64,000 nucleotides of DNA, taken from Yuukianura sp. NJ FZ-2021. Taxonomy: Eukaryota. How positions within the stretch are numbered: the first letter of the stretch is position 1; the number at the start of each line of letters is the position of its first letter. The notes below the pieces were generated by a model. It had not been told where the DNA came from and searched no databases. It was given only the letters and a program-made list of their open reading frames with translations. The stretch lies in contig CM102287.1 in NCBI GenBank assembly GCA_046563655.1, positions 2,418,001-2,482,000 of the forward strand, read 5' to 3'. Shown piece after piece: positions 1-64,000 of the stretch. A program made the position numbers and the translations under genes.

Positions 1-300
1 TCAAAAATTTCAAAGTTCAGAACTTAAAAAATTTACTAAAATATGCAAAACTCAAAGGCCAGAAAATAAAAAAGAAAATCTCACTCAGGAAAGAAAAAGC
101 TAAAAGTGAAAGTTTTGTGGTTTGAAATTTTCATTTTTTTTTGTTTCCACGGTAACTTGGATTATTCACTACTGTGAATGAATTAACAAACAGTTTTTTT
201 TTTAATTTTGAAAAGAAATGAAAAAATTTCAGCTTTGGATAGATCGTTGACATTTGAAATTCGGGAGACCCCTTGGATCGCAGTGTTGAATTTGGTGAAA

Positions 301-705
301 ATGGAGAAAGTTTGTGTTGGAGCAGTGACTTGGTTGGTGCTGTTGATGACCCTGTTTGGCCTGAGTCAAGGTCAGGTCATCACCAAACCCCAAAAACAAA
401 TGTGCTCTCCATGTGAAAGAAAAATTTCAGGTATCCACAAAAAAAAAAAAATAACTCTAAAATTCCAATTGGCTTTTCAAATTTTGAAATTTAGCATTTA
501 CTTTGTAACTATTTAGTTTTTGTTTTGTTTAGAAGAGGCTCTGATCCTTTGGCGTAGTTTTTCGAATCGTGGCTATGCGAAGAACATTGGGTCATGTCAG
601 GACAAACCAGAGTGTCCCGAAGGCAGTCGCAAGTCACACGCATCGTCACTCCAAGTCACCCTCAAACTCACTTCTACTCTTCTTCCACTTTACTTCATCT
701 TCTGA
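301..705 (+). CDS. Small secreted, possibly GPI-anchored orphan protein (~100 aa; exons 301-430, 533-705)
   Basis: Signal-peptide-like N-terminus (MEKVCVGAVTWLVLLMTLFGLSQG). GT donor at 431 and AG acceptor at 531-532 join in phase 1 to an open exon ending in a hydrophobic tail (TLLPLYFIF*). No family recognised. Confidence 0.5.
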
Positions 706-1033
706 CCAAAAGGTTATGAAAACTGAATTTTGAAACTCATTTGGAAACTGAATCTGGTTGGAAATTGAAAATAAATTTTACGGAACGGGCATTTTTTTTT
801 TTTTTGGATATTTTGATGAAATTTTTTTTCCAAATTGTTGGTTTGACCTTAGAAGTGTTGAATACTTGAAGAGTATCGATAAAACTACGGCAGAGGTGAA
901 ATAGGTCAACTCTGGAAGGTCCAGGCACAAAACCATTAACTCCACGCGCATTTTCATACTTTTCAAAAAAACGAGAAATATTTGGAGGCATTTGGAAAAG
1001 TGTTTGTTCGTTTTGATACTTTGTGGTGTAGTG

Positions 1034-3197
1034 ATGGAGTCTCTGCCGAATGTGTACAGGTACCAGTACAAATACTTCCATCCTACTCCCATCTTCCCAA
1101 TGGTCGCAAATCCCGTGAGTGAAAAACAACATTTTGAAAAAACCCATCACTTTCTAAAATTTATCCTGAAACAATGTTTGAATTTTGAATTTTGAAATTC
1201 GTTTTTTTGAGTATAGGCGGATCGCCTGTGTTTCCGATACGGTGGAAGATGTAGCCTGGAACCCTGCTCTCATAACGTTATGAGTGCCGCGGTGCTGGGT
1301 CAAGCTGAAAATCAACTCAGGTCAAATTTCAACTCTGTCATTCCTTGGAAAATTCCGGATACTGGAAATGCTGGTAGCATTTTTGCAAAGAAGGAATGTG
1401 CTTGTGGTCGCCAGTAAGTTTTTAGTACTTTCCCAAAATTAAAAAATTTAATTTATCATGAAACTTGAAATTTCGAAATTTAAACAGCAGAAACAACCAA
1501 ATTGGGAATCAGTTGACGGAAAACTTTGTTTCGGGTCATCTGGCCAGGACGAATGTGAGACACGGTCAAAGGTCAGTTTAAAAAAGTGAAATTTGAAAAT
1601 CTTCAAGAATAATTTTCACATTTCCCTTAAAATTTTCTGGACTAACTTTTTGAATATTTTTTTTTGAGTTACTCCGTGCGAGATTGGAACTGGAACACGC
1701 ATGACCTTTGCAGCGGCGCTTCCTCTGTCCACAACGCTGTCCAACTTCTGGAAGATGAGACTAAAAAGTGCATTAGTGAAGTGTGCAAAGAGCAACTGCG
1801 CAGAAGCATCGACACTGCAGATGACCTCAGTGTCAGAATCACCGACATTGCAAACTGGACACAACAACTACGGTTAGAGAAGGAACAAAATATCAAATAC
1901 ACTTACATGCTGGAAAACCTAAGACACAGAGTTCTACAAATGATTAAAGTAACATTTCCAAAAAATTACTTTTTCAAAAAATACTTTTTCAAAATTTCAA
2001 TTCATTTTTTGAATAAATTTTCCTAGAATATTGAAACTCCGCTGGGAATCACCAAAGAAAATTTGATGACACGGAAGATTCGGCAGGGGGTGGAGTTGGT
2101 TCACGACGAAGTGGAGAGAGCTCTGCTGAATGAAGTATTTGACCTCGACCTTGACCTCGTAACCTCTGTTGACCTTTGACCTTTGACTGTTTTTAGGTTG
2201 AAATTTTTGAAAAACGGAGGGAAATCCTGGTGGGAGAAAGTGAGAGAATTGCAGAGCAAATCAATAGGCTCAGAGATGCTCGCCACGAAATCGAAGTTGA
2301 TTTGGAAAAGAAAGTGCAGGCAAAAGAGACTGACGAAAGAGTCCAGCGTCTGTCCACGGCATCCAGCCACATCGGATCAATCCGAATTCCACCACCTTAT
2401 GCCATGTAAGCCAAAGGTCAAAGGTCAAACTAAAGTTCATGTCACTTTTGAATCTAAAGGCACAGTTCACCAACTTCTTGGGTCCAGTACACCCAGAACA
2501 TTCTCCAAAAATCTCAAAATGAGCGCAATTTGAGTAAAATCCTGGAGACAGAAGTGGTGAAAGAAATGAGGGGAGCAGCAGAAGAGTGCACCACAGCTTG
2601 GCACTGGACAAATTCAGCTTTCAAGTCTCGTCTGGCAGATATCGGGGGAGGTCAAGGTCAACTGGAGCAGCACATTAAAAAGTTAGACAAGGACATAAAT
2701 ACTCTCCAGCTCAACATCGCTGAAGTCCAAAGAACCATTGCCTCCAAAGTTCCTGTTCTACATGTAAATTTTCAAAATTTTGAAAAAATTTAGTTTTTTG
2801 TTTTGAAAAACTTACTTTTGAAAATGGTTCTTAGTTGGCCCAAACGCGACTGGACAAGAGGAAGGAGCGCCCAGGTCTGGAACTTTGTCGAGATGGTCCG
2901 ATGGTTTCTCTGTTAGGTGAAATCCACGTAGTGCAGAGGGGCCTTGACCTCTTGACATCCAAGGACCTTGAGTTGAGGGGGACCCTTGAACATCTACTCA
3001 AAACAAAGTCCACTTTGGAGCGTGACTGGCGCTTGAAGTGTAACGCTGTCACGGTGGACAGTGACAAATGCCTGTCCCTTAGACTAGCAAATCCAATTTC
3101 CCCCTTCATTGAAGCAAATGCGAGGAGTTGGGGGAACAATCAAATAGAAATGGACTATTTACCAGTTCCAGCAATCTGTGCTACAACTCGAAAATAA
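1034..3197 (+). CDS. Tektin (axonemal coiled-coil protein), multi-exon
   Basis: Tektin signature RPGLELCRD in the last exon (AQTRLDKRKERPGLELCRD) and coiled-coil exons. Upstream exons 1034-1114, 1217-1413, ~1488-1571 and 1669 onward join in frame through canonical GT/AG sites. The start codon is inferred. Confidence 0.85.
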
Positions 3198-3507
3198 ATT
3201 ACATTTAATCACAATCACATTTAACTTTAACTATAATTAATTACATGTAATTACTCAAACTACTAATTATAAAATAATTCATCTTCATAAGAACGTGACG
3301 CAAATGACGCTCAACAGGTTGAATTTTTGAATTTTTGGAAAGGCGCCAAAGTCAAATCAAAACCGGAAACACATGTTTGAAATCTGAGAGAAAACGGCTG
3401 GCTGTGTGCTTTTCCGTATTCCGTCCTCTAATTGTGATTAATTAGTTTAGTTAATTAGTTCGATTAGTTATTTTTTTTGTATTTAATTGTTGCTGGTTCA
3501 ACAAAGA

Positions 3508-4599
3508 ATGGAGCTAATCATTTCGGATTTGGACAAGAACGAAGTGGATCCCTGCCTGGACAGGTCAGAGGTCAAGGCGACATGGGGCCACGGAGACGTC
3601 GGAATTGTTCTAAGAAACGACATTTATGGCAACTATGTCGTCGCTGCGAGACTAATTGAGGAAGGTGAGCTCATTCTTGAGGAGTTTCCGCTATCCGTTG
3701 CCACTTACGGGAAAGCTGACTTGTTGCCATTCTGTCTTGCCTGTGGAAAGGACCTTGCTCTGTCCGAAAGATGTACCAAGTGTCGCTGGCCTATTTGCGA
3801 CAACGGAACGTGTGAAAACGTAACACAAGTTCAAAAATACGTTTTGGTTTACATAAAATACGTTTTGATTTACATGGATTTTGACTGTTTTACCACAGGA
3901 TCCTCTACATGCTGACGGGGAGTGTCCAATCTTTGTGTCCAATGACGTTCGACCGAAGAAGTTGAGCCAGTCTGAGTACGGTGCTGTGGAAGTTCTGCGT
4001 GGACTGCTCATGCGATCAAGGAATCCAGCAGGCTGGAAACGAATTCAAACGTTTGAAGCTCACGCGACGGGTAGACGAGAGTCGGAAGTGGCGAAAGCAG
4101 ACACGGACTTCATCGCTCACTTTATTCTGAACAAATGCAAGTTGACACAGTTTGACCTCGACACGATTGACAAGGTCATTGGAGTCTACTGCGTCAATAC
4201 TTTCTGGGCTCAGAGGGATACTGGCAAGTAAGTCACACTTTTTTTAAGACTTGACATTGACCTTGAATATTTCTTGAGTTTCATTTTGTTTTTAGAAACA
4301 TTTCTTTGCTTTTTGACACAACTACTCTGCTGCCGCATGACTGTGATCCAAACACGAGACGTGACATAGTTGAGAAGGAAGTGATTATGGCTGGATCCAT
4401 TCGGAAGTCAATGTGCATTCAAATAGTAGCAGACAGAACAATTGAAGCTGGAGAAATCATTAGCACTTACTACACAACCATCACAGACGATGTAGTCAAA
4501 CGACAAAAGTATCTCAAAGAGGCATTCTACTTTACATGCAACTGCAGAAGATGTGTCAGAGAGCTACTGGAAAACATGGACATCAACGGCAACGTTTAG
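3508..4599 (+). CDS. SMYD-type SET/MYND-domain protein (arthropod SmydA/msta-like), 3 exons
   Basis: Split SET (YGNYVVAARLIEEGELIL ... HDCDPN ... IEAGEIISTYY), MYND-like CLAC..CTKCRWPIC...C...H...EC, and post-SET FTCNCRRC. Confidence 0.85.
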
Positions 4600-6198
4600 G
4601 ATTTTTTAAAAACTCAATTTCAAATCGAGAATTTTACAAATTTTTGGTGCTTTCACTGAATTCTTTCCACTCTTCCACGTTTTCTTCCAAAAGTTCATTC
4701 TTGTGAAACTCAAACTGGAGATTTTTTAACAAACGTAAACTAAACTTTCCAAAGCTATCTAAAAACAAAACTAATATTTTTCTTGAAAATAAAAAAGGAA
4801 TTGAAAACTAACTAGTTTTTATCTAATAAGCACTTCACTAATGTGTAGTTTTAGATAAAAGTGAAAGTATGGATTACAAGACTAAGGTTGTGAGGGGTGA
4901 AAGTGATAAATTGGTTTTGTGATTTGAACTGACAGTCAAAGTGATAGACTTTTAGCCTAAAGTCATAGACTTTTAGTTTTAGTTTGAAGTCATAGGCTTT
5001 TGGTTTTAGTCTTTTTGGAGGTGTGAGGTGTTGAGCCCCTGCTTTTCCCCTTGAGCTCCTTGGTTGAAGAGGGAGAAAGTTGTGCTTTCACCGCCACACT
5101 TCAACAAGCGAAAGTGTAAGAAGAGAGTGTGAAGTTAATGGAACATGACGGGGAATTACTGTCATGTTTTCACTTTCTCAAACTCACAACCTTCCAACTG
5201 ACCTTGTACTCACTACTTTCTCCAATCTACTAAGCAAAATAAAGTCAAAATGAGAAAATAATTACAGCTTTAACACAATTTTTACAACATTAAATAAACT
5301 TGAATCTTATCAAAAAATACGATCGCACTTTGTGCTTAGTTTTTTGCTTTTTGGATTCTAGGAGAGTTTGTAAAATTAGTTGAAAAAAACTTTGTTAGAG
5401 GAGAAAGTGGTGTTTGGGGAGAAAGTGATGGTGAAAAGTGGAGTTGGTGAATTTGGAAGTGGCGATGGATGTTTTGGGAGAAACATGGGAAGTGAATTTG
5501 AAAAACACTTTCTCATAAATTCTTAATCCAACTAAATCCCCACTTTCACACAACTTCACTTTCACTCCAATGTCCGAACTTTCTTCATCTCTATCCCAAA
5601 AACCGCTTTTCTGGAAATTTTACTCAAAGTAAACGCCATTCAATTCAAAATTTAGACTAAACAGGTTTAACAGTGGGGTAAAACAAAAAAAAAAGGCGCT
5701 GGATCATTTGAGTTTTAGCAAAAGTGAAAGATGAATTTGAATTTTGAGTTTGATGTTGTGCCTAAACTTTCAAAGAGAAAAGAAGATGAGTTTCCCAAAT
5801 TCAGTTTTCTTCCTAATCAACCTCATTCCAAATTCCTTCATCTTTCTCCTCATCTTTAAAACTTTAGACATGAAGGTTTTAGAAAGTGGGTACTTGGTCC
5901 CACCTGCTCTCATGGTGGGTTCCATTCAAAAACAAAAGCCCCACCACCAGGCCCCACCATCCCAATTAAGTCATGGCTCAAAAGTTAAATGAATCTTTAA
6001 TTCTTATTTCCATGGAAACGGCTGGATGCCGGTGAGAGAAAATATTTGATGTAAAATTACAAATTTGTTGTGCTATTTCTACAATATTTGTCTTTTTCGG
6101 AAGGAAAGGTCTTCAGAAGAGGAGTGTCTAAATTTCTAAATTCAAAATTCTAAACGTCAAGTCCAACTTTTGAACACAAACTAAATTCTAAATTCAAA

Positions 6199-6899
6199 AT
6201 GTCAAACTGCTGCTCGGTATGTATGAAACAGACGAAATTTGGAAACAGCTAACTTGAAATTGATGCTTGATTTTTTGAACTGCAGCCTCCCTCTCCCCTC
6301 GGACGGTCTGCTGGAACTTCGTTCACTTGCTGTGTAAGTCACACTTCAACTTTAATTATTAAATTTTAACTCACATTAACTTTAATTATTAAAATAACTT
6401 AACTAATTCTTATTCAATTTATGTAAATGAAGCCCCACCCAGTGAGAAACTGCCTCTGCGTAAGTCTCTATTCAAAGATTAGCTCAAATATTTTTCACGT
6501 TTAATTTATGTTCAACTTTTTTTTGTAGCTTCCACCGAGGGATTGCGTAAGAACACTTATTACACAAATTCTTGGTTTTTCATTTAGTTCGTTTTTGAAA
6601 ATTAATGAAGATTTTAAAATTTGACAAATTTGAAAATTTGACAAATGATTGTTTAGCCTCCACCGCTTGGTTGTTGCCCCATTTGGACTACTGGTTGCTC
6701 TCCAAATGGTCGTTGCTGCTCACTCAATTGTTGCTGCGTACGAAAACTTTACACAAATTAACATTTTTTTGTAACGTTTTTACAAATTGATAGAAATTTA
6801 GTTTAAAACTGTAATTTTCAGTTGTGTCGCCTCCCGCCCTGTCCGCCTGCCTACTACGAATGTCCTCACAAATCAACATCAACTTGTGGCTCCTACTAA
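6199..6899 (+). CDS. 89-aa Cys/Pro-rich microprotein from six phase-0 microexons (6199-6216, 6286-6333, 6433-6459, 6529-6546, 6657-6737, 6822-6899)
   Basis: Six GC-richer islands in AT-rich DNA, joined by GT-AG introns, each a multiple of 3. Joined translation: MSNCCS-PPSPLGRSAGTSFTCC-PHPVRNCLC-LPPRDC-PPPLGCCPIWTTGCSPNGRCCSLNCCC-LCRLPPCPPAYYECPHKSTSTCGSY*. Confidence 0.75.
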
Positions 6900-7070
6900 A
6901 AATCACCACAAACTCCCTTCAAAAGAATACTTTTGAACAAAATCTATCGAAAGACACTCTTTTAACACACCTTTTATTTCATTACTCATGTGATTAAAAA
7001 AACATCAAAATTTAAGTAAACAATTTTTTCAAGAATGAGAAGAGTTCTTGTTTTGTGTCGCTTATGAAAT

Positions 7071-8007
7071 TTAGAAAGTGGAGTGGAGAAAGTAGAAAAT
7101 GGAGAAAAATGTTTTGTGGAAAAGTAACTTTTTGGCGGTGTTTCTGAATTTGCGTTGTGGATTTGAGATTCTGTGGATTGGGTCCACGCCCCGAGTGCAC
7201 AATGCTGCTCCGTCGCCATTCTGCAAACGTGCAGTCTGATTGCACTTCCCACTCGCACATCTCTGGTCTTGATGGTCATCGTCTGGGTCAATGTAGTTCT
7301 TGGCGTCACGAGTGAAGTTCCGGAAGTACTCGGTCACGAAGGCTTCAAATGGACGCTTCTCCATGTCCGTCGCGTACTTGGAAGCCATGAGGCTCATCAA
7401 TTCACCAATCTCTTCGTTCACGACGCTCGATCCAGAGGACGCATTCTGCACAATCTGCTCCAGTCGATCCACTTCTGGCTTAAAGTCAACGTCATAATTA
7501 AATGCACGGCTGCAAATCAAAAGGCAACGTCAGACGTCAACAAAAGCCAAAGGAGTTCGTCAACACGTCAAACGTCAACAAAATATGCTGCTTACGTGCG
7601 CTGAGTGCACACCACATTGTGTCTCACTAAACACGTCTTCGCAATTGCATAGCCCAGAAAGTCAACTTGAATGGCCACTTTGTCGTTGCAGAAACACGTC
7701 CCGTGGCCGCCTTTGTAGACGCACTCCAGCATCAGCTGTTTAGAGTCGCATACGCTGTCTGCGTTCAAACAATTTCCAAATTTTGCATTATTTGATCCAA
7801 TTGAACCATTTTGGATCAAATTGCGAAAAATTTTGAAAAGTGAAAACATTTTTGAGACTCACATCCCTCGCAGTTCTGTCCAAGGCCGCGTTTCACAACA
7901 TAGCGACTCTTGGGGGTCGTTTCCATTTCACCTTCATCTTGACCTGCTCCAGGCGTCACACGACTCACCCACAACACAAAAACTAACCAAGTTCTCAAAA
8001 AAGTCAT
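7071..8007 (-). CDS. Secreted Cys-rich protein with hydrophobic C-tail, copy A (exons 8007-7863, 7758-7596, 7509-7071)
   Basis: Signal-like MTFLRTWLVFVLWVSR, Cys module LGQNCEGYSVCDSKQLMLECVYKGGHGTCFCND..CLVRHNVVC, tail FFSIFYFLHSTF*. Splice sites are conserved across the three copies. Confidence 0.75.
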
Positions 8008-8544
8008 GACCTTTGACCTTCCGCTGCGAACAACCATATTCTTTGCACAATCACTGAAAAATGTCAAATGGACTTGTTAGTTTACGAGTTACTTGCAAAG
8101 TTAATCAAAACTCAGTAATCGTAGCAACAGTTTTTGACATGAAAATTTTTGTCCCGTTCAAGAAAAAAAATGTGGCGGAATTTGTTCAATCAAAAAATTT
8201 TCCCTGGAATGCTCACTCAATTGTTGCTGCGTAGGAACAACTTTACACAAATCACAAATTTTTGTTACATTTTTACAAATTGACAAATTCAAAAAAATTT
8301 AGTTAAAAAGTGTGGTTTTCAGTTGTGTCGTCTCCCGCCCTGTCCGCCTGCCTACTACGAATGTCCTCACAAATCAACATCAACTTGTGGCTCCTACTAA
8401 AAATCACCACAAACTCCCTTCAAAAGAATACTTTTGAACAAAGTCTATGGAAAGACAACAACACAAGTTTTATTTCATAATTCATGTGATTAAAAAAAGG
8501 AGTTTTTAAAAATTTTAGTCCTTGTTCTTTGTCGCTTATGAAAT

Positions 8545-9592
8545 TTAGAAAGTATGGCGGAGAAAGTAGAAAATGAGGAAAAGTGTTTTGTGGAAAAGTA
8601 ATTTTTTGGCGGTGTTTCTGAACTTGCGTTGTGGATTTGAGATTCTGTGGATTGGGTCCACGCCCCGAGTGCACAATGCTCCTTGGTTTATGCCATCCTG
8701 CATAAGTGCAGTCTGGTTGCACTTCCCACTGGCACATCTCTTGTCCAAATCATTCTTGCTTGTGTCGCTGATGTAGTTCTTGGCGTCACGACTGAAGTTC
8801 CGGAAGTACTCGGTCACGAACGTTTCAAATGGACGCTTCTCCATGTCCGTCGCGTACTTGGACGCCATGAGACTCATCAGTTCACCAATCTCTTCGTTCA
8901 CGACACTCGATCCCGACGACGCATTCTGCACAATCTGCTCCAGTCGATCCACTTCTGGCTTAAAGTCAACGTCATAGTTCAGTTCATGCCTACACAGCAA
9001 AAGGGAACACGTCAAACATCAACAAAAGGCAAAGGAGTCCGTCAAAACGTCAACAAAAGGCAAATGAATCCGTCAAAACGTCAAGCAAAGGTAAAGGAAT
9101 CCGTCAAAACGTGAGACGTCAACCAAAGGAGTCCGTCAAAACGTGAGACGTCAACCAAAGGAGTCCGTCAAAACGTCAAACGTCAACAAATTATCATGCT
9201 TACTCGCGCTGATTGCACACCACATTGTGTCTCACTAAACACGTCTTCCCAATAGCATAGCCCAGAAAGTCAACTTGAATGGCGATTTTGTCGTTGCAGA
9301 AACACGTCCCATGTCCGCCTTTGTACACACACGTCATCATCAGCTGACGGGAGTTGCAAAGGCTGTCTGCGTTCAAACAATTTATAAATTTTGACATTTT
9401 GGATCAAATTGCCAAAATTTTGAAAAGTGATTGTATTTTTGACTCACATCCCTCGCAGCTCTGTCCGAGGCCGTTTTTCAAAACATATCGATCCTTGGGG
9501 GTTGTTTGGATTTCAGGTTCATCTGGACCTGCTCCAGGGGTTACACGACTCACCCACAACACAACAACTAACCAACCTCTCAAAAAAGTCAT
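8545..9592 (-). CDS. Secreted Cys-rich protein, copy B
   Basis: Paralogue of copy A with the same three-exon structure and open frames (ORFs 9404-9592, 9200-9397, 8545-9015). Confidence 0.75.
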
Positions 9593-10232
9593 AACCTCTG
9601 ACTTTCCACTGCACTGCGAACAACCATATTTTATGCACTACTTAAAAATGTCAAACATGGAATTTTTGTTTTTTCTTCCCGTTTTACTTAAAAAGTTTAT
9701 CAAAACCAAGGTAACTAAACATAAATACACACGAGCTTTCTAAGGTAGTCTCACGAGCGGTTTTTTAATAAAAATTCGTGCAAAGGTTGGTTGAGGTAAC
9801 AATGATATCAAAACCTAGTAACAGTAGCAACAATTTTTCCCGTTAAAATTTTGTCCCTGAAAAAAAATGTGGCGGAATGCTCACTCAATTGTTGCTGCGT
9901 ACGAAAAACTTTACACAAATTAACAAATTTTTGTAACATTTTTACAAATTTACAATTTCATAGAAATTTAGTAGTTAAAAAGTGTGATTTTCAGTTGTGT
10001 CGCCTCTCACGTCTCACCTTGTCCGCCTGCCTACTACGAATGTTCTCACAAATCAACATCAACTTGTGCCTCCTGCTAAAAATCACCACAAAATCCCTTC
10101 AAAAGAATACTTTTGAACAAAGTCTATCGAAATACGACACTTTGAACACAACTGTTATTTCATTATTCATGTGATTAAAAAAAGAGTTGTAAAAAATTGA
10201 AAAGAGTCCTTGTTTTGTGTCACTTATGAAAT

Positions 10233-11377
10233 TTAGAAAGTGGAGTGGAGAAAGTAGAAAATGGAGAAAAGTGTTTTGTGGAAAAGTAACTTTTTGGCGG
10301 TGTTTCTGAATTTGCGTTGTGGATTTGAGATTCTGTGGATTGGGTCCACACCCCGAGTGCACAATGCTGCTCCGTCGCCATTCTGCAAACGTGCAGTCTG
10401 ATTGCACTTCCCACTCGCACATCTCTGGTCCTGATGGTCATCGTCTGGGTCAATGTACTTCTTGGCGTCACGAGTGAAGTTCCGGAAGTACTCGGTCACG
10501 AAGGCTTCAAATGGACGCTTCTCCATGTCCGTCGCGTACTTGGAAGCCATGAGGCTCATCAATTCACCAATCTCTTCGTTCACGACGCTCGATCCAGAGG
10601 ACGCATTCTGCACAATCTGCTCCAGTCGATCCACTTCGGGCTTAAAGTCAACGTCATAGTTCAGTTCGTTCCTACACAGCAAAAGGGAACACGTCAAGCG
10701 TCAACAAGAGGCAGACAAATCCGTCAAAACGTCATACATCAACAAAAGGCAAAGGAGTCCGTCAAAACGTGAAATGTCAACCAAAGGAATCCGTCAACAC
10801 GGCTAACGTCAATAAAAGGCAAATAAATCCGTCAACACGTCAAGCGTCAACAAAAGGCAAAAGAAATCCGTCAAAACGTCAACAAAGTGCAAAGGAATTC
10901 GTCAACACGTCAAACGTCAACAAAAATCCAAACGTCAAACGTCAAGAAAAGGGAACACGCCAAGCGTGAAGAAACTGTGAAATTTACTTGCGTCGATTGC
11001 ACTCCACATTGTGTCTGATCAAGCACGTCTTCCCAATTGCGTAGCCCAGAAAGTCAACTTGAATGGCCAATTTGTCGTTGCAGAAACACGTCCCATGTCC
11101 GCCTTTGTACACACACGTCATCATCATCTGTGTAGAGTCGCACATGCTGTCTGCCTTCAAACAATTTATAAATTTTGACAATTTGGATCAAATTGCGAAA
11201 AATTTTGAAAAGTGATTGTATTTTTGACTCACATCCCTCGCAGTTCTGTCCAAGGCCGCGTTTCTCAACATAGCGATCCTTGGGGGTTGTTTCGATTTCA
11301 CCTTCATCTTGACCAGCTCCAGGGCTCACACGACTCACCCACAACACAAAAAAGAAACAAGCTCTCAAAAAGGTCAT
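10233..11377 (-). CDS. Secreted Cys-rich protein, copy C
   Basis: Paralogue of copies A and B with the same exon structure (ORFs 11054-11416, 10984-11181, 10233-10697). Confidence 0.75.
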
Positions 11378-14300
11378 GACCTTTGACCTTCTGCGGTGAA
11401 CACTCAAAAATTTCAAATGGACTTTTTAGTTTCCGTTTTACTTGCAAAGTTTATCAAAACACAGTAACTTTAGCAACAGTTTTCCACAAATTTCCACAAA
11501 AATTTTTCCCTTTCAAGAAAAAAAAAATGTGGCGAAATTAGTTCGTTCAAGAAATTTTCTCTGCAGTTTGCTTTCTTTTCGATTTCCTGCCTTAATTTTC
11601 CTTTGCTAAATTTCGGTTTTCTCTTTTTTTAAAAATTTGTGCTGAAAAGTACGGCTGAAAAGAAGATGGAGTTGAATATGAAAAGAATAGTAATGAAATC
11701 AACCTAATCCTCCACGTCTCTTCATTTTCTTGAGTCTAACGTTAAGGTTGGAAGAGAAAGTTGGAGAAAGCAGCTCTGCATGATTCAATTATGCCAGAAC
11801 CTCCAACAACCTAACAAAAATATCACAAAAGTTACTTTTCAACTTTCATTATTCCAATGGAACACAGAACAACGTTTTCAAAGAATAGTTTTTCTAAATG
11901 AAATCAAAAGAAAAAGACTCATCAACTTCTTCACTCTTCTCAAAATCTTACTTTTCTCTTCATTTTATTCTAATGATTAAAAACAACAAAAATAAATCAA
12001 CTCACTTTTCATTTGCTGCATTTCACTCTACAATTTCAATTTTCTTCCGAAATTTACAAATCAAGAAAATCAGAGTAAAACTTTTTTTTGTAACTTTCAC
12101 TTTTTTTTTCAATTTTTGTGAGCTGCTGAAATGAGTAGGGCATAAAAAAACAGTAGGACGTTAAAAGCAGACAGAGATTTAAAAAGTGAGCGTTTTTTGG
12201 TTGTTTTCCTTGTTAAAAAGCGGAGAAAGTTGTACTAAAAGATCATTTGGCTGCAAAGTTTAGAGCTCCTGTTTTTTAAATTTATTTGAACAGCTGAAAA
12301 GTTTTAGTAAGCTACCTGTTGGACTGTAGCTAGGAAACTGTCACTTTTTATGTTCCACTGCTTAAACTTAAACAAATTGTGTAGAAAATTGTGTGGGAAG
12401 GAGAAAGTTCTCTCCGTTTTCCCTGATTTATGAAAGTTCTTAGTAGTGGTGGAAAGTAGACATGCAATTTGGCTAAAAAGCTTCTTCTTCTCTTTAAACG
12501 ACGACTTCAGGGAAATTTAAACTCAAATCTTAACCAAAATTTAGCGTTTCCTTGGATTTTTTGCCTTTCTCTTTTTTGTAATTTACTCCACCATCTTTTG
12601 TACTCACATGAATATTTATAACAAGAAATTTCATGGTTTCTAAATTCCATTTTCCGTCTTCTGCTTTAGTTCTTGAGAGAATCTGTTGCTCCCGTGAGAA
12701 ACTTTTTTGAATTTATGATTTCCATATTCAAAAAATACGAATCTCATCTGCTCAAGCAAATATTACTTTTTACATAAAATCAAAAAGGAAACTTCACTAT
12801 TTTTAGAACTCCAAATAAATCTTTCCACACTGAAGCTAAAAAGTTGGAAGTTTTTGAAACTACGGTTTCAAAATAAGAACAAACACCGCACTGTAATTAA
12901 AACCCGCCTTTGAACGAAGTTAATTAAAATTTTGTTTTGATTGATCGCGCTTTTCCATTGTTTGTTCAAAATCAAGCAGATCTTGTTTCCAATCCTGTCT
13001 ATTCTTCACTTTTTTCTTTTTGAAAAATAAATCCAAATTTTTGAAATGTTGATAGGAAATTGAACGACCTTTGACCTTTCATTTTGGAAATCCAAAGTTA
13101 ATTCTTTATGACACTTTGTGATTAACTTTTGACATGATGATACGTTCATGATCTCAATTAATCCATGAGATTCACTTTCACCCACACATTTGAACATTGG
13201 ATTCCAACTGTCATTTTCTGTGAGACTTTCTCCCTTAGGACATCTTAGGTTATGATTTGAGGTTATAGATTGTTTTCCATCATGAAATGAATGCTGAATG
13301 TTGTGAATTTCGGAAATAGTGACTCCCCATTCCCATTTGTTTTGGTTTTAGATGAGTTTTTGTGGAGTTGGAAGACAATGACGGTGGTTTGGGATGATGG
13401 AGGGCCGACGGGAATGGAATGTGCGAAGGATTCTGAAATTCGGATTTGAAAGGAGATGGGAACTCCATTGTCTTTGTTTCCTGGAGGCTACAAACACAAT
13501 TCACAGATTCAACCAAAGATTCTGCACTCCATCACTACGTTCTACGTAGTGATGGAGATGCACTTTCACAAAAGTTACACAAATTTCATCATTAGAAAAC
13601 TAAATTTTGTGTAGAAAAAAATATTTCAAGGAGTTTTCTTTTAGAAGTTAAAAATAGAAATTTTCATGCCCAATTTCTAGCTGAACGGCGTCTATTGTTG
13701 CAAAGTTTTTACTCGGTTTAATTTTTTTTGTTTTTTAAATAGTAAAATCAAATTTACATTGAAATTGCTAGGTTTCAATGCTGGAAATTTAGAATAGCGT
13801 TGAGTGAAAATTCTTACATACTGTGTTGTAACTTTAATTTTCACATGACAGAAATGTTAGGTTGATGATAATGTTAGGGTGATAGAAATCGAGTAATAGT
13901 GTAGTGATTAAATCCGGACAACTTCTAAACCTGATAATTTCCCATTTTTTTGATTGCGACAGGAGAATGGAAAAGTTTGTTACTTTTGAGTTTTGTGTTT
14001 TTGGATTACAGCGTAAAGCACTACAAAATTTTACTTAAACCCTCCGGGCCAAGTTAAAATTCAAACCAAGGATTTGTGGTTTGCAGAAAGTAGAGAGGAG
14101 AAAGTTCCTGTCTCCAGAAAACATTCTTCAAAAACTGTTTTCTAAAATTTCCAAAAAAACTAAACGTTTTTTCTCAATTCCTTTAAATCAAGTGTTAACT
14201 AAATGTAGATTGATTTGAGGTCAAAGGTCACTCGCCCAAGACAATACATCATTCATCATTCTGCAGTCACCTGACCTTTGTCTGTGCTCGGCTTTTGAGC

Positions 14301-16167
14301 TGAAGTGAATTTAAAACAAAATTGAAGTTTTCAATTTATGCCTCACTTGTTACTCTTGTGCCTCTTTTTCACTTTTAAATTAGGTTTTGAGTCCATTGTC
14401 ACCCTGGTAGGTTCAAAAACCAATTTAGCCCCACTGTTTACCCACCAACTCAAAGTGGAAAAGGCTCTTCAAAAATATTGCAACCGGAAAATTCGGTTTA
14501 AAAATTTTGAAAAGTTTCGGTCCCCCCATAAAGCCTGAGAGGAAATGTTTGGAATACGGAAACGTTTTGGCGGAGTAGAAGATTGAATAGGATGGATAAT
14601 GATGAGCTACAAGAAGTGAGCATCACACCACGTACTTTCAAAAAGAAAAAAAAAGAGAAAGTAGTGAAAGCGACACGGCGAGTGAAAGTGAGAGCGTGTG
14701 GCTCTAAAGCGATTTTTAAGCCTCCGCCGTTGTGCCTTACAAGATAATCCTGTCGAACTCTCTTTACTTTCTCCCATTACTTTCTCCAGTCACGCTCTCC
14801 TATACGCTACTACAAGAAAAAAACAGAAAAAAGTAAGAAAAGAGGAAAGATGTAACATTTATTTTGATGTTATTTTTGTGTTAGTGTGGAGCATAAGTGT
14901 AAACAGCATCTGGAAACAAGGGGAATTCTTGTGCTAAAGTTCTAAACGACTCTGCATTCTAATTAAGAAAAGCAAACAACCTGAACGAAAGTCCCAACAC
15001 ACGCTAAATAACCTCCTCTTAGCCTAAAATAACCTCACCATAACCTTACCCTCACAAAGCCATTTACACAGTCTCCAATTTAACCAACTCACAATTTCTT
15101 AACTCTCCAAAAACCACGTAATGGTAATGCCAAATTGTTTACTTTTGCGGAAGAATTTATCTTACACGATGCACAACACATTTAGTCTGACTAACCCACT
15201 CGAAGTGTAATTTATAGCAACAATTTTTAAAAGTACGATACTTTTTTTTGAAAACTACAACACTTTTCTTCTCAAAATGTGAAAAAGTTTTTGGTTGATT
15301 TTTTTTCTTTTGCTGTATCTTTACGCCGCTTGAAATGTTTAATTTCTTTTGTATGGTTCTCGGCAAAAACTAATTTTTTTTTTCAGGTGGAGTTCGCACT
15401 ACCAAAAAGAATGTCTGTTTTTGCTTTCACTCTTGCTTTCTTTTGCTGTCTTTGCTTTTCCTTTGGAATTATTTTGCTGTTTTTGCTTTTACTTTTGAAT
15501 TTTCTTCCTGTTTTTTGACATTGTATTGTTTGAAATGAGACTTCAGTTGGCATAATTGTTGAAATGTCTGAATTGAAGTGTAAGAATGGTTAGTTTAGCG
15601 AAGAGAAACGAGAAAGTGAGTGTAACTTTATGGTTTTTTGATTGTGTAAATATAGGATTGAGGAGTTCGTGTGTGTGGCTGATGAAGAAGGATTAGTTGA
15701 AGTGGAAGAAACGGAATGTTGACTTTCTGTGTGCAGAAGAAGTGGCGGAAGAAGTAGCCAATTAGTTCTTGTTCACTCTCTTCCTCTACGCATTACTTTT
15801 ACTTTACTTTTCCTTAACTTACGTTCTTAGTCTACTTCCAACCAACTCCTTAACTCAAGTGTACTTTACAACGTCCGCAGTTTCAAAAAACTTTACAAGT
15901 CTAAATAAAAATCAGACTCTGGACCAAAAGTAAAAAATGGACTTTCAGATTTCCTCTTCTACAAAAGTCAAGCTTACACTTTATTTCCATTTCATCAAAA
16001 CAAAGGATTCAAGATTTTCTCCAAAGAACTAAAATCTCTGGTGAAATTTTAAGCTTCTTCGTGTTGTTTTGGTTCCTGGCGTATTGGAAACCAGGCTTCT
16101 TAGGCTTAATCCCGCAGGAAGTTACTTTGGATTTTTAGTTGAGAAGATGTGAGTTTTCACTTTGCAG

Positions 16168-16345
16168 TTCCAAATCCCCTGGTCGCTGGAGAACATTCCA
16201 AATTAAGCGTCAAAGTCCAAGGAGACTTCCAGTGTCCAGCACTCTCCACAAAAGACGCTGGAAGGAGCTTAAGCGCTGAAACGCTCCAACGTCTCTTGTT
16301 AGTTTTAGATTAACATCAACTTTCTCTTTCTTCAAAAACAATCGG
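16168..16345 (+). repeat. Dispersed repeat, copy 1 of 2 (other copy ~28002-28218)
   Basis: Near-identical run CGCTGGAGAA.ATTCCAAATTAAGCGTCAAAGTC...GTTAGTTTTAGATTAACATCAACTTTC at both sites, same orientation. Confidence 0.8.
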
Positions 16346-16522
16346 ATTTATTTTGGGACCGGAAACAAAATTTGCTCAATTAAGCTTAGCAAAATTTAAA
16401 AAAAAATTAAAGATTTCAACAATTTCAACAATTCAAAGAAAGTGGAGTTACTTTTATTTGAAGACTTTCGACAAAGTTGATATTTTGAGTTGATTTGTGA
16501 TAGAGGTGAGAAGTGATTGACC

Positions 16523-18603
16523 TTAGATGAGTATTCTGTGTGTTTCTACGAGTGGAGGTACTATGTTGTTTTTGATTGAAGTGGAGGAGGAGGAGGAGGT
16601 TGTGTGTGAGGTGGAGGAGGAGGGGGAGGTAGAAGAGGAGTGGGAGGAGGAGGGGATCACTTTGTACTGCGGATCTGGCAAATCTTCCTTCACAGCCAGC
16701 AGAATCCGGTACTCCTCCATTTCTGCAGCATCCACTTCTTGGATTTTGGTGGGACTTTGTTTTTTTATGGATTGTGGAGTGTGGATTGTGGATTGCGGAG
16801 AGTGGATTGTGGATTGAGGAGTGTCCGTTTTGTACCCTGTTGCTGAAAGTGGAAGTGGAGTGGATGTCAACAGTTTGGCAGGAACCATGTCATGTGTCAC
16901 CTTCAGCTTCTCAACTAATGGACTCTCGGCCTCCTTTGATGTGCTGACCACTGCTGAATCCTTGGGGGGCTCCTCAACTGTCACTTTCCCACTCACGTCT
17001 TTAAAATAAAGCACATTTTCACTTTTCAAAATTCCACAATCCGCAAAAAAAATTTTAAAAAATGTCAAACTTTCTCTGACTCAATTGACTTTTTTGACTT
17101 ACTTGATTTTGATTGACCTGCTCCTGGATTTTTGTTGTGCGTCGAATGTTGACCTGCAGTTGACCTGCGCAGGTCGTTGACCAGGTCTGCGTCTCTGAAA
17201 TGAACTGCCCTGCGTCCAGGAGTGAATGAATTGGATAATGGAAGACTAGAAGTGATGTAAGCCACGTTGTTCCGAATGCTAATGACTGACTGAGGTCGCT
17301 CTGCCAAGGGAACACTGCAGTCACCACCAAAATTATTAGAAATCATGTAAGGTCTTGAGCCAGCCCCACCGGATCTGGGTGTGGTGGCTCCAGAGTAAGG
17401 TGGGGGTGGTGGGACCATGTTCTGAGAAATATTTGGTGGGTTTCTGGGGAAAAGCGGAGGAGGGGTACTTCCGGCACTAAAGTTTGAATTTTGTCCAGGG
17501 CGTGGCTGATTTGTGATGAGGTAGCGTGGGAGAGTGGAGTAGGGGTACACTGATCCATTGTGGAGTGTTTGGGCAGAGAGGTACTGGATCAGTTGTGGAT
17601 TGAATCCATTTGATTGTGGATTGAATCCATTTGTGGATTGGTTGTTGAGTGGTGGAGTGGATGAATTGAGGTGGCCGTTGTTGTAGATGGGGTTGGTGTG
17701 GAACTGAATCCAGTCGCTGGAGTCCAGCGGTGTGTTGTTGTTGAAACTGGAAGAATTTGAATATGTGTTCAGCAGGGCACTCGATGTGGAAGACGACGCT
17801 CCAAGCGTCATTCGATACAAACCTAAAATGAGAACATGAAAGAGAAAAAATGAAAAAGTTAAAAAATTTCTTTCAAAAAAAAAACGTTCGGTCAGTGAAA
17901 CTTTCTCAGAAAAGCGTGAATAAACGTTTCCAGTCTCATTTCTTTAAAATCTCAACTATTTCTAAATTGAGTTGACCTCTGACTTGGTTTCCTCCAGAGG
18001 AAACTGAGGAAATGAGGAAACTGAGGAAATGAAACCAAGTGAAAGTGATTTTGCGGAGTAGATTAAGTGCGTGTTACCTCCAGGTAAGTGTTCTCTCCTC
18101 ATCTTCTTGTAGAAGAAACAGCAAGAACAGAAGTAGCAAGATGTCAGGATGAGCAGAAAAACGCACAAGAAAGTTCCTCCGACGATTCCGAGGATTAGAG
18201 TGGTCCTTCCAAAGGAAAATATCAAAAATCAAATCAATTTCACACCAAAACGTGCACCGAATTTCATAACAACTTTCTCCAGTTTTCTCTCTAAAAACAA
18301 ATTGAAAATTGACCAACCAAGACGCTGTTTAGAAAATTGTTTTGAAAAACTTTTTTAAATTCTTAAAAAAACAGTTGTAAATATTCCAAAAGTCCTTTTT
18401 TTAGAATTCTTACTGTAGTAATTGCGGAGCCACTTCGACTTCTATCGGTTCTGCATTTGGATCAATTGCTGTGCAGCAGTATTTATAAGTCGGAGTTCCA
18501 CAGCACGAAACAGCAGCTTTTGATTCACTCTGCGGACAGTAGAATCCAGTATTCCATTTTCCAAAAACATCCGAGTAGCCAGAACAATACTCACTCCCAA
18601 GAA
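16523..18603 (-). CDS. Shisa-like single-pass membrane protein (5' signal-peptide exon not located)
   Basis: Exon ~18603-18414 translates EYCSGYSDVFGKWNTGFYCPQSESKAAVSCCGTPTYKYCC (Shisa-type Cys domain). The next exon has a TM helix followed by CYFCSCCFFYKK. The Pro/Ser-rich tail contains PPPPPY. Confidence 0.8.
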
Positions 18604-21600
18604 CTGAAATTTCGAAAAAAAAAAAATGAAGAAGAAAATTTCAAAAAAGTAAGGAAAAATTTCATAAAAGTAATAGAAAATGAACATCGAGATAACAATA
18701 GAGTATTAGGTAAGAAAGAAACACAATGGAAACGGGAACGCATGAAAAAGTGAAAGCTCCACGCTAATCCCTCTTTATCAACTTTCTCCCGTTTCAGCCA
18801 CTTTCTCCATTTCAGCCACTTTCAGCCACTTTCTCCCTCTGGGCGCGGTGGGAAATTTTGATTTATTTATGATTCGCCTTTTCTTATGAAATGCCTAACC
18901 TAAGCCTAACCAAATAATGCCTCACTAAATCCCGGATTTGAAAAAGCGAAAATGCTTTTTCCAATATTTTTGGATTCCAAATGGAATGGATCAATTTGGA
19001 CTTTCTGCACCTAACTTTTGAGATTAGCCTAACTTTCTCCTGGGCAAAAGTAAGAATCTTTAAACTTTTATTAGAGCAGCATATGTTGACTTTCAAAGAG
19101 AGAAAGCAAGGAAGCTCACTTTTCCTCAGAATTTGGATATCCGTCTGCTCCAGATCTCCAAATTCTGAGGAAAAGACGTGCCTCTTTTTTCGAGGAGGTT
19201 TTAAGTTTCCAATCTTCGAAAATTGAGAAAGCAGATTTTGGAAAAATGGTTAGAGCTCAGTGATCAAATCACACGCAGACGATGAATCATATTGAAATTG
19301 GAGAGTGAAGATGACATTGTAACTAGAAATGTCGCCAGAGCGACATTCGACAAGGCGACATAGGGAAAACCTCTGTTTGGTCCATGATGCGGTCAGGAGC
19401 TGCCGAGAGGAAATGATCCCTAAGAGCCATTATCATCCGGATTGAGTCTCAGCACAGAACGTGCTCAGAACATCAATTTTTTATGAGAAACGACGAACAT
19501 TTTGGCACCGCACCCTCAAGGGTGCGCTCACAAAAAATTCGATGAAGAGCAAAACAGATCGAGTGAATCCATCAAATTTGCAATTTTGGCAAAAACGGAG
19601 AGAACAAAAGGCGGAAACCACGAGTTCATTTCTTCTCCACCATCGTTGGCCATTAATCATTCCTTTTTTCTTTATTTAAAGAAATGGAACAATTCCATTC
19701 TGGTTTTCAAAAAAACAAGATTGATGACAGCTCAAAGGCAACCTGCAGAGAGCGACTTTTCAAATTCATTTCTTGTTTTTACGTTGAACTTGTTGAAAAG
19801 TTTTTGTTCAAACATAGGCAGAACATGGCTTGTTCCTGTCACGAAAACATTTGAACATCAAACTGCTCAGATTACTTTTTAGAGACAGACATTTGAATTG
19901 GGCAGATTCGATTGTCATCTGCTTGCTGTCGCGATACAACTCAATTCAAAATTTTGAATTTTCAAATTTTGAAAAGACAGTCAGGGAGAGAAAGTGTCAA
20001 GGATTTTGACAGTTTTCTCATTAATTTCTGTACTTTTCATTCTAAAACGACAACCAAAACTTTTGTTTTAGGTTTTTCTGCAGAGCGTCGTTTCACAATT
20101 TGTGATTGACGTTAAGGCTAGCGCAAACAAAAAGGCACATTTTCAATTGTCATTTCTAGTAATCAATCACCAACAAAAAAATACAAATGTGACAGAATTT
20201 TGTTGAAACCTTTTTAATCTTTAAATTTTTCGACTCTCAGTCTCTATTTTTAAAAAAACTCGACTACTGTGACTTTTTTAACTAAATTTTTGTCCAATTT
20301 AGAAAGTGAGCGTGTTGCTGTGAGTTCCGGTAGAAAATTGAGGCGTGAAAGGCCGGAGTGACGACGGAAGGAGCGGAAACTCATGATTCTTTTAAAAGTC
20401 AAAATGAAAAAGAAGAAAGCGCGGGGGAAGACAAGCCAGCGTTGACTTTGTTCTTTGACATCCTCGGATCACAAAATAAGAAGTTTGGAGGCAGAGTTCA
20501 AACGGAGTGGAAGGAACGCGTCTTGCCGCATTTTTGTGTCCAAGGGCCCCCTCTCCCTTGTGAATAAATTGAATTGGTGGTTCCTTTTCCATTTCAAACA
20601 GAACAATTTTTTGGAGCGAGAGAGCATGCTATTTGACTCCCTTTAAATTTGCATCACTTCAAACGAGAAATTCCCCAACCTGAAAACCTAAGAGCGTTAT
20701 AATCCTGCTCCTCCAATCTCCAATTCTCCACTTTCTACTCAATTTCCTCTTCGTTTCTTCCGCCTTTCTCATAATCAAATTCCAATAGATTTTGTGCCTT
20801 TCACAAAACGGAAACATTCCTTGTTAACCTAACCAAAAAACCCAGCCTAAATTTCAAATTTTTCTTTGTTAGCCTAACCACAACCTCAAAATTTCAAGAA
20901 AAGAGTAATTTCGCGTTTTTTGAGAATAGTTAGCCTAAATTAGGTTAAGGTTAGGCTAATCCTAATGTATTCGGAAGAGAAAGTGGACGGAGAAAGTTAT
21001 AATGGAATTGAAACACGCAAAAAAATAATAAGCCTTTTTCTGGTTTTGCTTTTTAGACAAAAAAAAAGTTTTGCTGTTCTAAATTTTGTTTAAGAAAGGA
21101 AAACTTTTTGTGAAGTCTCCCGTTTTATTTTCGAAAATGAGAAAGATGTTTCATTTCTCGGGGAAAAAAAGAGGTTGAATATTTTTTTTAAATGCGTTCA
21201 TTGCTCTTCTGCCTGTTTTTGGCATCGTAATTTTAGCTTTCCTGGCTCCATTTAAAAAATACAATTTGGAAGCACACTTGGCTTTTTTTTTTTTTGAACT
21301 TTAAAAAAAACTTTTCTAAAAAAGTTGTTCTAAAAACACGAAGCTAAAAGAGTCAACGTAAAATGAGCACTTGGTTTCCTTTCCATTTTGGTTCGTTTGT
21401 GTCACCTCCCACCAAATGTTTGACTTGGCTCAACTCTTCCAGTCTGCTTACAGATCAAAGTGCTTTTAAAAAAAAAAAGGAAATGAGCAGCAGACAGCTT
21501 TTTTAGCATCCCTTTTTCGAAAAAGGTAAAAAAAAAGTTATACTCTGATAAAATCCAAATTTTAAAAACCAACTTTTAAAAAATTCAGATGAAATTTTTT

Positions 21601-24600
21601 TTTGACTTACTTTTGTGATCACTCCTGAGAAGTGGAAATGGTGTACTGTCAGACATGGTTTTGTTCAAGTGATCTTCAAAACAAAAAAAAAACAAATTGA
21701 AGGAGGCACACTTTTCGTCTGAAAAAGTTGAAAAAATGCACTTTCTCCTAAGAGAAAAGTGAAGAGTCACACTTTTCCTCAGATAAAAAGAACAATATAA
21801 GTTTTGTGGCTGGAGATTTTGTTTTAGCATGCCATAATAACAATTGTCCGCCAGCCGTTGTCCCTCGAGTGACAGTCTATTCCAGTTGCACTGCCATCAC
21901 GCTCTGTTCTAGTAACTTTCTATTCCCTTATGGTTAGGTTTTGGTTAGGCTAGGGTTAGGCTAAGGTTATTTCACGACAGAGTGAGCAGGAATAAGTGAA
22001 GGGAGCCACTGGAGGAAGAGTAGGAAGTGACCGAGACGCAATTTCATTCAATTTGAAGAGCCCCACCGAAGTGGGTTCGTGGAAAGCGATGTTTACACAG
22101 ACTTAGGACCCACATGGGATCACTTTTTACTCTTTGTTCTTTTTAGGCTAAAGTTAGGTTGAAGTTAGGCTGAGAGAAAGTTGTGGTGGTGGCAGAGGAA
22201 AGTCAAGAACACTACTGACGGTTCTCAGAGGAAACGAAACGCTCCAATTTGAAAACACGGAGGTTTTGGTCTAAAAACCGAATCGGGGGAAATGTTTTTT
22301 TTTTGTACAGTGTGCGCAGAAGCTACGGTGGCTAAAAGTTGTGGAAGTTCCATGCAAGTAGCGTTGAGAGTTAGGTTGGCCTATGTTTAAAGATGATTAT
22401 TTCCGCTAGCTTTGGTTCTCATAATGACGAAATGGAATCCCCCCATTCACCAAACCCAAAGGCCCTTACTCTAAAAATATTACTTTCTCATTAAAATATG
22501 AACACAACCAAATGGAATTGGACCCCTAACATATGTACTTTATACATTTCCACTACTTTCAAAAAAATCCACAGTCAAAAAGTCAACTTAAATTTAGTGT
22601 TTTGTGGAATTTTTCATTTCAAAATTTTCAAAATTCCAACTTTCTCGTTTTGAATTTTGATGTTATTGGTGACTATAAGGATATTTTTGGTTTTAGTTTT
22701 TAATATTTTCCATAGAGTAGTAAATAGTGAATTTTGAAGTTTATGGAAGGAGGGAGATGATTTAGTTGGAAATGAATGTTGAGTAAGAGGCTGTTGAAGA
22801 GTAGACAAAGGAGAGTTGGAATGGATGTGGATTCCACTTGAATGAACTCCACTTCTCATTACAACTCATAAAAGACAAATCCAAAGAACATCATCAACTT
22901 CCTATTGTTTGGAGATCTCGTAAATAGAACTCCACACTATTCAAACACAACTCTAAAGAGAAAGTTCCAACTTGTGATCTCTGGAGAAAGGAGTTTAAGA
23001 AAGCCATAATTTAGTTTCTCAGATCCATTGCACTTGACGGCAATCACCAACCAAATCACCACTTTCCAGCCAACACTCTTGGCTTTTACTTTTTAAGACT
23101 TTGATTTCACAACTAAACAGAGTCTAACCTAACATTTGTGGAGAAAAGAGAAAGTGAAAGTGAAGGTTTTAATAGTCTGAGAAAGGAGTGAAATGCCCGC
23201 ATTGTGACATTGAGACAGAGACGCATTGTGCTAGTTAAGAAAAGAGTAATTTAGGGGAACAGTTAATTACAAAGTGGGAACATAAGGGCCACTTACAACT
23301 TCTGCTTAACTTAATTGCTTAAAACTACTACTTACACAATCCCTAATTGCTCAAACCAACTTCTTTTTGTGAAATTAAACTCCATTTGTTCCAATTTACA
23401 ACCCACCTTACAAACTTTAAACTCAAAACTTTCACCTTTCCAAACTTTGAAAAAAGTTACAAAAGAATCAGAGCTTTTAAAAAGTTAGGAAAAAATCAGA
23501 GTTTTTAAATTAGACTTTTAATGCTTTGAATTCCTTAATTTTTCAAAGGAAATTGGAGAAAAGAGAATGAAAGTAGGAAAAGTTTACTTTTCATTGGCAC
23601 TTCACTTTGACTTTGATTAGTCATTAGGAAATTTTTAAGGAAAAAAAAAACTTATTTACATTAGAGTTCCAGAATTAAAAAGTAATTTAATTAGAATTTT
23701 TCAAAGTTCAAAAACAAAAATCAAAATATGGGAAAAAACGCCAGATGAAAAAGAAAATCCGTTTTTCTACTCTTTTTTTCTCAGTTTGTGTTAGTTTGGA
23801 GGTATTCGGGTTGCGAATTTGGTAGTACCTGGCGTTAAAGTTTAGTATTAAAACTTGAACTTTTTTTAAGTGAAAGTAGGAAACGGAGTAGGTATGAGTG
23901 GAAATGAGTGTTTGTGGTTAAAATGCATTTGTTTGTGTAGACAAAGGGGAATTAGGATTTGGGTTAAACGTGGATTGCCATTAGACGAGAGCAAACGACT
24001 ACAATTTGTTCTAAAACACAGTTTTTGGAGCACCAGAGATGAAATCTGGACCACACATCATTAATTATTCATGTCACCTTCACTATGCACCAACCTAACT
24101 TTAGACTAATCTAATCTCTGCCGTTAGCCTGACATGGTTGCAGAGTAGTGTAATTTTAATTATGCTTAGTAATTAAAAGTAGGATGGATCATAAAGTAGA
24201 GACAGGAGGATTGACACTCTCCATTATAAATGAACTTTCCCTCCGTGGGAATTTGGAATTTGGGAAATTTTGAATGTAACTTTCTGCCGCCAAGTGACAA
24301 GACAAAGTTTAATGAGCCTTCCTCCCCACAAACTCTCACTTTCGACTCAATTTTCCTCGCGAGAGGTTCCGGAAACCGCGGCGGTGCGGTGGCAACGGCG
24401 GCGATGAACTTCCTTCTGCTTTCCAGCGATTCAAGAAACGCTTTGAACTAAACGCATCTTGTACTTCCTCCTCCCTCGGCTCAATTACATTGTGAAAAAG
24501 TGAGGTTTTAAGTTAGGTGCCTAAGGTAAAAAAAGAGAAAGGAGCGGGTGAAAGTACAGAGATGGATGGGCATCATCAAAACACTAAGACTTTCTCCTTC

Positions 24601-27600
24601 GCTTCAATTCTAACCACTATCTCCTGCTGAGCACTAAGCTGCACAGGGAAAGCAAATGTCTCTCATGATCTTCACTAATCCTCAGATAAATGTTACTTTC
24701 CTCCTTGTAAACGACGCTTTTAAACAACGTCAAGTTTTAAAAATGGGAAAGCTAAAAACTCGCCGTTTTATTTTGGAAAACAGGAAAAGTCATAGGAAGA
24801 GCAAATATGGAGGGAGTAACTATTTCAAAAAACGTCAATTTTCTTGAAAAGTTGGAAGTTTTGTACGAGTTCTCTCATTTCCGTTGATGGAACTTTTTAT
24901 TTGTTGTAGGTAAAAAACCAATTTGGCTGACTTTTTCTAAGGAAAGACAAACACTAATTTAAAAAGCGTGTTCCGCTTTTTAAAAATTTTAGAATTTTTA
25001 TCTCCCGTGTGCCTATGTTCATGAATATTTATGAAAATGGAGTCGTGTTGGCCTGTGTTCTTTGCTGTGGTTTTTAGTTGCCCACCAGAGCGTGTCTCTG
25101 GAGAAAGGTTCTTTCAATTTATGATTATGATATTGAAAAAGATAGGAGCTCATCCCCAAGGCACACAATTCTCAAACGCAACTTAAGCTTAGAGTGCTCT
25201 TATTTATTAAAACTCCACCAAGTAGACTCTAAAACCTAACGCCAACCCCTGCTTAACCTAACGTTAGCCTAACATTAACCTAACCGCACCTCAGTTCTAA
25301 ATTAAAGTGAGTGCATCTTCTTAAGTGACTCTAAAAAGAGTCAAAGTGCTTCAGACTCTTGCTGCATTTAAACGCCGTCTAAAAAGTAAAAAACAAAGTA
25401 CTGCCTTAAAATTCAGGTTTTCTGTAGTTAGAAATGAAAACAATTCGTTGCACAATGGATTACAGAGAACGTTTTTTTTGTAGATAATTGATAATTCTGC
25501 TAATTGTAATAATATATAAATTAATAAATTTGTTATTTGCTAATTATATAAATTAGTAAATTTAAGCCAGTGTTCGGATTATGCTAGACGAAGTTTTCAA
25601 ACTTTCTTTTTGTCTGAATTATTTTCTCCAGTCACGAAAGTTATTTTGCGTCACGTTATGAGCGTGAAAACTTGAGAATGCGGAGGGAGTAACATTTATT
25701 TCCATGTAATGTTGTGGACATTTAGCATAAGAAAGTTCGTGAGAGAAAGCAGAGGTAATGGCTCTGCATTCCAATTACAACGGAATCTCAAGGGAACTCA
25801 TTTACACTCTCAAACACTCTTTTCTTAGGCAGGAGACAAAGTGTGTCTTCAATGACAATCACAATGTCATTTCCATTCTGAACAAAGTTTCCAACAAGAT
25901 GACTCACTTATGGTACAAAGTTTGACCAAAAGAGTGTTACTCCAACATTTCCTAATTAACTAAACTAAAAACAAGAAAAGCTGAAATTTCGAAATCTAAA
26001 AAAAAGTTAGGAGATAAACATTCATTCGTGTAGGATTTGGTCAAGAGAAGTTTGTATCAATTTGGAAAGAGACAGGAAGAAGGAGAAAGTAAATTATGGT
26101 ACAAACACAGTAAAAAACTTAAAGTTTGGTAACATGGGACACACTGGGATTTCAAATCAAGTTTTCAAACAAAAGGAAAATATATCTGACTTTTCAGTGG
26201 AAAAGTCAACTCTCTCAGGAATTCAACTTTCTCTGAAACAATTATTATTGAAGTCTAACATTGAACGTGCCACAAAAACAACTTCAATTTATTTTCTGTC
26301 TTTGTTTTATTTTCAAAGGAAAAAGTTGCTTTTTAAAAGCCGAAAATCAAGTAGAAAAAGTTGAGCTTTTTAGAGTAAAAGTAATATTTTGGAGCTTATT
26401 TGCATAAATTTTGTCATCAGCGGCAGGAAATCCGCGAAAACTGTTTTTTGCTTATGGGAAAATAATTCAGTAGGGTGAAAGTGAGCTAAAAGGTTTACTT
26501 CCTGTGGAAAGCGGCTTTGTTACATAAAAGTGAAAGCCATCATCTTAAAAGCAGAAGCGGGAAAACCAGGATGGATTCCATAATGCTAAAAAGTTAGCGT
26601 TCAATCTCCTCAGATCTGTTTTTGATCTCATGAAAAATTCAGGCTTACTTTTGTTACTCAAAATAACCAAAACATCATTTATAACGCTGAGACCACAGCA
26701 GGAAAGTGTGCTATTGTCATCCTTCTCCCTTCAAAATCCATCACTTTTCACTTTTTTGTGGCAAGTAAACTCTAAAAGTGAAAACTTAATTTCCCTAACG
26801 TTTTTCTATGTGCTAAACATGATTGATGTTACTTTGTAACCTGCCATGTATTGACACACTTTCTTAAATTATCAAGATCCAGTTTTATCTAAATTTTCAA
26901 TTACTTAAAATTTCACTTTACTTTTCACTTTCGAGTTTTAAAGGCTTTTTTTTTATAAACAAAACTTCAAACGCTTCTTTTAGTTAGAAAAACTTTCGCG
27001 CTTTTTAAATCCTTGTTGATTTACAATTTTTGACAGGACAGAAGTCAATTAGTTCTTTTTCCGCTCTTCCTTTCAAAAGTTTTTTGTTTTTGTTTATGTA
27101 AACTCGAACTTTCCGCTTTCGCTTCTAGAAAAGTGAAGTTTTTAGCACGAGCGCTGTCAGCGATTGGCTTGAAAGTAATTTTTAAGCCCAAATCCTCTGC
27201 GCATGTGAAGAGTAGTTGAAAGCTTGTAGAATTTATGAGTTTTTGTAAAGTAAAAGTAGAAAGTTGTGATCTCTTAAGTCGAGGCGCTTGAGTTTAGTTG
27301 ACTTGCTGTGGCTTAATAAGAAAAGGGAAATGAAAGAAAGCACAAGAAAAGGCTACTTAAAATCAAAACTTTCCACTTCCCGTCACTCCACCGGAGGAAA
27401 AATTGAATCAAAGTGATTTGTAAATTCAGCGCTCTCAGAGTAATATAAAAAGTGTTTTCAACTAAAGCAGAGAGAATCTAATCAGAATCCAAAGGAAAAG
27501 AGAAGAGAAAGAAAAAAAAAGCGGAAAAGAGAAAGTGGAGAGTATTTGATTTTATGGATTTACATAAAAGTTTGTAAGCTTCTTCAAAACAAAGAGGAAA

Positions 27601-28001
27601 AAACTTTTCAAGAGCTCAATTTTTTAAAGTTCAAAATTGAAAAACCTTCCGCTTGAAAATTCCACTTTCACCAACCAATTTTTTCTGCCTTCCTCCCAAT
27701 TTCGTGTTTTAAATTTCCAATCTCTTAGTATGCTCTCACACCAAAATATTCTTGCAAAATAACGTATTTCATGGAAAACTTTAACTTTTTTTTTTTGGAA
27801 AGTACAGAAAAACATGGTGAAAGGTGCTTACTAAAGCGGAAGTATTTGAAAATCTACTTTTCCAGTTGACTTTCTCCCCATTTATCTTTGATTTTCGGTT
27901 GAGAAAATGTTGTTCTTCAAAAGTACTTGGACTTCCGTACGTCAAGTTCGGATTTTGTTAGTTTTAGTTCAAGACTCTTGAGGCTTAGACTTTTCCCGAA
28001 T

Positions 28002-28218
28002 TTCCAAAGCCCCTTACCGCTGGACATGCTGGAAGGATTGACGCTGGAGAAGATTCCAAATTAAGCGTCAAAGTCAAAAAGACTTCCAGTGTCCAGCACT
28101 CTCCAGAAAAGACGCTGGAAGGAGCTTAAGCGTTAAAAAGCTCCAACCTTCTTCCTCCAACATCTCTTGTTAGTTTTAGATTAACATCAACTTTCTTTTT
28201 TTCCCCCAAAAACAATCG
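28002..28218 (+). repeat. Dispersed repeat, copy 2 of 2
   Basis: Matches 16168-16345, with small internal insertions. Confidence 0.8.
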
Positions 28219-29349
28219 ATCTAATTTGTACAACGGATTTTGTTGTTGTGTCGCTACAGAATGGAACTTTAACTTTGTTATATTTGAGCTTCACTTTCTT
28301 TTCTTTGCAAGTTTTGAATTCGCATTTCAAAAAAGCTAACGCTCATTTTTTGTCGCTAGTTCCTTCATTATGATTCTGGAAGTGGAGTTTTTCCTTTTGA
28401 AGTGTTCCGCTTTTGAAGCGTTTCTTTTGCTACATTTTTTTGTGATCGCTTGAGGGAATGGAAGCGGAGGGAGAATCTGAATAGAATGATAATGAAATAC
28501 AGTTAATCTTACCTCGCTCTACTCATTTCAGCGCTACGCTGAAACGCTGATGGAGAAAGTTTCCGAAAGAAAAGCCTTCTTTATTCAATTATTTTTTTCT
28601 TTGGGTTTTGGAAAATATGCTTTGGAAGCTGAAATTCCTTCTGGAAAAGTCCTTTTCTATTCAAATTCAGATCGTGTTCATTTTCATTTAGAATTTTGTC
28701 CGGAGGATAATGAGATGAATAGGAAGTAAATCAAAGGACTCTCACTTTTATTTCAATTCAAACTTCTTTTGTTTTCAAAAAGAACAATGCAGGAAAACAA
28801 AAGATGAATACGCTTCCAAAAACAATGAAAACAAAAGAACTTTGTAATCAACAAGATTTTCAAAAAAAGTGTTCCGCTTTCTCCGTCAACTTCAAACAGG
28901 GTTTCAATTTGTACAGCGAAGCACAGAAATTATAAAGAAAAATTTGGTTAAAGCACAAAGCAAAGCAGAATTTGAGCAGAGAAAATAAAATTTTATGAAC
29001 TTTGACCTTTATTTCAGTTTTTTTTAGAAGTTTATTGAACCTTTCAGAAAACGATTTGAGTAAAGGCGTATGTTAATGATGCAGAACTTTTTATGTTGGG
29101 ATGACCACGGATCATTGACGATGCTACGGACCATATTCTTCCACAACGTTTTCAAATCCTGTCACATTTTTCATTTTCTTTCTTTTTTGAAATTTGAATA
29201 TGCTCACATAACTTTTTGGACAAAGTTCAACAAAAATTAATAAACAGTAATCACTTTTTCCAATGGAAAAGAAGCAGGAATGGTTTTAGAACAACAGAAA
29301 TTTCAAAGTAGAAGTTGAATTTTCTGATTTAAAATTTTCACTTTTGTTT

Positions 29350-31699
29350 TCACTCTTTTTGTAGTTGTTCTTTCAAAAATTCCAGAATTTGGGCTCGTGC
29401 TTGACGTAACTCTGGCACATCGCTGGGTGCGTCTGGGTACATGTTGGCACAGTGTGCAGTTCCTACAAAACCAAAAACGTATTTTCAAAAACTCGAATTT
29501 CAAAATTTCATTGAAAAAAAAAGTTTTTTTGAATATATTTATATAAAAAAAATACAAAGTTTAGCACTAAATCCCTCGAATAAACTGCTCAAAAAAAGGT
29601 CAAGAGCAGAAAAATTCTAAAGAAAATTTGAAAGGGCGTTTAAGCTGGACCACAAAATTCAATTTTAAAATCGAAAAAAGTGGAGTTTTGCTGAAAAAAG
29701 AATAGTCTTTTGGTGGAGTACTAAAATTTTTACCGTCTATAAATATGACTTTATTGTCCATGGAAGTGTGTGTGGCGTTGGTGAGGCCAAGGGCGTGCCA
29801 AGGGTCAATGGACCCATTCACAAAAATGACTCTCGTGACCTTAAGGGCTCTCCCGCCATAATTTGTATTCGTCCAGTCGATCCCTGCAGAGATAAAATTC
29901 TGATCGTATCTAAAAAGAGAGAGAAGAGATCAAAATTAAGGCCAAAGGCAAAAGCATGGAGGTTTTGAGAAAAAGAGGGCGGAAATTCGTTTAAGTTCAT
30001 GTCGTAAAATCCAAAATGAACAAATTCCACAAAGCTAAAAAGACTAGAAAAACTTTCTTCTTTTGGAATTCACTTTTTCTTGTAGGTTTTTTACTCACTT
30101 GGGCCCAAAGATATCTTGACATTGACGAACCGAGAATTCCAGTGGAAATTCCTGTCCGAATGGTTGCCCCGGGAGTTCCGACGTCTGGAAAAACCCGAAT
30201 TCGGTGCAAGTCTGGAATGTCCACTGCCGTGCCCCTCCGGCCACACTGCTGCTCCACTCCGTCTGCTTCATCTCTTTGATCATCTTGCGATAGTCAATGT
30301 CTGTGCAGTTCTTATCGTAGGCTTGGAGCAGGAGGTCATTGACCTGGGCATAGCGTGTCATGGGTGAAGGGTCGTCGGGGTCACCGGAGGTCATGAGGTC
30401 ACACAGAGTGTTGATGGTGATGTTGGCAGTGGGGGACCCTTCGAATGCTCGGTTGTCTTCGTTGTACTGCACAATGTCCATGAAGTTACCGGCGGTAGTT
30501 TCAAAGAAATTTGAAACGTCCTTGGAATTGTCACCTTGAAAATCTCCACAGATCCTGTTTGTGGAGAGTCAAAAAATGAAAAAACTTTTAAATTGAAATT
30601 TTTCAAATTGATTTTCACATTGTGTTAAAAGTTATTTTGAAGTACTTGAAATTTTTCCTGAGCATCCACCACCCTGTTCTTCTTTTAAGCAGCAACTGCA
30701 TGCTGTGAGTGGCTTTTTGAATTTGTGACACGCACAAGGGATCAGTTCTGTTCAAAGAGTCTTGAACAACGCCCAGATATTCTAAGAAAAACAAAATTCA
30801 AAATTTCGAAATTTTGAAAAAAAGTTAAAAAGTTCAACTTAAAATTTGAAGTACCCTTAAAGTTGATTTTGGCTTGGAGTGGCGCTGAAGTTGAGACTGC
30901 AGCATGTACCAAATGGGGGTACTTCATGCGATACCAAGCAGCAAGACTTCCTGGGTAAGATCCTCCGAATGCCACCCATTTACTACCCTAATTTTCAAAA
31001 ATATTCAGATTCTAAAAAACTAAAAAAATTAAAATTTTGAATCCACTTTTTACGTGGAGTTTGTGCAACTCAGTCATTCCTTGTGTGAACTGAGCCAAAT
31101 CAGCCATAGCTTGTTCGCTCGACAGATAAACCAAGTTCTCCGTGGACAAATCCCTACAAAAAGTTAAAGGTCAACATAAAAGGTCAGAGGTCAAAGGTCA
31201 AAGTCTTACGGTGTGGGGTGACTTTTTCCGTAGAAGCGATGTTCTAGGCTGAAGCACAAAGCGTTTAACTTTTGAGCGTAAGTGATCCAGGCCCCTTGGC
31301 TCATCCACAGCGGGTTGTCCTCCCCTTCACCCCCAATCATTAGGAAAACTGGACCCCCCGCTTTGTAAAAAGTGTCGTTCATGAAGTAGCGCTGAAATTT
31401 AAAAGTTAAAATTCTAAGTTAAAATCTAAAAGTTGATTTAGAACTATTTTTGTTACACTTTGAATGTGTTTATAGTTTACTTGTGCCCATGTTCTTGTGT
31501 CTGATGGGTTGAAGTGGTCCAGTGTTTGGTTGAACCAGTATGTCTCCACTGAAGTCCCACCGTTTGACCTCGTCCCACTTTTTGTCCACGTTGACCCGAA
31601 CCACCTTCCTTTAAAAAGTCTGCCATTTATTCTTGCATGAGTAGAAGCTAAAAAGCACAACGAAAAGAACACCAATCCAAGTATTTTCGTAACTGCCAT
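29350..31699 (-). CDS. Family S28 serine peptidase (PRSS16/K12H4.7-like), ~8 exons
   Basis: Signal peptide, WFNQTLDHF, nucleophile motif [31 protein letters not shown] (Asp) and [10 protein letters not shown] (His). Confidence 0.92.
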
Positions 31700-32339
31700 T
31701 GTTTAAAGTCGTCTAAAAGGTAAACTTTTCTTGAGCAGTAACATTTGGAAACTGAAGTTTGTGAGGAAATAAACAAGTGGGGATTGCTGAAATATTTTTC
31801 AGAATGGCTGTGAAGATTAGCCTAAGGGAGTAATCTCTCTTGACCTTTTCGAAACAAAAAAATACGGAAAGGTCAATTTTATCAAAGAGAAACACACAAA
31901 AATACACTTTGAGAATAAGCAAAGTTGTAGGAATTGACTTATCTTGCTAAAAAGTTGAGCGACTAAACCTCTGCTTCTTGAAACAAGGGAATTGATGTGG
32001 ACAAATGTTGGTTTTTAAGAAGAAACAATAAGGAAATAATTAATTATTAATTATAACTAATTATAAACGAATTAATAATTATTATACACAATAATACTTA
32101 AAATAATTAGAATAGTTTTTAGTAAATTGGAATTTCTAAAATTTCATGTCTATAAGCGTGACCAACAAAAGCGTGTCTTTTTATTTTTCACATTTTTTTC
32201 CCGCGCTTAGTTCATTTTTTAAATTCGGTAAGTTGTACGATTTGCGGCAATGTCGGTCTGTCTGTCTCTGTCTGTCTACTTATGTTCAGTTCTTGAGTAC
32301 AATTTAATTTAAATTGATTAATTGATCAGTTAATTAAGC

Positions 32340-32371
32340 CGGACGTTGGTGTGACCATCCTTCAGTCAATG
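32340..32371 (+). other. Candidate first exon ending in ATG (32369-32371) with GTAAGT donor
   Basis: CAGTCAATG|GTAAGT is a consensus donor upstream of PGP. The 5' boundary of the exon is approximate. Confidence 0.55.
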
Positions 32372-32699
32372 GTAAGTCTCTTCTTTAGCTAGTCACAGCA
32401 ATTACCACCAAAACTTGCATACCGGAACACCCGAAAATTATATTTTTGAGAGATCAGCTGATCGAGTGTCCTCCACTTCCTGTCTCAATTTGAATTCAGA
32501 ATAGATTCAGTTTAATTTGGTCAATTGCTTTCAGTTTTTTAACTTTAATTAATGAGATTATACCGTTGTGGTGCTGGAGTGATTTTGCAGTGTGTCAATC
32601 GAGTTGTCACAAGAGTTACGTGGAGTAATCGTCATTTTCCAGCTATGTAATTGTTTCTCTTCACAATTTCCATCTGCAAATACAACTCAGAAATCAACA

Positions 32700-34063
32700 A
32701 TGATGGGAGTAACTATTCAGAACGGAGGAAGCGGGGCAGCACCAGTAAATCCACCATTTCTGCAAAACATGGCCAACATTCCACCAACTGAGTTTACTAC
32801 GTTCTTTGAAAACATTGACGTTGTCATGTTCGATTGCGATGGTAAGCCATGAATTTTCAGTTTCAGAATGTGATATTACCTTTGACATGAATATTTTAGG
32901 AGTTCTTTGGCTCGGAGACTACGTTTTGCCAGGGGCTGATGTGCTGGTCAAAAGGTTACGAACTCTGGGGAAACGCGTATTCTTCCTAACTAACAATTCA
33001 ACCAAAACAAGAGCTGAATTCACTGCAAAATTTAGCAAACTTGGCTTTGAAGCTACCGTGGTACGTCAGTTGTTCAAATTTGCATCCATTTTCGATCAAG
33101 ACATGACTTGATTGTGGTTTTTTTTTGTTTGTAGGATGAAGTGATCAGTAGTTCCTACTTGTCTGCGCTGTATCTAAAGGAACTTGGTTTCCAGAAGAAA
33201 GTTTACTGCATAGCAACCAAAGGACTAACTGGAGAACTGGATGATCTAGGAATACAAAGTCTTCCGATTGGGGTAAAAAAACGTTATTCATACGTTTTCG
33301 AGAATGAACGTTACTTATACGTTTGTGATTTTTTTGAATCGATGAATGCTTTATAGGCAGACAATATGGAGCATCCTGACGGTCACTTCCGAGGTCACGA
33401 CGAATTGCAAAGAAAGATGTCATTGGATCCAGAAGTTGGTGCTGTGATTGTTGGTTTTGATCAACACTTCAACTACAAGAAAATGTTCAAAGCTGCAACT
33501 TACCTCAAGAATCCAGACATTCACTTCATTGCTACCAATCCAGATGAACGTAAGAACAACTTCTACTTTTGTAGTTTACACTTTTTAGGCATAGTTTCTG
33601 ACAAATCCGTGTTAAATTTCAGAGTTTCCTTCCCGGATGGCGGATTTTGTTATTCCTGGGACCGGATCTATCGTCAACGCCGTTAAAACGGCAGCCTGCA
33701 GAGAACCAGTGATGATTGGGAAACCAGCTACACCGATGTTTGATTTTATTCAGCGCACTTTCAAGGTCAATCCAAACAGAACTCTGATGATAGGAGACAG
33801 GTCAGAATCCATAATTTCCACAATTTAGCACAAAAAATGTTGCTAAAGTTTACTTTTCTTGATTTTGTAGAGCAAATACTGACATTTTATTCGGTCGAAA
33901 CACGAATCTGTGGACATTGTTAGTTCTGACTGGAGTGACTAAACTGGAGGAAGTGCAAGAATGGCATTCGAGTGGAACTGACGAAGAGAAGAAGTGTGTT
34001 CCACATTTCTACTTGAGTCAAATCAATGACCTTTTGACCCTTATGACTAACAATGGTTTCTAA
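32700..34063 (+). CDS. PGP: Phosphoglycolate / glycerol-3-phosphate phosphatase (HAD class IIA)
   Basis: HAD motifs FDCDGVLW, LTNNS, IGKP and [13 protein letters not shown] across exons; stop at 34061-34063. Confidence 0.88.
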
Positions 34064-34334
34064 CCATAGCAGATTTAGAATAGAAAGCTTTAAACTTGCA
34101 TTTTACTTTGTAAATACGCTAATTCTTGAGCATTAGTTGATAATTCTCCCAAAATTAGTTTATGTTTCCTCTGATTTCTTCTTCTGAATAAAACTTTTTC
34201 GAAAAATTTCGAAACTGTTTTGGAGGACACTTGATTGGAATTGGAATTCAGCACTATTTTCTAATAGATAAGTTTAGTAACTTTTTTTTGTAATTTTTAT
34301 AATAACTAATTCGTGTTCTGATTTTGTGTTTTAG

Positions 34335-35812
34335 GTTCAATTGAGGTTTTTCTCCAGTGGAATGCTGAGGCGTCTTCTCCAGAGCAATGTCAATGCAATT
34401 TCAACTTCAATCGCTGGGCGGAAATGGATTCCTACGCTTACGAAGACACCAATTGCTGGAGTTCGCTTCATGTCAGATGAAGTTCGGTACTCCAAATCTT
34501 ACACACCGCGTCGTGCCATCATGTACGTTCCTGGAAATGACGATCGAAAACACACCAAAATCCCATCACTCGACGTCGACTGTGTTGTTCTGGATTGTGA
34601 AGATGGAGTTGCGCTGAACAAGAAAGTAAAAAACGAATAAACTTACTGTTTTCTTCTAAATCATTATTTAAATTCGAAATTTTGAATTACTACGCCAGGA
34701 AGAAGCAAGGCAGAAAATTCGGAGTATTTTGGACAATGATGACTTTGATTTCGGAAGATCCGAGTGCACTGTTCGGGTCAACTCGGTTGACTCCGGATTG
34801 TGTGACGAAGACTTGAAAACAATTTTAACTGCCAACAACCTTCCAACTTCACTACACTTACCAAAAGTAGATTTCGTAGATCAACTGGATTGGGTATGCC
34901 ACTCCAACAATTTTGAAAAACTTTGAAAAAAATCTGAAAATTCAAACTTTTTTTTGATTTTGCAGTTTGCTGATACGACAAACCAAATACTGGATAAGAG
35001 GGATGATCTAGGGAGTAAAATCAATTTGATCTTGTTCATCGAATCTGCGCAGTCTCTACTCGCCCTTCCAGAAATCTGCAAGCAAGCGTGGCTGCTTTCT
35101 GCAAAATCTCATTTCGTCCCTGATGCTCTCGTGTTTGGTTCAGACGATTTTTGTGCCAACATTGGTATAAAAAAAAACACACACAAAAAACTTTTTAACA
35201 TTTCAAACTCAAAATGCTGTATTTTGACTAAAACTTGGTGTTTTTTGCCTAAAAAAATGTTGGTTTCTGTTGATTTTCAGGCGCTACAAGAACGAAAGAC
35301 GGAAGAGAACTTTTATATGCTCGTCAATATTTAGTTTTGGTGGCAAAAGCGTTTAAACTACAAGCGATTGACATGGTACACATAGACTACAAGGACTTGG
35401 AGGGACTAAGGACAGAAGGAGTGGCTGGATTCCAAATGGGCTTCACTGGGAAGCAAGTAATTCATCCTGGTCAAATCCAAATCACTCAAGAAGCATTCAC
35501 ACCCAGTGACGAAAAGATTAAGTGGGCCAAAGATCTTATAGAATCCTTCAATCAGGAACAAGGATCAGGAAAGGTAACAATTTTCAGTTTGAATGCCAAT
35601 TTTGAAGTAAAACTTAAACTTGGGAAGTAGTTTTTTGTAATTCGCTTTGGATCTAATTGATTACTCGATTGATTGATTCTGATTGCAGCTTGAGGGCATT
35701 ATTGTATTTTTTGTTTCAGGGTGCCTTCAACTTCCGAGGTCAAATGATTGATATGCCATTGGTGCTACAGGCCAAGAACATTGTAGAATTAGCTGCAGTT
35801 TGTGGAAAATAA
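34335..35812 (+). CDS. CLYBL: Citramalyl-CoA lyase / citrate lyase beta-like, mitochondrial
   Basis: RRAIMYVPGND, LDCEDGV, VRVNS, FGSDDF, AIDMV, GFTGKQVIHPGQI and GQMIDMP. Arg/Ser-rich presequence. Acceptor AG at 34333-34334; internal ATG at 34362. Confidence 0.93.
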
Positions 35813-36380
35813 ACAATTCAAACCATTTGTGCTCAGAATTTCCACAAATTTCACGCTCCGACAGATATTTTTCAACGTTTTCCAAAATTTAGAATTTTGA
35901 AGGAATCTTGATGACAAAGTGACAAAACAGTGGACAGTGATAACAGGAATCGATTGTTTTGTCAGCGATGATTATTTTGATGTTGGATTGAGTAACGATG
36001 TTGTAAAACTTTATACTTTTTAGTAATTTTTTTGCTTCCAAAAACTATGTTTTTTGTTAACATTTTTTGTCCAATTTTTGACACCTATTAGTATGAGGTG
36101 TGTGAGACGACCTTGCCTCGATTATGCAGAGAAGCGTGAAATCGGAATTTGTTGCTGCCAAAATTGCAACCGTAAAGCACACTCACGTACGCATAATCCT
36201 TAGAAAAAAAATCAATTGATCTAATTTTATGATTTGGTTTAGGAAAGAGTGGTGACAGGATGCGATGTGATCAGTTGACGTTGATTTTTGGTATAAAAGC
36301 TAACATCAACAACCCAAAAATCAAACATTCATCTCAAAATTTTTAACGCTTCAGCTTCACATTTGCGTCGCATTTTCAAA

Positions 36381-36819
36381 ATGCTCAAATTCGTAAGAAT
36401 TTTACAATCGGAAATGATGAAGGTTCTTTTTTTGAAGCGTTTTGTTTTTTCAGGTTGTACTATTGGCCGTTTTGGTGACAGTTGTGCAGAGCAAGGGGAT
36501 TGGATTTGGTTACGGCCATGGTGGTTACGGTGGTTACGGTGCTGGTCCGTACTACCTTGGTTACGGATTTGTGGCTGGTGGTAACTATGGACACTACCAT
36601 CGTCCAGGAATCGCCAAAGTCCAAGTCCACCAAACGCCATACAACTACAACTATGCAGTAATTTCAAAAATACGCTAATATTTTGTTTTCTAGAATTGAA
36701 ATTTTAACTTTTTAACTTTTAACTTTTAAAATGTGTAGGTGAATGAGCATGGACCGGGGTACAACAAGTACATTCACCAAGGATCAAGTTTTCATCATGG
36801 AGGATATGGTGCCTACTAA
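36381..36819 (+). CDS. Small secreted Gly/Tyr/His-rich protein, cuticle-like (exons 36381-36392, 36454-36657, 36739-36819)
   Basis: Four-codon first exon MLKF, signal peptide, GYGHGGYGGYG repeats, and TATAAAAG about 90 nt upstream. Confidence 0.75.
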
Positions 36820-37087
36820 AACCTGGATTTTTCAGAGATTGACTTGACTTTTTCATAGTGTTAGAATATTTGAGTTTTTTAAATACTTCCAACCACTTTT
36901 TTACAATGAAAACGTCAATTAAACGAAGGGGAGAGTCATATTCAGTTGCGTCTGTTCATAATTTTGGAATCATTTTGATTTGGACTATGAATTCAGTTTT
37001 GGTAGTATTTTGGGAAGCCGAATCGGTTTAAAAAAAGTTTTTCGAAACAATTCACAGGATCAAAGTTCAACTTAAAACAAAAAAACG

Positions 37088-38085
37088 GACGCCACATGAA
37101 AAATTAAAAAATTCAGGTGGGGATGAATATACATGCAGCATAGAGACTGGAAGATTTTAAATTTCAAATGGCCTCTTAACTAAACAGCAAAAAATTCCAT
37201 AAAAAAAATTTTTTTTTTTGTATTTACAAAATTTTTTCAAAAATCGGTGAGTTGTGTTTTGGTTTTAACTTAAATTTTCCTCATAAATTCCTCCCCTTTT
37301 AAAATTTGGAATTGTGTTAATTTAATACTTAAAACTTAAGTACAAAGTAGCGTATTGGAATTCGGAATTATTGTTGTAATATGCAATTCGTGGTGCAGAA
37401 CATCACAAATTCAAATTGGTTCAAATTCGTTTTCTAACAACATCTCGCAATCAGAATTTAATTTTTTCTTGAAATTCAAAAAATTTTGAAGAATTTAACA
37501 TTTAATAAATATTTGAGATCATTATGAATTGAGTAGCGAAGAGATCTCCTGTCTAACGCATTTAATTCCGGAGTTACGAATTTTCAAAGTTTTTAAAATT
37601 TTGAAGTGAGATTTGTGAGTGTTTTCCATTGGGAAGCTTCGCGAGAGCGAAAAAATTGACAGGGTATCATACGAGACAGAGAGGCGAGATAGGGCTCTTG
37701 GTCTCCTTTGCTTTTTGTATGGGAGATTGAGTGGCGGCAAAAAGGATAGGATAGGAAAGGGAGTGTAGCCTTCGTGCTTCTTATAATCTCCTGTCAACTT
37801 TTCCTCTCTTCTGCCTATCTCCCCATGTTAAACTTCAGTTCAAAATCAGAGAGGGTGACAAGGGTGTTGTGCAGTAACTGCTACTCCAACCACATAAATT
37901 ATTCGGGTGACATTGGATTGTGGCAGTAGCTGCTACATGAACCACATAAATTATTTCAAAAAATAATTCCCACAATTTTCCCGCCACTAAATCACGTGAG
38001 TTGTATTTTGAAATTAATCAGCTGTTTTTCATTTAACTTTAATTTTCATTAAGTTACTTCGATCTTTAATCAATTACTAATTGGC
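37088..38085 (-). mobile_element. ~1-kb dispersed non-coding repeat, copy 1 (family unassigned)
   Basis: Reverse complement of 46270-47263 and 58105-~58700. Shared core GTTGACAGGAGATTATAAGAAGCACGAAGGCTACAC and an internal ~50-bp duplication. Confidence 0.8.
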
Positions 38086-38333
38086 TCCTGGAGTTTTTGA
38101 TCAGTATATTATGCGAACAGAGGCTGTCTCATTTCCTCACAGCGTCAGGGTTGCCATGGGGAAGCGTAAAAGGCTGGAAGTTTGGAGAGTCGTTTCGTTA
38201 TTTGTTTTGACATTCTTTCGGCGTTTTTCTCGAATGCGCTACAGGAGTTCCTGGATTCAATTCGACCTTTGATCAATCGTTGGAGTCGTTCTGCTGAAGC
38301 TTCCATCGTCTTGCTCCGACCACAGTATTTGAA

Positions 38334-41300
38334 ATGGGGAAGAAAGGTGGTGATTCGGGTGAAAAACCGAAGAAATCCAAGTCTAAGGAAAAGAAGTCCG
38401 AGAAAGAAGGAAAGTCCAAAGAAGACAAGGATCCAAAACGAACAAAATCCAAAGGTGACAAGGATCCAAAACGAACCAAGTCTAAAGATGACAAGGAAAC
38501 GAAACGAACCAAGTCCAAGTCTAAAGATGACAAGGAGCCGAAACGAAGTAAGTCCAAGGACAAGAAAGGGAAGGACAAGAAGAAGAAGGGCCGCGGGAAG
38601 TCCAAGGACAAAATGGCTCAAGATGGCGGCCGAGGAAGCAAAGGCGACCTTGGATTTGAAGTGAAGCTGGACCCTTACGCGCCTTACCCAACGGAAGAGG
38701 ACTTGAAACGTTTTGGTCCTCTGAGTGTCGAAGCAAAACAGGCTCACACGGCCATTGTTCTTCTGGACAGTGAAGAGAAGCATGTAAGTTTATAATTTCT
38801 ATCACAGTAGTCTTAAATCTAAGTTCAAAGTTCAAAGAAACGTTTTTTCTTGGTCCGCAGGTTATCATTGAATCGTTGAATTCACTCCAGCGCTTCTGCA
38901 TCAAACGAAATGAAAATCGCGAAATCTTTGTCGTTCTGAACGGAGTCAGTAAAATCTGGAAGTTTTTTCACGATGCAGACACAATCATTCAGCGTCTTGC
39001 ACTCAAAATCCTTGCAATCATCTCCTCTCTCCAGAAAGTCAGAGTTCTCTGCCGGGATTACAAGGTACAGTTGACCTTCTGGATTAAACTAAAGTTGAAA
39101 TTTTTTGAATCTTGTAATCTAAAACATCTTTTGATTAGTTTGCTGAAGAAATCGGGAAGTTGGGACAATCCGAAGACCAAGTTGTGCTGGAGTACTTCAC
39201 TGGCATTGTGTGTAATCTGGCCACCTTGTTCACCGGTCGAATTCAGCTGATCCGAAATGGAGCTGTTCCGTTTCTGGTGACGATGTTGGGGCATTATGAT
39301 GCAGACATCCAGCGAAACGCTATCGACGGTCTGCTGAATATACTGGAGGAACCACTACATGTTCATCTCTTTCTCAATCCCGAAACAGTTCAGATGGTTT
39401 ACAACCTCATTGAGTCGGAGCATCCTGAAATTCAGAGCAGTGCGCTCTCCGTTCTGGAAAGATTGAGTCGTTATCCGCCGGAAGGAGTCCAATTGGTCCA
39501 GAACACTGGCATAATCCACAGCATGGGTTCAGTAAGTTACTAAAAGTTAAGTTAAGCTCTGTTTCAAAACTGTTTTAACTAATTGACCTTTTTATTAAAG
39601 AAACTGAGCGACCCAACGTTCGGCGACCTTCATCGCATCTACCTCAAGATTCTGGTGAATGTGACCCAAGATGTGTCCAATTGCAAGAAGTTGGCTCCAC
39701 TGTTGGGTCAGCTCGTGACACTGCTGGATCACTCCAGAGATGTCCAAGTTCTCCATCGCACACTTTTGCTTCTCGGACGCATGGCAAGGATCCCCTTGAT
39801 TACTCAAGCGCTCGTCGGTCTCTATGTAACAACAAACTTTCAAAATCGTTTTTAATACGTTCGTAGTTTTAACTTTTTTTCTATAGTTTTCATTTTACTT
39901 TTTGCAGGAGATCGTTCCTAAGCTTGTCTTCATCGTTTCCAAATACGCAAACATTGAACTTCGATCTGTTGCCACTTACACTTCAGCTCAAATCGCAGCT
40001 ACTGACTACAAAGCCAAAGCAGAACTGACAGAGGTAGGCCAAAGAAAAAGATGCGTCTTAAAAACTAAGAGTTTTTCTTTGTTTTAATAATGAAAACTAC
40101 AATCCTGTTTTTCCTTAGATTTTCAAACCGATGAAAGCCTTGTTCTTCGACGTGCGTGCATCATCAGCTTGTTTTGAAAACGTGTTGATGGCAACGACTG
40201 TTTTGTTAGAGCACGGAGACGAGTCTCAGGCCAAGTTTCTGTCCTCCGGTGGTCTGTCCATCCTCTACAACGTCTGTGCCACTGACCCCAAGGACACAAA
40301 GTTCAGTTACCACACAAGCATCTCGGCTCTGACGTGTGTCGCCATGCTGGGTCACCGAGAAGACTTCAGGAAAGCCATGATTGACCAACACCTTCTTCCG
40401 GCTGTTCTCCTCCAAATGACTTCTTGGAGTGCTCAGGTTGTCACCCTGGCTGCAACAGCACTCGCTCCTCTTCTCTGTAGCCAAGAAGGGCGAAACCAAT
40501 TCCTGGAACACGGCGGATACAACTACATAGCAACTGCTGCCAAAAACCCTGATCTCAACGTTGTCATTGGAATTATTCCACTCATCAGTGTAAAATTCAA
40601 CTTTTCAAAGAATCAGAAGGAAAATGCATAGTTCTGGTTTAATTTTTATTTTGGTTTTGTTTACAGGGAATTGCAACTTATACGGATATCGCTAGTCACA
40701 TGGTAAACAATGGATTGCTGAATATCCTCTGGGAACGTCAGGATCTTCTTGGAATCAACGGTCCACTGCGAGTGGCCTTGGATCGACTAATTTCTAGTCA
40801 TCTTCCAGCAAAATACGCTTATAAAGGACACATCGGACCCTACGAAAAGCTTACGCATGAATTCTACGATGCTGGAATCCTCCAGACAGACAAAGTCTTC
40901 ACCCCTTTGGAGTCGATCAAGTTTGAAGATAGAGCAAATCACAAGAAAATCATCTATGTCAACTTTGACGACGTCTGCAGTCCAAACCTTGTGGAAGAAA
41001 ACGTAATTTTAAGAACTAAAAACGTTATAAAATTCAATTCTTTTCGTCACTAATTACATGATTTCTGTTTGTATTAGCCCATTTTGCGGTCGCTGGGAAG
41101 TCCAGGAGTTGTGTCGATCATTCAAATTGCCAACGAAGTGCGAGACATGATTCCAGATAACGTGAGAACCGAGAAGGACCTGGTTGGTTTGCTTGCGACT
41201 GTTGTTTGTGCTAGACTCGGTGGACAACTGGACAAGTGGCGGGTGAGTGTGGAGGCAGAGGAAATGGAATTGGCCAACTTCCAGAGCAAGCACAAATCGG

Positions 41301-41702
41301 TTGTGGTTCCCCTGACTTGCATGACGACTGGAGCTCATCGTCCTCGCGCTCTCATGTTCAAAGCTTTAGCCGACATCTTTGGAATTCCTTGCTCCTTGGA
41401 TCGTGGTGGATTCAGAAAGTGCTGGAACGTCGTCCTCATCCGTGCCAAGAGAGCACACGTAAGCATTTCGTATTGGTTCAGTTAGAAATCCTAAAAAAAA
41501 CAAGAACAGAGGAGTGAGTTGTTGATTAATTGTGTTTATTGTTTTGTCGTAGGCTGTCTGTCCCTGTGCAGAGACACCGGAAGAGGAACAGGGCTTGTTT
41601 TTCACAGAACGACTGCGTCGCTTTGTCGTTGACCTTCTGTATGCTCCAGGAACGTTGTTTCCACTCTACTCTTACGAAGCAGATACTTACTGCTTCTGCT
41701 AA
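38334..41702 (+). CDS. ARMC3: Armadillo-repeat protein with C-terminal EDR1-like domain (ARMC3-like)
   Basis: Lys-rich N-terminus, ARM-like helical repeats (LIRNGAVPFLVTML.., FLSSGGLSIL..), and C-terminal RPRALMFKALADIFGIPCSLDRG..WNVV...FVVDLLYAPGTL. Confidence 0.75.
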
Positions 41703-42103
41703 ATAAACGACTATAAAACTGAATAAAACGTTTGAAGACAAGCAAAGTGACATCCTAATCACTGTATACATCGTTTAACTGATGAGGATTAATTAATTGA
41801 TGAAGAATCGTAAGGAGTTAAACGATTAAAGTAACCCATAATAACTTGGAGATATCTATAGCTTTCTCCCATAGTTAACTATGGACTTTCACCCTGTTTT
41901 CAGTTTACGTGATACCATACAGCCGAAGCAATGCAAAATCGCATATGGGCATCGAAAGTATTTTTTAAATTACTTAAGGTGAATGATTATTAAATTTAAT
42001 TTAAGTTAATTAATTAGTGATCAGCGTGTTGTCACTTGGACAGTCTAAAATGACAACGTTGACGAAATTCTTATTCTGATTCTTAATGTAAAAACAGAAA
42101 TAG

Positions 42104-42535
42104 TTATTGGGAATCCATAAACTGAATGTCCGAAAGGAGAAGAAGTAACTTGGGGAGTGGTCCGGGTGACGGCGATAGAACAGTCATGCGTCCCTTTTCC
42201 ACGTCAATGTCCGTCACACAGACGTAACCAGCAACATTCTTCCGGATTACGTCTTCGTCAGCAGCAGAAGCGAAACTTATTGCGAGCAGTTTATGCAGCA
42301 ACTGCTGAGTCGTCGGTGTTACTGGGACTAACTTTGTTCGGGATTCGTCCACTTTCATGCCCAGTGGGAGACAAGATGATGGAACAGCTGGACTTCCGAT
42401 TTTGTAGATTACTTCGGAAAGTTTCACTTGGAACGAATGTGGATGCAGAACTTGCCCACCGATCCGTCCATAAAAATAAGTTCGGATTCGACTGTCCCGG
42501 CTCCCCGCTCGGAACGTTTTGCTTCTCTCCACAAC
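42104..42535 (-). pseudogene. CLP1: CLP1 (RNA 5'-OH kinase / cleavage factor) C-terminal exon only
   Basis: VVERSKTFR..RDSRIRTYFYG..LHPHSF..IYKIGSPAVPSSCLPLGM...KLVPVTP...NVAGYVCVTDIDVE...TVLSPSPGPLP...DIQFMD* matches the CLP1 C-terminus. Preceded by TTCCAG acceptor. No N-terminal or P-loop exons seen in the window. Confidence 0.85.
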
Positions 42536-42568
42536 CTGGAATTTAGTGCCATAGTTTATCGCTTATCT

Positions 42569-45500
42569 TACCTTGTCGTGGGTACCCATTCCGCGGTAGC
42601 TTTAAGCGGTTAGCACTGTCTGCGCGGTTCTAAACTCTTTTTTGAGAAAAACCCAATGGTGGCCACGCACTTCAAAACAAAATTTTCTAATTTTTAAGAA
42701 AGGTACCCCAAAGGGGTACCTTGTCGTGGGTATCCATTCCGCGGTAGGTTTAAGCGGTTAGCACTGTCTCCGCGGTTCTAAACTCAAAAAAAAACAAGTT
42801 TTTTTTTGAGAAAAACAATGATGGCCACGCCCTTCAAAATAAAATTTTTAATTTTTACACAAGGTACCCCAAAGGGGTACCTTGTCGTGGGTACCCATTC
42901 CGCGGTAAGTTTAAGCGGTTAACAATTTCTCCGCGGTTATAAACTCCAAAAAAACATGATGGTTTTTGAGAAAAACCCAATGGTGGCCACGCCCTTCTAG
43001 ACAAAATTTTCAAATTTTTAACAAAGGTACCCCAAAGGGGTACCTTGACGTGGGTACCCATTCCGCGGTAGGTTTAAGCGGTTAGCACTGTCTCCGCGGT
43101 TGTAAACTCCAAAAAAACAAGTAATTTTTTTAGAAAAACCCAATGGTGGCCACGCCCTTCTTGACAAAATTTTCCAATTTTTACACAAGGTACCCCAAAG
43201 GGGTACCTTGTCGTGGGTACCCATTCCGCGGTAGGTTTAAGCGGTTAACATTTTCTCCGCGGTTATAAACTCCAAAAAAACATGATGGTTTTTGAGAAAA
43301 ACCAAGAACTGGCCACGCCCTTCAAAACAAAATTTTCAAATTTTTACACAAGGTACCCCAAAGGGGTACCTTGTCGTGGGTACCCATTCCGCGGTAGCTT
43401 TAAGCGGTTAGCACTGTCTCCGCGGTTCTAAACTCAAAAAAAACAAGTTTTTTTTTGAGAAAAACCCAATGATGGCCACGCACTTCAAAACAAAATTTTC
43501 AAATTTTTACACAAGGTACCCCTTTGGGGTACCTTGTGTAAAAATTTGAAAATTTTGTTTTGAAGGGCGTGGCCAGTTCTTGGTTTTTCTCAAAAACCAT
43601 CATGTTTTTTTGGAGTTTACAACCGCGGAGACAGTGCTAACCGCTTAAACCTACCGCGGAATGGGTACCCACGTCAAGGTACCCCATTGGGGTACCTTTG
43701 TTAAAAATTTGAAAATTTTGTCAAGAAGGGCGTGGCCACCATTGGGTTTTTCTCAAAAAACATCATGTTTTTTTGGAGTTTATAACCGCGGAGAAATTGT
43801 CACCCGTTTAAACCTACCGCGGAATGGGTACCCACGACAAGGTACCCCTTTGGGGTACCTTTCTTAAAAATTAGAAAATTTTGTCTAGAAGGGCGTGGCC
43901 ACCATTGGGTTTTTCTCAAAAACCATCATGTTTTTTTGGAGTTTATAACCGCGGAGAAATTGTTAACCGCTTAAACCTACCGCGGAATGGGTACCCACGA
44001 CAAGGTACCCCTTTGGGGTACCTTGTGTAAAAATTAAAAAATTTTATTTTGAAGGGCGTGGCCATCATTGGGTTTTTCTCAAAAAATTACTCGTTTTTTT
44101 GAGTTTAGAACCGCGGAGACAGTGCTAACCGCTTAAAGCTACCGCGGAATGGGTACCCACGACAAGGTACCCCTTTGGGGTACCTTGTGTAAAAATTTGA
44201 AAATTTTGTTTTGAAGGGCGTGGCCAGTTCTTGGTTTTTCTCAAAAACCATCATGTTTTTTTGGAGTTTATAACCGCGGAGAAATTGTTAACCGCTTAAA
44301 CCTACCGCGGAATGGGTACCCACGACAAGGTACCCCTTTGGGGTACCTTGTGTAAAAATTAAAAAATTTTATTTTGAAGGGCGTGGCCATCATTGGGTTT
44401 TTCTCAAAAAATTACTTTATTTTTTGGAGTTTATAACCGCGGAGACAGTGCTAACCGCTTAAACCTACCGCGGAATGGGTACCCACGTCAAGGTACCCCA
44501 TTGGGGTACCTTTGTTAAAAATTTGAAAATTTTGTCTAGAAGGGCGTGGCCACCATTGGGTTTTTCTCAAAAAACATCATGTTTTTTTGGAGTTTATAAC
44601 CGCGGAGAAATTGTCACCCGTTTAAACCTACCGCGGAATGGGTACCCACGACAAGGTACCCCTTTGGGGTACCTTTCTTAAAAATTAGAAAATTTTGTCT
44701 AGAAGGGCGTGGCCACCATTGGGTTTTTCTCAAAAAATTACTTTATTTTTTGGAGTTTATAACCGCGGAGAAATTGTTAACCGCTTAAACCTACCGCGGA
44801 ATGGGTACCCACGACAAGGTACCCCTTTGGGGTACCTTGTGTAAAAATTAAAAAATTTTATTTTGAAGGGCGTGGCCATCATTGGGTTTTTCTCAAAAAA
44901 AAACTTGTTTTTTTTTAGTTTAGAACCGCGGAGACAGTGCTAACCGCTTAAAGCTACCGCGGAATGGGTACCCACGACAAGGTACCCCTTTGGGGTACCT
45001 TGTGTAAAAATTTGAAAATTTTGTTTTGAAGGGCGTGGCCAGTTCTTGGTTTTTCTCAAAAACCATCATGTTTTTTTGGAGTTTATAACCGCGGAGAAAT
45101 TGTTAACCGCTTAAACCTACCGCGGAATGGGTACCCACGACAAGGTACCCCTTTGGGGTACCTTGTGTAAAAATTAAAAAATTTTGTCTAGAAGGGCGTG
45201 GCCACCATTGGGTTTTTCTCAAAAACCATCATGTTTTTTTGGAGTTTATAACCGCGGAGAAATTGTTAACCGCTTAAACCTACCGCGGAATGGGTACCCA
45301 CGACAAGGTACCCCTTTGGGGTACCTTTCTTAAAAATTAGAAAATTTTGTTTTGAAGTGCGTGGCCACCATTGGGTTTTTCTCAAAAAAAAACTTGTTTT
45401 TTTTTGAGTTTAGAACCGCGGAGACAGTGCTAACCGCTTAAAGCTACCGCGGAATGGGTACCCACGACAAGGTACCCCTTTGGGGTACCTTGTGTAAAAA

Positions 45501-45647
45501 TTAAAAAATTTTATTTTGAAGGGCGTGGCCATCATTGGGTTTTTCTAAAAAAAAAACTCGTTTTTTTTTAGTTTAGAACCGCGGAGACAGTGCTAACCGC
45601 TTAAAGCTACCGCGGAATGGGTACCCACGACAAGGTACCCCTTTGGG
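42569..45647. repeat. 163-bp tandem satellite, ~6 units in one orientation then ~13 inverted, switch at ~43524
   Basis: GGGGTACC recurs about every 163 bp. ORF-track offsets are 163 (42855/43018) and 814 (43661/44475). Strand flips at TACACAAGGTACCCCTTTGGGGTACCTTGTGTA. Confidence 0.95.
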
Positions 45648-46269
45648 AATAAATTCTTATGAATTATTCATAAGAATTTATTTCCTTTAGTTTATATTAT
45701 TCATGTCTGAGTTAATGCCACTTTTATTAAAATTAAATAACACCAACTTCATTCACTCATAACAACTTGAATTATACTAATATACAATTTATTAATTTTA
45801 TCATCCTATACAAATCTAGTCACATATGGTTTTCTGGAGTTTCTTATTTTAATACAATTCAAATCTCAATAGTTCTTAATTTGAGTTATAGTCTTTATTT
45901 AATTTTACTCGAAAGTCAACGTAATTCCAAATTCATATTTCACTTTGATTTAGTTTAATCCGATTAAATCTGTTCTTACTAAAATTAAGCACATTCAATT
46001 TCATTCAAATAATTCAATTTTCTTTTACTTTATTCAATTTTATTCAGATAATTCAATTTTATTTTATTTTAATCAATTTTATTTCATTTTAATTAATTTC
46101 ATTTGCTAAATTAATTGAAACTCAGTTTTGTTTAATTTAATTAATTTTATTTGCCCATTTCTGCATTTGCGTCAGTTCCCCGCTGCTGGTACGGCGCCTC
46201 TGGTAAATTAAACTTTTTTGACTATGCAAATTAGGAGAAAGCTATAGTTATCTTCAAATGGACACCCAT

Positions 46270-47263
46270 ATTAAAGTAATTGATTACTAAAAAGCAACTG
46301 ATTAATTTGAAAACAAGAGTCACGTGATCCAGTGGCGGGAAAATGGAGAGAATAATTTTTTGAAATAATTTATTTGGTTTATGTAGCAGCTACTGGCACA
46401 ATCCAGTGTCACCCGAATAATTTGTGTGGTTGTAGTAGCAGTTACTGCACAGCACCCTTGTCACCCTTTCTGATTTTGAACTGAACTTTAACATTGGAGG
46501 ATAGGCAGAAGAGAGGAAAAGTTGACAGGAGATTATAAGAAGCACGAAGGCTACACTCCCTTTCCTATCCTATCCCTTTCCCGGCACTTGCCTTCCCATA
46601 CAAAAAGCAAAGGAGACCAAACGCCCTACTCGCCTCTCTGCCTCGTACGATCCCCTCTCAACTTTTCTGCTCTCTCGCCTATCTCCCCATGCAAAAGACT
46701 CTTTCAAAACTTGAACTTGGAGGTCACGATCATTTCCACAGCTAGTACAACTCACGAATCAACTCCAGCCATAGTACTCCGCCACCATATCTCTTGCAAC
46801 TATCCTTTCACTTAATTTGGCACAAAAAATTGCAAATAACGTTCAAAATTTTGTGAAATTTTGAAAAATAAAGCTTATGCATCATATTTTCATATTTCCT
46901 AGATTTTAGTTTGAAAATTCAATGCAGCTAACATGAAGCTGATACCTGCTTTAGCTAATTATGTTGATGTTGTTAGAAAACGAATTTGAACCAACAATGT
47001 TTTGCATCACGAATTGCGTATTACATAATTCCAAATTTCACTACGTTACGAAATTGCACTTAGGTTTTGTGTATTTGACTAACACAATTCCAAATTTAAA
47101 TCACCGTTCTTTGAAAAAAAAATTGAAAAAAAAACATCAGAAAAAAATTATTTTTTGATGGAAATTCTTTCTGTTTTGCTAGAAGCCATTTGAAATTAAA
47201 AATATTCCAGGCCCCTTCTTCCGTATTCACCATATCAGAATTATTTAATTTTTCATCCGGCGT
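46270..47263 (+). mobile_element. ~1-kb dispersed repeat, copy 2 (its first ~45 bp lie at ~41790-41834, split off by the insertion)
   Basis: Homologous to copies 1 and 3. GGAGTTAAACGATTAAAGTAA at 41814-41834 continues at 46270. Confidence 0.8.
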
Positions 47264-47657
47264 TGAAGTTAGCTCAAATTTCAGTTGACCTCGATGTCCA
47301 ACACTCAGTTTCTAAACTCTAAAATTCTGAAAATTCTAAATTCTAAGATTCCTAAAATCGAGGAGTGTATGGCTTCAACAGTAACACGAGATTTCAGTTT
47401 ATTCAAAACAACTTCCATTTTTTTTTAGACTTTTACACATAATTTCTTGTTATTCAGAATAACTTGAAAAAAATTACATAAGGGATATCTTTACTTTCTG
47501 TTTAGGATTTTTGTCTTTAGTCAAAGGTCAAGAGAAGTACTGTCGTCATTGCTTTGGTTTCAAACAACCTTGTGCTACAAAACAACGGGAGCAGACACCG
47601 GGGAAACCAATCAAACGCTGAACCTGATATGCTGATTGTCACACCTTTAGAAGAATC

Positions 47658-47877
47658 GGGTGGAGTAAGGCAGAGCAAGTACGGCTTAATCCTGCGTATC
47701 CACTCCAGTATCCACTCCAATTATAGAAGAACCTACGTTGCCACTGCAGCGTCAACCTAACCAAACCTAACCTATTCATCTATATCTAACATTGCAGCAT
47801 TGCGTCGGCAACAATTGGAGTAGATACCGGAGTGGATACGAGACTATAGGCCGTACTTGCTCTGCCTTACTCCTGCC
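47658..47877. mobile_element. 220-bp MITE with ~65-bp imperfect TIRs and 8-bp TSD GAAGAATC
   Basis: TSD at 47650-47657 and 47878-47885. Ends GGGTGGAGTAAGGCAGAGCAAGTACGGC / GCCGTACTTGCTCTGCCTTACTCCTGCC. AACCTAACC motifs in the centre. Confidence 0.85.
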
Positions 47878-47920
47878 GAAGAATCAGCTTTTTAGGAACG
47901 TGATTGGCTGATTGAAGTTG

Positions 47921-50611
47921 TCATTTCTTGTTTCCAGCTTCTGCGAGTGGTTTGTGTGACTCTGGATCTCCGTCGCTGGAAATAGAATTCCCCGATCTTT
48001 GTTTCCCACCACGACGCCTTCTGTTTCCAGTCCCACCAGAACTTGACCCTTGACCTCCTTTGTCTGGAATGTTGTTCTCACTGTTCCCACCTTGACCGCG
48101 AGGAGTCTTCCCTGGCTTCACTTTCGTCCCAGCAGCAGCCACGCCCGTGAAAGGAATCAGCTTCGTGATGTTCCCCACCGCTTTCGTTCGGCCTTCACGA
48201 AACACCTATAGATCAAAAGTCAGGTCAAAACTGTAAAGTTTTCAAACGCATCTTCATAAAAGTTTTAGAAATTGTGAAATATGGTTACTATTCTTGTTCC
48301 GGTATTTAGATATTCGGGATGCTTCATGAAGCGAAAGTGTACTCCAGCCTTGTCACCAGTCCTCAGACACTCTTGAGACATTGAGATGATGCTGGCCGTC
48401 TGTCGAATACTTCCGCAGTGCACTGGAAAAGAAATCAGAAACATCTCACAATTATTACTCCGATACTTGGCAAATGTGCTGCGGAAGTATTCGTGTTATT
48501 TGAATTTGAATTTTATTTGACCAAATACCCATTGCTTGGTAGCGAGTACTGATGGTGGTGGGATGATGAAGCACAAGTATTTCTCCCTCAAACTCCCAGC
48601 AGGCAGTTGGATTCAATGCTGGCGAAACCAGGACCATTCCCTTCCGGATTTGAGATCTTTTTATCTAAGAAGAAACGCAAACATTAACATTTATTTTTGC
48701 TTAAACTTCAATAAGATTTCTATAATTACAATATTAACTTACTTTTTTGAGTGAGAATGACGCTGTTTGACCTCCAATGACCCTGGTGACGGGCATTCTC
48801 TTTCTGTGAATTGATTTAATTGCGATTGGATTAAAATGACCAGTAGGATCAGGTCCCAGCAGAAGCACATCGTTCAGGTTAATCGTTCCTCGCAGACAGG
48901 TTCCACTTACGACCGTTCCAACTCCTGCAATTTCAACACATCAAATTAGTTTTCAAAAAAAAAACTTTAAAAAAAGAAAGTTGAAGTTTTTTAAAAACTT
49001 CAGAGTCGCTCACCCGGAACGGAGTAAGTTTCATCAATCTGGAACTCTGCAGGATCATCTTGGAGGGAAGGATTGCGTACACTTAGAAGATTAAGAAACA
49101 TCGTCAGGAGTTGCAGATTTTCTCCAGTGACGTTGCTCACTTGGAACACTGGACACAGTCTAAAACATCAAAATTTGATCTCAACTTGTTCAAAATATTT
49201 TGAAAAGTGAAATTACACTTTGAAAAATCAAAGTTTACCTCTCAGACACAAAATTAGTTGCACTAAGGACTACATCGTCTGCTGTCTTGACTATTACTGG
49301 TACTTTGCGACAACCGGGGGACTTGAGAATCTTGATGAGGAGTTGCAGTGTTTCCTGAAGGACGTTTGGAGGACACATGTCAATCTTTGTCACAACTACA
49401 AACACAGGGACGCTAAGTGCCAGAGCAAGTCCTGAAACAACAATCATAATTTTTTATAACTTTTCAAACATTTTTGACTAAAAGGAGTTAAAATTTTAAA
49501 TGTCAACGTTTTTTTTCTACTAACCCAAGTGCTCCTTGGTCATTCCAACAATTCCAGCATTGGATCCGATCTGTAACAAGTAAATTCAAAAAATTGTCAT
49601 CATTTTCAAAAAATCGAAACGAAATGAATGTTTTTGAATTTCAATTTAGAAATTAACCATTAGCATTCCATAATGGGGAGCGTGTCCCGTCATCCCAAAC
49701 ACGGTTGTCTTTAGATATCGTTCGTGACCTGCGAGGTCAATGAACGTTATGACTTTGGACGATTTTTCACAAATATGCGTCCAATCCAAAGAACCATGCT
49801 CTGCCTTGTTCACAACTCCGCCTGATCATCGCAAATTGTAAAATTAGCACAGCGAAAGTTCTAAAACTATTAATTTTTTTTAGTAAAGTGTGTTTTTCTT
49901 CGTACCTTGATGATCGAATCCCAGAATGTCATTGCCAACAGACGATGTCCGACCGGATTCCATTTCGTGCTTATGACGAAAAAGCTTCTGCCTGGCAAAT
50001 CCTCTGCCGTTATCCAAAATTCCATGAGTCAGAACTCCAAGGAGGGTGGATTTACCAGCATCAACATTTCCAACAACAGCAACTCTAAACAAAATCAAAA
50101 ATTATCAAAAATTATACTTTCATTTCTGAAATTTCGAAATAGAGAACATGAGTTTTTACCTGATTTCGGCAAAATCTCGTTCTGGAGCAATTTGTCGTAT
50201 GAGATACTGGGCGTAAATGCTGCTCTCGTGTTCTTTCTTCTCCCGCAACTGGACACAAGATGCTCCGATGGAACTGGCCACTGATTGCAGAGTTGCAACT
50301 GAAGCGTCGAAATCTTCCTGTGACAGCCCCGTGCTTCCTTCGCAGTGATCTCCAACGTTAAAAATAGTTTCTCCATTGCCATCTTTTATGCTTTGCTTGA
50401 TCCTTGAAACTAGAAATTCATACTCTTCTTCATTGGGACTCACCAAACATATCTGCAATTACAAAATTCAACATTAGAGTGTACAGAATTGATAAATTGA
50501 AGACCAATTCAATTAAAAACCAACCTTTCCCGCTCCGTCAGCTTCTCCATTTGTGGCCGGCTTCGCTTCTTTCTTCGGTGAGTCCAGTTGCGAATCAAGA
50601 ACAGCCGCCAT
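47921..50611 (-). CDS. GTPBP1: GTP-binding protein 1 (translational GTPase)
   Basis: [75 protein letters not shown] and [10 protein letters not shown]. Confidence 0.95.
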
Positions 50612-52214
50612 GCCGTTCGACCGGTTTCGGAACAGAACCCGGTCGACCTTGATTCTTGACTGACAATTCCGATCCGGCTTCCTTTTCAAACGTCAAGATC
50701 AGCAGAACGAATGGATCAGCCTATTGATTTCCCTAGTGCCGAGATATCCAAGTATCCAAATGTGAAGTGCTGTGTAAGTAGATCTTGAGGATGTCAAGTG
50801 CCAATGCCTAGATACCAACAAAATATAGTAATTAGGTTCCAATTGAATCTACGATTCCCCATCTTGCACAACTTTTGACTTTATTACTCTGCGTTAATAA
50901 AACGTTTTCAAATGAAAACGTTCTACAATTGTCCAATTCTGGGAATCCACTATAAACTCAACCCCTAAAATGAATCAGTATCAGTGACCCCAAAAGCAAA
51001 ACCTCCCAAAAAACAACAGACAGAGTATCAGGGGTGACGCTTTTCCCAATAAATCTTGCATCATCTTTTTACTGACCAATGTTTTCCTACTGTTCTATGT
51101 TAAATTAACTAAAGAAATTAATTTCCGATATTTTACCCTATTCACGTTTCAGTTTCGAATTGTGAAGCTAAATTTATGCAAAGTTAATCACACGTCAGCG
51201 CTATTTCATCAAAGTCCTGCTTCTATTCCAATATTGTCCATTTTGGTGGAATTCGTTATTGGTTTTTAGCGTAAAATCCTAAACGAAAGCACAGAACTCC
51301 TGATTATGAAGATAACATATTGACGATAAGAGTCAAAAAGTCAATTAATAAACACATCTCAATCTGGAATCTGGACATTGCACAAGTGGATGAGAATACA
51401 AATTACAGTAAAACTGGATATGATTCGTATGCTGTTTACCGTTTAGTGGTTAGCTGCACTTTTTAGTGACGATTGACCAAAAAATGAAATTCACATTGTG
51501 AATAACCAACCTGCGGCACCACACAACACAAAAACCGATTGTATCGTTACCATATTATTTGGCATAGTATGGTGTATTTCCTCCAAAAAAGTAACGAAAA
51601 GAGTCAATTTGACACATTGGAAAGTGAGTGAGATGAAATTCAATCCTTTTATCCCCTTTTCATCTCAACACTCTCTCCAATTATTAATTAGGTGAGCAGT
51701 GAACAGGTGAACTTCAATCCAAGATTTGAGATTCAACAAGAGTTTCTTCCTTACGGTAGGAATCCTGCTACCTGTTGAAGTTGAGTAATCGCTGCCTTTG
51801 TTGCCGCTGGTCTTCTATCTTTCATTATTGTTCTTTAAACAATCCAAATCTCAAACTCCGAGATCTTCTTTGTAATCGTGATTATGGATTATCGTCGCCG
51901 TCTTTAATTATTAGTGATTAATAAAACAATTAAATTTTGGCACCTCAAAAACTAGGTCAAGGATACTCTACCCGGATCCGAGATTTAAGGGGTCCCACTC
52001 ATGTCACGTGGATTGAGCACACTCGCTGCTTTCGCTTGGACACTTTAGTTACACTTCGGAATCTCGCGTCTGGGGTTGATCAGCAACGAAACTACTGCAC
52101 TTAATTTGTTCAAAACGCACAAAAATTTATAACTAACTTGACTAAAGGATGTGTGCTATTTATTCCTCTAATAAATAATCGACGGGTATTGTAGTCGATT
52201 TCATCGTTATTTTT

Positions 52215-52387
52215 GGCATTCCTGAGACTTACATAGATTTCATCCAGAAGAAATTTTAGGCATTCCTGAGACTTAGCTAGATTGCACCAAGAAGAAATTT
52301 TCGGTATGCCTGAGACTTAGCTAGATTTCATCAAGCAGAAATTTTAGGTATTCCTGAGACTGAGCTAGATTGGATCAAGAAATTTCA
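52215..52387. repeat. 44-bp minisatellite, 4 copies
   Basis: GG(C/T)ATTCCTGAGACTTAGCTAGATT..ATCAAGAAGAAATTTT starting at 52215, 52259, 52303 and 52347. Confidence 0.9.
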
Positions 52388-52524
52388 GATTCGAAATCTA
52401 AGTCCAAAAACGGTATAAAACGATATTTTAATCGTAAAAAATCGAATGGAAGTTTTTGCAGAATTTGTCCCAACGGAGAAGCGTAGTTTAGGAGCACGCA
52501 CACAAACGGCACAGTTATTAAAAC

Positions 52525-52760
52525 CAGTCTTTGCCATGTCTGCTTACTGGGTAGTTGCCAATTAAAATAAAATCTAAAGTAACAGAATTCTAACCAATCA
52601 CATAAATTAATCTACTACATGGGATGTAATATTCTAATCTAATCAATTTTAGGTTAGGGTAGACTATTATATTTTGTTTCACAGAAAGTGTTTATGTAAT
52701 TAGACTAAGATAGAGGTCATTTCTGAGCATGGTATTTCAAGTCGTTCATGGCAAAGACTG
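52525..52760. mobile_element. 236-bp MITE-like element with 14-bp perfect TIR (CAG...CTG ends)
   Basis: CAGTCTTTGCCATG at 52525-52538 and CATGGCAAAGACTG at 52747-52760. No clean TSD. Confidence 0.6.
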
Positions 52761-53401
52761 TCAAAATTGGCTAACAGATTTCGCAGCTCTGCCTCTGTGT
52801 AGTTTCACTTTTCTTGTTCGTCATTTCTGCTTTTCCCCTCTGCGTTCCCATTTGAAAGTCTGATTGTAAAAGGTCATGGTCCTCCAGTCAATCAGTTGAA
52901 GGCAATCGTTCACTAATCAATCCCTCCGTCCAGCTCCAGTCAACCTCAGGTAATGTGATTTTACAGTGTAGTTTATTGTATTTTAGAATTAGCTGGCGCT
53001 GGATGTTGGCGACATTTCGCTCTCCCTTTTAGAATCTTCCGTTGACGTTAACCACTTTCATTCATTTGTCACTTTTTAGAAAGCAACCACATCTTAATTC
53101 ACTGCACCACATCTGCTAACAGGTCATCGATCCACCTCTATACTTCATCAACCTCTGAAGATCACCCTGTTGACCTCTCAACCTGCACAAACTTGGTTGT
53201 TCACAAGGATGTGCCTTTGAGGCTTACTTATCTATCACTTAGGAAGTTTCTCGATTCATCAATTGGTAAGTCCATTGGATGATGGTTTGTACGCCATTAT
53301 CAACTAAGCAGTTGATTTACAGTGATTCATGTTATGTCACAGATTCAGCAGGATCTGTGAAGAATTTGATTCAAACGTTTTTTTAGCAAAATTGGTCCAC
53401 G

Positions 53402-56400
53402 ATGCTTGAACATTGTCCGCACATGATCAAAGCCGTGAGTCAGCAGAAGCTAAAGAAGAAATTCGACCCCAAGAATAAATTCGATGCAAAGCCTTTGTGC
53501 AAACCCTGCAACTTCAGTGCATTTGGTTTCCACAATGAGGTGAGTCATGTTTCAATTCTGCACAATTTAATGACTTATATCACTGTATATTATTTCCTCC
53601 AGTTGTGGATCTGCTTGCAATGTGGGAAAACTGGATGTGGAGATGCAGAGGCTCAGAATGGAGATGCACAGAACCATTTCACCAACGTAGCGGACTCTGA
53701 CACTCATTCCATTGCTCTCCATATCGATCGTGATCTAAAATGCTGGTAAATAAATAAACAAGGTCAAAGATTACAGGAAAAAACGTTGACTGATAAGCTC
53801 TGTGTGCACTCGTAGGTGTTTTTCCTGCAAGGAGGAACTGGACAGGAAGAGTGGACACTTGAAAGATGTTGTGGCCCTGGTGAAGGCCAGTGTCACCTTC
53901 CCCCACATACCTCAAAGAACGGAGAAAGCTAGGAAGTGTCAACCAGATCCACCTTGCGCCATGGCCATCCCACTTCCTCCCCCGCAACCTCGAGCTCCTC
54001 CGCCGCTTAGCGACGTCAAAGAGTTTCCTGAAATGGAGTCTCCGAGTCGCAATCAGTACAAAGGGAACAATCGCTTCAATTCCAAGAAGCAATCCAACTA
54101 CTCACCAATAACTTCGTCTAAACCAGCCGTAAAAACCCTAACAATTCCTTATCTAGCAATCTTCTTAGCCGACAACGACTCATTTTTTTTTTTTTCGTAA
54201 ACAGGGACTTACTAACTTGGGCAACACTTGCTTTATGAACTCCACTCTCCAGTGTTTAGCCAGCACTCGTCTTCTGATTCCCAAATTGGAAATATTCGGG
54301 AGGGACCAACACATCTCCATGCTTGTGACTCAGAGTCAAGATGATGCAATTATTGCTGTCATGAGTCCCAAGAAAGATGATGGCAACGAACCAGTTGTTG
54401 CCACCCATGTAGTAGAATGTGGTGATGGTGACAACAGTGGTGATGGTGACAACAATGGTGACATCAGTGATAGCAGCGACATCTCCAAACCACTCCAAAT
54501 TACCCTTGATATTGGCCCTGAAACCATGACAGGAAGACTACGACAAACTATTCGCGGGATAAGAAAGTTCGAGACTGCACAATATCGTGGTATGAGTCAC
54601 AATCATGAAATTATAAAACTGTTGAACTTACTAATTTTTAAATCTTTAATTGCAGATGAAGATGCAAATAATGAAGTGGTGAGCAGCAGAAACGCTTCGT
54701 CTTCTTGGTACAACGCTTATCGTCCTGGAGAAGTGCATGAGTTGGTGGCAAAGAACTTTCGGCGTGGTGCTCAACACGATGCACACGAACTTCTGCGTAC
54801 CATTGTTGATATGATGAAGAAGGATCAGACTAAGGTTTAATTAACTCTTTCTCAATTAATCTCTCAATTATATTTGTAAACTGGCAACTCATTCGAGTAT
54901 TCTCTTTTGTACAGGCGTTTCGGCAAGCTATCATGAAGCATTATGGAGTCAAGAAAGGCGGAGAGGGATCTGACCCTGCTCTTGTGGAAATGGTAAGTAT
55001 TATGAAACTAAAACTAACTTTTTTAAACTAACTTTAATAGTAAAGTTAGGTTTTAAAAGTTACTTTACTTATAAAGTTGACGAGAGAATAAAATATTCAT
55101 GATTTGTTAGGTCAAATCCTTGGACGAAAAAGTGAAACACAAAACGTTTGTGGATGATGTTTTTGGTGGTGAGCTTGTGACCACTCAGACATGTCTCACC
55201 TGTAAGCGAGTCAAGAGTTCCCACGAACAATTTCTGGATTTAAGTCTTCCACTTCGTGTGGTAAGTTTACATTTTTAGTCTTTTCATTTCCATGTTTTTA
55301 CTTTTCAACTTTATTCATGTAGATCAAACATGGGGAATCTGAAAAGAAGCAGGCGAGGAGAAGCTACTTCAACGATGACAGGGCCAACATGACCATAATG
55401 AGTAACTTTTTAAAAAATATACTAAAATTTAGAAAACATTACTAATTTTTAAATTTTTCTAAAAATTGTGTTTTTTTTTCCAGAATCACTGCACGAGTGC
55501 CTAATACACTTTACTGAAGCTGAGCTTCTGACTGGTTCCAATGTCGTTGAGTGTGAGAACTGTCATAGAATGAACCTGGAGAAGATCGAGGGCGGGATGA
55601 GTCCAGAAGAAGTTTTCCCTTCACTTGCCACTAGTTCTGACAAAAGCAGTTCTCAGAGTTCACCAGACAGCGAGAGGAAAACAATGACCAAGAGTCAGGA
55701 GGAGAGGAAGAAAAAGCGCCAACTAAGAAAAGCAAGGCAGCGCGTCAGCAACAATTCGCTTCAGAAAGAAACTCTCGAAGAAAATGAAACTGAAAAGGAA
55801 GCAGTGGCTGGCCGTTCTGCAGTTATCATGTCTGTAGTGGAAAACTATTTTCAAGAAGACAGCGAAAAGGAAACCAAGTTGACAGTAGAAGGAAAAGTGA
55901 GTGAAGGCGACTCTTCCACTCATACGCTAGATGGTTATGTCGTTTTGGAGCAACCGACTATACAAACAAAAGAAGATGAGACTGACCCGTTATTACCCCA
56001 GAGTGGAGGTCAAGCTGAGGAGACTCAATTCATGGAGCAGGAGTTCGATGATGGTGAAATTCCCCCTCTTGTGGAAGATCCTGAACCATCCAGCAGTACA
56101 CTTGGAGCATCTAAAAAGATCTCCGAGTCTCTTCAACATCTGAATTTGAAGTTAGATGGAGATGAAGAGCAGGAACTGAGTGAAGCCGGAGCAGATATTG
56201 ATGAAGACTTTGACTTGCCACCAGCAGTCGACGGAATTGGCGGAAGTGCTTCAGATGACGAAGAAGAGAAAATGCCTAATCTGGATTTGGGACTTCCAAC
56301 GTTCGATAAGTTCCTGAACTTTGAACTTCAGACGATCGAAGATCCAGAAATTGTGGTCAAAGAGCCGTTAATTGAGAAACCAGCGACAGCTGATGAAGGA

Positions 56401-57610
56401 TTTTCTGAAGGCGAGAACTCAATGTCAGTGGACAACGATGTAACGGGAGCAGTTCGAATGTCACAAGGACCGTCAGCCTCGTCCAGCCGAAACTCATTGT
56501 CGGATTCAGACGAAACCAGCAAATCATCGAGTAATGACGAAGTTCAAGGAGCCGGGACAGTAAAGTCCCAAATTCCTAAAGTCACCAAGTGCCCTTGCTC
56601 AAGACAACAACAGATCTCTCGCCCTCCAGAAAACTTGACCATCCATTTCAAACGTTTTCAAATGTCACTGGGCGGATATCCTACCAAAATCTCCGACCAT
56701 GTCAACTATCCTATGATTCTGGATTTGACGGAATTCTGCTCTCTGGAAGGCGGGAAGTCCGAAGGAGTTTTTGATGAAGAGGAGCAAGTTCTGTACTCTC
56801 TGTATGGAATAGTAGAGCACAGTGGGAGTATGAACTGGGGTCACTATGTAGCCTATGTCAAAGCCAGTGATAATGACAAGCAGTGGTATCACATTAGTGA
56901 CTCCAGTGTGAGTATGGCGGCCTTCAACCGTGTCACGTCCGTCGAGGCCTACATTTTGTTCTATGAACGAATCCGAGGTGAAGAGAAGAAACGAAAACTG
57001 AACGTTTGTGTTCCTGATCCATCCATTCCAGAATCAGCGACTGCTGGAGTTGGAGACTGTGAAGAAGCAGGACCAGCTGACTACTCAAACACAAATTGGA
57101 AACAAGAGAATACTGGAAGTAGTTGGTCTAAAGCTGCTGGAGAAGCGATTCTTGGATACCTTGGAGTGGATCCGCCAGCACAATCTTGGAACAAAGGAAA
57201 TGGATATGAAATCGTCAGTGGATCAATTACAAATGGAGATGCTGCGATGAATGAGTCGGTTCTGGATGATCAACTGCCGTCAATTCTTGTAAACAGTTCG
57301 GAAGAACCGACTGCCCCGCCTATGGAACAGAAATGGAATCGAGGTGATTAGTTATAGATGTACAGTTTTTTAATTACTTTTATTGAGAGATGAGACGTTA
57401 GCTAAACGTTTGTTTTGATTTTTAGTGACTACTGATTGGATCCATGTTCCAAATGAACCGAGTCCACTGCTGGAGGATTGGGATTCAGAAGAGCCGCCTG
57501 TTGATCCCAGCTTAATTCAAGTCGTGGCTTCTGGAAATGAAATGGAGGCGACGGAAGAGGCCCCACGGAGTCAATTTCCGGTGGTTTTAGCTTGGGATCG
57601 TGGAGGTTAA
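53402..57610 (+). CDS. Ubiquitin-specific protease with zf-UBP domain (USP16/USP45-like)
   Basis: zf-UBP (CPH...LWICLQCGKTGCG...HF), Cys box GLTNLGNTCFMNSTLQCL, QHDAHELLR, His box EHSGSMNWGHYVAYVK, WYHISDS and AYILFYER. Terminal exon 57426-57610 is inferred; without it the stop is at 57351. Confidence 0.9.
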
Positions 57611-58104
57611 ACGCCAGATTTAGAGTTCACTCTCACTTTATCATCATCGTTTCTCGTCCTTGAATCAGCGAAAGTTGAAACTTTAACTTTCATTGAAGTT
57701 AAAATCATGAATCGTGATTGAGTAGTTTCAGAATTTATTCTGGAAAAGTGAAAATTTAAGCTGACCTTAGAATGTGCTGGATTAGCATTGTAATTAATTC
57801 TGTTTCAATTCTTGATGTTAAGGTGGGAGAGTGAACTCTATCTCTGGATGTAAGAGGAAACGGAACTAGGAAGGGAAAATGGAAGGTTAAAATCGGAGTG
57901 ATCAGTGACCCAATTTAAATGTAATATGTACACTATAATCTAAAATTGCGAATGAATCTAATTAACTGAATGAGTACTAGATTGTCAATACTTTACAAAC
58001 AGGAAGTGGCACATAAGTTAGGAGTAAATGAGCTGTACAATGTGAATACTTCTTTTCCTTGATTAAAATTAATTAATACTTACGCAAATAAACTGTCGAA
58101 TTCA

Positions 58105-58700
58105 ATTAATTGCTGCAAAATGGAGGAGTTAAACGATTAAAGTAATTAATTACTGAAAAAACAACTGATTAATTTTAAAACATGAGTCACGTAAGCCAGT
58201 AATGGCGGGAAAATGGAGGGAATTATTTTTTGAAATAATTTATTTGGTTTGTGTAGGAGCTACTCGCCCAATCCAATGTCACCCGAATAATTTGTGTGGT
58301 TGTAGTAGCAGTTACTGCACAGCCCCCTTGTCACCCTCTCTCATTTTGAACTGAACTTTAACATGGGGAGATAGGCAGAAGACAGGAAAAGTTGACAGGA
58401 GATTATAAGAAGCACGAAGGCTACACACCCTCCTGCCCCTATTCCTTTCCCCGCACTTCCCTTCCTTATTACAAAAAGGAGGGAACAAAAATGGCCCTAT
58501 CTCGCCTCTCTGCTTCGTATGATCCCCTATCAACTTTTTCTCTCTCGCGAAGCTTCCCAATACAAAACACTCACAGATCTCACTTCAAAATTTTAAAAAC
58601 TTTGGAATTTCCTAACTCAGGAATTAAATGTGTTAGACAAGAGATCTCTTCGCCAATCAATTCATAATAATCTCACAAATTTTTGAAAATGTTAATTGTT
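58105..58700 (+). mobile_element. Dispersed repeat, copy 3 (uninterrupted at the insertion site)
   Basis: Homologous to copies 1 and 2; contains a single ATTAAAGTAA at 58136-58145. Confidence 0.8.
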
Positions 58701-58967
58701 CAAAAAATTCTATTTTAAAAAACATTTTTTTCAAAGTTTGAAATTTTGATTAGTATACCAGATTGGCTGATCGTACCTATCCCTTGTCTAAGCGTTTTAG
58801 CAGTCAAGAATTTTAGAAAATTATGCCTGGCTGAGAATTTAAAAATATTGAGTGCATCCATATTTTCATCGTTTTTGCTTGTAAATTTTTACGTCTTTAT
58901 ACATGAATTGTGACATAAATGAAATGAAATGAATAGTATGAATCTGTGCATCTCTCCGGTGATGTGA

Positions 58968-61900
58968 TTAAACTGGAACTGATTCAATTGAATTGGTGGT
59001 TCCCGCTTCCAGGTCCTCCACATCCTTTCCAGAACCTTCACTTCCAGAACTGGAGGATTGATTGTCGCCATGGTCACTCTCGCTTTCTAGTTTAGATTTG
59101 CCGAACGAGCTGGCTGCTTTTCTTTTGCGATGGTACCAGTAGGCCCCACCACCCACCAGCCCCACCACAAGCAGCACCAGAAACACAATCAACACAATGC
59201 CCTCGGGCGACTCAAAAAATGAGTAAGGTGGGGCAACGGTGGTGGTCGTGTCGGGGTCATCGGTGGGTCCGGGAGGATTCGTACTTGAAGGTGGTGCTTG
59301 AGTAGTAGTTGTTGTTGTTGGTGGTACTTCAACTTCTTGTGGCGTCAGTCTAGCCACTGTCGACAGCTCAGACTAAATAGTTTTTAGAAAAGTTAGAATT
59401 ATTTGAACAAACTTTTTAAAAAATGTGGACACCTTACTTCGACAATGACTGTGTCAATCAGAATCGATTTGATGGCAAAGTACAGCAAATTCAGTTGGGG
59501 AGAAACAACCTCCGAAAAATGTTGCAAATTGCCCGGTTCCTCCATGTTGCCAGAAATTTCTGCCACCAGTTTAGCATCAGCAGTGAGTACTGGCACCAAA
59601 TCACTCTGCTTAGTAGCTCCATACAGCTTATACTGTTCAACTGAAATTTCGAAAACAGTTTTTAGAAAAGTTTTTAAAAATTTTTTTTCCAAAAATGCTC
59701 AATTTTTAAATCCAACCTTTGGCTGCTTCGTTTCCTACGACTTTGGGAACTGTCCATCTAAAGTCAACGCCATCCGTCACCGACAGGCTTTTCACTGCCA
59801 CAAAATCTGTGATTCGCTCAGGAACGTTCTAAAATCATGTTCAAACAGCAAATTTTTTTAAAAAAAAGTTAAGAAACTGAACGTTTAAGTTTAAAATGTT
59901 ACCAAGTTGGGGTAGTTGTTGACATTGGAGAATGAAATTGGTTCTAGTACGGCTGCTGTGAGCGAAATTTGCTGCGTAAGCAACACTGACCCGCATCCAG
60001 AAGCGCCACACCCAATTTCAATTTGGTCCACCGGAAGTAGACCACTTGACCTCGCACCACTTGACCTCGCAACACTTGACCTCGCACCACTGAGGTCGCT
60101 TGACACATGGACTGAGATTGTATAAGAATCTCCATCGACAGGAGGAACGAAATTGGCAGAGTAAATTCCGTCCAGACTTTCAGCGTCCGGGTTTCCAGCG
60201 CCATCGTCCTTCAAGGTCACTTCGTATTTGGATTCATCGTAAGTGACAGTGGCCTTCACAATTGCATTTCCTACTGGTTTTCCATCAAGGTCAACCTAAG
60301 AAAAAGTTTTTGAAAATTCAAAACCAAAATTTATAAAGAAAAAACTTAAGAAAAAGTCGTGACTTGCTGCCGTGCATCGTGATTTGCAAACTGAATTTAA
60401 TTTTTTATTTATACTTACTTTTGCATAAATTGCAAACGGCATTGAAGTTACACCAAAATCAACAGCATTTTGTTCCGCTGACGTCGTGACGCTGATTTTG
60501 ACAAGCGCTGATTCATGTGGGTTCGTCAAATCTACAAACTTTTCGGTAATCGTCACAAGTCCTTTGTGACCTGAACATTCAGCGACTGCGCAAGTATAAC
60601 TGAATTGAATTGTATCACCCTAGAAAACAAAAGGTCAATTACTCAAAGGTCAAGGTCACTCAAAGTCAAAGGTCCCGACCACTTACGTCTGTAATGACTT
60701 CATGAATGTAAACTTGAGTTGACCTCCTGTTGACCTCTCCGTCTGGTCTCCCCCATTCAGGGTTCGTTTGTATGAGTGGACTGCTGGTTCCAGCGATTAT
60801 GAGCGTCGCTTGAGCAGCGTCTTCAATTGTCAGCGAAACTGTCACTGTTGATTCCTTCGTCACGTCAACTGAAATAGGAGTCGAGGCAGGTTCCACGAAT
60901 TGGCGGTAAATCTAAAAAAGTAGAAAAATGTTGAAAAAGTTTTCGTTTTTTCAAAACTATTTCTTTGTATTATTTGTACTGGAAGGTCAATAGGTGTGGC
61001 TGGATCTGCTGGAACTGTAATTTCTGCAGCAACTTCTTCCAAGAACGTCAAAAAATTTGACGCAGACGTTGTTGCGTCGTTTAAATTGACGTAGGCCCCT
61101 CCAGTGCGTGTCGTTAGGGACTTCAAATCCAAAATTTCGGCACTTGGAGTCGAAATTTCGGCGGTGTACAGCGCAATTCGGTTTCTGGCTAGAGCCAGGT
61201 ACACGTCTTCTTCGTACTCGAAACCTAAAAATTGCAAAAATCTTTTGCATCTTGAAATTTTTTTTTTGACTTTTGCAAAAAAAAGCAAACCTGAATAGTT
61301 TGGCGGTAGAGTTCCAGTTTTTATAACGATCAAAGCCGCACCGTTTTCGAAATTCATTTTCTCAATTTGTTTAACCGCTTGATGCAAAGCTTTACTGAAG
61401 TCTCTCTCGCCTCCATCAGTCGGCCAGTCTCCAATACCCCTAAAATTTTGAAGGTTTTGAAAATTTGAAATTTCCGAAATTTAATATTTTGGACAACCTA
61501 CATCAAAATTTTGTTCCGGTTTTGACCAAGTGTGTTCCATGCAACAACTTCTTGGATTGATTCATAGTCGGCTCCTGGAAATTGTCCAAGCGTCACCAAA
61601 ACATTTTCGTCTCCGAAATCTGCAAAGAATCTCCCCAATTCTGGTACGATTGTATTCACAACTGGAATTGAATGGTCATCCTGTAAGTTCACAATTCAAA
61701 ATTTTGAAATTCGAAGAAAAAAAAAAGTTTTCAAAATTTTGATTTTGGTATTACCAAAGCTCCTTTGTCCAAAAGAATGTAGACTGGACGAGCAGCTGAG
61801 ATGTGCTTGACTACTTTGAATGTCGTAACTGGAATGTCGCCATTTAGTTGCTGCGAACTAGTTGCAATTTCGTAGTCTTTCGTTTTTCGAATGACCTCCC

Positions 61901-63088
61901 ACACACTTTGGTAGTTGCAAAAAATATTTTGGCGAGTTGGGGCCAACTTGTTGTGCGAGTTTTCATCGCAAAAATGAGCAACAGATTCGATGAAGTGGAA
62001 TGACATGAGAGATGAAGTGGCGACATTGATTGGATCAGGATGGAAGCGACATGAGTCAGAAGGGGCGTCAGCACTAGCCATTTCACATGTGTCGCCATTT
62101 CTAAAAACAATTTCAAAAAGTAAATTTTTTTTAAATTTTCAAAATTTTGAAACTTACAGGTCCTGATACTCTCCAACTAGTGCTGGTTTGCTACATGAAG
62201 ATACTTCCCACAAGTCAGGCGTTTCTCCGAGGTAGAAGTAAGGAAATTTCGAATGGTCAGGATACCCGTGTTCTAAAAATTCAAAATTTTGTTGAAATTT
62301 AAAATTTTGTGAAAATAAAACTAAAAGTTTCAAAAAAAATCGAAATTTCAGTTTTTACCTTCCCAGACTCCATAACGTAGACGAGCCCATAAAGTGAGCA
62401 GTGCCTTCCCTAAATTGAAGAATGAAAAAATTACAATTTCAATTTCTAAAGATGTGTTGTTGAGGAAAATTTGAAATTTTGAAAATTTTAAAAATTTCGT
62501 ACAGCTTGGTCCATATGGTCCAGTGTTGAGTGAGTCAAAAAATGTTTTTGGAAGTTGAATTTGATTTCCAGCGACGCCGCAGGCGTTTGGATTGTCAACG
62601 AACGGAGAAGACGCGTCATTCGACAGCAAAATATCTGCAGTCGCGAAGGACTGACTACAAAAATCACAAAAATTTATAAATTTCAAAAAAATTTACACTT
62701 TTTAGTTTTTTGTTTGAAATTTTGAAAAGTGACCTTATCGCTGGAACTGCTGATGGTACATCCCAGGAACTCGGAATCAAAATATCAGCGAACTTTATAT
62801 GAAAAATTGCCTCTGTCGCTTTTGCCAGTTCATTTGAGAATACTTGCAAAGAGTGCTGCGAAGAAGTTTTTAAAAAATTTCAAAAATTGAAATTTTGAAA
62901 ATTTTTGAAATTTAGTACTTTACCTGTAGATTTTGGATGTATGCGTTGACATCGGATGGTTGTGGAATCTTTTCATCAATTGCTACAACAATGGAGTAAT
63001 CTCCTTGGTCCTTGATCACTGCGCAATCGCACAATCCAATCACCACTCCCACCATCAAACCCACCAAAACCCACTTTGACCTGCCCAT
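58968..63088 (-). CDS. CLCA-family (calcium-activated chloride channel regulator-like) type I membrane protein
   Basis: Signal peptide, YSIVVAIDEKIP, ILIPSSW, WARLRYGVWEEHGYP, SSLMS...FCDENSHNKLAPTRQNIFCNYQSVWEVI, LKDDGAGNPD...DGIYS, Thr/Pro stalk and TM helix. Confidence 0.88.
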
Positions 63089-64000
63089 TTTCAATTTCGA
63101 AATTTTGGAATTTTAGAAAAACGAAGTGAAAACGAACTTACACCTAAACTACTTTCAAATTAGTCAGGAATTCACTTTTGTTGGAAGATTAAAACTTTTT
63201 GTGAAAAAAAGGAGATAAATTAGACAAAAGTCACTTGAAAAAGATCTCCACGCACTCCAGTCGGGATTTCCAGGAAAATTATGGTCGCAAAAAGCGAGAA
63301 AACAAAATTGGAGACAACAAAATCAGATAAAACCAAATCACCGACTCATCAAGTACACTAAAAGTAATCTACAAAATAATTTTTTTTTTGAAATTTACAC
63401 AACTCTATATACATAGGTACATAAAATTGTCGTAAAATGTGTAAAACATAAACAGAATTTGATTTAATTGTCCTGAAATTGTTGTTTTTGTGTCGATGTT
63501 TTTACACTTTGGACTTGACCATGAACCGCTTTTAGTAAATTTGTGTTCAGTTGGTGCTGATTTCATTCTGCTATAATTTTTTTTTGGATTATCGCAGTAT
63601 CAGATTGATAATAGTGAGTTAGGTAATGGTGTCATAAAATTTGCAAAAAGCTTTGGAAATTGCATGGACAAGATAAATTGGCAACTAGTAAAACAATAGG
63701 CAGCAACAACTTTTAGCACTTCTACTTCCATTGACCTCACTTTACTTTGCCCAAAAATTTATGCCATCAGCTTCTACAGAAAAAGATTGTCAAGGCTTAA
63801 TTTTTTAATCTGTGAGGGCATCATGGTTTTAGTCCTTCATACATACAGGTATGTCCAAATATTTCCAGAGGTCTAAAATTTATAAAATTCAAATATTTAC
63901 AAAAAATTTAAAATACCATGATTATAATATAGAGAAAATCAAAGAAATTAAATTTAAAATCAAAGAATTTGATTATACTTTGATTATGTATATTGATTCT

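What the first reader, a model, noticed from the sequence alone, without database searches (positions are those of the whole stretch)
6199..6899. Hidden 89-aa Cys/Pro microprotein from six phase-0 microexons
Seen: exons of 18, 48, 27, 18, 81 and 78 nt, all symmetrical. The product has 19 Cys and 17 Pro, no signal peptide, and CC/CCC clusters. Exons 2-5 each end on a Cys codon and start with P or LPP, so they are modular and skippable without frameshift. It is invisible in the ORF track. Inference: the composition resembles Cys/Pro-rich sperm-tail structural proteins or a metallothionein-like or palmitoylated peptide; tektin lies nearby.
Basis: partly seen in the sequence, partly recalled or inferred. 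Interest (0 to 1): 0.7.

Follow-up and report, generated by a model that had tools for sequence, protein, structure and literature searches.

The report
Six-exon cysteine/proline gene, likely sperm-structural
Six short DNA blocks with normal splice signals join in frame into an 89-residue protein rich in cysteine and proline; it is likely a real gene, one of about a dozen similar ones in this animal genome, and probably makes a cross-linked sperm structural protein, though no RNA was available to test this.

Summary
The six exons, five GT-AG phase-0 introns and 89-aa product (19 Cys, 17 Pro) are as stated. A self-trained, amino-acid-blind parser recovers exactly this chain; 0 of 300 block-shuffled controls score as high. 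Only exons 3 and 4 are true internal microexons. About a dozen other small multi-exon Cys/Pro genes exist in this genome; one has an orthologue in a metagenome contig with the same exon boundaries and mostly synonymous change. The window gene shares their architecture, but alignment does not prove homology (best 3 of 300 shuffles, 21 pairs). Five CNAAATT motifs, a Drosophila spermatocyte-promoter element, lie within 71 nt upstream of its ATG; 8 of 9 Cys/Pro genes tested have two or more, against 4 of 212 other starts. The sperm control is weak: 3 of 16 axonemal genes, 0 of 13 proteasome genes. Best reading: a testis-expressed, disulfide-cross-linking structural protein that works like Mst(3)CGP/SMCP but is not a member (no CGP repeat). 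Metallothionein is unlikely. Expression and exon skipping are untested. This scan found the same gene type before on other DNA of this genome.

The parts
6128..6194 (+). Five sense-strand CNAAATT motifs (6128, 6136, 6143, 6181, 6188) in the putative promoter/5' UTR; none on the antisense strand
   Evidence: motif definition from PMC7197356
6199..6216 (+). Exon 1, coding part (ATG, 6 codons, CC pair); donor GTATGT
6286..6333 (+). Exon 2 (48 nt, phase 0/0, starts with Pro, ends CC)
6433..6459 (+). Exon 3 (27-nt microexon, AAG acceptor, phase 0/0)
6529..6546 (+). Exon 4 (18-nt microexon, strongest acceptor and second-strongest donor in the region)
6657..6737 (+). Exon 5 (81 nt, CC/CC/CCC clusters; weakest acceptor)
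6822..6899 (+). Exon 6, coding part with stop codon
6993..6998 (+). Candidate polyadenylation signal ATTAAA (the only A[AT]TAAA between the stop and 7100)
   Evidence: function inferred
8210..8400 (+). Duplicate 2: last 21 nt of exon 5, intron 5 and an intact exon-6 copy (8323-8400, one synonymous change); possible alternative last exon or converted copy
9878..10079 (+). Duplicate 3: last 21 nt of exon 5, intron 5 and a frameshifted exon-6 copy (9995-10079, 7-nt insertion)

Best explanation
The six exons join in frame into an 89-residue Cys/Pro-rich protein with no signal-peptide-like or membrane-spanning stretch; it is likely a real gene, probably transcribed in spermatocytes, whose product would be cross-linked through its cysteine clusters into a structure of the sperm tail. 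Shown: the exon chain, its excess over chance, the composition, the upstream CNAAATT cluster, sister genes of the same build, and purifying-type conservation of one sister gene. Inferred: transcription and splicing of this gene; that CNAAATT means spermatocyte expression here as in Drosophila; that the protein is an extended chain in which Pro-rich spacers present CC/CCC clusters that oxidise to inter-chain disulfides (or bind zinc first) late in spermiogenesis. The Cys|Pro phase-0 joints most likely record growth of the gene by duplication of short Pro...Cys modules, not a switchboard of optional exons.
For: Gene reality. The only chain with Cys of 10% or more and a score above 26 in 464 kb of its contig, both strands. 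Sister genes: C3 cluster, C4 gene, and three more found from the motif alone, 3 of 53 loci against 8 of 800 background windows, Fisher p 0.026. The C4 sister has an orthologue in locus L204 with the same four exon boundaries and phases, both Cys|Pro joints kept, 18 of 19 Cys kept in the three ungapped blocks compared, 30 synonymous against 21 non-synonymous codon differences, diverged introns and three upstream CNAAATT. CNAAATT: 5 copies here; two or more in 8 of 9 Cys/Pro genes tested, against 4 of 212 parsed starts and 251 of 4214 AT-rich windows. In Drosophila the motif is enriched 29-60 bp downstream of spermatocyte start sites and resembles the TCE of Mst(3)CGP genes (PMC7197356, PMC3439415, passages). 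Three axonemal-family genes of this genome have Cys- or CC-rich N-termini in the parser's models.
Against: Homology of the window protein to the sister genes is not shown: best local-alignment z 2.7 (3 of 300 shuffles) among 21 pairs tested; 2 of its 6 comparisons exceed z 2. The orthologue evidence is for a sister gene, not this one. The motif is not a general sperm-gene marker here: 3 of 16 axonemal-family genes against 0 of 13 proteasome genes, with several start codons evidently misplaced; tektins and radial-spoke genes had none. Of the dispersed tandem-motif loci, most lie before unrelated or unidentifiable sequence. Six of the eight motif-positive genes sit in one cluster and are not independent; one Cys/Pro gene (L100) has no copy. 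PMC3439415 reports that TCE conservation drops sharply even in distant Drosophila species, and the motif is A/T-rich in an A/T-rich genome. No Cys-Gly-Pro repeat (0).
Confidence: 0.55

Rival explanations
1. A real gene for an intracellular cross-linking protein of a somatic tissue (epidermis, bristle or sensory cell), analogous to keratin-associated or cornified-envelope proteins; the shared motif would then mark another tissue or common descent.
For: The composition (21% Cys, 19% Pro, CC clusters) fits such proteins as well as sperm proteins (PMC10791643 groups SMCP with SPRR-type epidermal proteins by composition). The sperm control for the motif was weak.
Against: The one shared non-coding signal matches a published spermatocyte element. 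No signal peptide, so it is not a cuticle protein (hydropathy).
Confidence: 0.17
2. A palmitoylated peripheral membrane or adaptor peptide anchored by its N-terminal CC pair and internal CC/CCC clusters.
For: CC at residues 4-5 and six CC pairs in all. That N-terminal CC pairs are palmitoylated in other proteins is recalled, not tested.
Against: No Gly2, no hydrophobic segment (best 15-residue hydropathy 1.13), no Pfam match for exon 5 or 6. Cys is spread over the whole chain and the whole family.
Confidence: 0.1
3. A metallothionein-like metal-binding peptide induced by metals.
For: Small, intracellular, 21% Cys.
Against: 0 MRE (TGCRCNC) on either strand within 1 kb upstream, whereas the springtail Orchesella MT promoter has 4-6 (PMC1913499, passages). 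Five aromatic residues and a His, 17 Pro, 1 Lys, only 2 CxC; MTs generally lack aromatic residues and His (same paper, which notes exceptions). No Pfam MT match on exons 5-6.
Confidence: 0.08
4. A non-functional relic or chance alignment of GC-rich blocks and splice-like sites.
For: No transcript or homologue of this particular gene was obtained. Some splice sites are weak, and parts of the locus are duplicated, one copy frameshifted.
Against: 0 of 300 in the null; an unbroken frame over six exons; every intron carries an in-frame stop if retained while the exons have none; sister genes of the same build, one conserved across species.
Confidence: 0.08

Closest known systems
Drosophila Mst(3)CGP family (Mst84Da-d, Mst87F)
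   Same: Small Cys/Pro-rich proteins in a clustered family, spermatocyte-transcribed, with a TCE/CNAAATT-type element near the start; deletion disturbs axoneme and nebenkern (PMC10645079 and PMC3439415, passages).
   Different: No Cys-Gly-Pro repeat (0 here), Gly only 7%; six coding exons with phase-0 Cys|Pro joints; no sequence homology shown; expression untested.
Mammalian SMCP and the Pro/Cys-rich epidermal-differentiation-complex proteins (SPRR, LELP1)
   Same: Small size (recalled) and Pro/Cys-rich composition; SMCP and LELP1 are testis-enriched (PMC10791643, passages).
   Different: SMCP arose in placental mammals (same paper), so any likeness is convergent; no Pfam or sequence match.
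Schistosome micro-exon genes (MEGs; recalled, no call)
   Same: Several very short, frame-symmetric exons in a small gene.
   Different: MEG products are secreted with a signal peptide and skipping is documented; here there is no signal peptide, only two internal exons of 27 nt or less, and no evidence of skipping.
Springtail metallothionein (Orchesella cincta mt)
   Same: Small Cys-rich intracellular protein.
   Different: MRE-rich promoter in the known gene (PMC1913499) against 0 MRE here; aromatic and Pro-rich composition here.

Membership tests
Mst(3)CGP | Repetitive Cys-Gly-Pro motif | tested here: not met
   0 CGP in the window protein; feature from PMC10645079
Mst(3)CGP | TCE/CNAAATT-type element near the transcription start | tested here: inconclusive
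   5 CNAAATT within 71 nt upstream of the ATG; the transcription start is unknown and the motif's meaning in this genome is only weakly controlled
Mst(3)CGP | Male-specific transcription in spermatocytes | not testable with these tools
   no RNA run could be laid on the locus
Mst(3)CGP | Sequence homology to Mst84D/Mst87F | tested here: inconclusive
   single-exon searches found no credible relative; the whole protein was not searched
Metallothionein | MRE cluster in the proximal promoter | tested here: not met
   0 TGCRCNC on either strand in 1 kb
Metallothionein | Lack of aromatic residues and His; CxC-dominated spacing | tested here: not met
   5 aromatic residues, His present, 2 CxC, 6 CC; the spacing criterion is recalled
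Metallothionein | Metal binding and metal induction | not testable with these tools
   needs an experiment
Micro-exon genes (MEG type) | Signal peptide and secretion | tested here: not met
   best 8-residue hydropathy in the first 30 aa 0.88; a hydropathy scan, not a signal-peptide predictor
Micro-exon genes (MEG type) | Isoform variation by skipping of symmetric microexons | not testable with these tools
   frames allow it; no transcript data
Cys/Pro multi-exon gene set of this genome (C3 cluster, C4 gene) | Composition, short exons with phase-0 Cys|Pro joints, upstream CNAAATT cluster | tested here: met
Cys/Pro multi-exon gene set of this genome (C3 cluster, C4 gene) | Alignment-level homology | tested here: inconclusive
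   best z 2.7, 3 of 300 shuffles, among 21 pairs

The most novel reading that the evidence does not exclude
The Drosophila spermatocyte promoter/5' UTR element (TCE, CNAAATT) is an ancient hexapod signal. In this small arthropod it is arrayed in tandem before a dispersed, unannotated family of a dozen or more Cys/Pro sperm-tail genes built from phase-0 Pro...Cys exon modules, and this gene varies its cross-linking by skipping modules or by using a duplicated last exon.
Probability: 0.25. Interest if true: 0.68.

Novelty: new variant of a known kind. Interest (0 to 1): 0.42.

Why it matters
Genes of this build are invisible to ORF scans and to homology-based annotation, so a whole class of small structural proteins may be missing from arthropod gene sets. 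If the upstream motif does mark spermatocyte expression, it extends a regulatory element so far found in print here only in Drosophila papers (4 of 4 listed for 'CNAAATT') to a distant lineage, and it gives a way to find such genes: three were found from the motif alone. If it does not, this is one more orphan Cys/Pro protein of modest interest.

Tried and rejected
RNA: no RNA holder was listed, so no reads were laid; this is no evidence either way. The whole spliced protein was not searched against protein collections or folded; only single exons were, so relatives visible only with the full length remain open. Exon 5 against 1.84 billion representatives gave one hit, P0001, a 607-aa tandem-repeat translation that sums eight weak stretches: rejected as chance. 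Atlas: best score 0.84, leads only, for exon 5, and no usable hit for the C4 sister exon. Pfam: nothing for exons 5 and 6, nor for 13 of 13 sister-gene stretches. A homologue search with the C3 sister's last exon found none; the tektin exon found none among longer proteins, so the taxon was not fixed. Own-genome protein searches with exons 5 and 6 found only the local copies. A loose ATG...CC...donor pattern was swamped by a satellite; 12 of the first 100 listed places were fetched by eye, and one held a Cys/Pro gene. The tandem-motif pattern gave 2572 matches, mostly a 59-bp satellite; only dispersed matches among the first 100 listed (C1 to C7) were followed, and three already known Cys/Pro loci were left out of the 53 counted. 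One C3 cluster gene (near L123:5448) was left out of the motif count because its start codon could not be fixed. The Fisher value for '6 of 6' omits the motif-negative gene L100 and ignores clustering, so it is not used. Three genes gave no chain in the control (one tektin, two proteasome subunits). A repeat shared by the upstream regions of one C3 sister gene and a FAM166-family axonemal gene looked like a common promoter, but it has 23 matches before many unrelated genes and is absent from the window: rejected. A strong alternative acceptor at 6587 would leave a 41-nt intron followed by a stop: rejected from the sequence. Literature searches that found nothing; one search listed 3 papers, none relevant by title and abstract start, not opened. 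The position matrices of the TCE are in supplements of PMC3439415 that could not be read; a matrix scan could change the motif counts.

Full report
Setting. The window lies on contig C5 of a 98.7-Mb, 22-contig genome with short A/T-rich introns (median 79 nt in the self-trained set). Earlier AI notes call the organism springtail-like; I did not test this (one search found no relative of the tektin exon).

The observation. The six exons are at the stated coordinates with GT-AG introns, all phase 0, and give 89 aa with 19 Cys and 17 Pro. Exon GC is 50-63% and intron GC 18-33%. I trained donor, acceptor, length and composition models without supervision on 496 introns from the flanks, leaving out window 5800-12000 (the set still contains some false introns). 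Its score is 59.3, against 7.4 for the opposite strand and a mean of 7.1 (maximum 29.6, 0 of 300) when each exon and intron block is shuffled in place. In 464 kb of the contig, both strands, no other chain has at least 10% Cys and a score above 26. Five of five phase-0 introns has probability 0.02 at the local phase frequency, and four of five joints preceded by Cys has probability 0.009 at the protein's own Cys content. Only exons 3 and 4 are internal microexons in the strict sense. Skipping is allowed by phase (16 of 16 combinations) but is not observed.

Local duplication. A unit of about 1.6 kb that begins in the last 21 nt of exon 5 and carries a convergent minus-strand gene occurs three times. 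In copy 2 the coding stretch differs from the original at 1 of 99 bases (synonymous) and intron 5 at 12 of 83 (Fisher p 0.0007). In copy 3 the figures are 6 of 99 with a 7-nt frameshift against 7 of 84 (p 0.58). Copy 2 may be an alternative last exon or a recently converted copy. Conversion is plausible, because the neighbouring gene's last exon is 1.6% from copy 3 but 10% from copy 2.

Sister genes. A pattern for a short exon that starts Pro-Pro and ends Cys|GT gave 5 matches (control 9); one is a four-exon, all-phase-0 gene of 157 aa with 17% Cys and 17% Pro on C3. A CCC|GT pattern gave 15 matches (control 20), among them a similar gene on C4. The counts are not above the controls; the genes were recognised by parsing. 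Walking out from these showed a cluster of about seven such genes on C3 and a phase-2 variant on C1. An exon of the C4 gene found one relative among the public proteins, whose contig is L204. There the same four exons have the same phases and both Cys|Pro joints. In three ungapped blocks 18 of 19 Cys are kept, with 30 synonymous and 21 non-synonymous codon differences, while the introns have diverged. So genes of this build are real and conserved. The window protein, however, aligns to the others only weakly (best z 2.7, 3 of 300 shuffles; 21 pairs tested), whereas C4 and one C3 gene are clear homologues (z 11.3). It shares the build; shared descent is likely but not shown.

Upstream motif. 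I noted a shared A/T-rich word before the ATG of the window gene and the first C3 gene (note) before parsing the other genes. It matches CNAAATT, which in Drosophila is enriched 29-60 bp downstream of spermatocyte start sites and resembles the TCE of the Mst(3)CGP sperm-tail genes (PMC7197356, passages; PMC3439415, passages, abstract, introduction and first results section; supplements unreadable). In the 150 nt before the ATG the window gene has 5 sense copies and no antisense copy. The six C3 genes with a fixed start have 4, 5, 2, 2, 2 and 2, the C4 gene 2 and the C1 gene 0, so 8 of 9 have two or more. The background is 4 of 212 parsed starts (some of which are internal ATGs) and 251 of 4214 windows under 40% GC; 1 of 8376 windows has five. 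The L204 orthologue has 3. Searching by a tandem form of the motif alone, 3 of 53 new dispersed loci had a Cys/Pro gene on the sense strand just downstream, against 8 of 800 background windows (p 0.026); 2 of the 53 had a Cys/Pro stretch on the antisense strand. Against the sperm reading: only 3 of 16 axonemal-family genes (one SHIPPO and two FAM166-type) had two or more copies, against 0 of 13 proteasome genes; tektin and radial-spoke genes had none, and several start codons in that control are unreliable. Most tandem-motif loci precede unrelated or unidentifiable sequence, and TCE conservation is reported to fall off within Drosophila (PMC3439415, abstract).

Mechanism. Shown: the chain, its composition (CC six times, CxC twice, no CGP, no hydrophobic segment), the motif cluster and the sister genes. 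Inferred: transcription in spermatocytes from a promoter whose 5' UTR carries the motif; constitutive splicing of six exons; an extended Pro-spaced chain whose Cys clusters oxidise into inter-chain disulfides in a sperm-tail accessory structure. This is how Mst84D-type proteins are thought to act; their deletion disturbs axoneme and nebenkern (PMC10645079, one passage), while the disulfide step is recalled. Mild support comes from Cys-rich N-termini on a radial-spoke, a FAM166-type and a tektin model in this genome. I put the gene's reality at about 0.9 and this mechanism at 0.55. Metallothionein is unlikely: no MRE in 1 kb where the Orchesella gene has 4-6 (PMC1913499, passages), and the protein is rich in Pro and aromatic residues. 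A somatic cross-linking role (0.17) and palmitoylation (0.10) remain open.

Known kinds and novelty. It works like Mst(3)CGP or SMCP (PMC10791643, passages) but fails the CGP test and shows no homology, so it is not filed as a member. Searches for a description of such genes in springtails or of phase-0 Cys-rich microexon genes in arthropods found nothing relevant (search listings only), in a library that lacks most subscription journals. This scan had already noted a seven-gene cluster with a shared upstream motif and a 16-exon gene of the same kind elsewhere in this genome (unchecked AI notes, read after my own analysis). What is added here is a cross-species conservation test for one sister gene and a quantified, partly controlled link to a spermatocyte element. 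Verdict: a new variant of a known kind, interest 0.42.

Noticed in passing
window 7071-11425, minus strand: A gene in three tandem copies converges on the Cys/Pro gene (last-exon ORFs 7071-7529, 8545-9018, 10233-10700). It has a signal-peptide-like start and no Pfam match above cut-off, and its copies show patchy identity that suggests gene conversion. Its candidate poly(A) signal (6973) and the Cys/Pro gene's (6993) imply overlapping 3' ends.
   Followed up: partly
   Followed up: partly
L060:1199-2006 and L204:499-1185: C4 Cys/Pro gene and its orthologue in a metagenome contig with conserved exon boundaries and upstream motif.
   Followed up: yes
L169, L178, L179 (downstream of the tandem motif); L186 (antisense): Further Cys/Pro multi-exon genes; exact models for L169, L178 and L186 were not fixed.
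   Followed up: partly
L276-L298: Dispersed repeat of at least 200 nt with a fixed 3' end (23 matches), often just upstream of genes, including one C3 Cys/Pro gene and a FAM166-type gene; likely a non-autonomous transposon.
   Followed up: partly
L274:1113-1500, L211:1026-1500, L223: Axonemal-family genes (radial spoke 4/6, FAM166-type, tektin) whose parser models begin with Cys-rich or CC-containing extensions; the radial-spoke one has repeated CxC.
   Followed up: no
G000 C2:90640-91775, C2:9220443-9220805, C6:55643-58213, C7:5039108 onward: A 59-bp satellite contains the tandem CNAAATT word and accounts for most of the 2572 matches.
   Followed up: no
L155:1330-1437 (minus): Short IQ-motif exon (Pfam IQ, E 0.005, below cut-off) followed by a Lys-rich stretch, 78 nt after a tandem CNAAATT; resembles flagellar IQ proteins (recalled).
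   Followed up: partly
window 1646-3197 and 3487-4599: Tektin gene and a SET-domain gene upstream of the finding.
   Followed up: partly

What the first reader, a model, noticed from the sequence alone, without database searches (positions are those of the whole stretch)
41825..46279. Gene-capturing transposon with 9-10 bp TSD and subterminal IRs carrying a CLP1 exon
Seen: a 4.4-kb block is flanked by ATTAAAGTAA on both sides and interrupts a dispersed repeat. Another copy of that repeat (58125-58160) has the 10-mer once, giving an empty-site control. About 11-12 nt inside each end lie 24-bp inverted repeats (TTGGAGATATCTATAGCTTTCTCC / GGAGAAAGCTATAGTTATCTTCAA). The cargo is the CLP1 terminal exon, a satellite and AT-rich DNA, with no transposase. 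Known: Mutator-like elements make 9-11 bp TSDs and Pack-MULEs capture gene fragments in plants; Zisupton-type elements have subterminal IRs with 8-bp TSDs. Inference: this is a Pack-type non-autonomous element in an arthropod, of uncertain superfamily.
Basis: partly seen in the sequence, partly recalled or inferred. Interest (0 to 1): 0.85.

Follow-up and report, generated by a model that had tools for sequence, protein, structure and literature searches.

The report
Polymorphic gene-carrying transposon insertion, springtail-like genome
A 4.4-kb piece of DNA carrying the last exon of the CLP1 gene has inserted into a common repeat and looks like a transposase-less Mutator/Foldback-type transposon, a kind of gene-carrying element that is common in plants but rarely reported in animals.

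Summary
A 4435-bp block (41835-46269) is flanked by the 10-mer ATTAAAGTAA on both sides. It splits one copy of a roughly 480-bp dispersed repeat, and a second copy at 58100-58572 carries the 10-mer once.

Public contigs add an empty site at this same locus. One contig joins the unique left flank to the right flank without the block, in two independent studies.

The two 24-bp inverted repeats match at 22 of 24 positions and sit 11 and 12 nt from the tips. Weaker inverted similarity extends about 150 bp inwards. The left 143 bp recurs in other contigs with different interiors.

The cargo is:
- an orphan CLP1 3' exon with 35-45 bp of intron;
- 163-bp satellite arrays in head-to-head orientation;
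- an AT-rich stretch with a minisatellite.

There is no transposase.

Best reading (confidence 0.6): a young, polymorphic, non-autonomous DNA transposon of Mutator/Foldback type with subterminal inverted repeats, that is, a Pack-type element. The superfamily remains unproven, because I found no autonomous partner and did not see paired ends recur. Whether the exon was captured before or after insertion is also open.

Precedents exist (Ssk-FB4 in Drosophila, Tm1 in nematodes), so this is a new member of a known kind.

The parts
41825..41834 (.). left copy of the target site duplication, ATTAAAGTAA
   Evidence: present once in the empty copy at 58136-58145 and once in the empty-site contigs
41835..41977 (+). 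left end module, 143 bp: an 11-nt tip (CCCATAATAAC), the 24-bp inverted repeat 41846-41869, and a perfect 16-bp palindrome 41869-41884
   Evidence: In one search, contigs of X1 (2) and X3 (3) match up to 41977 and then continue with unlike letters; at 41896, 3-4 separate contigs per run carry another base
41978..42106 (-). CLP1 3' flank (27% G+C), including the stop codon 42104-42106
   Evidence: contiguous with the exon; contig X1 record 5 (41935-42133, 0 differences) crosses the boundary between module and flank
42107..42535 (-). CLP1 terminal exon, 143 codons, open to the natural stop
   Evidence: Pfam PF06807, E 6.9e-35; 72% identical to residues 293-436 of the 436-aa P0001, and 68% to the Allacma fusca CLP1
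42536..42580 (-). intron remnant with the acceptor ttccag, and the junction to the satellite
   Evidence: read; X3 record 22 is identical over 42408-42570 and then continues for 284 letters unlike the window
42581..43524 (+). 163-bp satellite array, forward orientation (TRF: 42638-43537, 5.5 units, 88% matches)
43526..45650 (-). the same 163-bp satellite, inverted (TRF: 43511-45647, 13.1 units). The arms meet head to head with 3 nt between them
   Evidence: (I7: arms 42947-43522 and 43526-44101, 89% complementary)
45651..46125 (.). AT-rich stretch (20% G+C) with a 38-bp palindrome at 45648-45685 and a 20/39-bp minisatellite at 45993-46104
   Evidence: contigs with 0 differences in X1 and X3 and 1 difference in X2 (records 7, 14, 23)
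46126..46269 (-). right end module, 144 bp: the 24-bp inverted repeat 46234-46257 and a 12-nt tip (ATGGACACCCAT)
   Evidence: X2 record 15 spans 46126-46261 with 0 differences
46270..46279 (.). right copy of the target site duplication
46270..46701 (+). host dispersed repeat, copy A, right part (the left part is 41788-41834)
   Evidence: 87% identical to 58136-58572 and to 38029-37617; summed contig depth about 15000 against about 230 in the flank in X1
58100..58572 (+). host repeat, copy B, uninterrupted: the empty-site control

Best explanation
The block is a young insertion of a non-autonomous cut-and-paste DNA transposon. It is still polymorphic.

Structure. The ends are degenerate inverted repeats of about 145-160 bp. 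Their conserved core is a near-palindromic 24-mer set 11-12 nt in from the tips.

Inferred mechanism. A transposase supplied in trans binds the subterminal cores and cuts at the tips. It integrates at a 9-10-nt staggered break, and repair of that break duplicated ATTAAAGTAA. Duplication length, subterminal repeats with asymmetric tips, inverted tandem arrays inside the element and a minisatellite next to one end together point to the Mutator/Foldback group (Phantom, Tm1, FB4 or Rehavkus-like).

Cargo. About 590 bp comes from the 3' end of the CLP1 gene (3' flank, last exon, 35-45 bp of intron). It was probably copied in by template switching or gap repair, which makes this a Pack-type element.

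Shown: the insertion, the duplication, the empty sites, the repeat architecture, the orphan exon and the recurrence of the left end module. Inferred: the transposase family, mobilisation in trans, and how and when the exon was acquired.
For: 1. The 10-bp duplication is exact, and an uninterrupted paralogous repeat copy lies in the window.

2. There is an empty site at this locus. A contig (X2 record 11, 350 nt) runs 41559-41809 with 12 differences in 251 nt, then 14 letters that stand in for 41810-41824, then 46270 onwards. The same joint appears in X1 (depth 162), X2 (203) and X4 (22.6), and X4 belongs to a different study. Three further joint variants (41812, 41824 or 41833 joined to 46270 or 46289) carry a single 10-mer.

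3. The inverted repeat matches 22 of 24. The inverted similarity beyond it scores 40, against a mean of 22-23 in controls. It was reached by 0 of 300 shuffles, 0 of 1500 random window segments aligned to the left end, and 3 of 1500 aligned to the right end.

4. The left module recurs. Loose ends behind 41977 in X1 (2 contigs) and X3 (3 contigs) have differing continuations, and another lies behind 41883. At 41896, 3-4 contigs per run carry another base, including 4 in X4.

5. Contigs identical to the cargo have higher depth than the flank contigs. In X1, 565 (41935-42133) and 700 (42408-42597, which spans the exon-satellite junction) compare with 104-228. This is only a weak hint, because the tool warns that depth is not copy number.

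6. The CLP1 exon is an orphan: tblastn with four full-length homologues found no other CLP1 exon in 64 kb. It keeps an intron acceptor and has no poly(A), so it is a genomic copy.

7. Literature:
- MULE duplications are 8-11 bp (PMC6446971, passages read).
- Tm1 has asymmetric 7-bp tips outside its inverted repeats and 8-10 bp duplications. Subterminal repeats are also noted there for Phantom and Jittery (PMC3169594, passages and Discussion part 1 read).
- Ssk-FB4 in Drosophila has 9-10 bp duplications and is called a Pack-MULE (PMC8277862, abstract and sections 7 and 9 read).
- Rehavkus has a 9-bp duplication and a minisatellite before the 3' repeat (PMC6446971). Here a minisatellite at 45993-46104 lies just inside the right module.
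Against: - No transposase lies in the block or anywhere in the window (0 of 115 ORFs of 88 aa or more). The superfamily therefore rests on structure alone.
- The strongly conserved inverted repeat is only 24 bp and is not terminal. The tips are a direct repeat (CCCAT, or ACCCATA with neighbouring bases), not an inverted one, and I have no explanation for that.
- I never saw the two ends recur as a pair with another duplication. No genome is held, and only 32 of about 1300 contig pieces and 24 of 271 loose ends were listed.
- No listed contig bridges either filled junction, so those junctions rest on the window's assembly.
- The right AT-rich part has about flank-level depth in X3 (60.7 against 56) and lower in X2 (92 against about 200-240). 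The whole element may therefore be single-copy, which would favour in-situ gap filling as the origin of the cargo. Tan et al. found that route for most single-copy animal Pack-TIRs (PMC8277862).
- X2 record 15 stops 8 nt short of the right tip, so the last 8 nt may not be shared by other copies.
Confidence: 0.6

Rival explanations
1. The transposon ends are genuine, but the cargo was acquired in place. An ordinary non-autonomous element inserted here and made the 10-bp duplication. A later break inside it was repaired by copying from the CLP1 locus and from a satellite array (transposition-independent gap filling). On this reading the chimera never moved.
For: Tan et al. report that single-copy animal Pack-TIRs arise mostly this way, and that only 4 of their Pack-TIRs were multicopy (PMC8277862, abstract and section 7). 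The right AT-rich part of the block has about flank-level contig depth in X3 (60.7 against 56). Other copies of the left module carry other interiors.
Against: The contig across the exon-satellite junction (42408-42597, 0 differences) has depth 700 in X1, against 104-228 for the flank contigs. That hints at more than one copy of the chimeric junction, but depth is a poor measure of copy number. No intermediate allele with the ends but without the cargo was seen among the listed joints.
Confidence: 0.2
2. This is not a transposon. A segment copied from elsewhere, for example the CLP1 neighbourhood including a nearby small inverted-repeat element, was captured at a staggered double-strand break. 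Alternatively it was inserted as linear or circular extrachromosomal DNA, and fill-in produced the 10-bp duplication.
For: There is no transposase. The inverted repeats are not at the tips. The tips carry a 5-7-nt direct repeat, which could be a microhomology or circle-junction trace. The interior is a patchwork of gene fragment, satellite and AT-rich DNA.
Against: The inverted similarity of the two ends is placed symmetrically: 143-144-bp modules, with cores at 11 and 12 nt from the tips. Other copies diverge from the left module exactly at 41977, as expected of a shared terminal module. A clean 10-bp duplication with no filler or deletion at the target is typical of transposase-type integration; that last point is general knowledge.
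Confidence: 0.12
3. The block or its junctions are an assembly artefact, for example a chimeric join or a fold-back read that produced the inverted satellite arrays.
For: No listed contig bridges 41834/41835 or 46269/46270. Four of the 30 depth bins inside the satellite have no or almost no cover in several runs. The head-to-head satellite arms resemble a fold-back artefact.
Against: An artefact would not create an exact 10-bp duplication of the target inside a repeat. Independent contigs with 0 differences cover 41935-42133, 42045-42233, 42408-42597 and 45618-46222 in X1-X3. The satellite arms are only 89-95% complementary, not identical.
Confidence: 0.04
4. It is a retro-copy, or a transduction mediated by a non-LTR retrotransposon, of a CLP1 read-through transcript. 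Such events give duplications of variable length, including 10 bp.
For: Duplications made by target-primed reverse transcription vary in length and favour AT-rich targets (recalled). The CLP1 sense strand ends near the left tip.
Against: There is no poly(A) or simple-repeat tail at the 3' end (41835-41845). No reverse transcriptase is present. An intron remnant with its acceptor is retained. The end modules are inverted repeats of each other.
Confidence: 0.03

Closest known systems
Ssk-FB4 of Drosophila melanogaster (Foldback FB4 carrying the Ssk gene; Tan et al. 2021, PMC8277862, sections 7 and 9 read)
   Same: It is a non-autonomous arthropod element with 9-10 bp duplications (TACATATATG, AAATTAAAC and CATGTAGCG are reported). 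It has inverted arrays of tandem repeats, carries host gene sequence, is polymorphic in populations, and its transposase is unknown.
   Different: FB4 has terminal inverted repeats of about 700 bp built of tandem repeats that run from the ends. Here the satellite arrays are internal, and cargo separates them from the 143-144-bp end modules. Ssk was captured almost whole; here only the last exon is present. Three Ssk-FB4 loci with distinct duplications are documented; here a second locus has not been shown.
Tm1, a Mutator/Foldback family of root-knot nematodes (Gross and Williamson 2011, PMC3169594)
   Same: Its duplications are 8-10 bp, mostly 9. It has short asymmetric motifs at the tips, outside the inverted repeats (subterminal repeats). 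Non-autonomous members carry a host-like motif (a histone hairpin).
   Different: Tm1 tips are 7 bp, against 11-12 nt here. Tm1 repeats are built of 14-bp tandem units. An autonomous Tm1-A with a Phantom-type MULE transposase is known, whereas no partner is known here. I tested no sequence similarity, because no Tm1 sequence was on hand.
Rehavkus (a Mutator-related group in arthropods and annelids; described in Repbase and summarised in Dupeyron et al. 2019, PMC6446971, Table 1 and section 8 passages)
   Same: It has a 9-bp duplication, inverted repeats of 26-400 bp, a minisatellite just before the 3' repeat, and arthropod hosts.
   Different: Rehavkus is defined by a transposase with a PHD finger, and none is present here. 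Here the duplication reads as 10 bp, or 9 if one base is coincidental.
Plant Pack-MULEs
   Same: They have TIR ends, a 9-10 bp duplication, an internal host gene fragment that includes intron sequence, and no transposase.
   Different: They occur in plants, in thousands of copies, with long and well-conserved TIRs and known autonomous MULEs. Tan et al. found no Pack-MULE in 100 animal reference genomes (PMC8277862, section 7).

Membership tests
Mutator / MULE superfamily (including Foldback FB4, Phantom/Tm1, Rehavkus) | Target site duplication of 8-11 bp | tested here: met
   The duplication is 10 bp (9 is possible): ATTAAAGTAA on both sides and once in the empty sites. The range is taken from PMC6446971.
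Mutator / MULE superfamily (including Foldback FB4, Phantom/Tm1, Rehavkus) | Long terminal, or in some families subterminal, inverted repeats | tested here: inconclusive
   The 24-bp core matches 22 of 24 and lies 11-12 nt from the tips. Weak inverted similarity extends to about 150 bp, reached by 0 of 300 shuffles and by 0 and 3 of 1500 real-sequence controls. The repeats are degenerate, and the tips themselves are not inverted.
Mutator / MULE superfamily (including Foldback FB4, Phantom/Tm1, Rehavkus) | An autonomous relative that encodes a MULE-type DDE transposase between the same ends | not testable with these tools
   No genome is held. No transposase was found in the window (0 of 115 ORFs). 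The metagenome scan with the repeat core gave 4 matches, all judged to be chance.
Pack-type (Pack-TIR / Pack-MULE) element | TIR ends and a duplication enclose non-transposon host gene sequence, with no transposase | tested here: met
   The CLP1 exon, with intron acceptor and 3' flank, lies between the end modules. No other ORF of 88 aa or more lies in the block.
Pack-type (Pack-TIR / Pack-MULE) element | A parent gene exists elsewhere in the same genome | tested here: inconclusive
   The rest of CLP1 is absent from the window. X3 record 22 is identical over 42408-42570 and then continues unlike the window, as a parent intron would. The parent locus itself was not seen.
Pack-type (Pack-TIR / Pack-MULE) element | The same chimera occurs at several loci with distinct duplications (capture followed by transposition) | tested here: inconclusive
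   The only evidence is contig depth: 565-700 against 104-228 in X1, but about 1x for the right part in X3. No second locus was seen.
Foldback elements | Long inverted repeats built of tandem subrepeats that run in from the termini | tested here: not met
   Inverted 163-bp arrays are present (5.5 and 13.1 units). They lie internally, about 750 bp and about 620 bp from the tips, with unrelated sequence between them and the end modules. The architecture resembles a Foldback with insertions, but the arrays are not terminal.
   The duplication is 10 bp, or at least 9.
Helitron | No target duplication, insertion at A/T, 5'-TC and 3'-CTRR ends with a 3' hairpin (recalled) | tested here: not met
   A 10-bp duplication is present, and the ends read CCCAT...CCCAT.
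Processed retro-copy / LINE-mediated insertion | Introns absent, a 3' poly(A) or LINE tail, and a duplication of variable length (recalled) | tested here: not met
   The intron acceptor and 35-45 bp of intron are retained, and the 3' end has no A-rich tail.

The most novel reading that the evidence does not exclude
An active Pack-MULE/Foldback-type family in a springtail-like hexapod has captured the CLP1 C-terminal exon and is moving the chimera to new loci. This would be the first such case in a reference-type animal assembly outside the Drosophila Ssk-FB4 example. The end architecture is unusual: asymmetric 11-12-nt tips with a short direct repeat outside a near-palindromic binding core. 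That could mark a new Mutator-related lineage. The intact 143-codon CLP1 domain might also be expressed as a new chimeric protein.
Probability: 0.2. Interest if true: 0.65.

Novelty: new member of a known kind. Interest (0 to 1): 0.45.

Why it matters
Capture of host gene fragments by DNA transposons is a major source of new gene structures in plants, but it is scarcely documented in animals. A survey of 100 animal reference genomes found no Pack-TIR in insects and no Pack-MULE at all. Its one Mutator-type case, Ssk-FB4, came from fly population data (PMC8277862, sections 7 and 9).

Here there is a second arthropod example. It is still polymorphic, both filled and empty alleles are available, and the exon is intact. 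That gives a tractable case for asking three questions: how capture happens (breakpoints at about 41977 and about 42570), which transposase moves elements with subterminal repeats, and whether captured exons become expressed. If it proves to be single-copy, it instead adds a case to the gap-filling route.

Tried and rejected
- Whole-genome search with the ends: not possible, because no genome is held.
- Earlier findings of this scan by place, by sequence (left end, satellite, host repeat) and by words: nothing on record.
- Metagenome scan with the 21-nt degenerate repeat core: 4 loci. Three are 49% G+C contigs that share only the 20-nt match. One match lies inside a helicase-like ORF. I judged all four to be chance, so no relatives were found.
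- Rfam scan of 37000-48000 at E up to 1: 15 matches, all below their gathering scores. Fourteen are hairpin matches at the satellite inversion centre, and none is a hammerhead or other ribozyme, tRNA or SINE-type RNA. I therefore dropped the idea that the satellite is a ribozyme-bearing retrozyme or Penelope-type repeat.
- Telomere-unit search in the window: one imperfect hit at 47756-47770, outside the block.
- The 14-mer core hit at 20989 (2 mismatches) has no further similarity.
- RNA evidence: no RNA holder was listed among the public runs, so expression could not be examined.
- Parts of the satellite (44244-44711 and 44946-45179) had no cover in some runs. I draw nothing from that.
- The Phantom paper (PMC2927773) is not held. 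What I say about Phantom comes from the Tm1 paper.
- An alternative nested model, with a 7-bp duplication ACCCATA flanking an inner element: rejected. It still needs a second event to explain the 10-mer duplication, and it does not bring the inverted repeats to the tips.

Full report
**What is there.** The 10-mer ATTAAAGTAA occurs at 41825-41834 and again at 46270-46279. The 4435 bp between the two copies (41835-46269) interrupt a dispersed repeat. The repeat has three copies in the window:
- copy A, split into 41788-41834 and 46270-46701;
- copy B, 58100-58572, uninterrupted, with the 10-mer once at 58136-58145;
- copy C, 38029-37617 on the minus strand, which lacks the leftmost part.

The bases next to the two 10-mers differ, so the duplication is 10 bp. 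It would be 9 bp if one element base matches the target by coincidence.

**Empty site at the same locus.** No genome is held for this window, so I used public runs. Five runs hold the region: four from one sample (X1-X3, X5) and one from another study (X4). All are kept as contigs, and I laid X1-X4 on 40500-47500.

- One contig, X2 record 11 (350 nt), matches 41559-41809 with 12 differences in 251 nt. It then has 14 letters in place of 41810-41824 and continues at 46270.
- The same joint is present in X1 (depth 162), X2 (203) and X4 (22.6).
- The stretch 41559-41684 has flank-level depth and no second match in the window. I therefore take this as the same locus, or a very close paralogue, without the block and with a single 10-mer.
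- The runs carry two sequence versions of the left flank that differ by about 4-5%. The version identical to the window is present in X1 (record 3, 0 differences, depth 104).
- Three further joint variants from other copies of the host repeat also carry a single 10-mer.

None of the 32 listed contig pieces (about 1300 in all) bridges a filled junction. The two filled junctions rest on the window's assembly.

**The ends.** The inverted repeats 41846-41869 and 46234-46257 match at 22 of 24 positions. They lie 11 and 12 nt inside the tips.

- The core is itself near-palindromic: 18 of 22 self-complementary on the left and 16 of 22 on the right. A perfect 16-bp palindrome (41869-41884) follows the left core.
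- Beyond the core the two ends still align in inverted orientation over about 120 nt, with a local score of 40. Shuffles gave a mean of 22.8 (SD 4.2), and 0 of 300 reached 40. Random real window segments reached it 0 of 1500 times against the left end and 3 of 1500 against the right end.
- The ends are therefore degenerate inverted repeats of about 145-160 bp.
- The contigs agree with that size. Two contigs in X1 and three in X3 match the window up to 41977, 143 nt from the tip, and then continue with different letters. On the right, X2 record 15 starts at 46126, 144 nt from the tip.
- At 41896, 3-4 separate contigs per run carry another base, including 4 contigs in X4.

The left end module is thus a repeated family with varied interiors, and it is present in both studies.

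**The cargo.**
- 42107-42535 (minus strand) is the CLP1 C-terminal domain: Pfam PF06807, E 6.9e-35.
- It aligns to residues 293-436 of a 436-aa homologue at 72% identity and to the springtail Allacma fusca CLP1 at 68%.
- It is open over all 143 codons and ends at the natural stop.
- An acceptor (ttccag) and 35-45 bp of intron precede it, and about 130 bp of 3' flank follow it. It is therefore a genomic copy and not a retro-copy.
- tblastn with four full-length CLP1 proteins found no other CLP1 exon in the 64 kb.
- X3 record 22 is identical to 42408-42570 and then continues for 284 letters unlike the window. That fits a parent CLP1 intron and places the capture breakpoint near 42570.
- Next come 5.5 units of a 163-bp satellite, then 13.1 units of the same satellite inverted, meeting head to head with 3 nt between the arms.
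- Last is an AT-rich stretch (20% G+C) with a 20/39-bp minisatellite at 45993-46104, just inside the right end module.
- No ORF of 88 aa or more in the block hits anything but CLP1. None of the 115 such ORFs in the window hits a transposase family.

**Genomic context.** The insertion lies between the 3' ends of two convergent genes. One is ARMC3-like on the plus strand, with Pfam Arm and EDR1/CTR1/ARMC3 peptidase-like hits. The other I read as GTPBP1-like on the minus strand, from the peptides; it had no Pfam hit.

**Interpretation.** A non-autonomous cut-and-paste DNA transposon is the best fit for four features together:
- an exact 9-10 bp duplication of the target;
- symmetric end modules with a conserved subterminal core;
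- a left end module that recurs with other interiors;
- an empty allele.

Among known superfamilies, the duplication length points to Mutator and its relatives: 8-11 bp according to PMC6446971.

It has a published precedent in that group. Tm1 of root-knot nematodes has asymmetric 7-bp motifs outside its inverted repeats and 8-10 bp duplications, and its authors note subterminal repeats in Phantom and Jittery too (PMC3169594, Discussion). Rehavkus, found in arthropods and annelids, has a 9-bp duplication and a minisatellite just before the 3' repeat (PMC6446971), as seen here. The inverted tandem arrays recall Foldback elements, but here they are internal and not terminal, so I do not file the element as a Foldback.

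Membership in the Mutator superfamily is a structural inference only. The defining transposase could not be looked for.

**How the exon got there.** Tan et al. (PMC8277862) describe two routes for animal Pack-TIRs. One is in-situ gap filling, the usual route for single-copy cases. The other is template switching followed by transposition, seen in multicopy cases such as Ssk-FB4, which has 9-10 bp duplications.

The evidence here is mixed. Contigs identical to the cargo have higher depth than flank contigs in X1 (565-700 against 104-228) and X2 (496-850 against about 200-240), including one across the exon-satellite junction. The right part of the block, however, is at about flank level in X3 and below it in X2, and the tool warns that contig depth is no copy number. 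I leave this open and favour capture before transposition only slightly.

**Unexplained.**
- Both tips read CCCAT on the same strand, or ACCCATA with one neighbouring base on each side.
- Another copy of the left module abuts CCTAA-type repeats about 58 nt from its tip. I recall these as the arthropod telomere unit.
- Contigs identical to the exon break at 42410 and 42460 with unlike letters.
- X2 record 15 stops 8 nt short of the right tip, so those 8 nt may differ in other copies.

**Novelty and score.** Gene-carrying TIR elements are known in animals: 370 Pack-TIRs in 100 genomes. That survey found none in insect reference genomes and no Pack-MULE in any reference genome. Its one Mutator-type case came from fly population data (PMC8277862, sections 7 and 9).

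My literature searches on springtail Mutator elements and on Pack-MULEs in insects listed nothing for springtails (listings only). I did not search the literature for this specific element beyond those listings.

This is a new member of a known kind. It is real, young and polymorphic, and moderately interesting to transposon biologists. Interest 0.45.

Noticed in passing
window 37089-38029 (minus) and 46289-47263 (plus): Host-repeat copies C and A extend to inverted partners of about 1 kb (75-87% identity). They bracket the ARMC3-like gene and the insertion, so the gene sits between inverted repeats.
   Followed up: partly
window 41883 (left end module), contigs of X1 and X2: Another copy of the left end module has 10 extra letters, then the same 10 letters as the window, then CCTAA-type repeats. 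I recall these as the arthropod telomere unit. They start about 58 nt from the tip.
   Followed up: no
window 7000-7600, 8400-9100 and 10100-10800 (minus strand): There are three tandem copies of a gene-like unit whose ORFs share a long, nearly identical peptide. Two of the three have only a weak DUF6047 hit below the cut-off, and the third has no Pfam hit.
   Followed up: no
window 42410 and 42460, contigs of X2: Contigs identical to the CLP1 exon break off at these two places into unlike sequence. By eye the breaks are not GT-AG intron borders. They may be other rearranged copies of the exon.
   Followed up: no
window 44518, 42937 and 45573 joined to 47110-47139 (joints and table 5c): In the runs, satellite units elsewhere in the genome abut a sequence like 47110-47139, which is part of the repeat right of the insertion. 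The 163-bp satellite therefore also exists outside this block.
   Followed up: no
window 47688-47847: This is a long imperfect inverted repeat (gtatccactcc... and its complement) around a CCTAACC-like centre, just downstream of the GTPBP1-like gene. Its only Rfam match is a sub-threshold hairpin.
   Followed up: no
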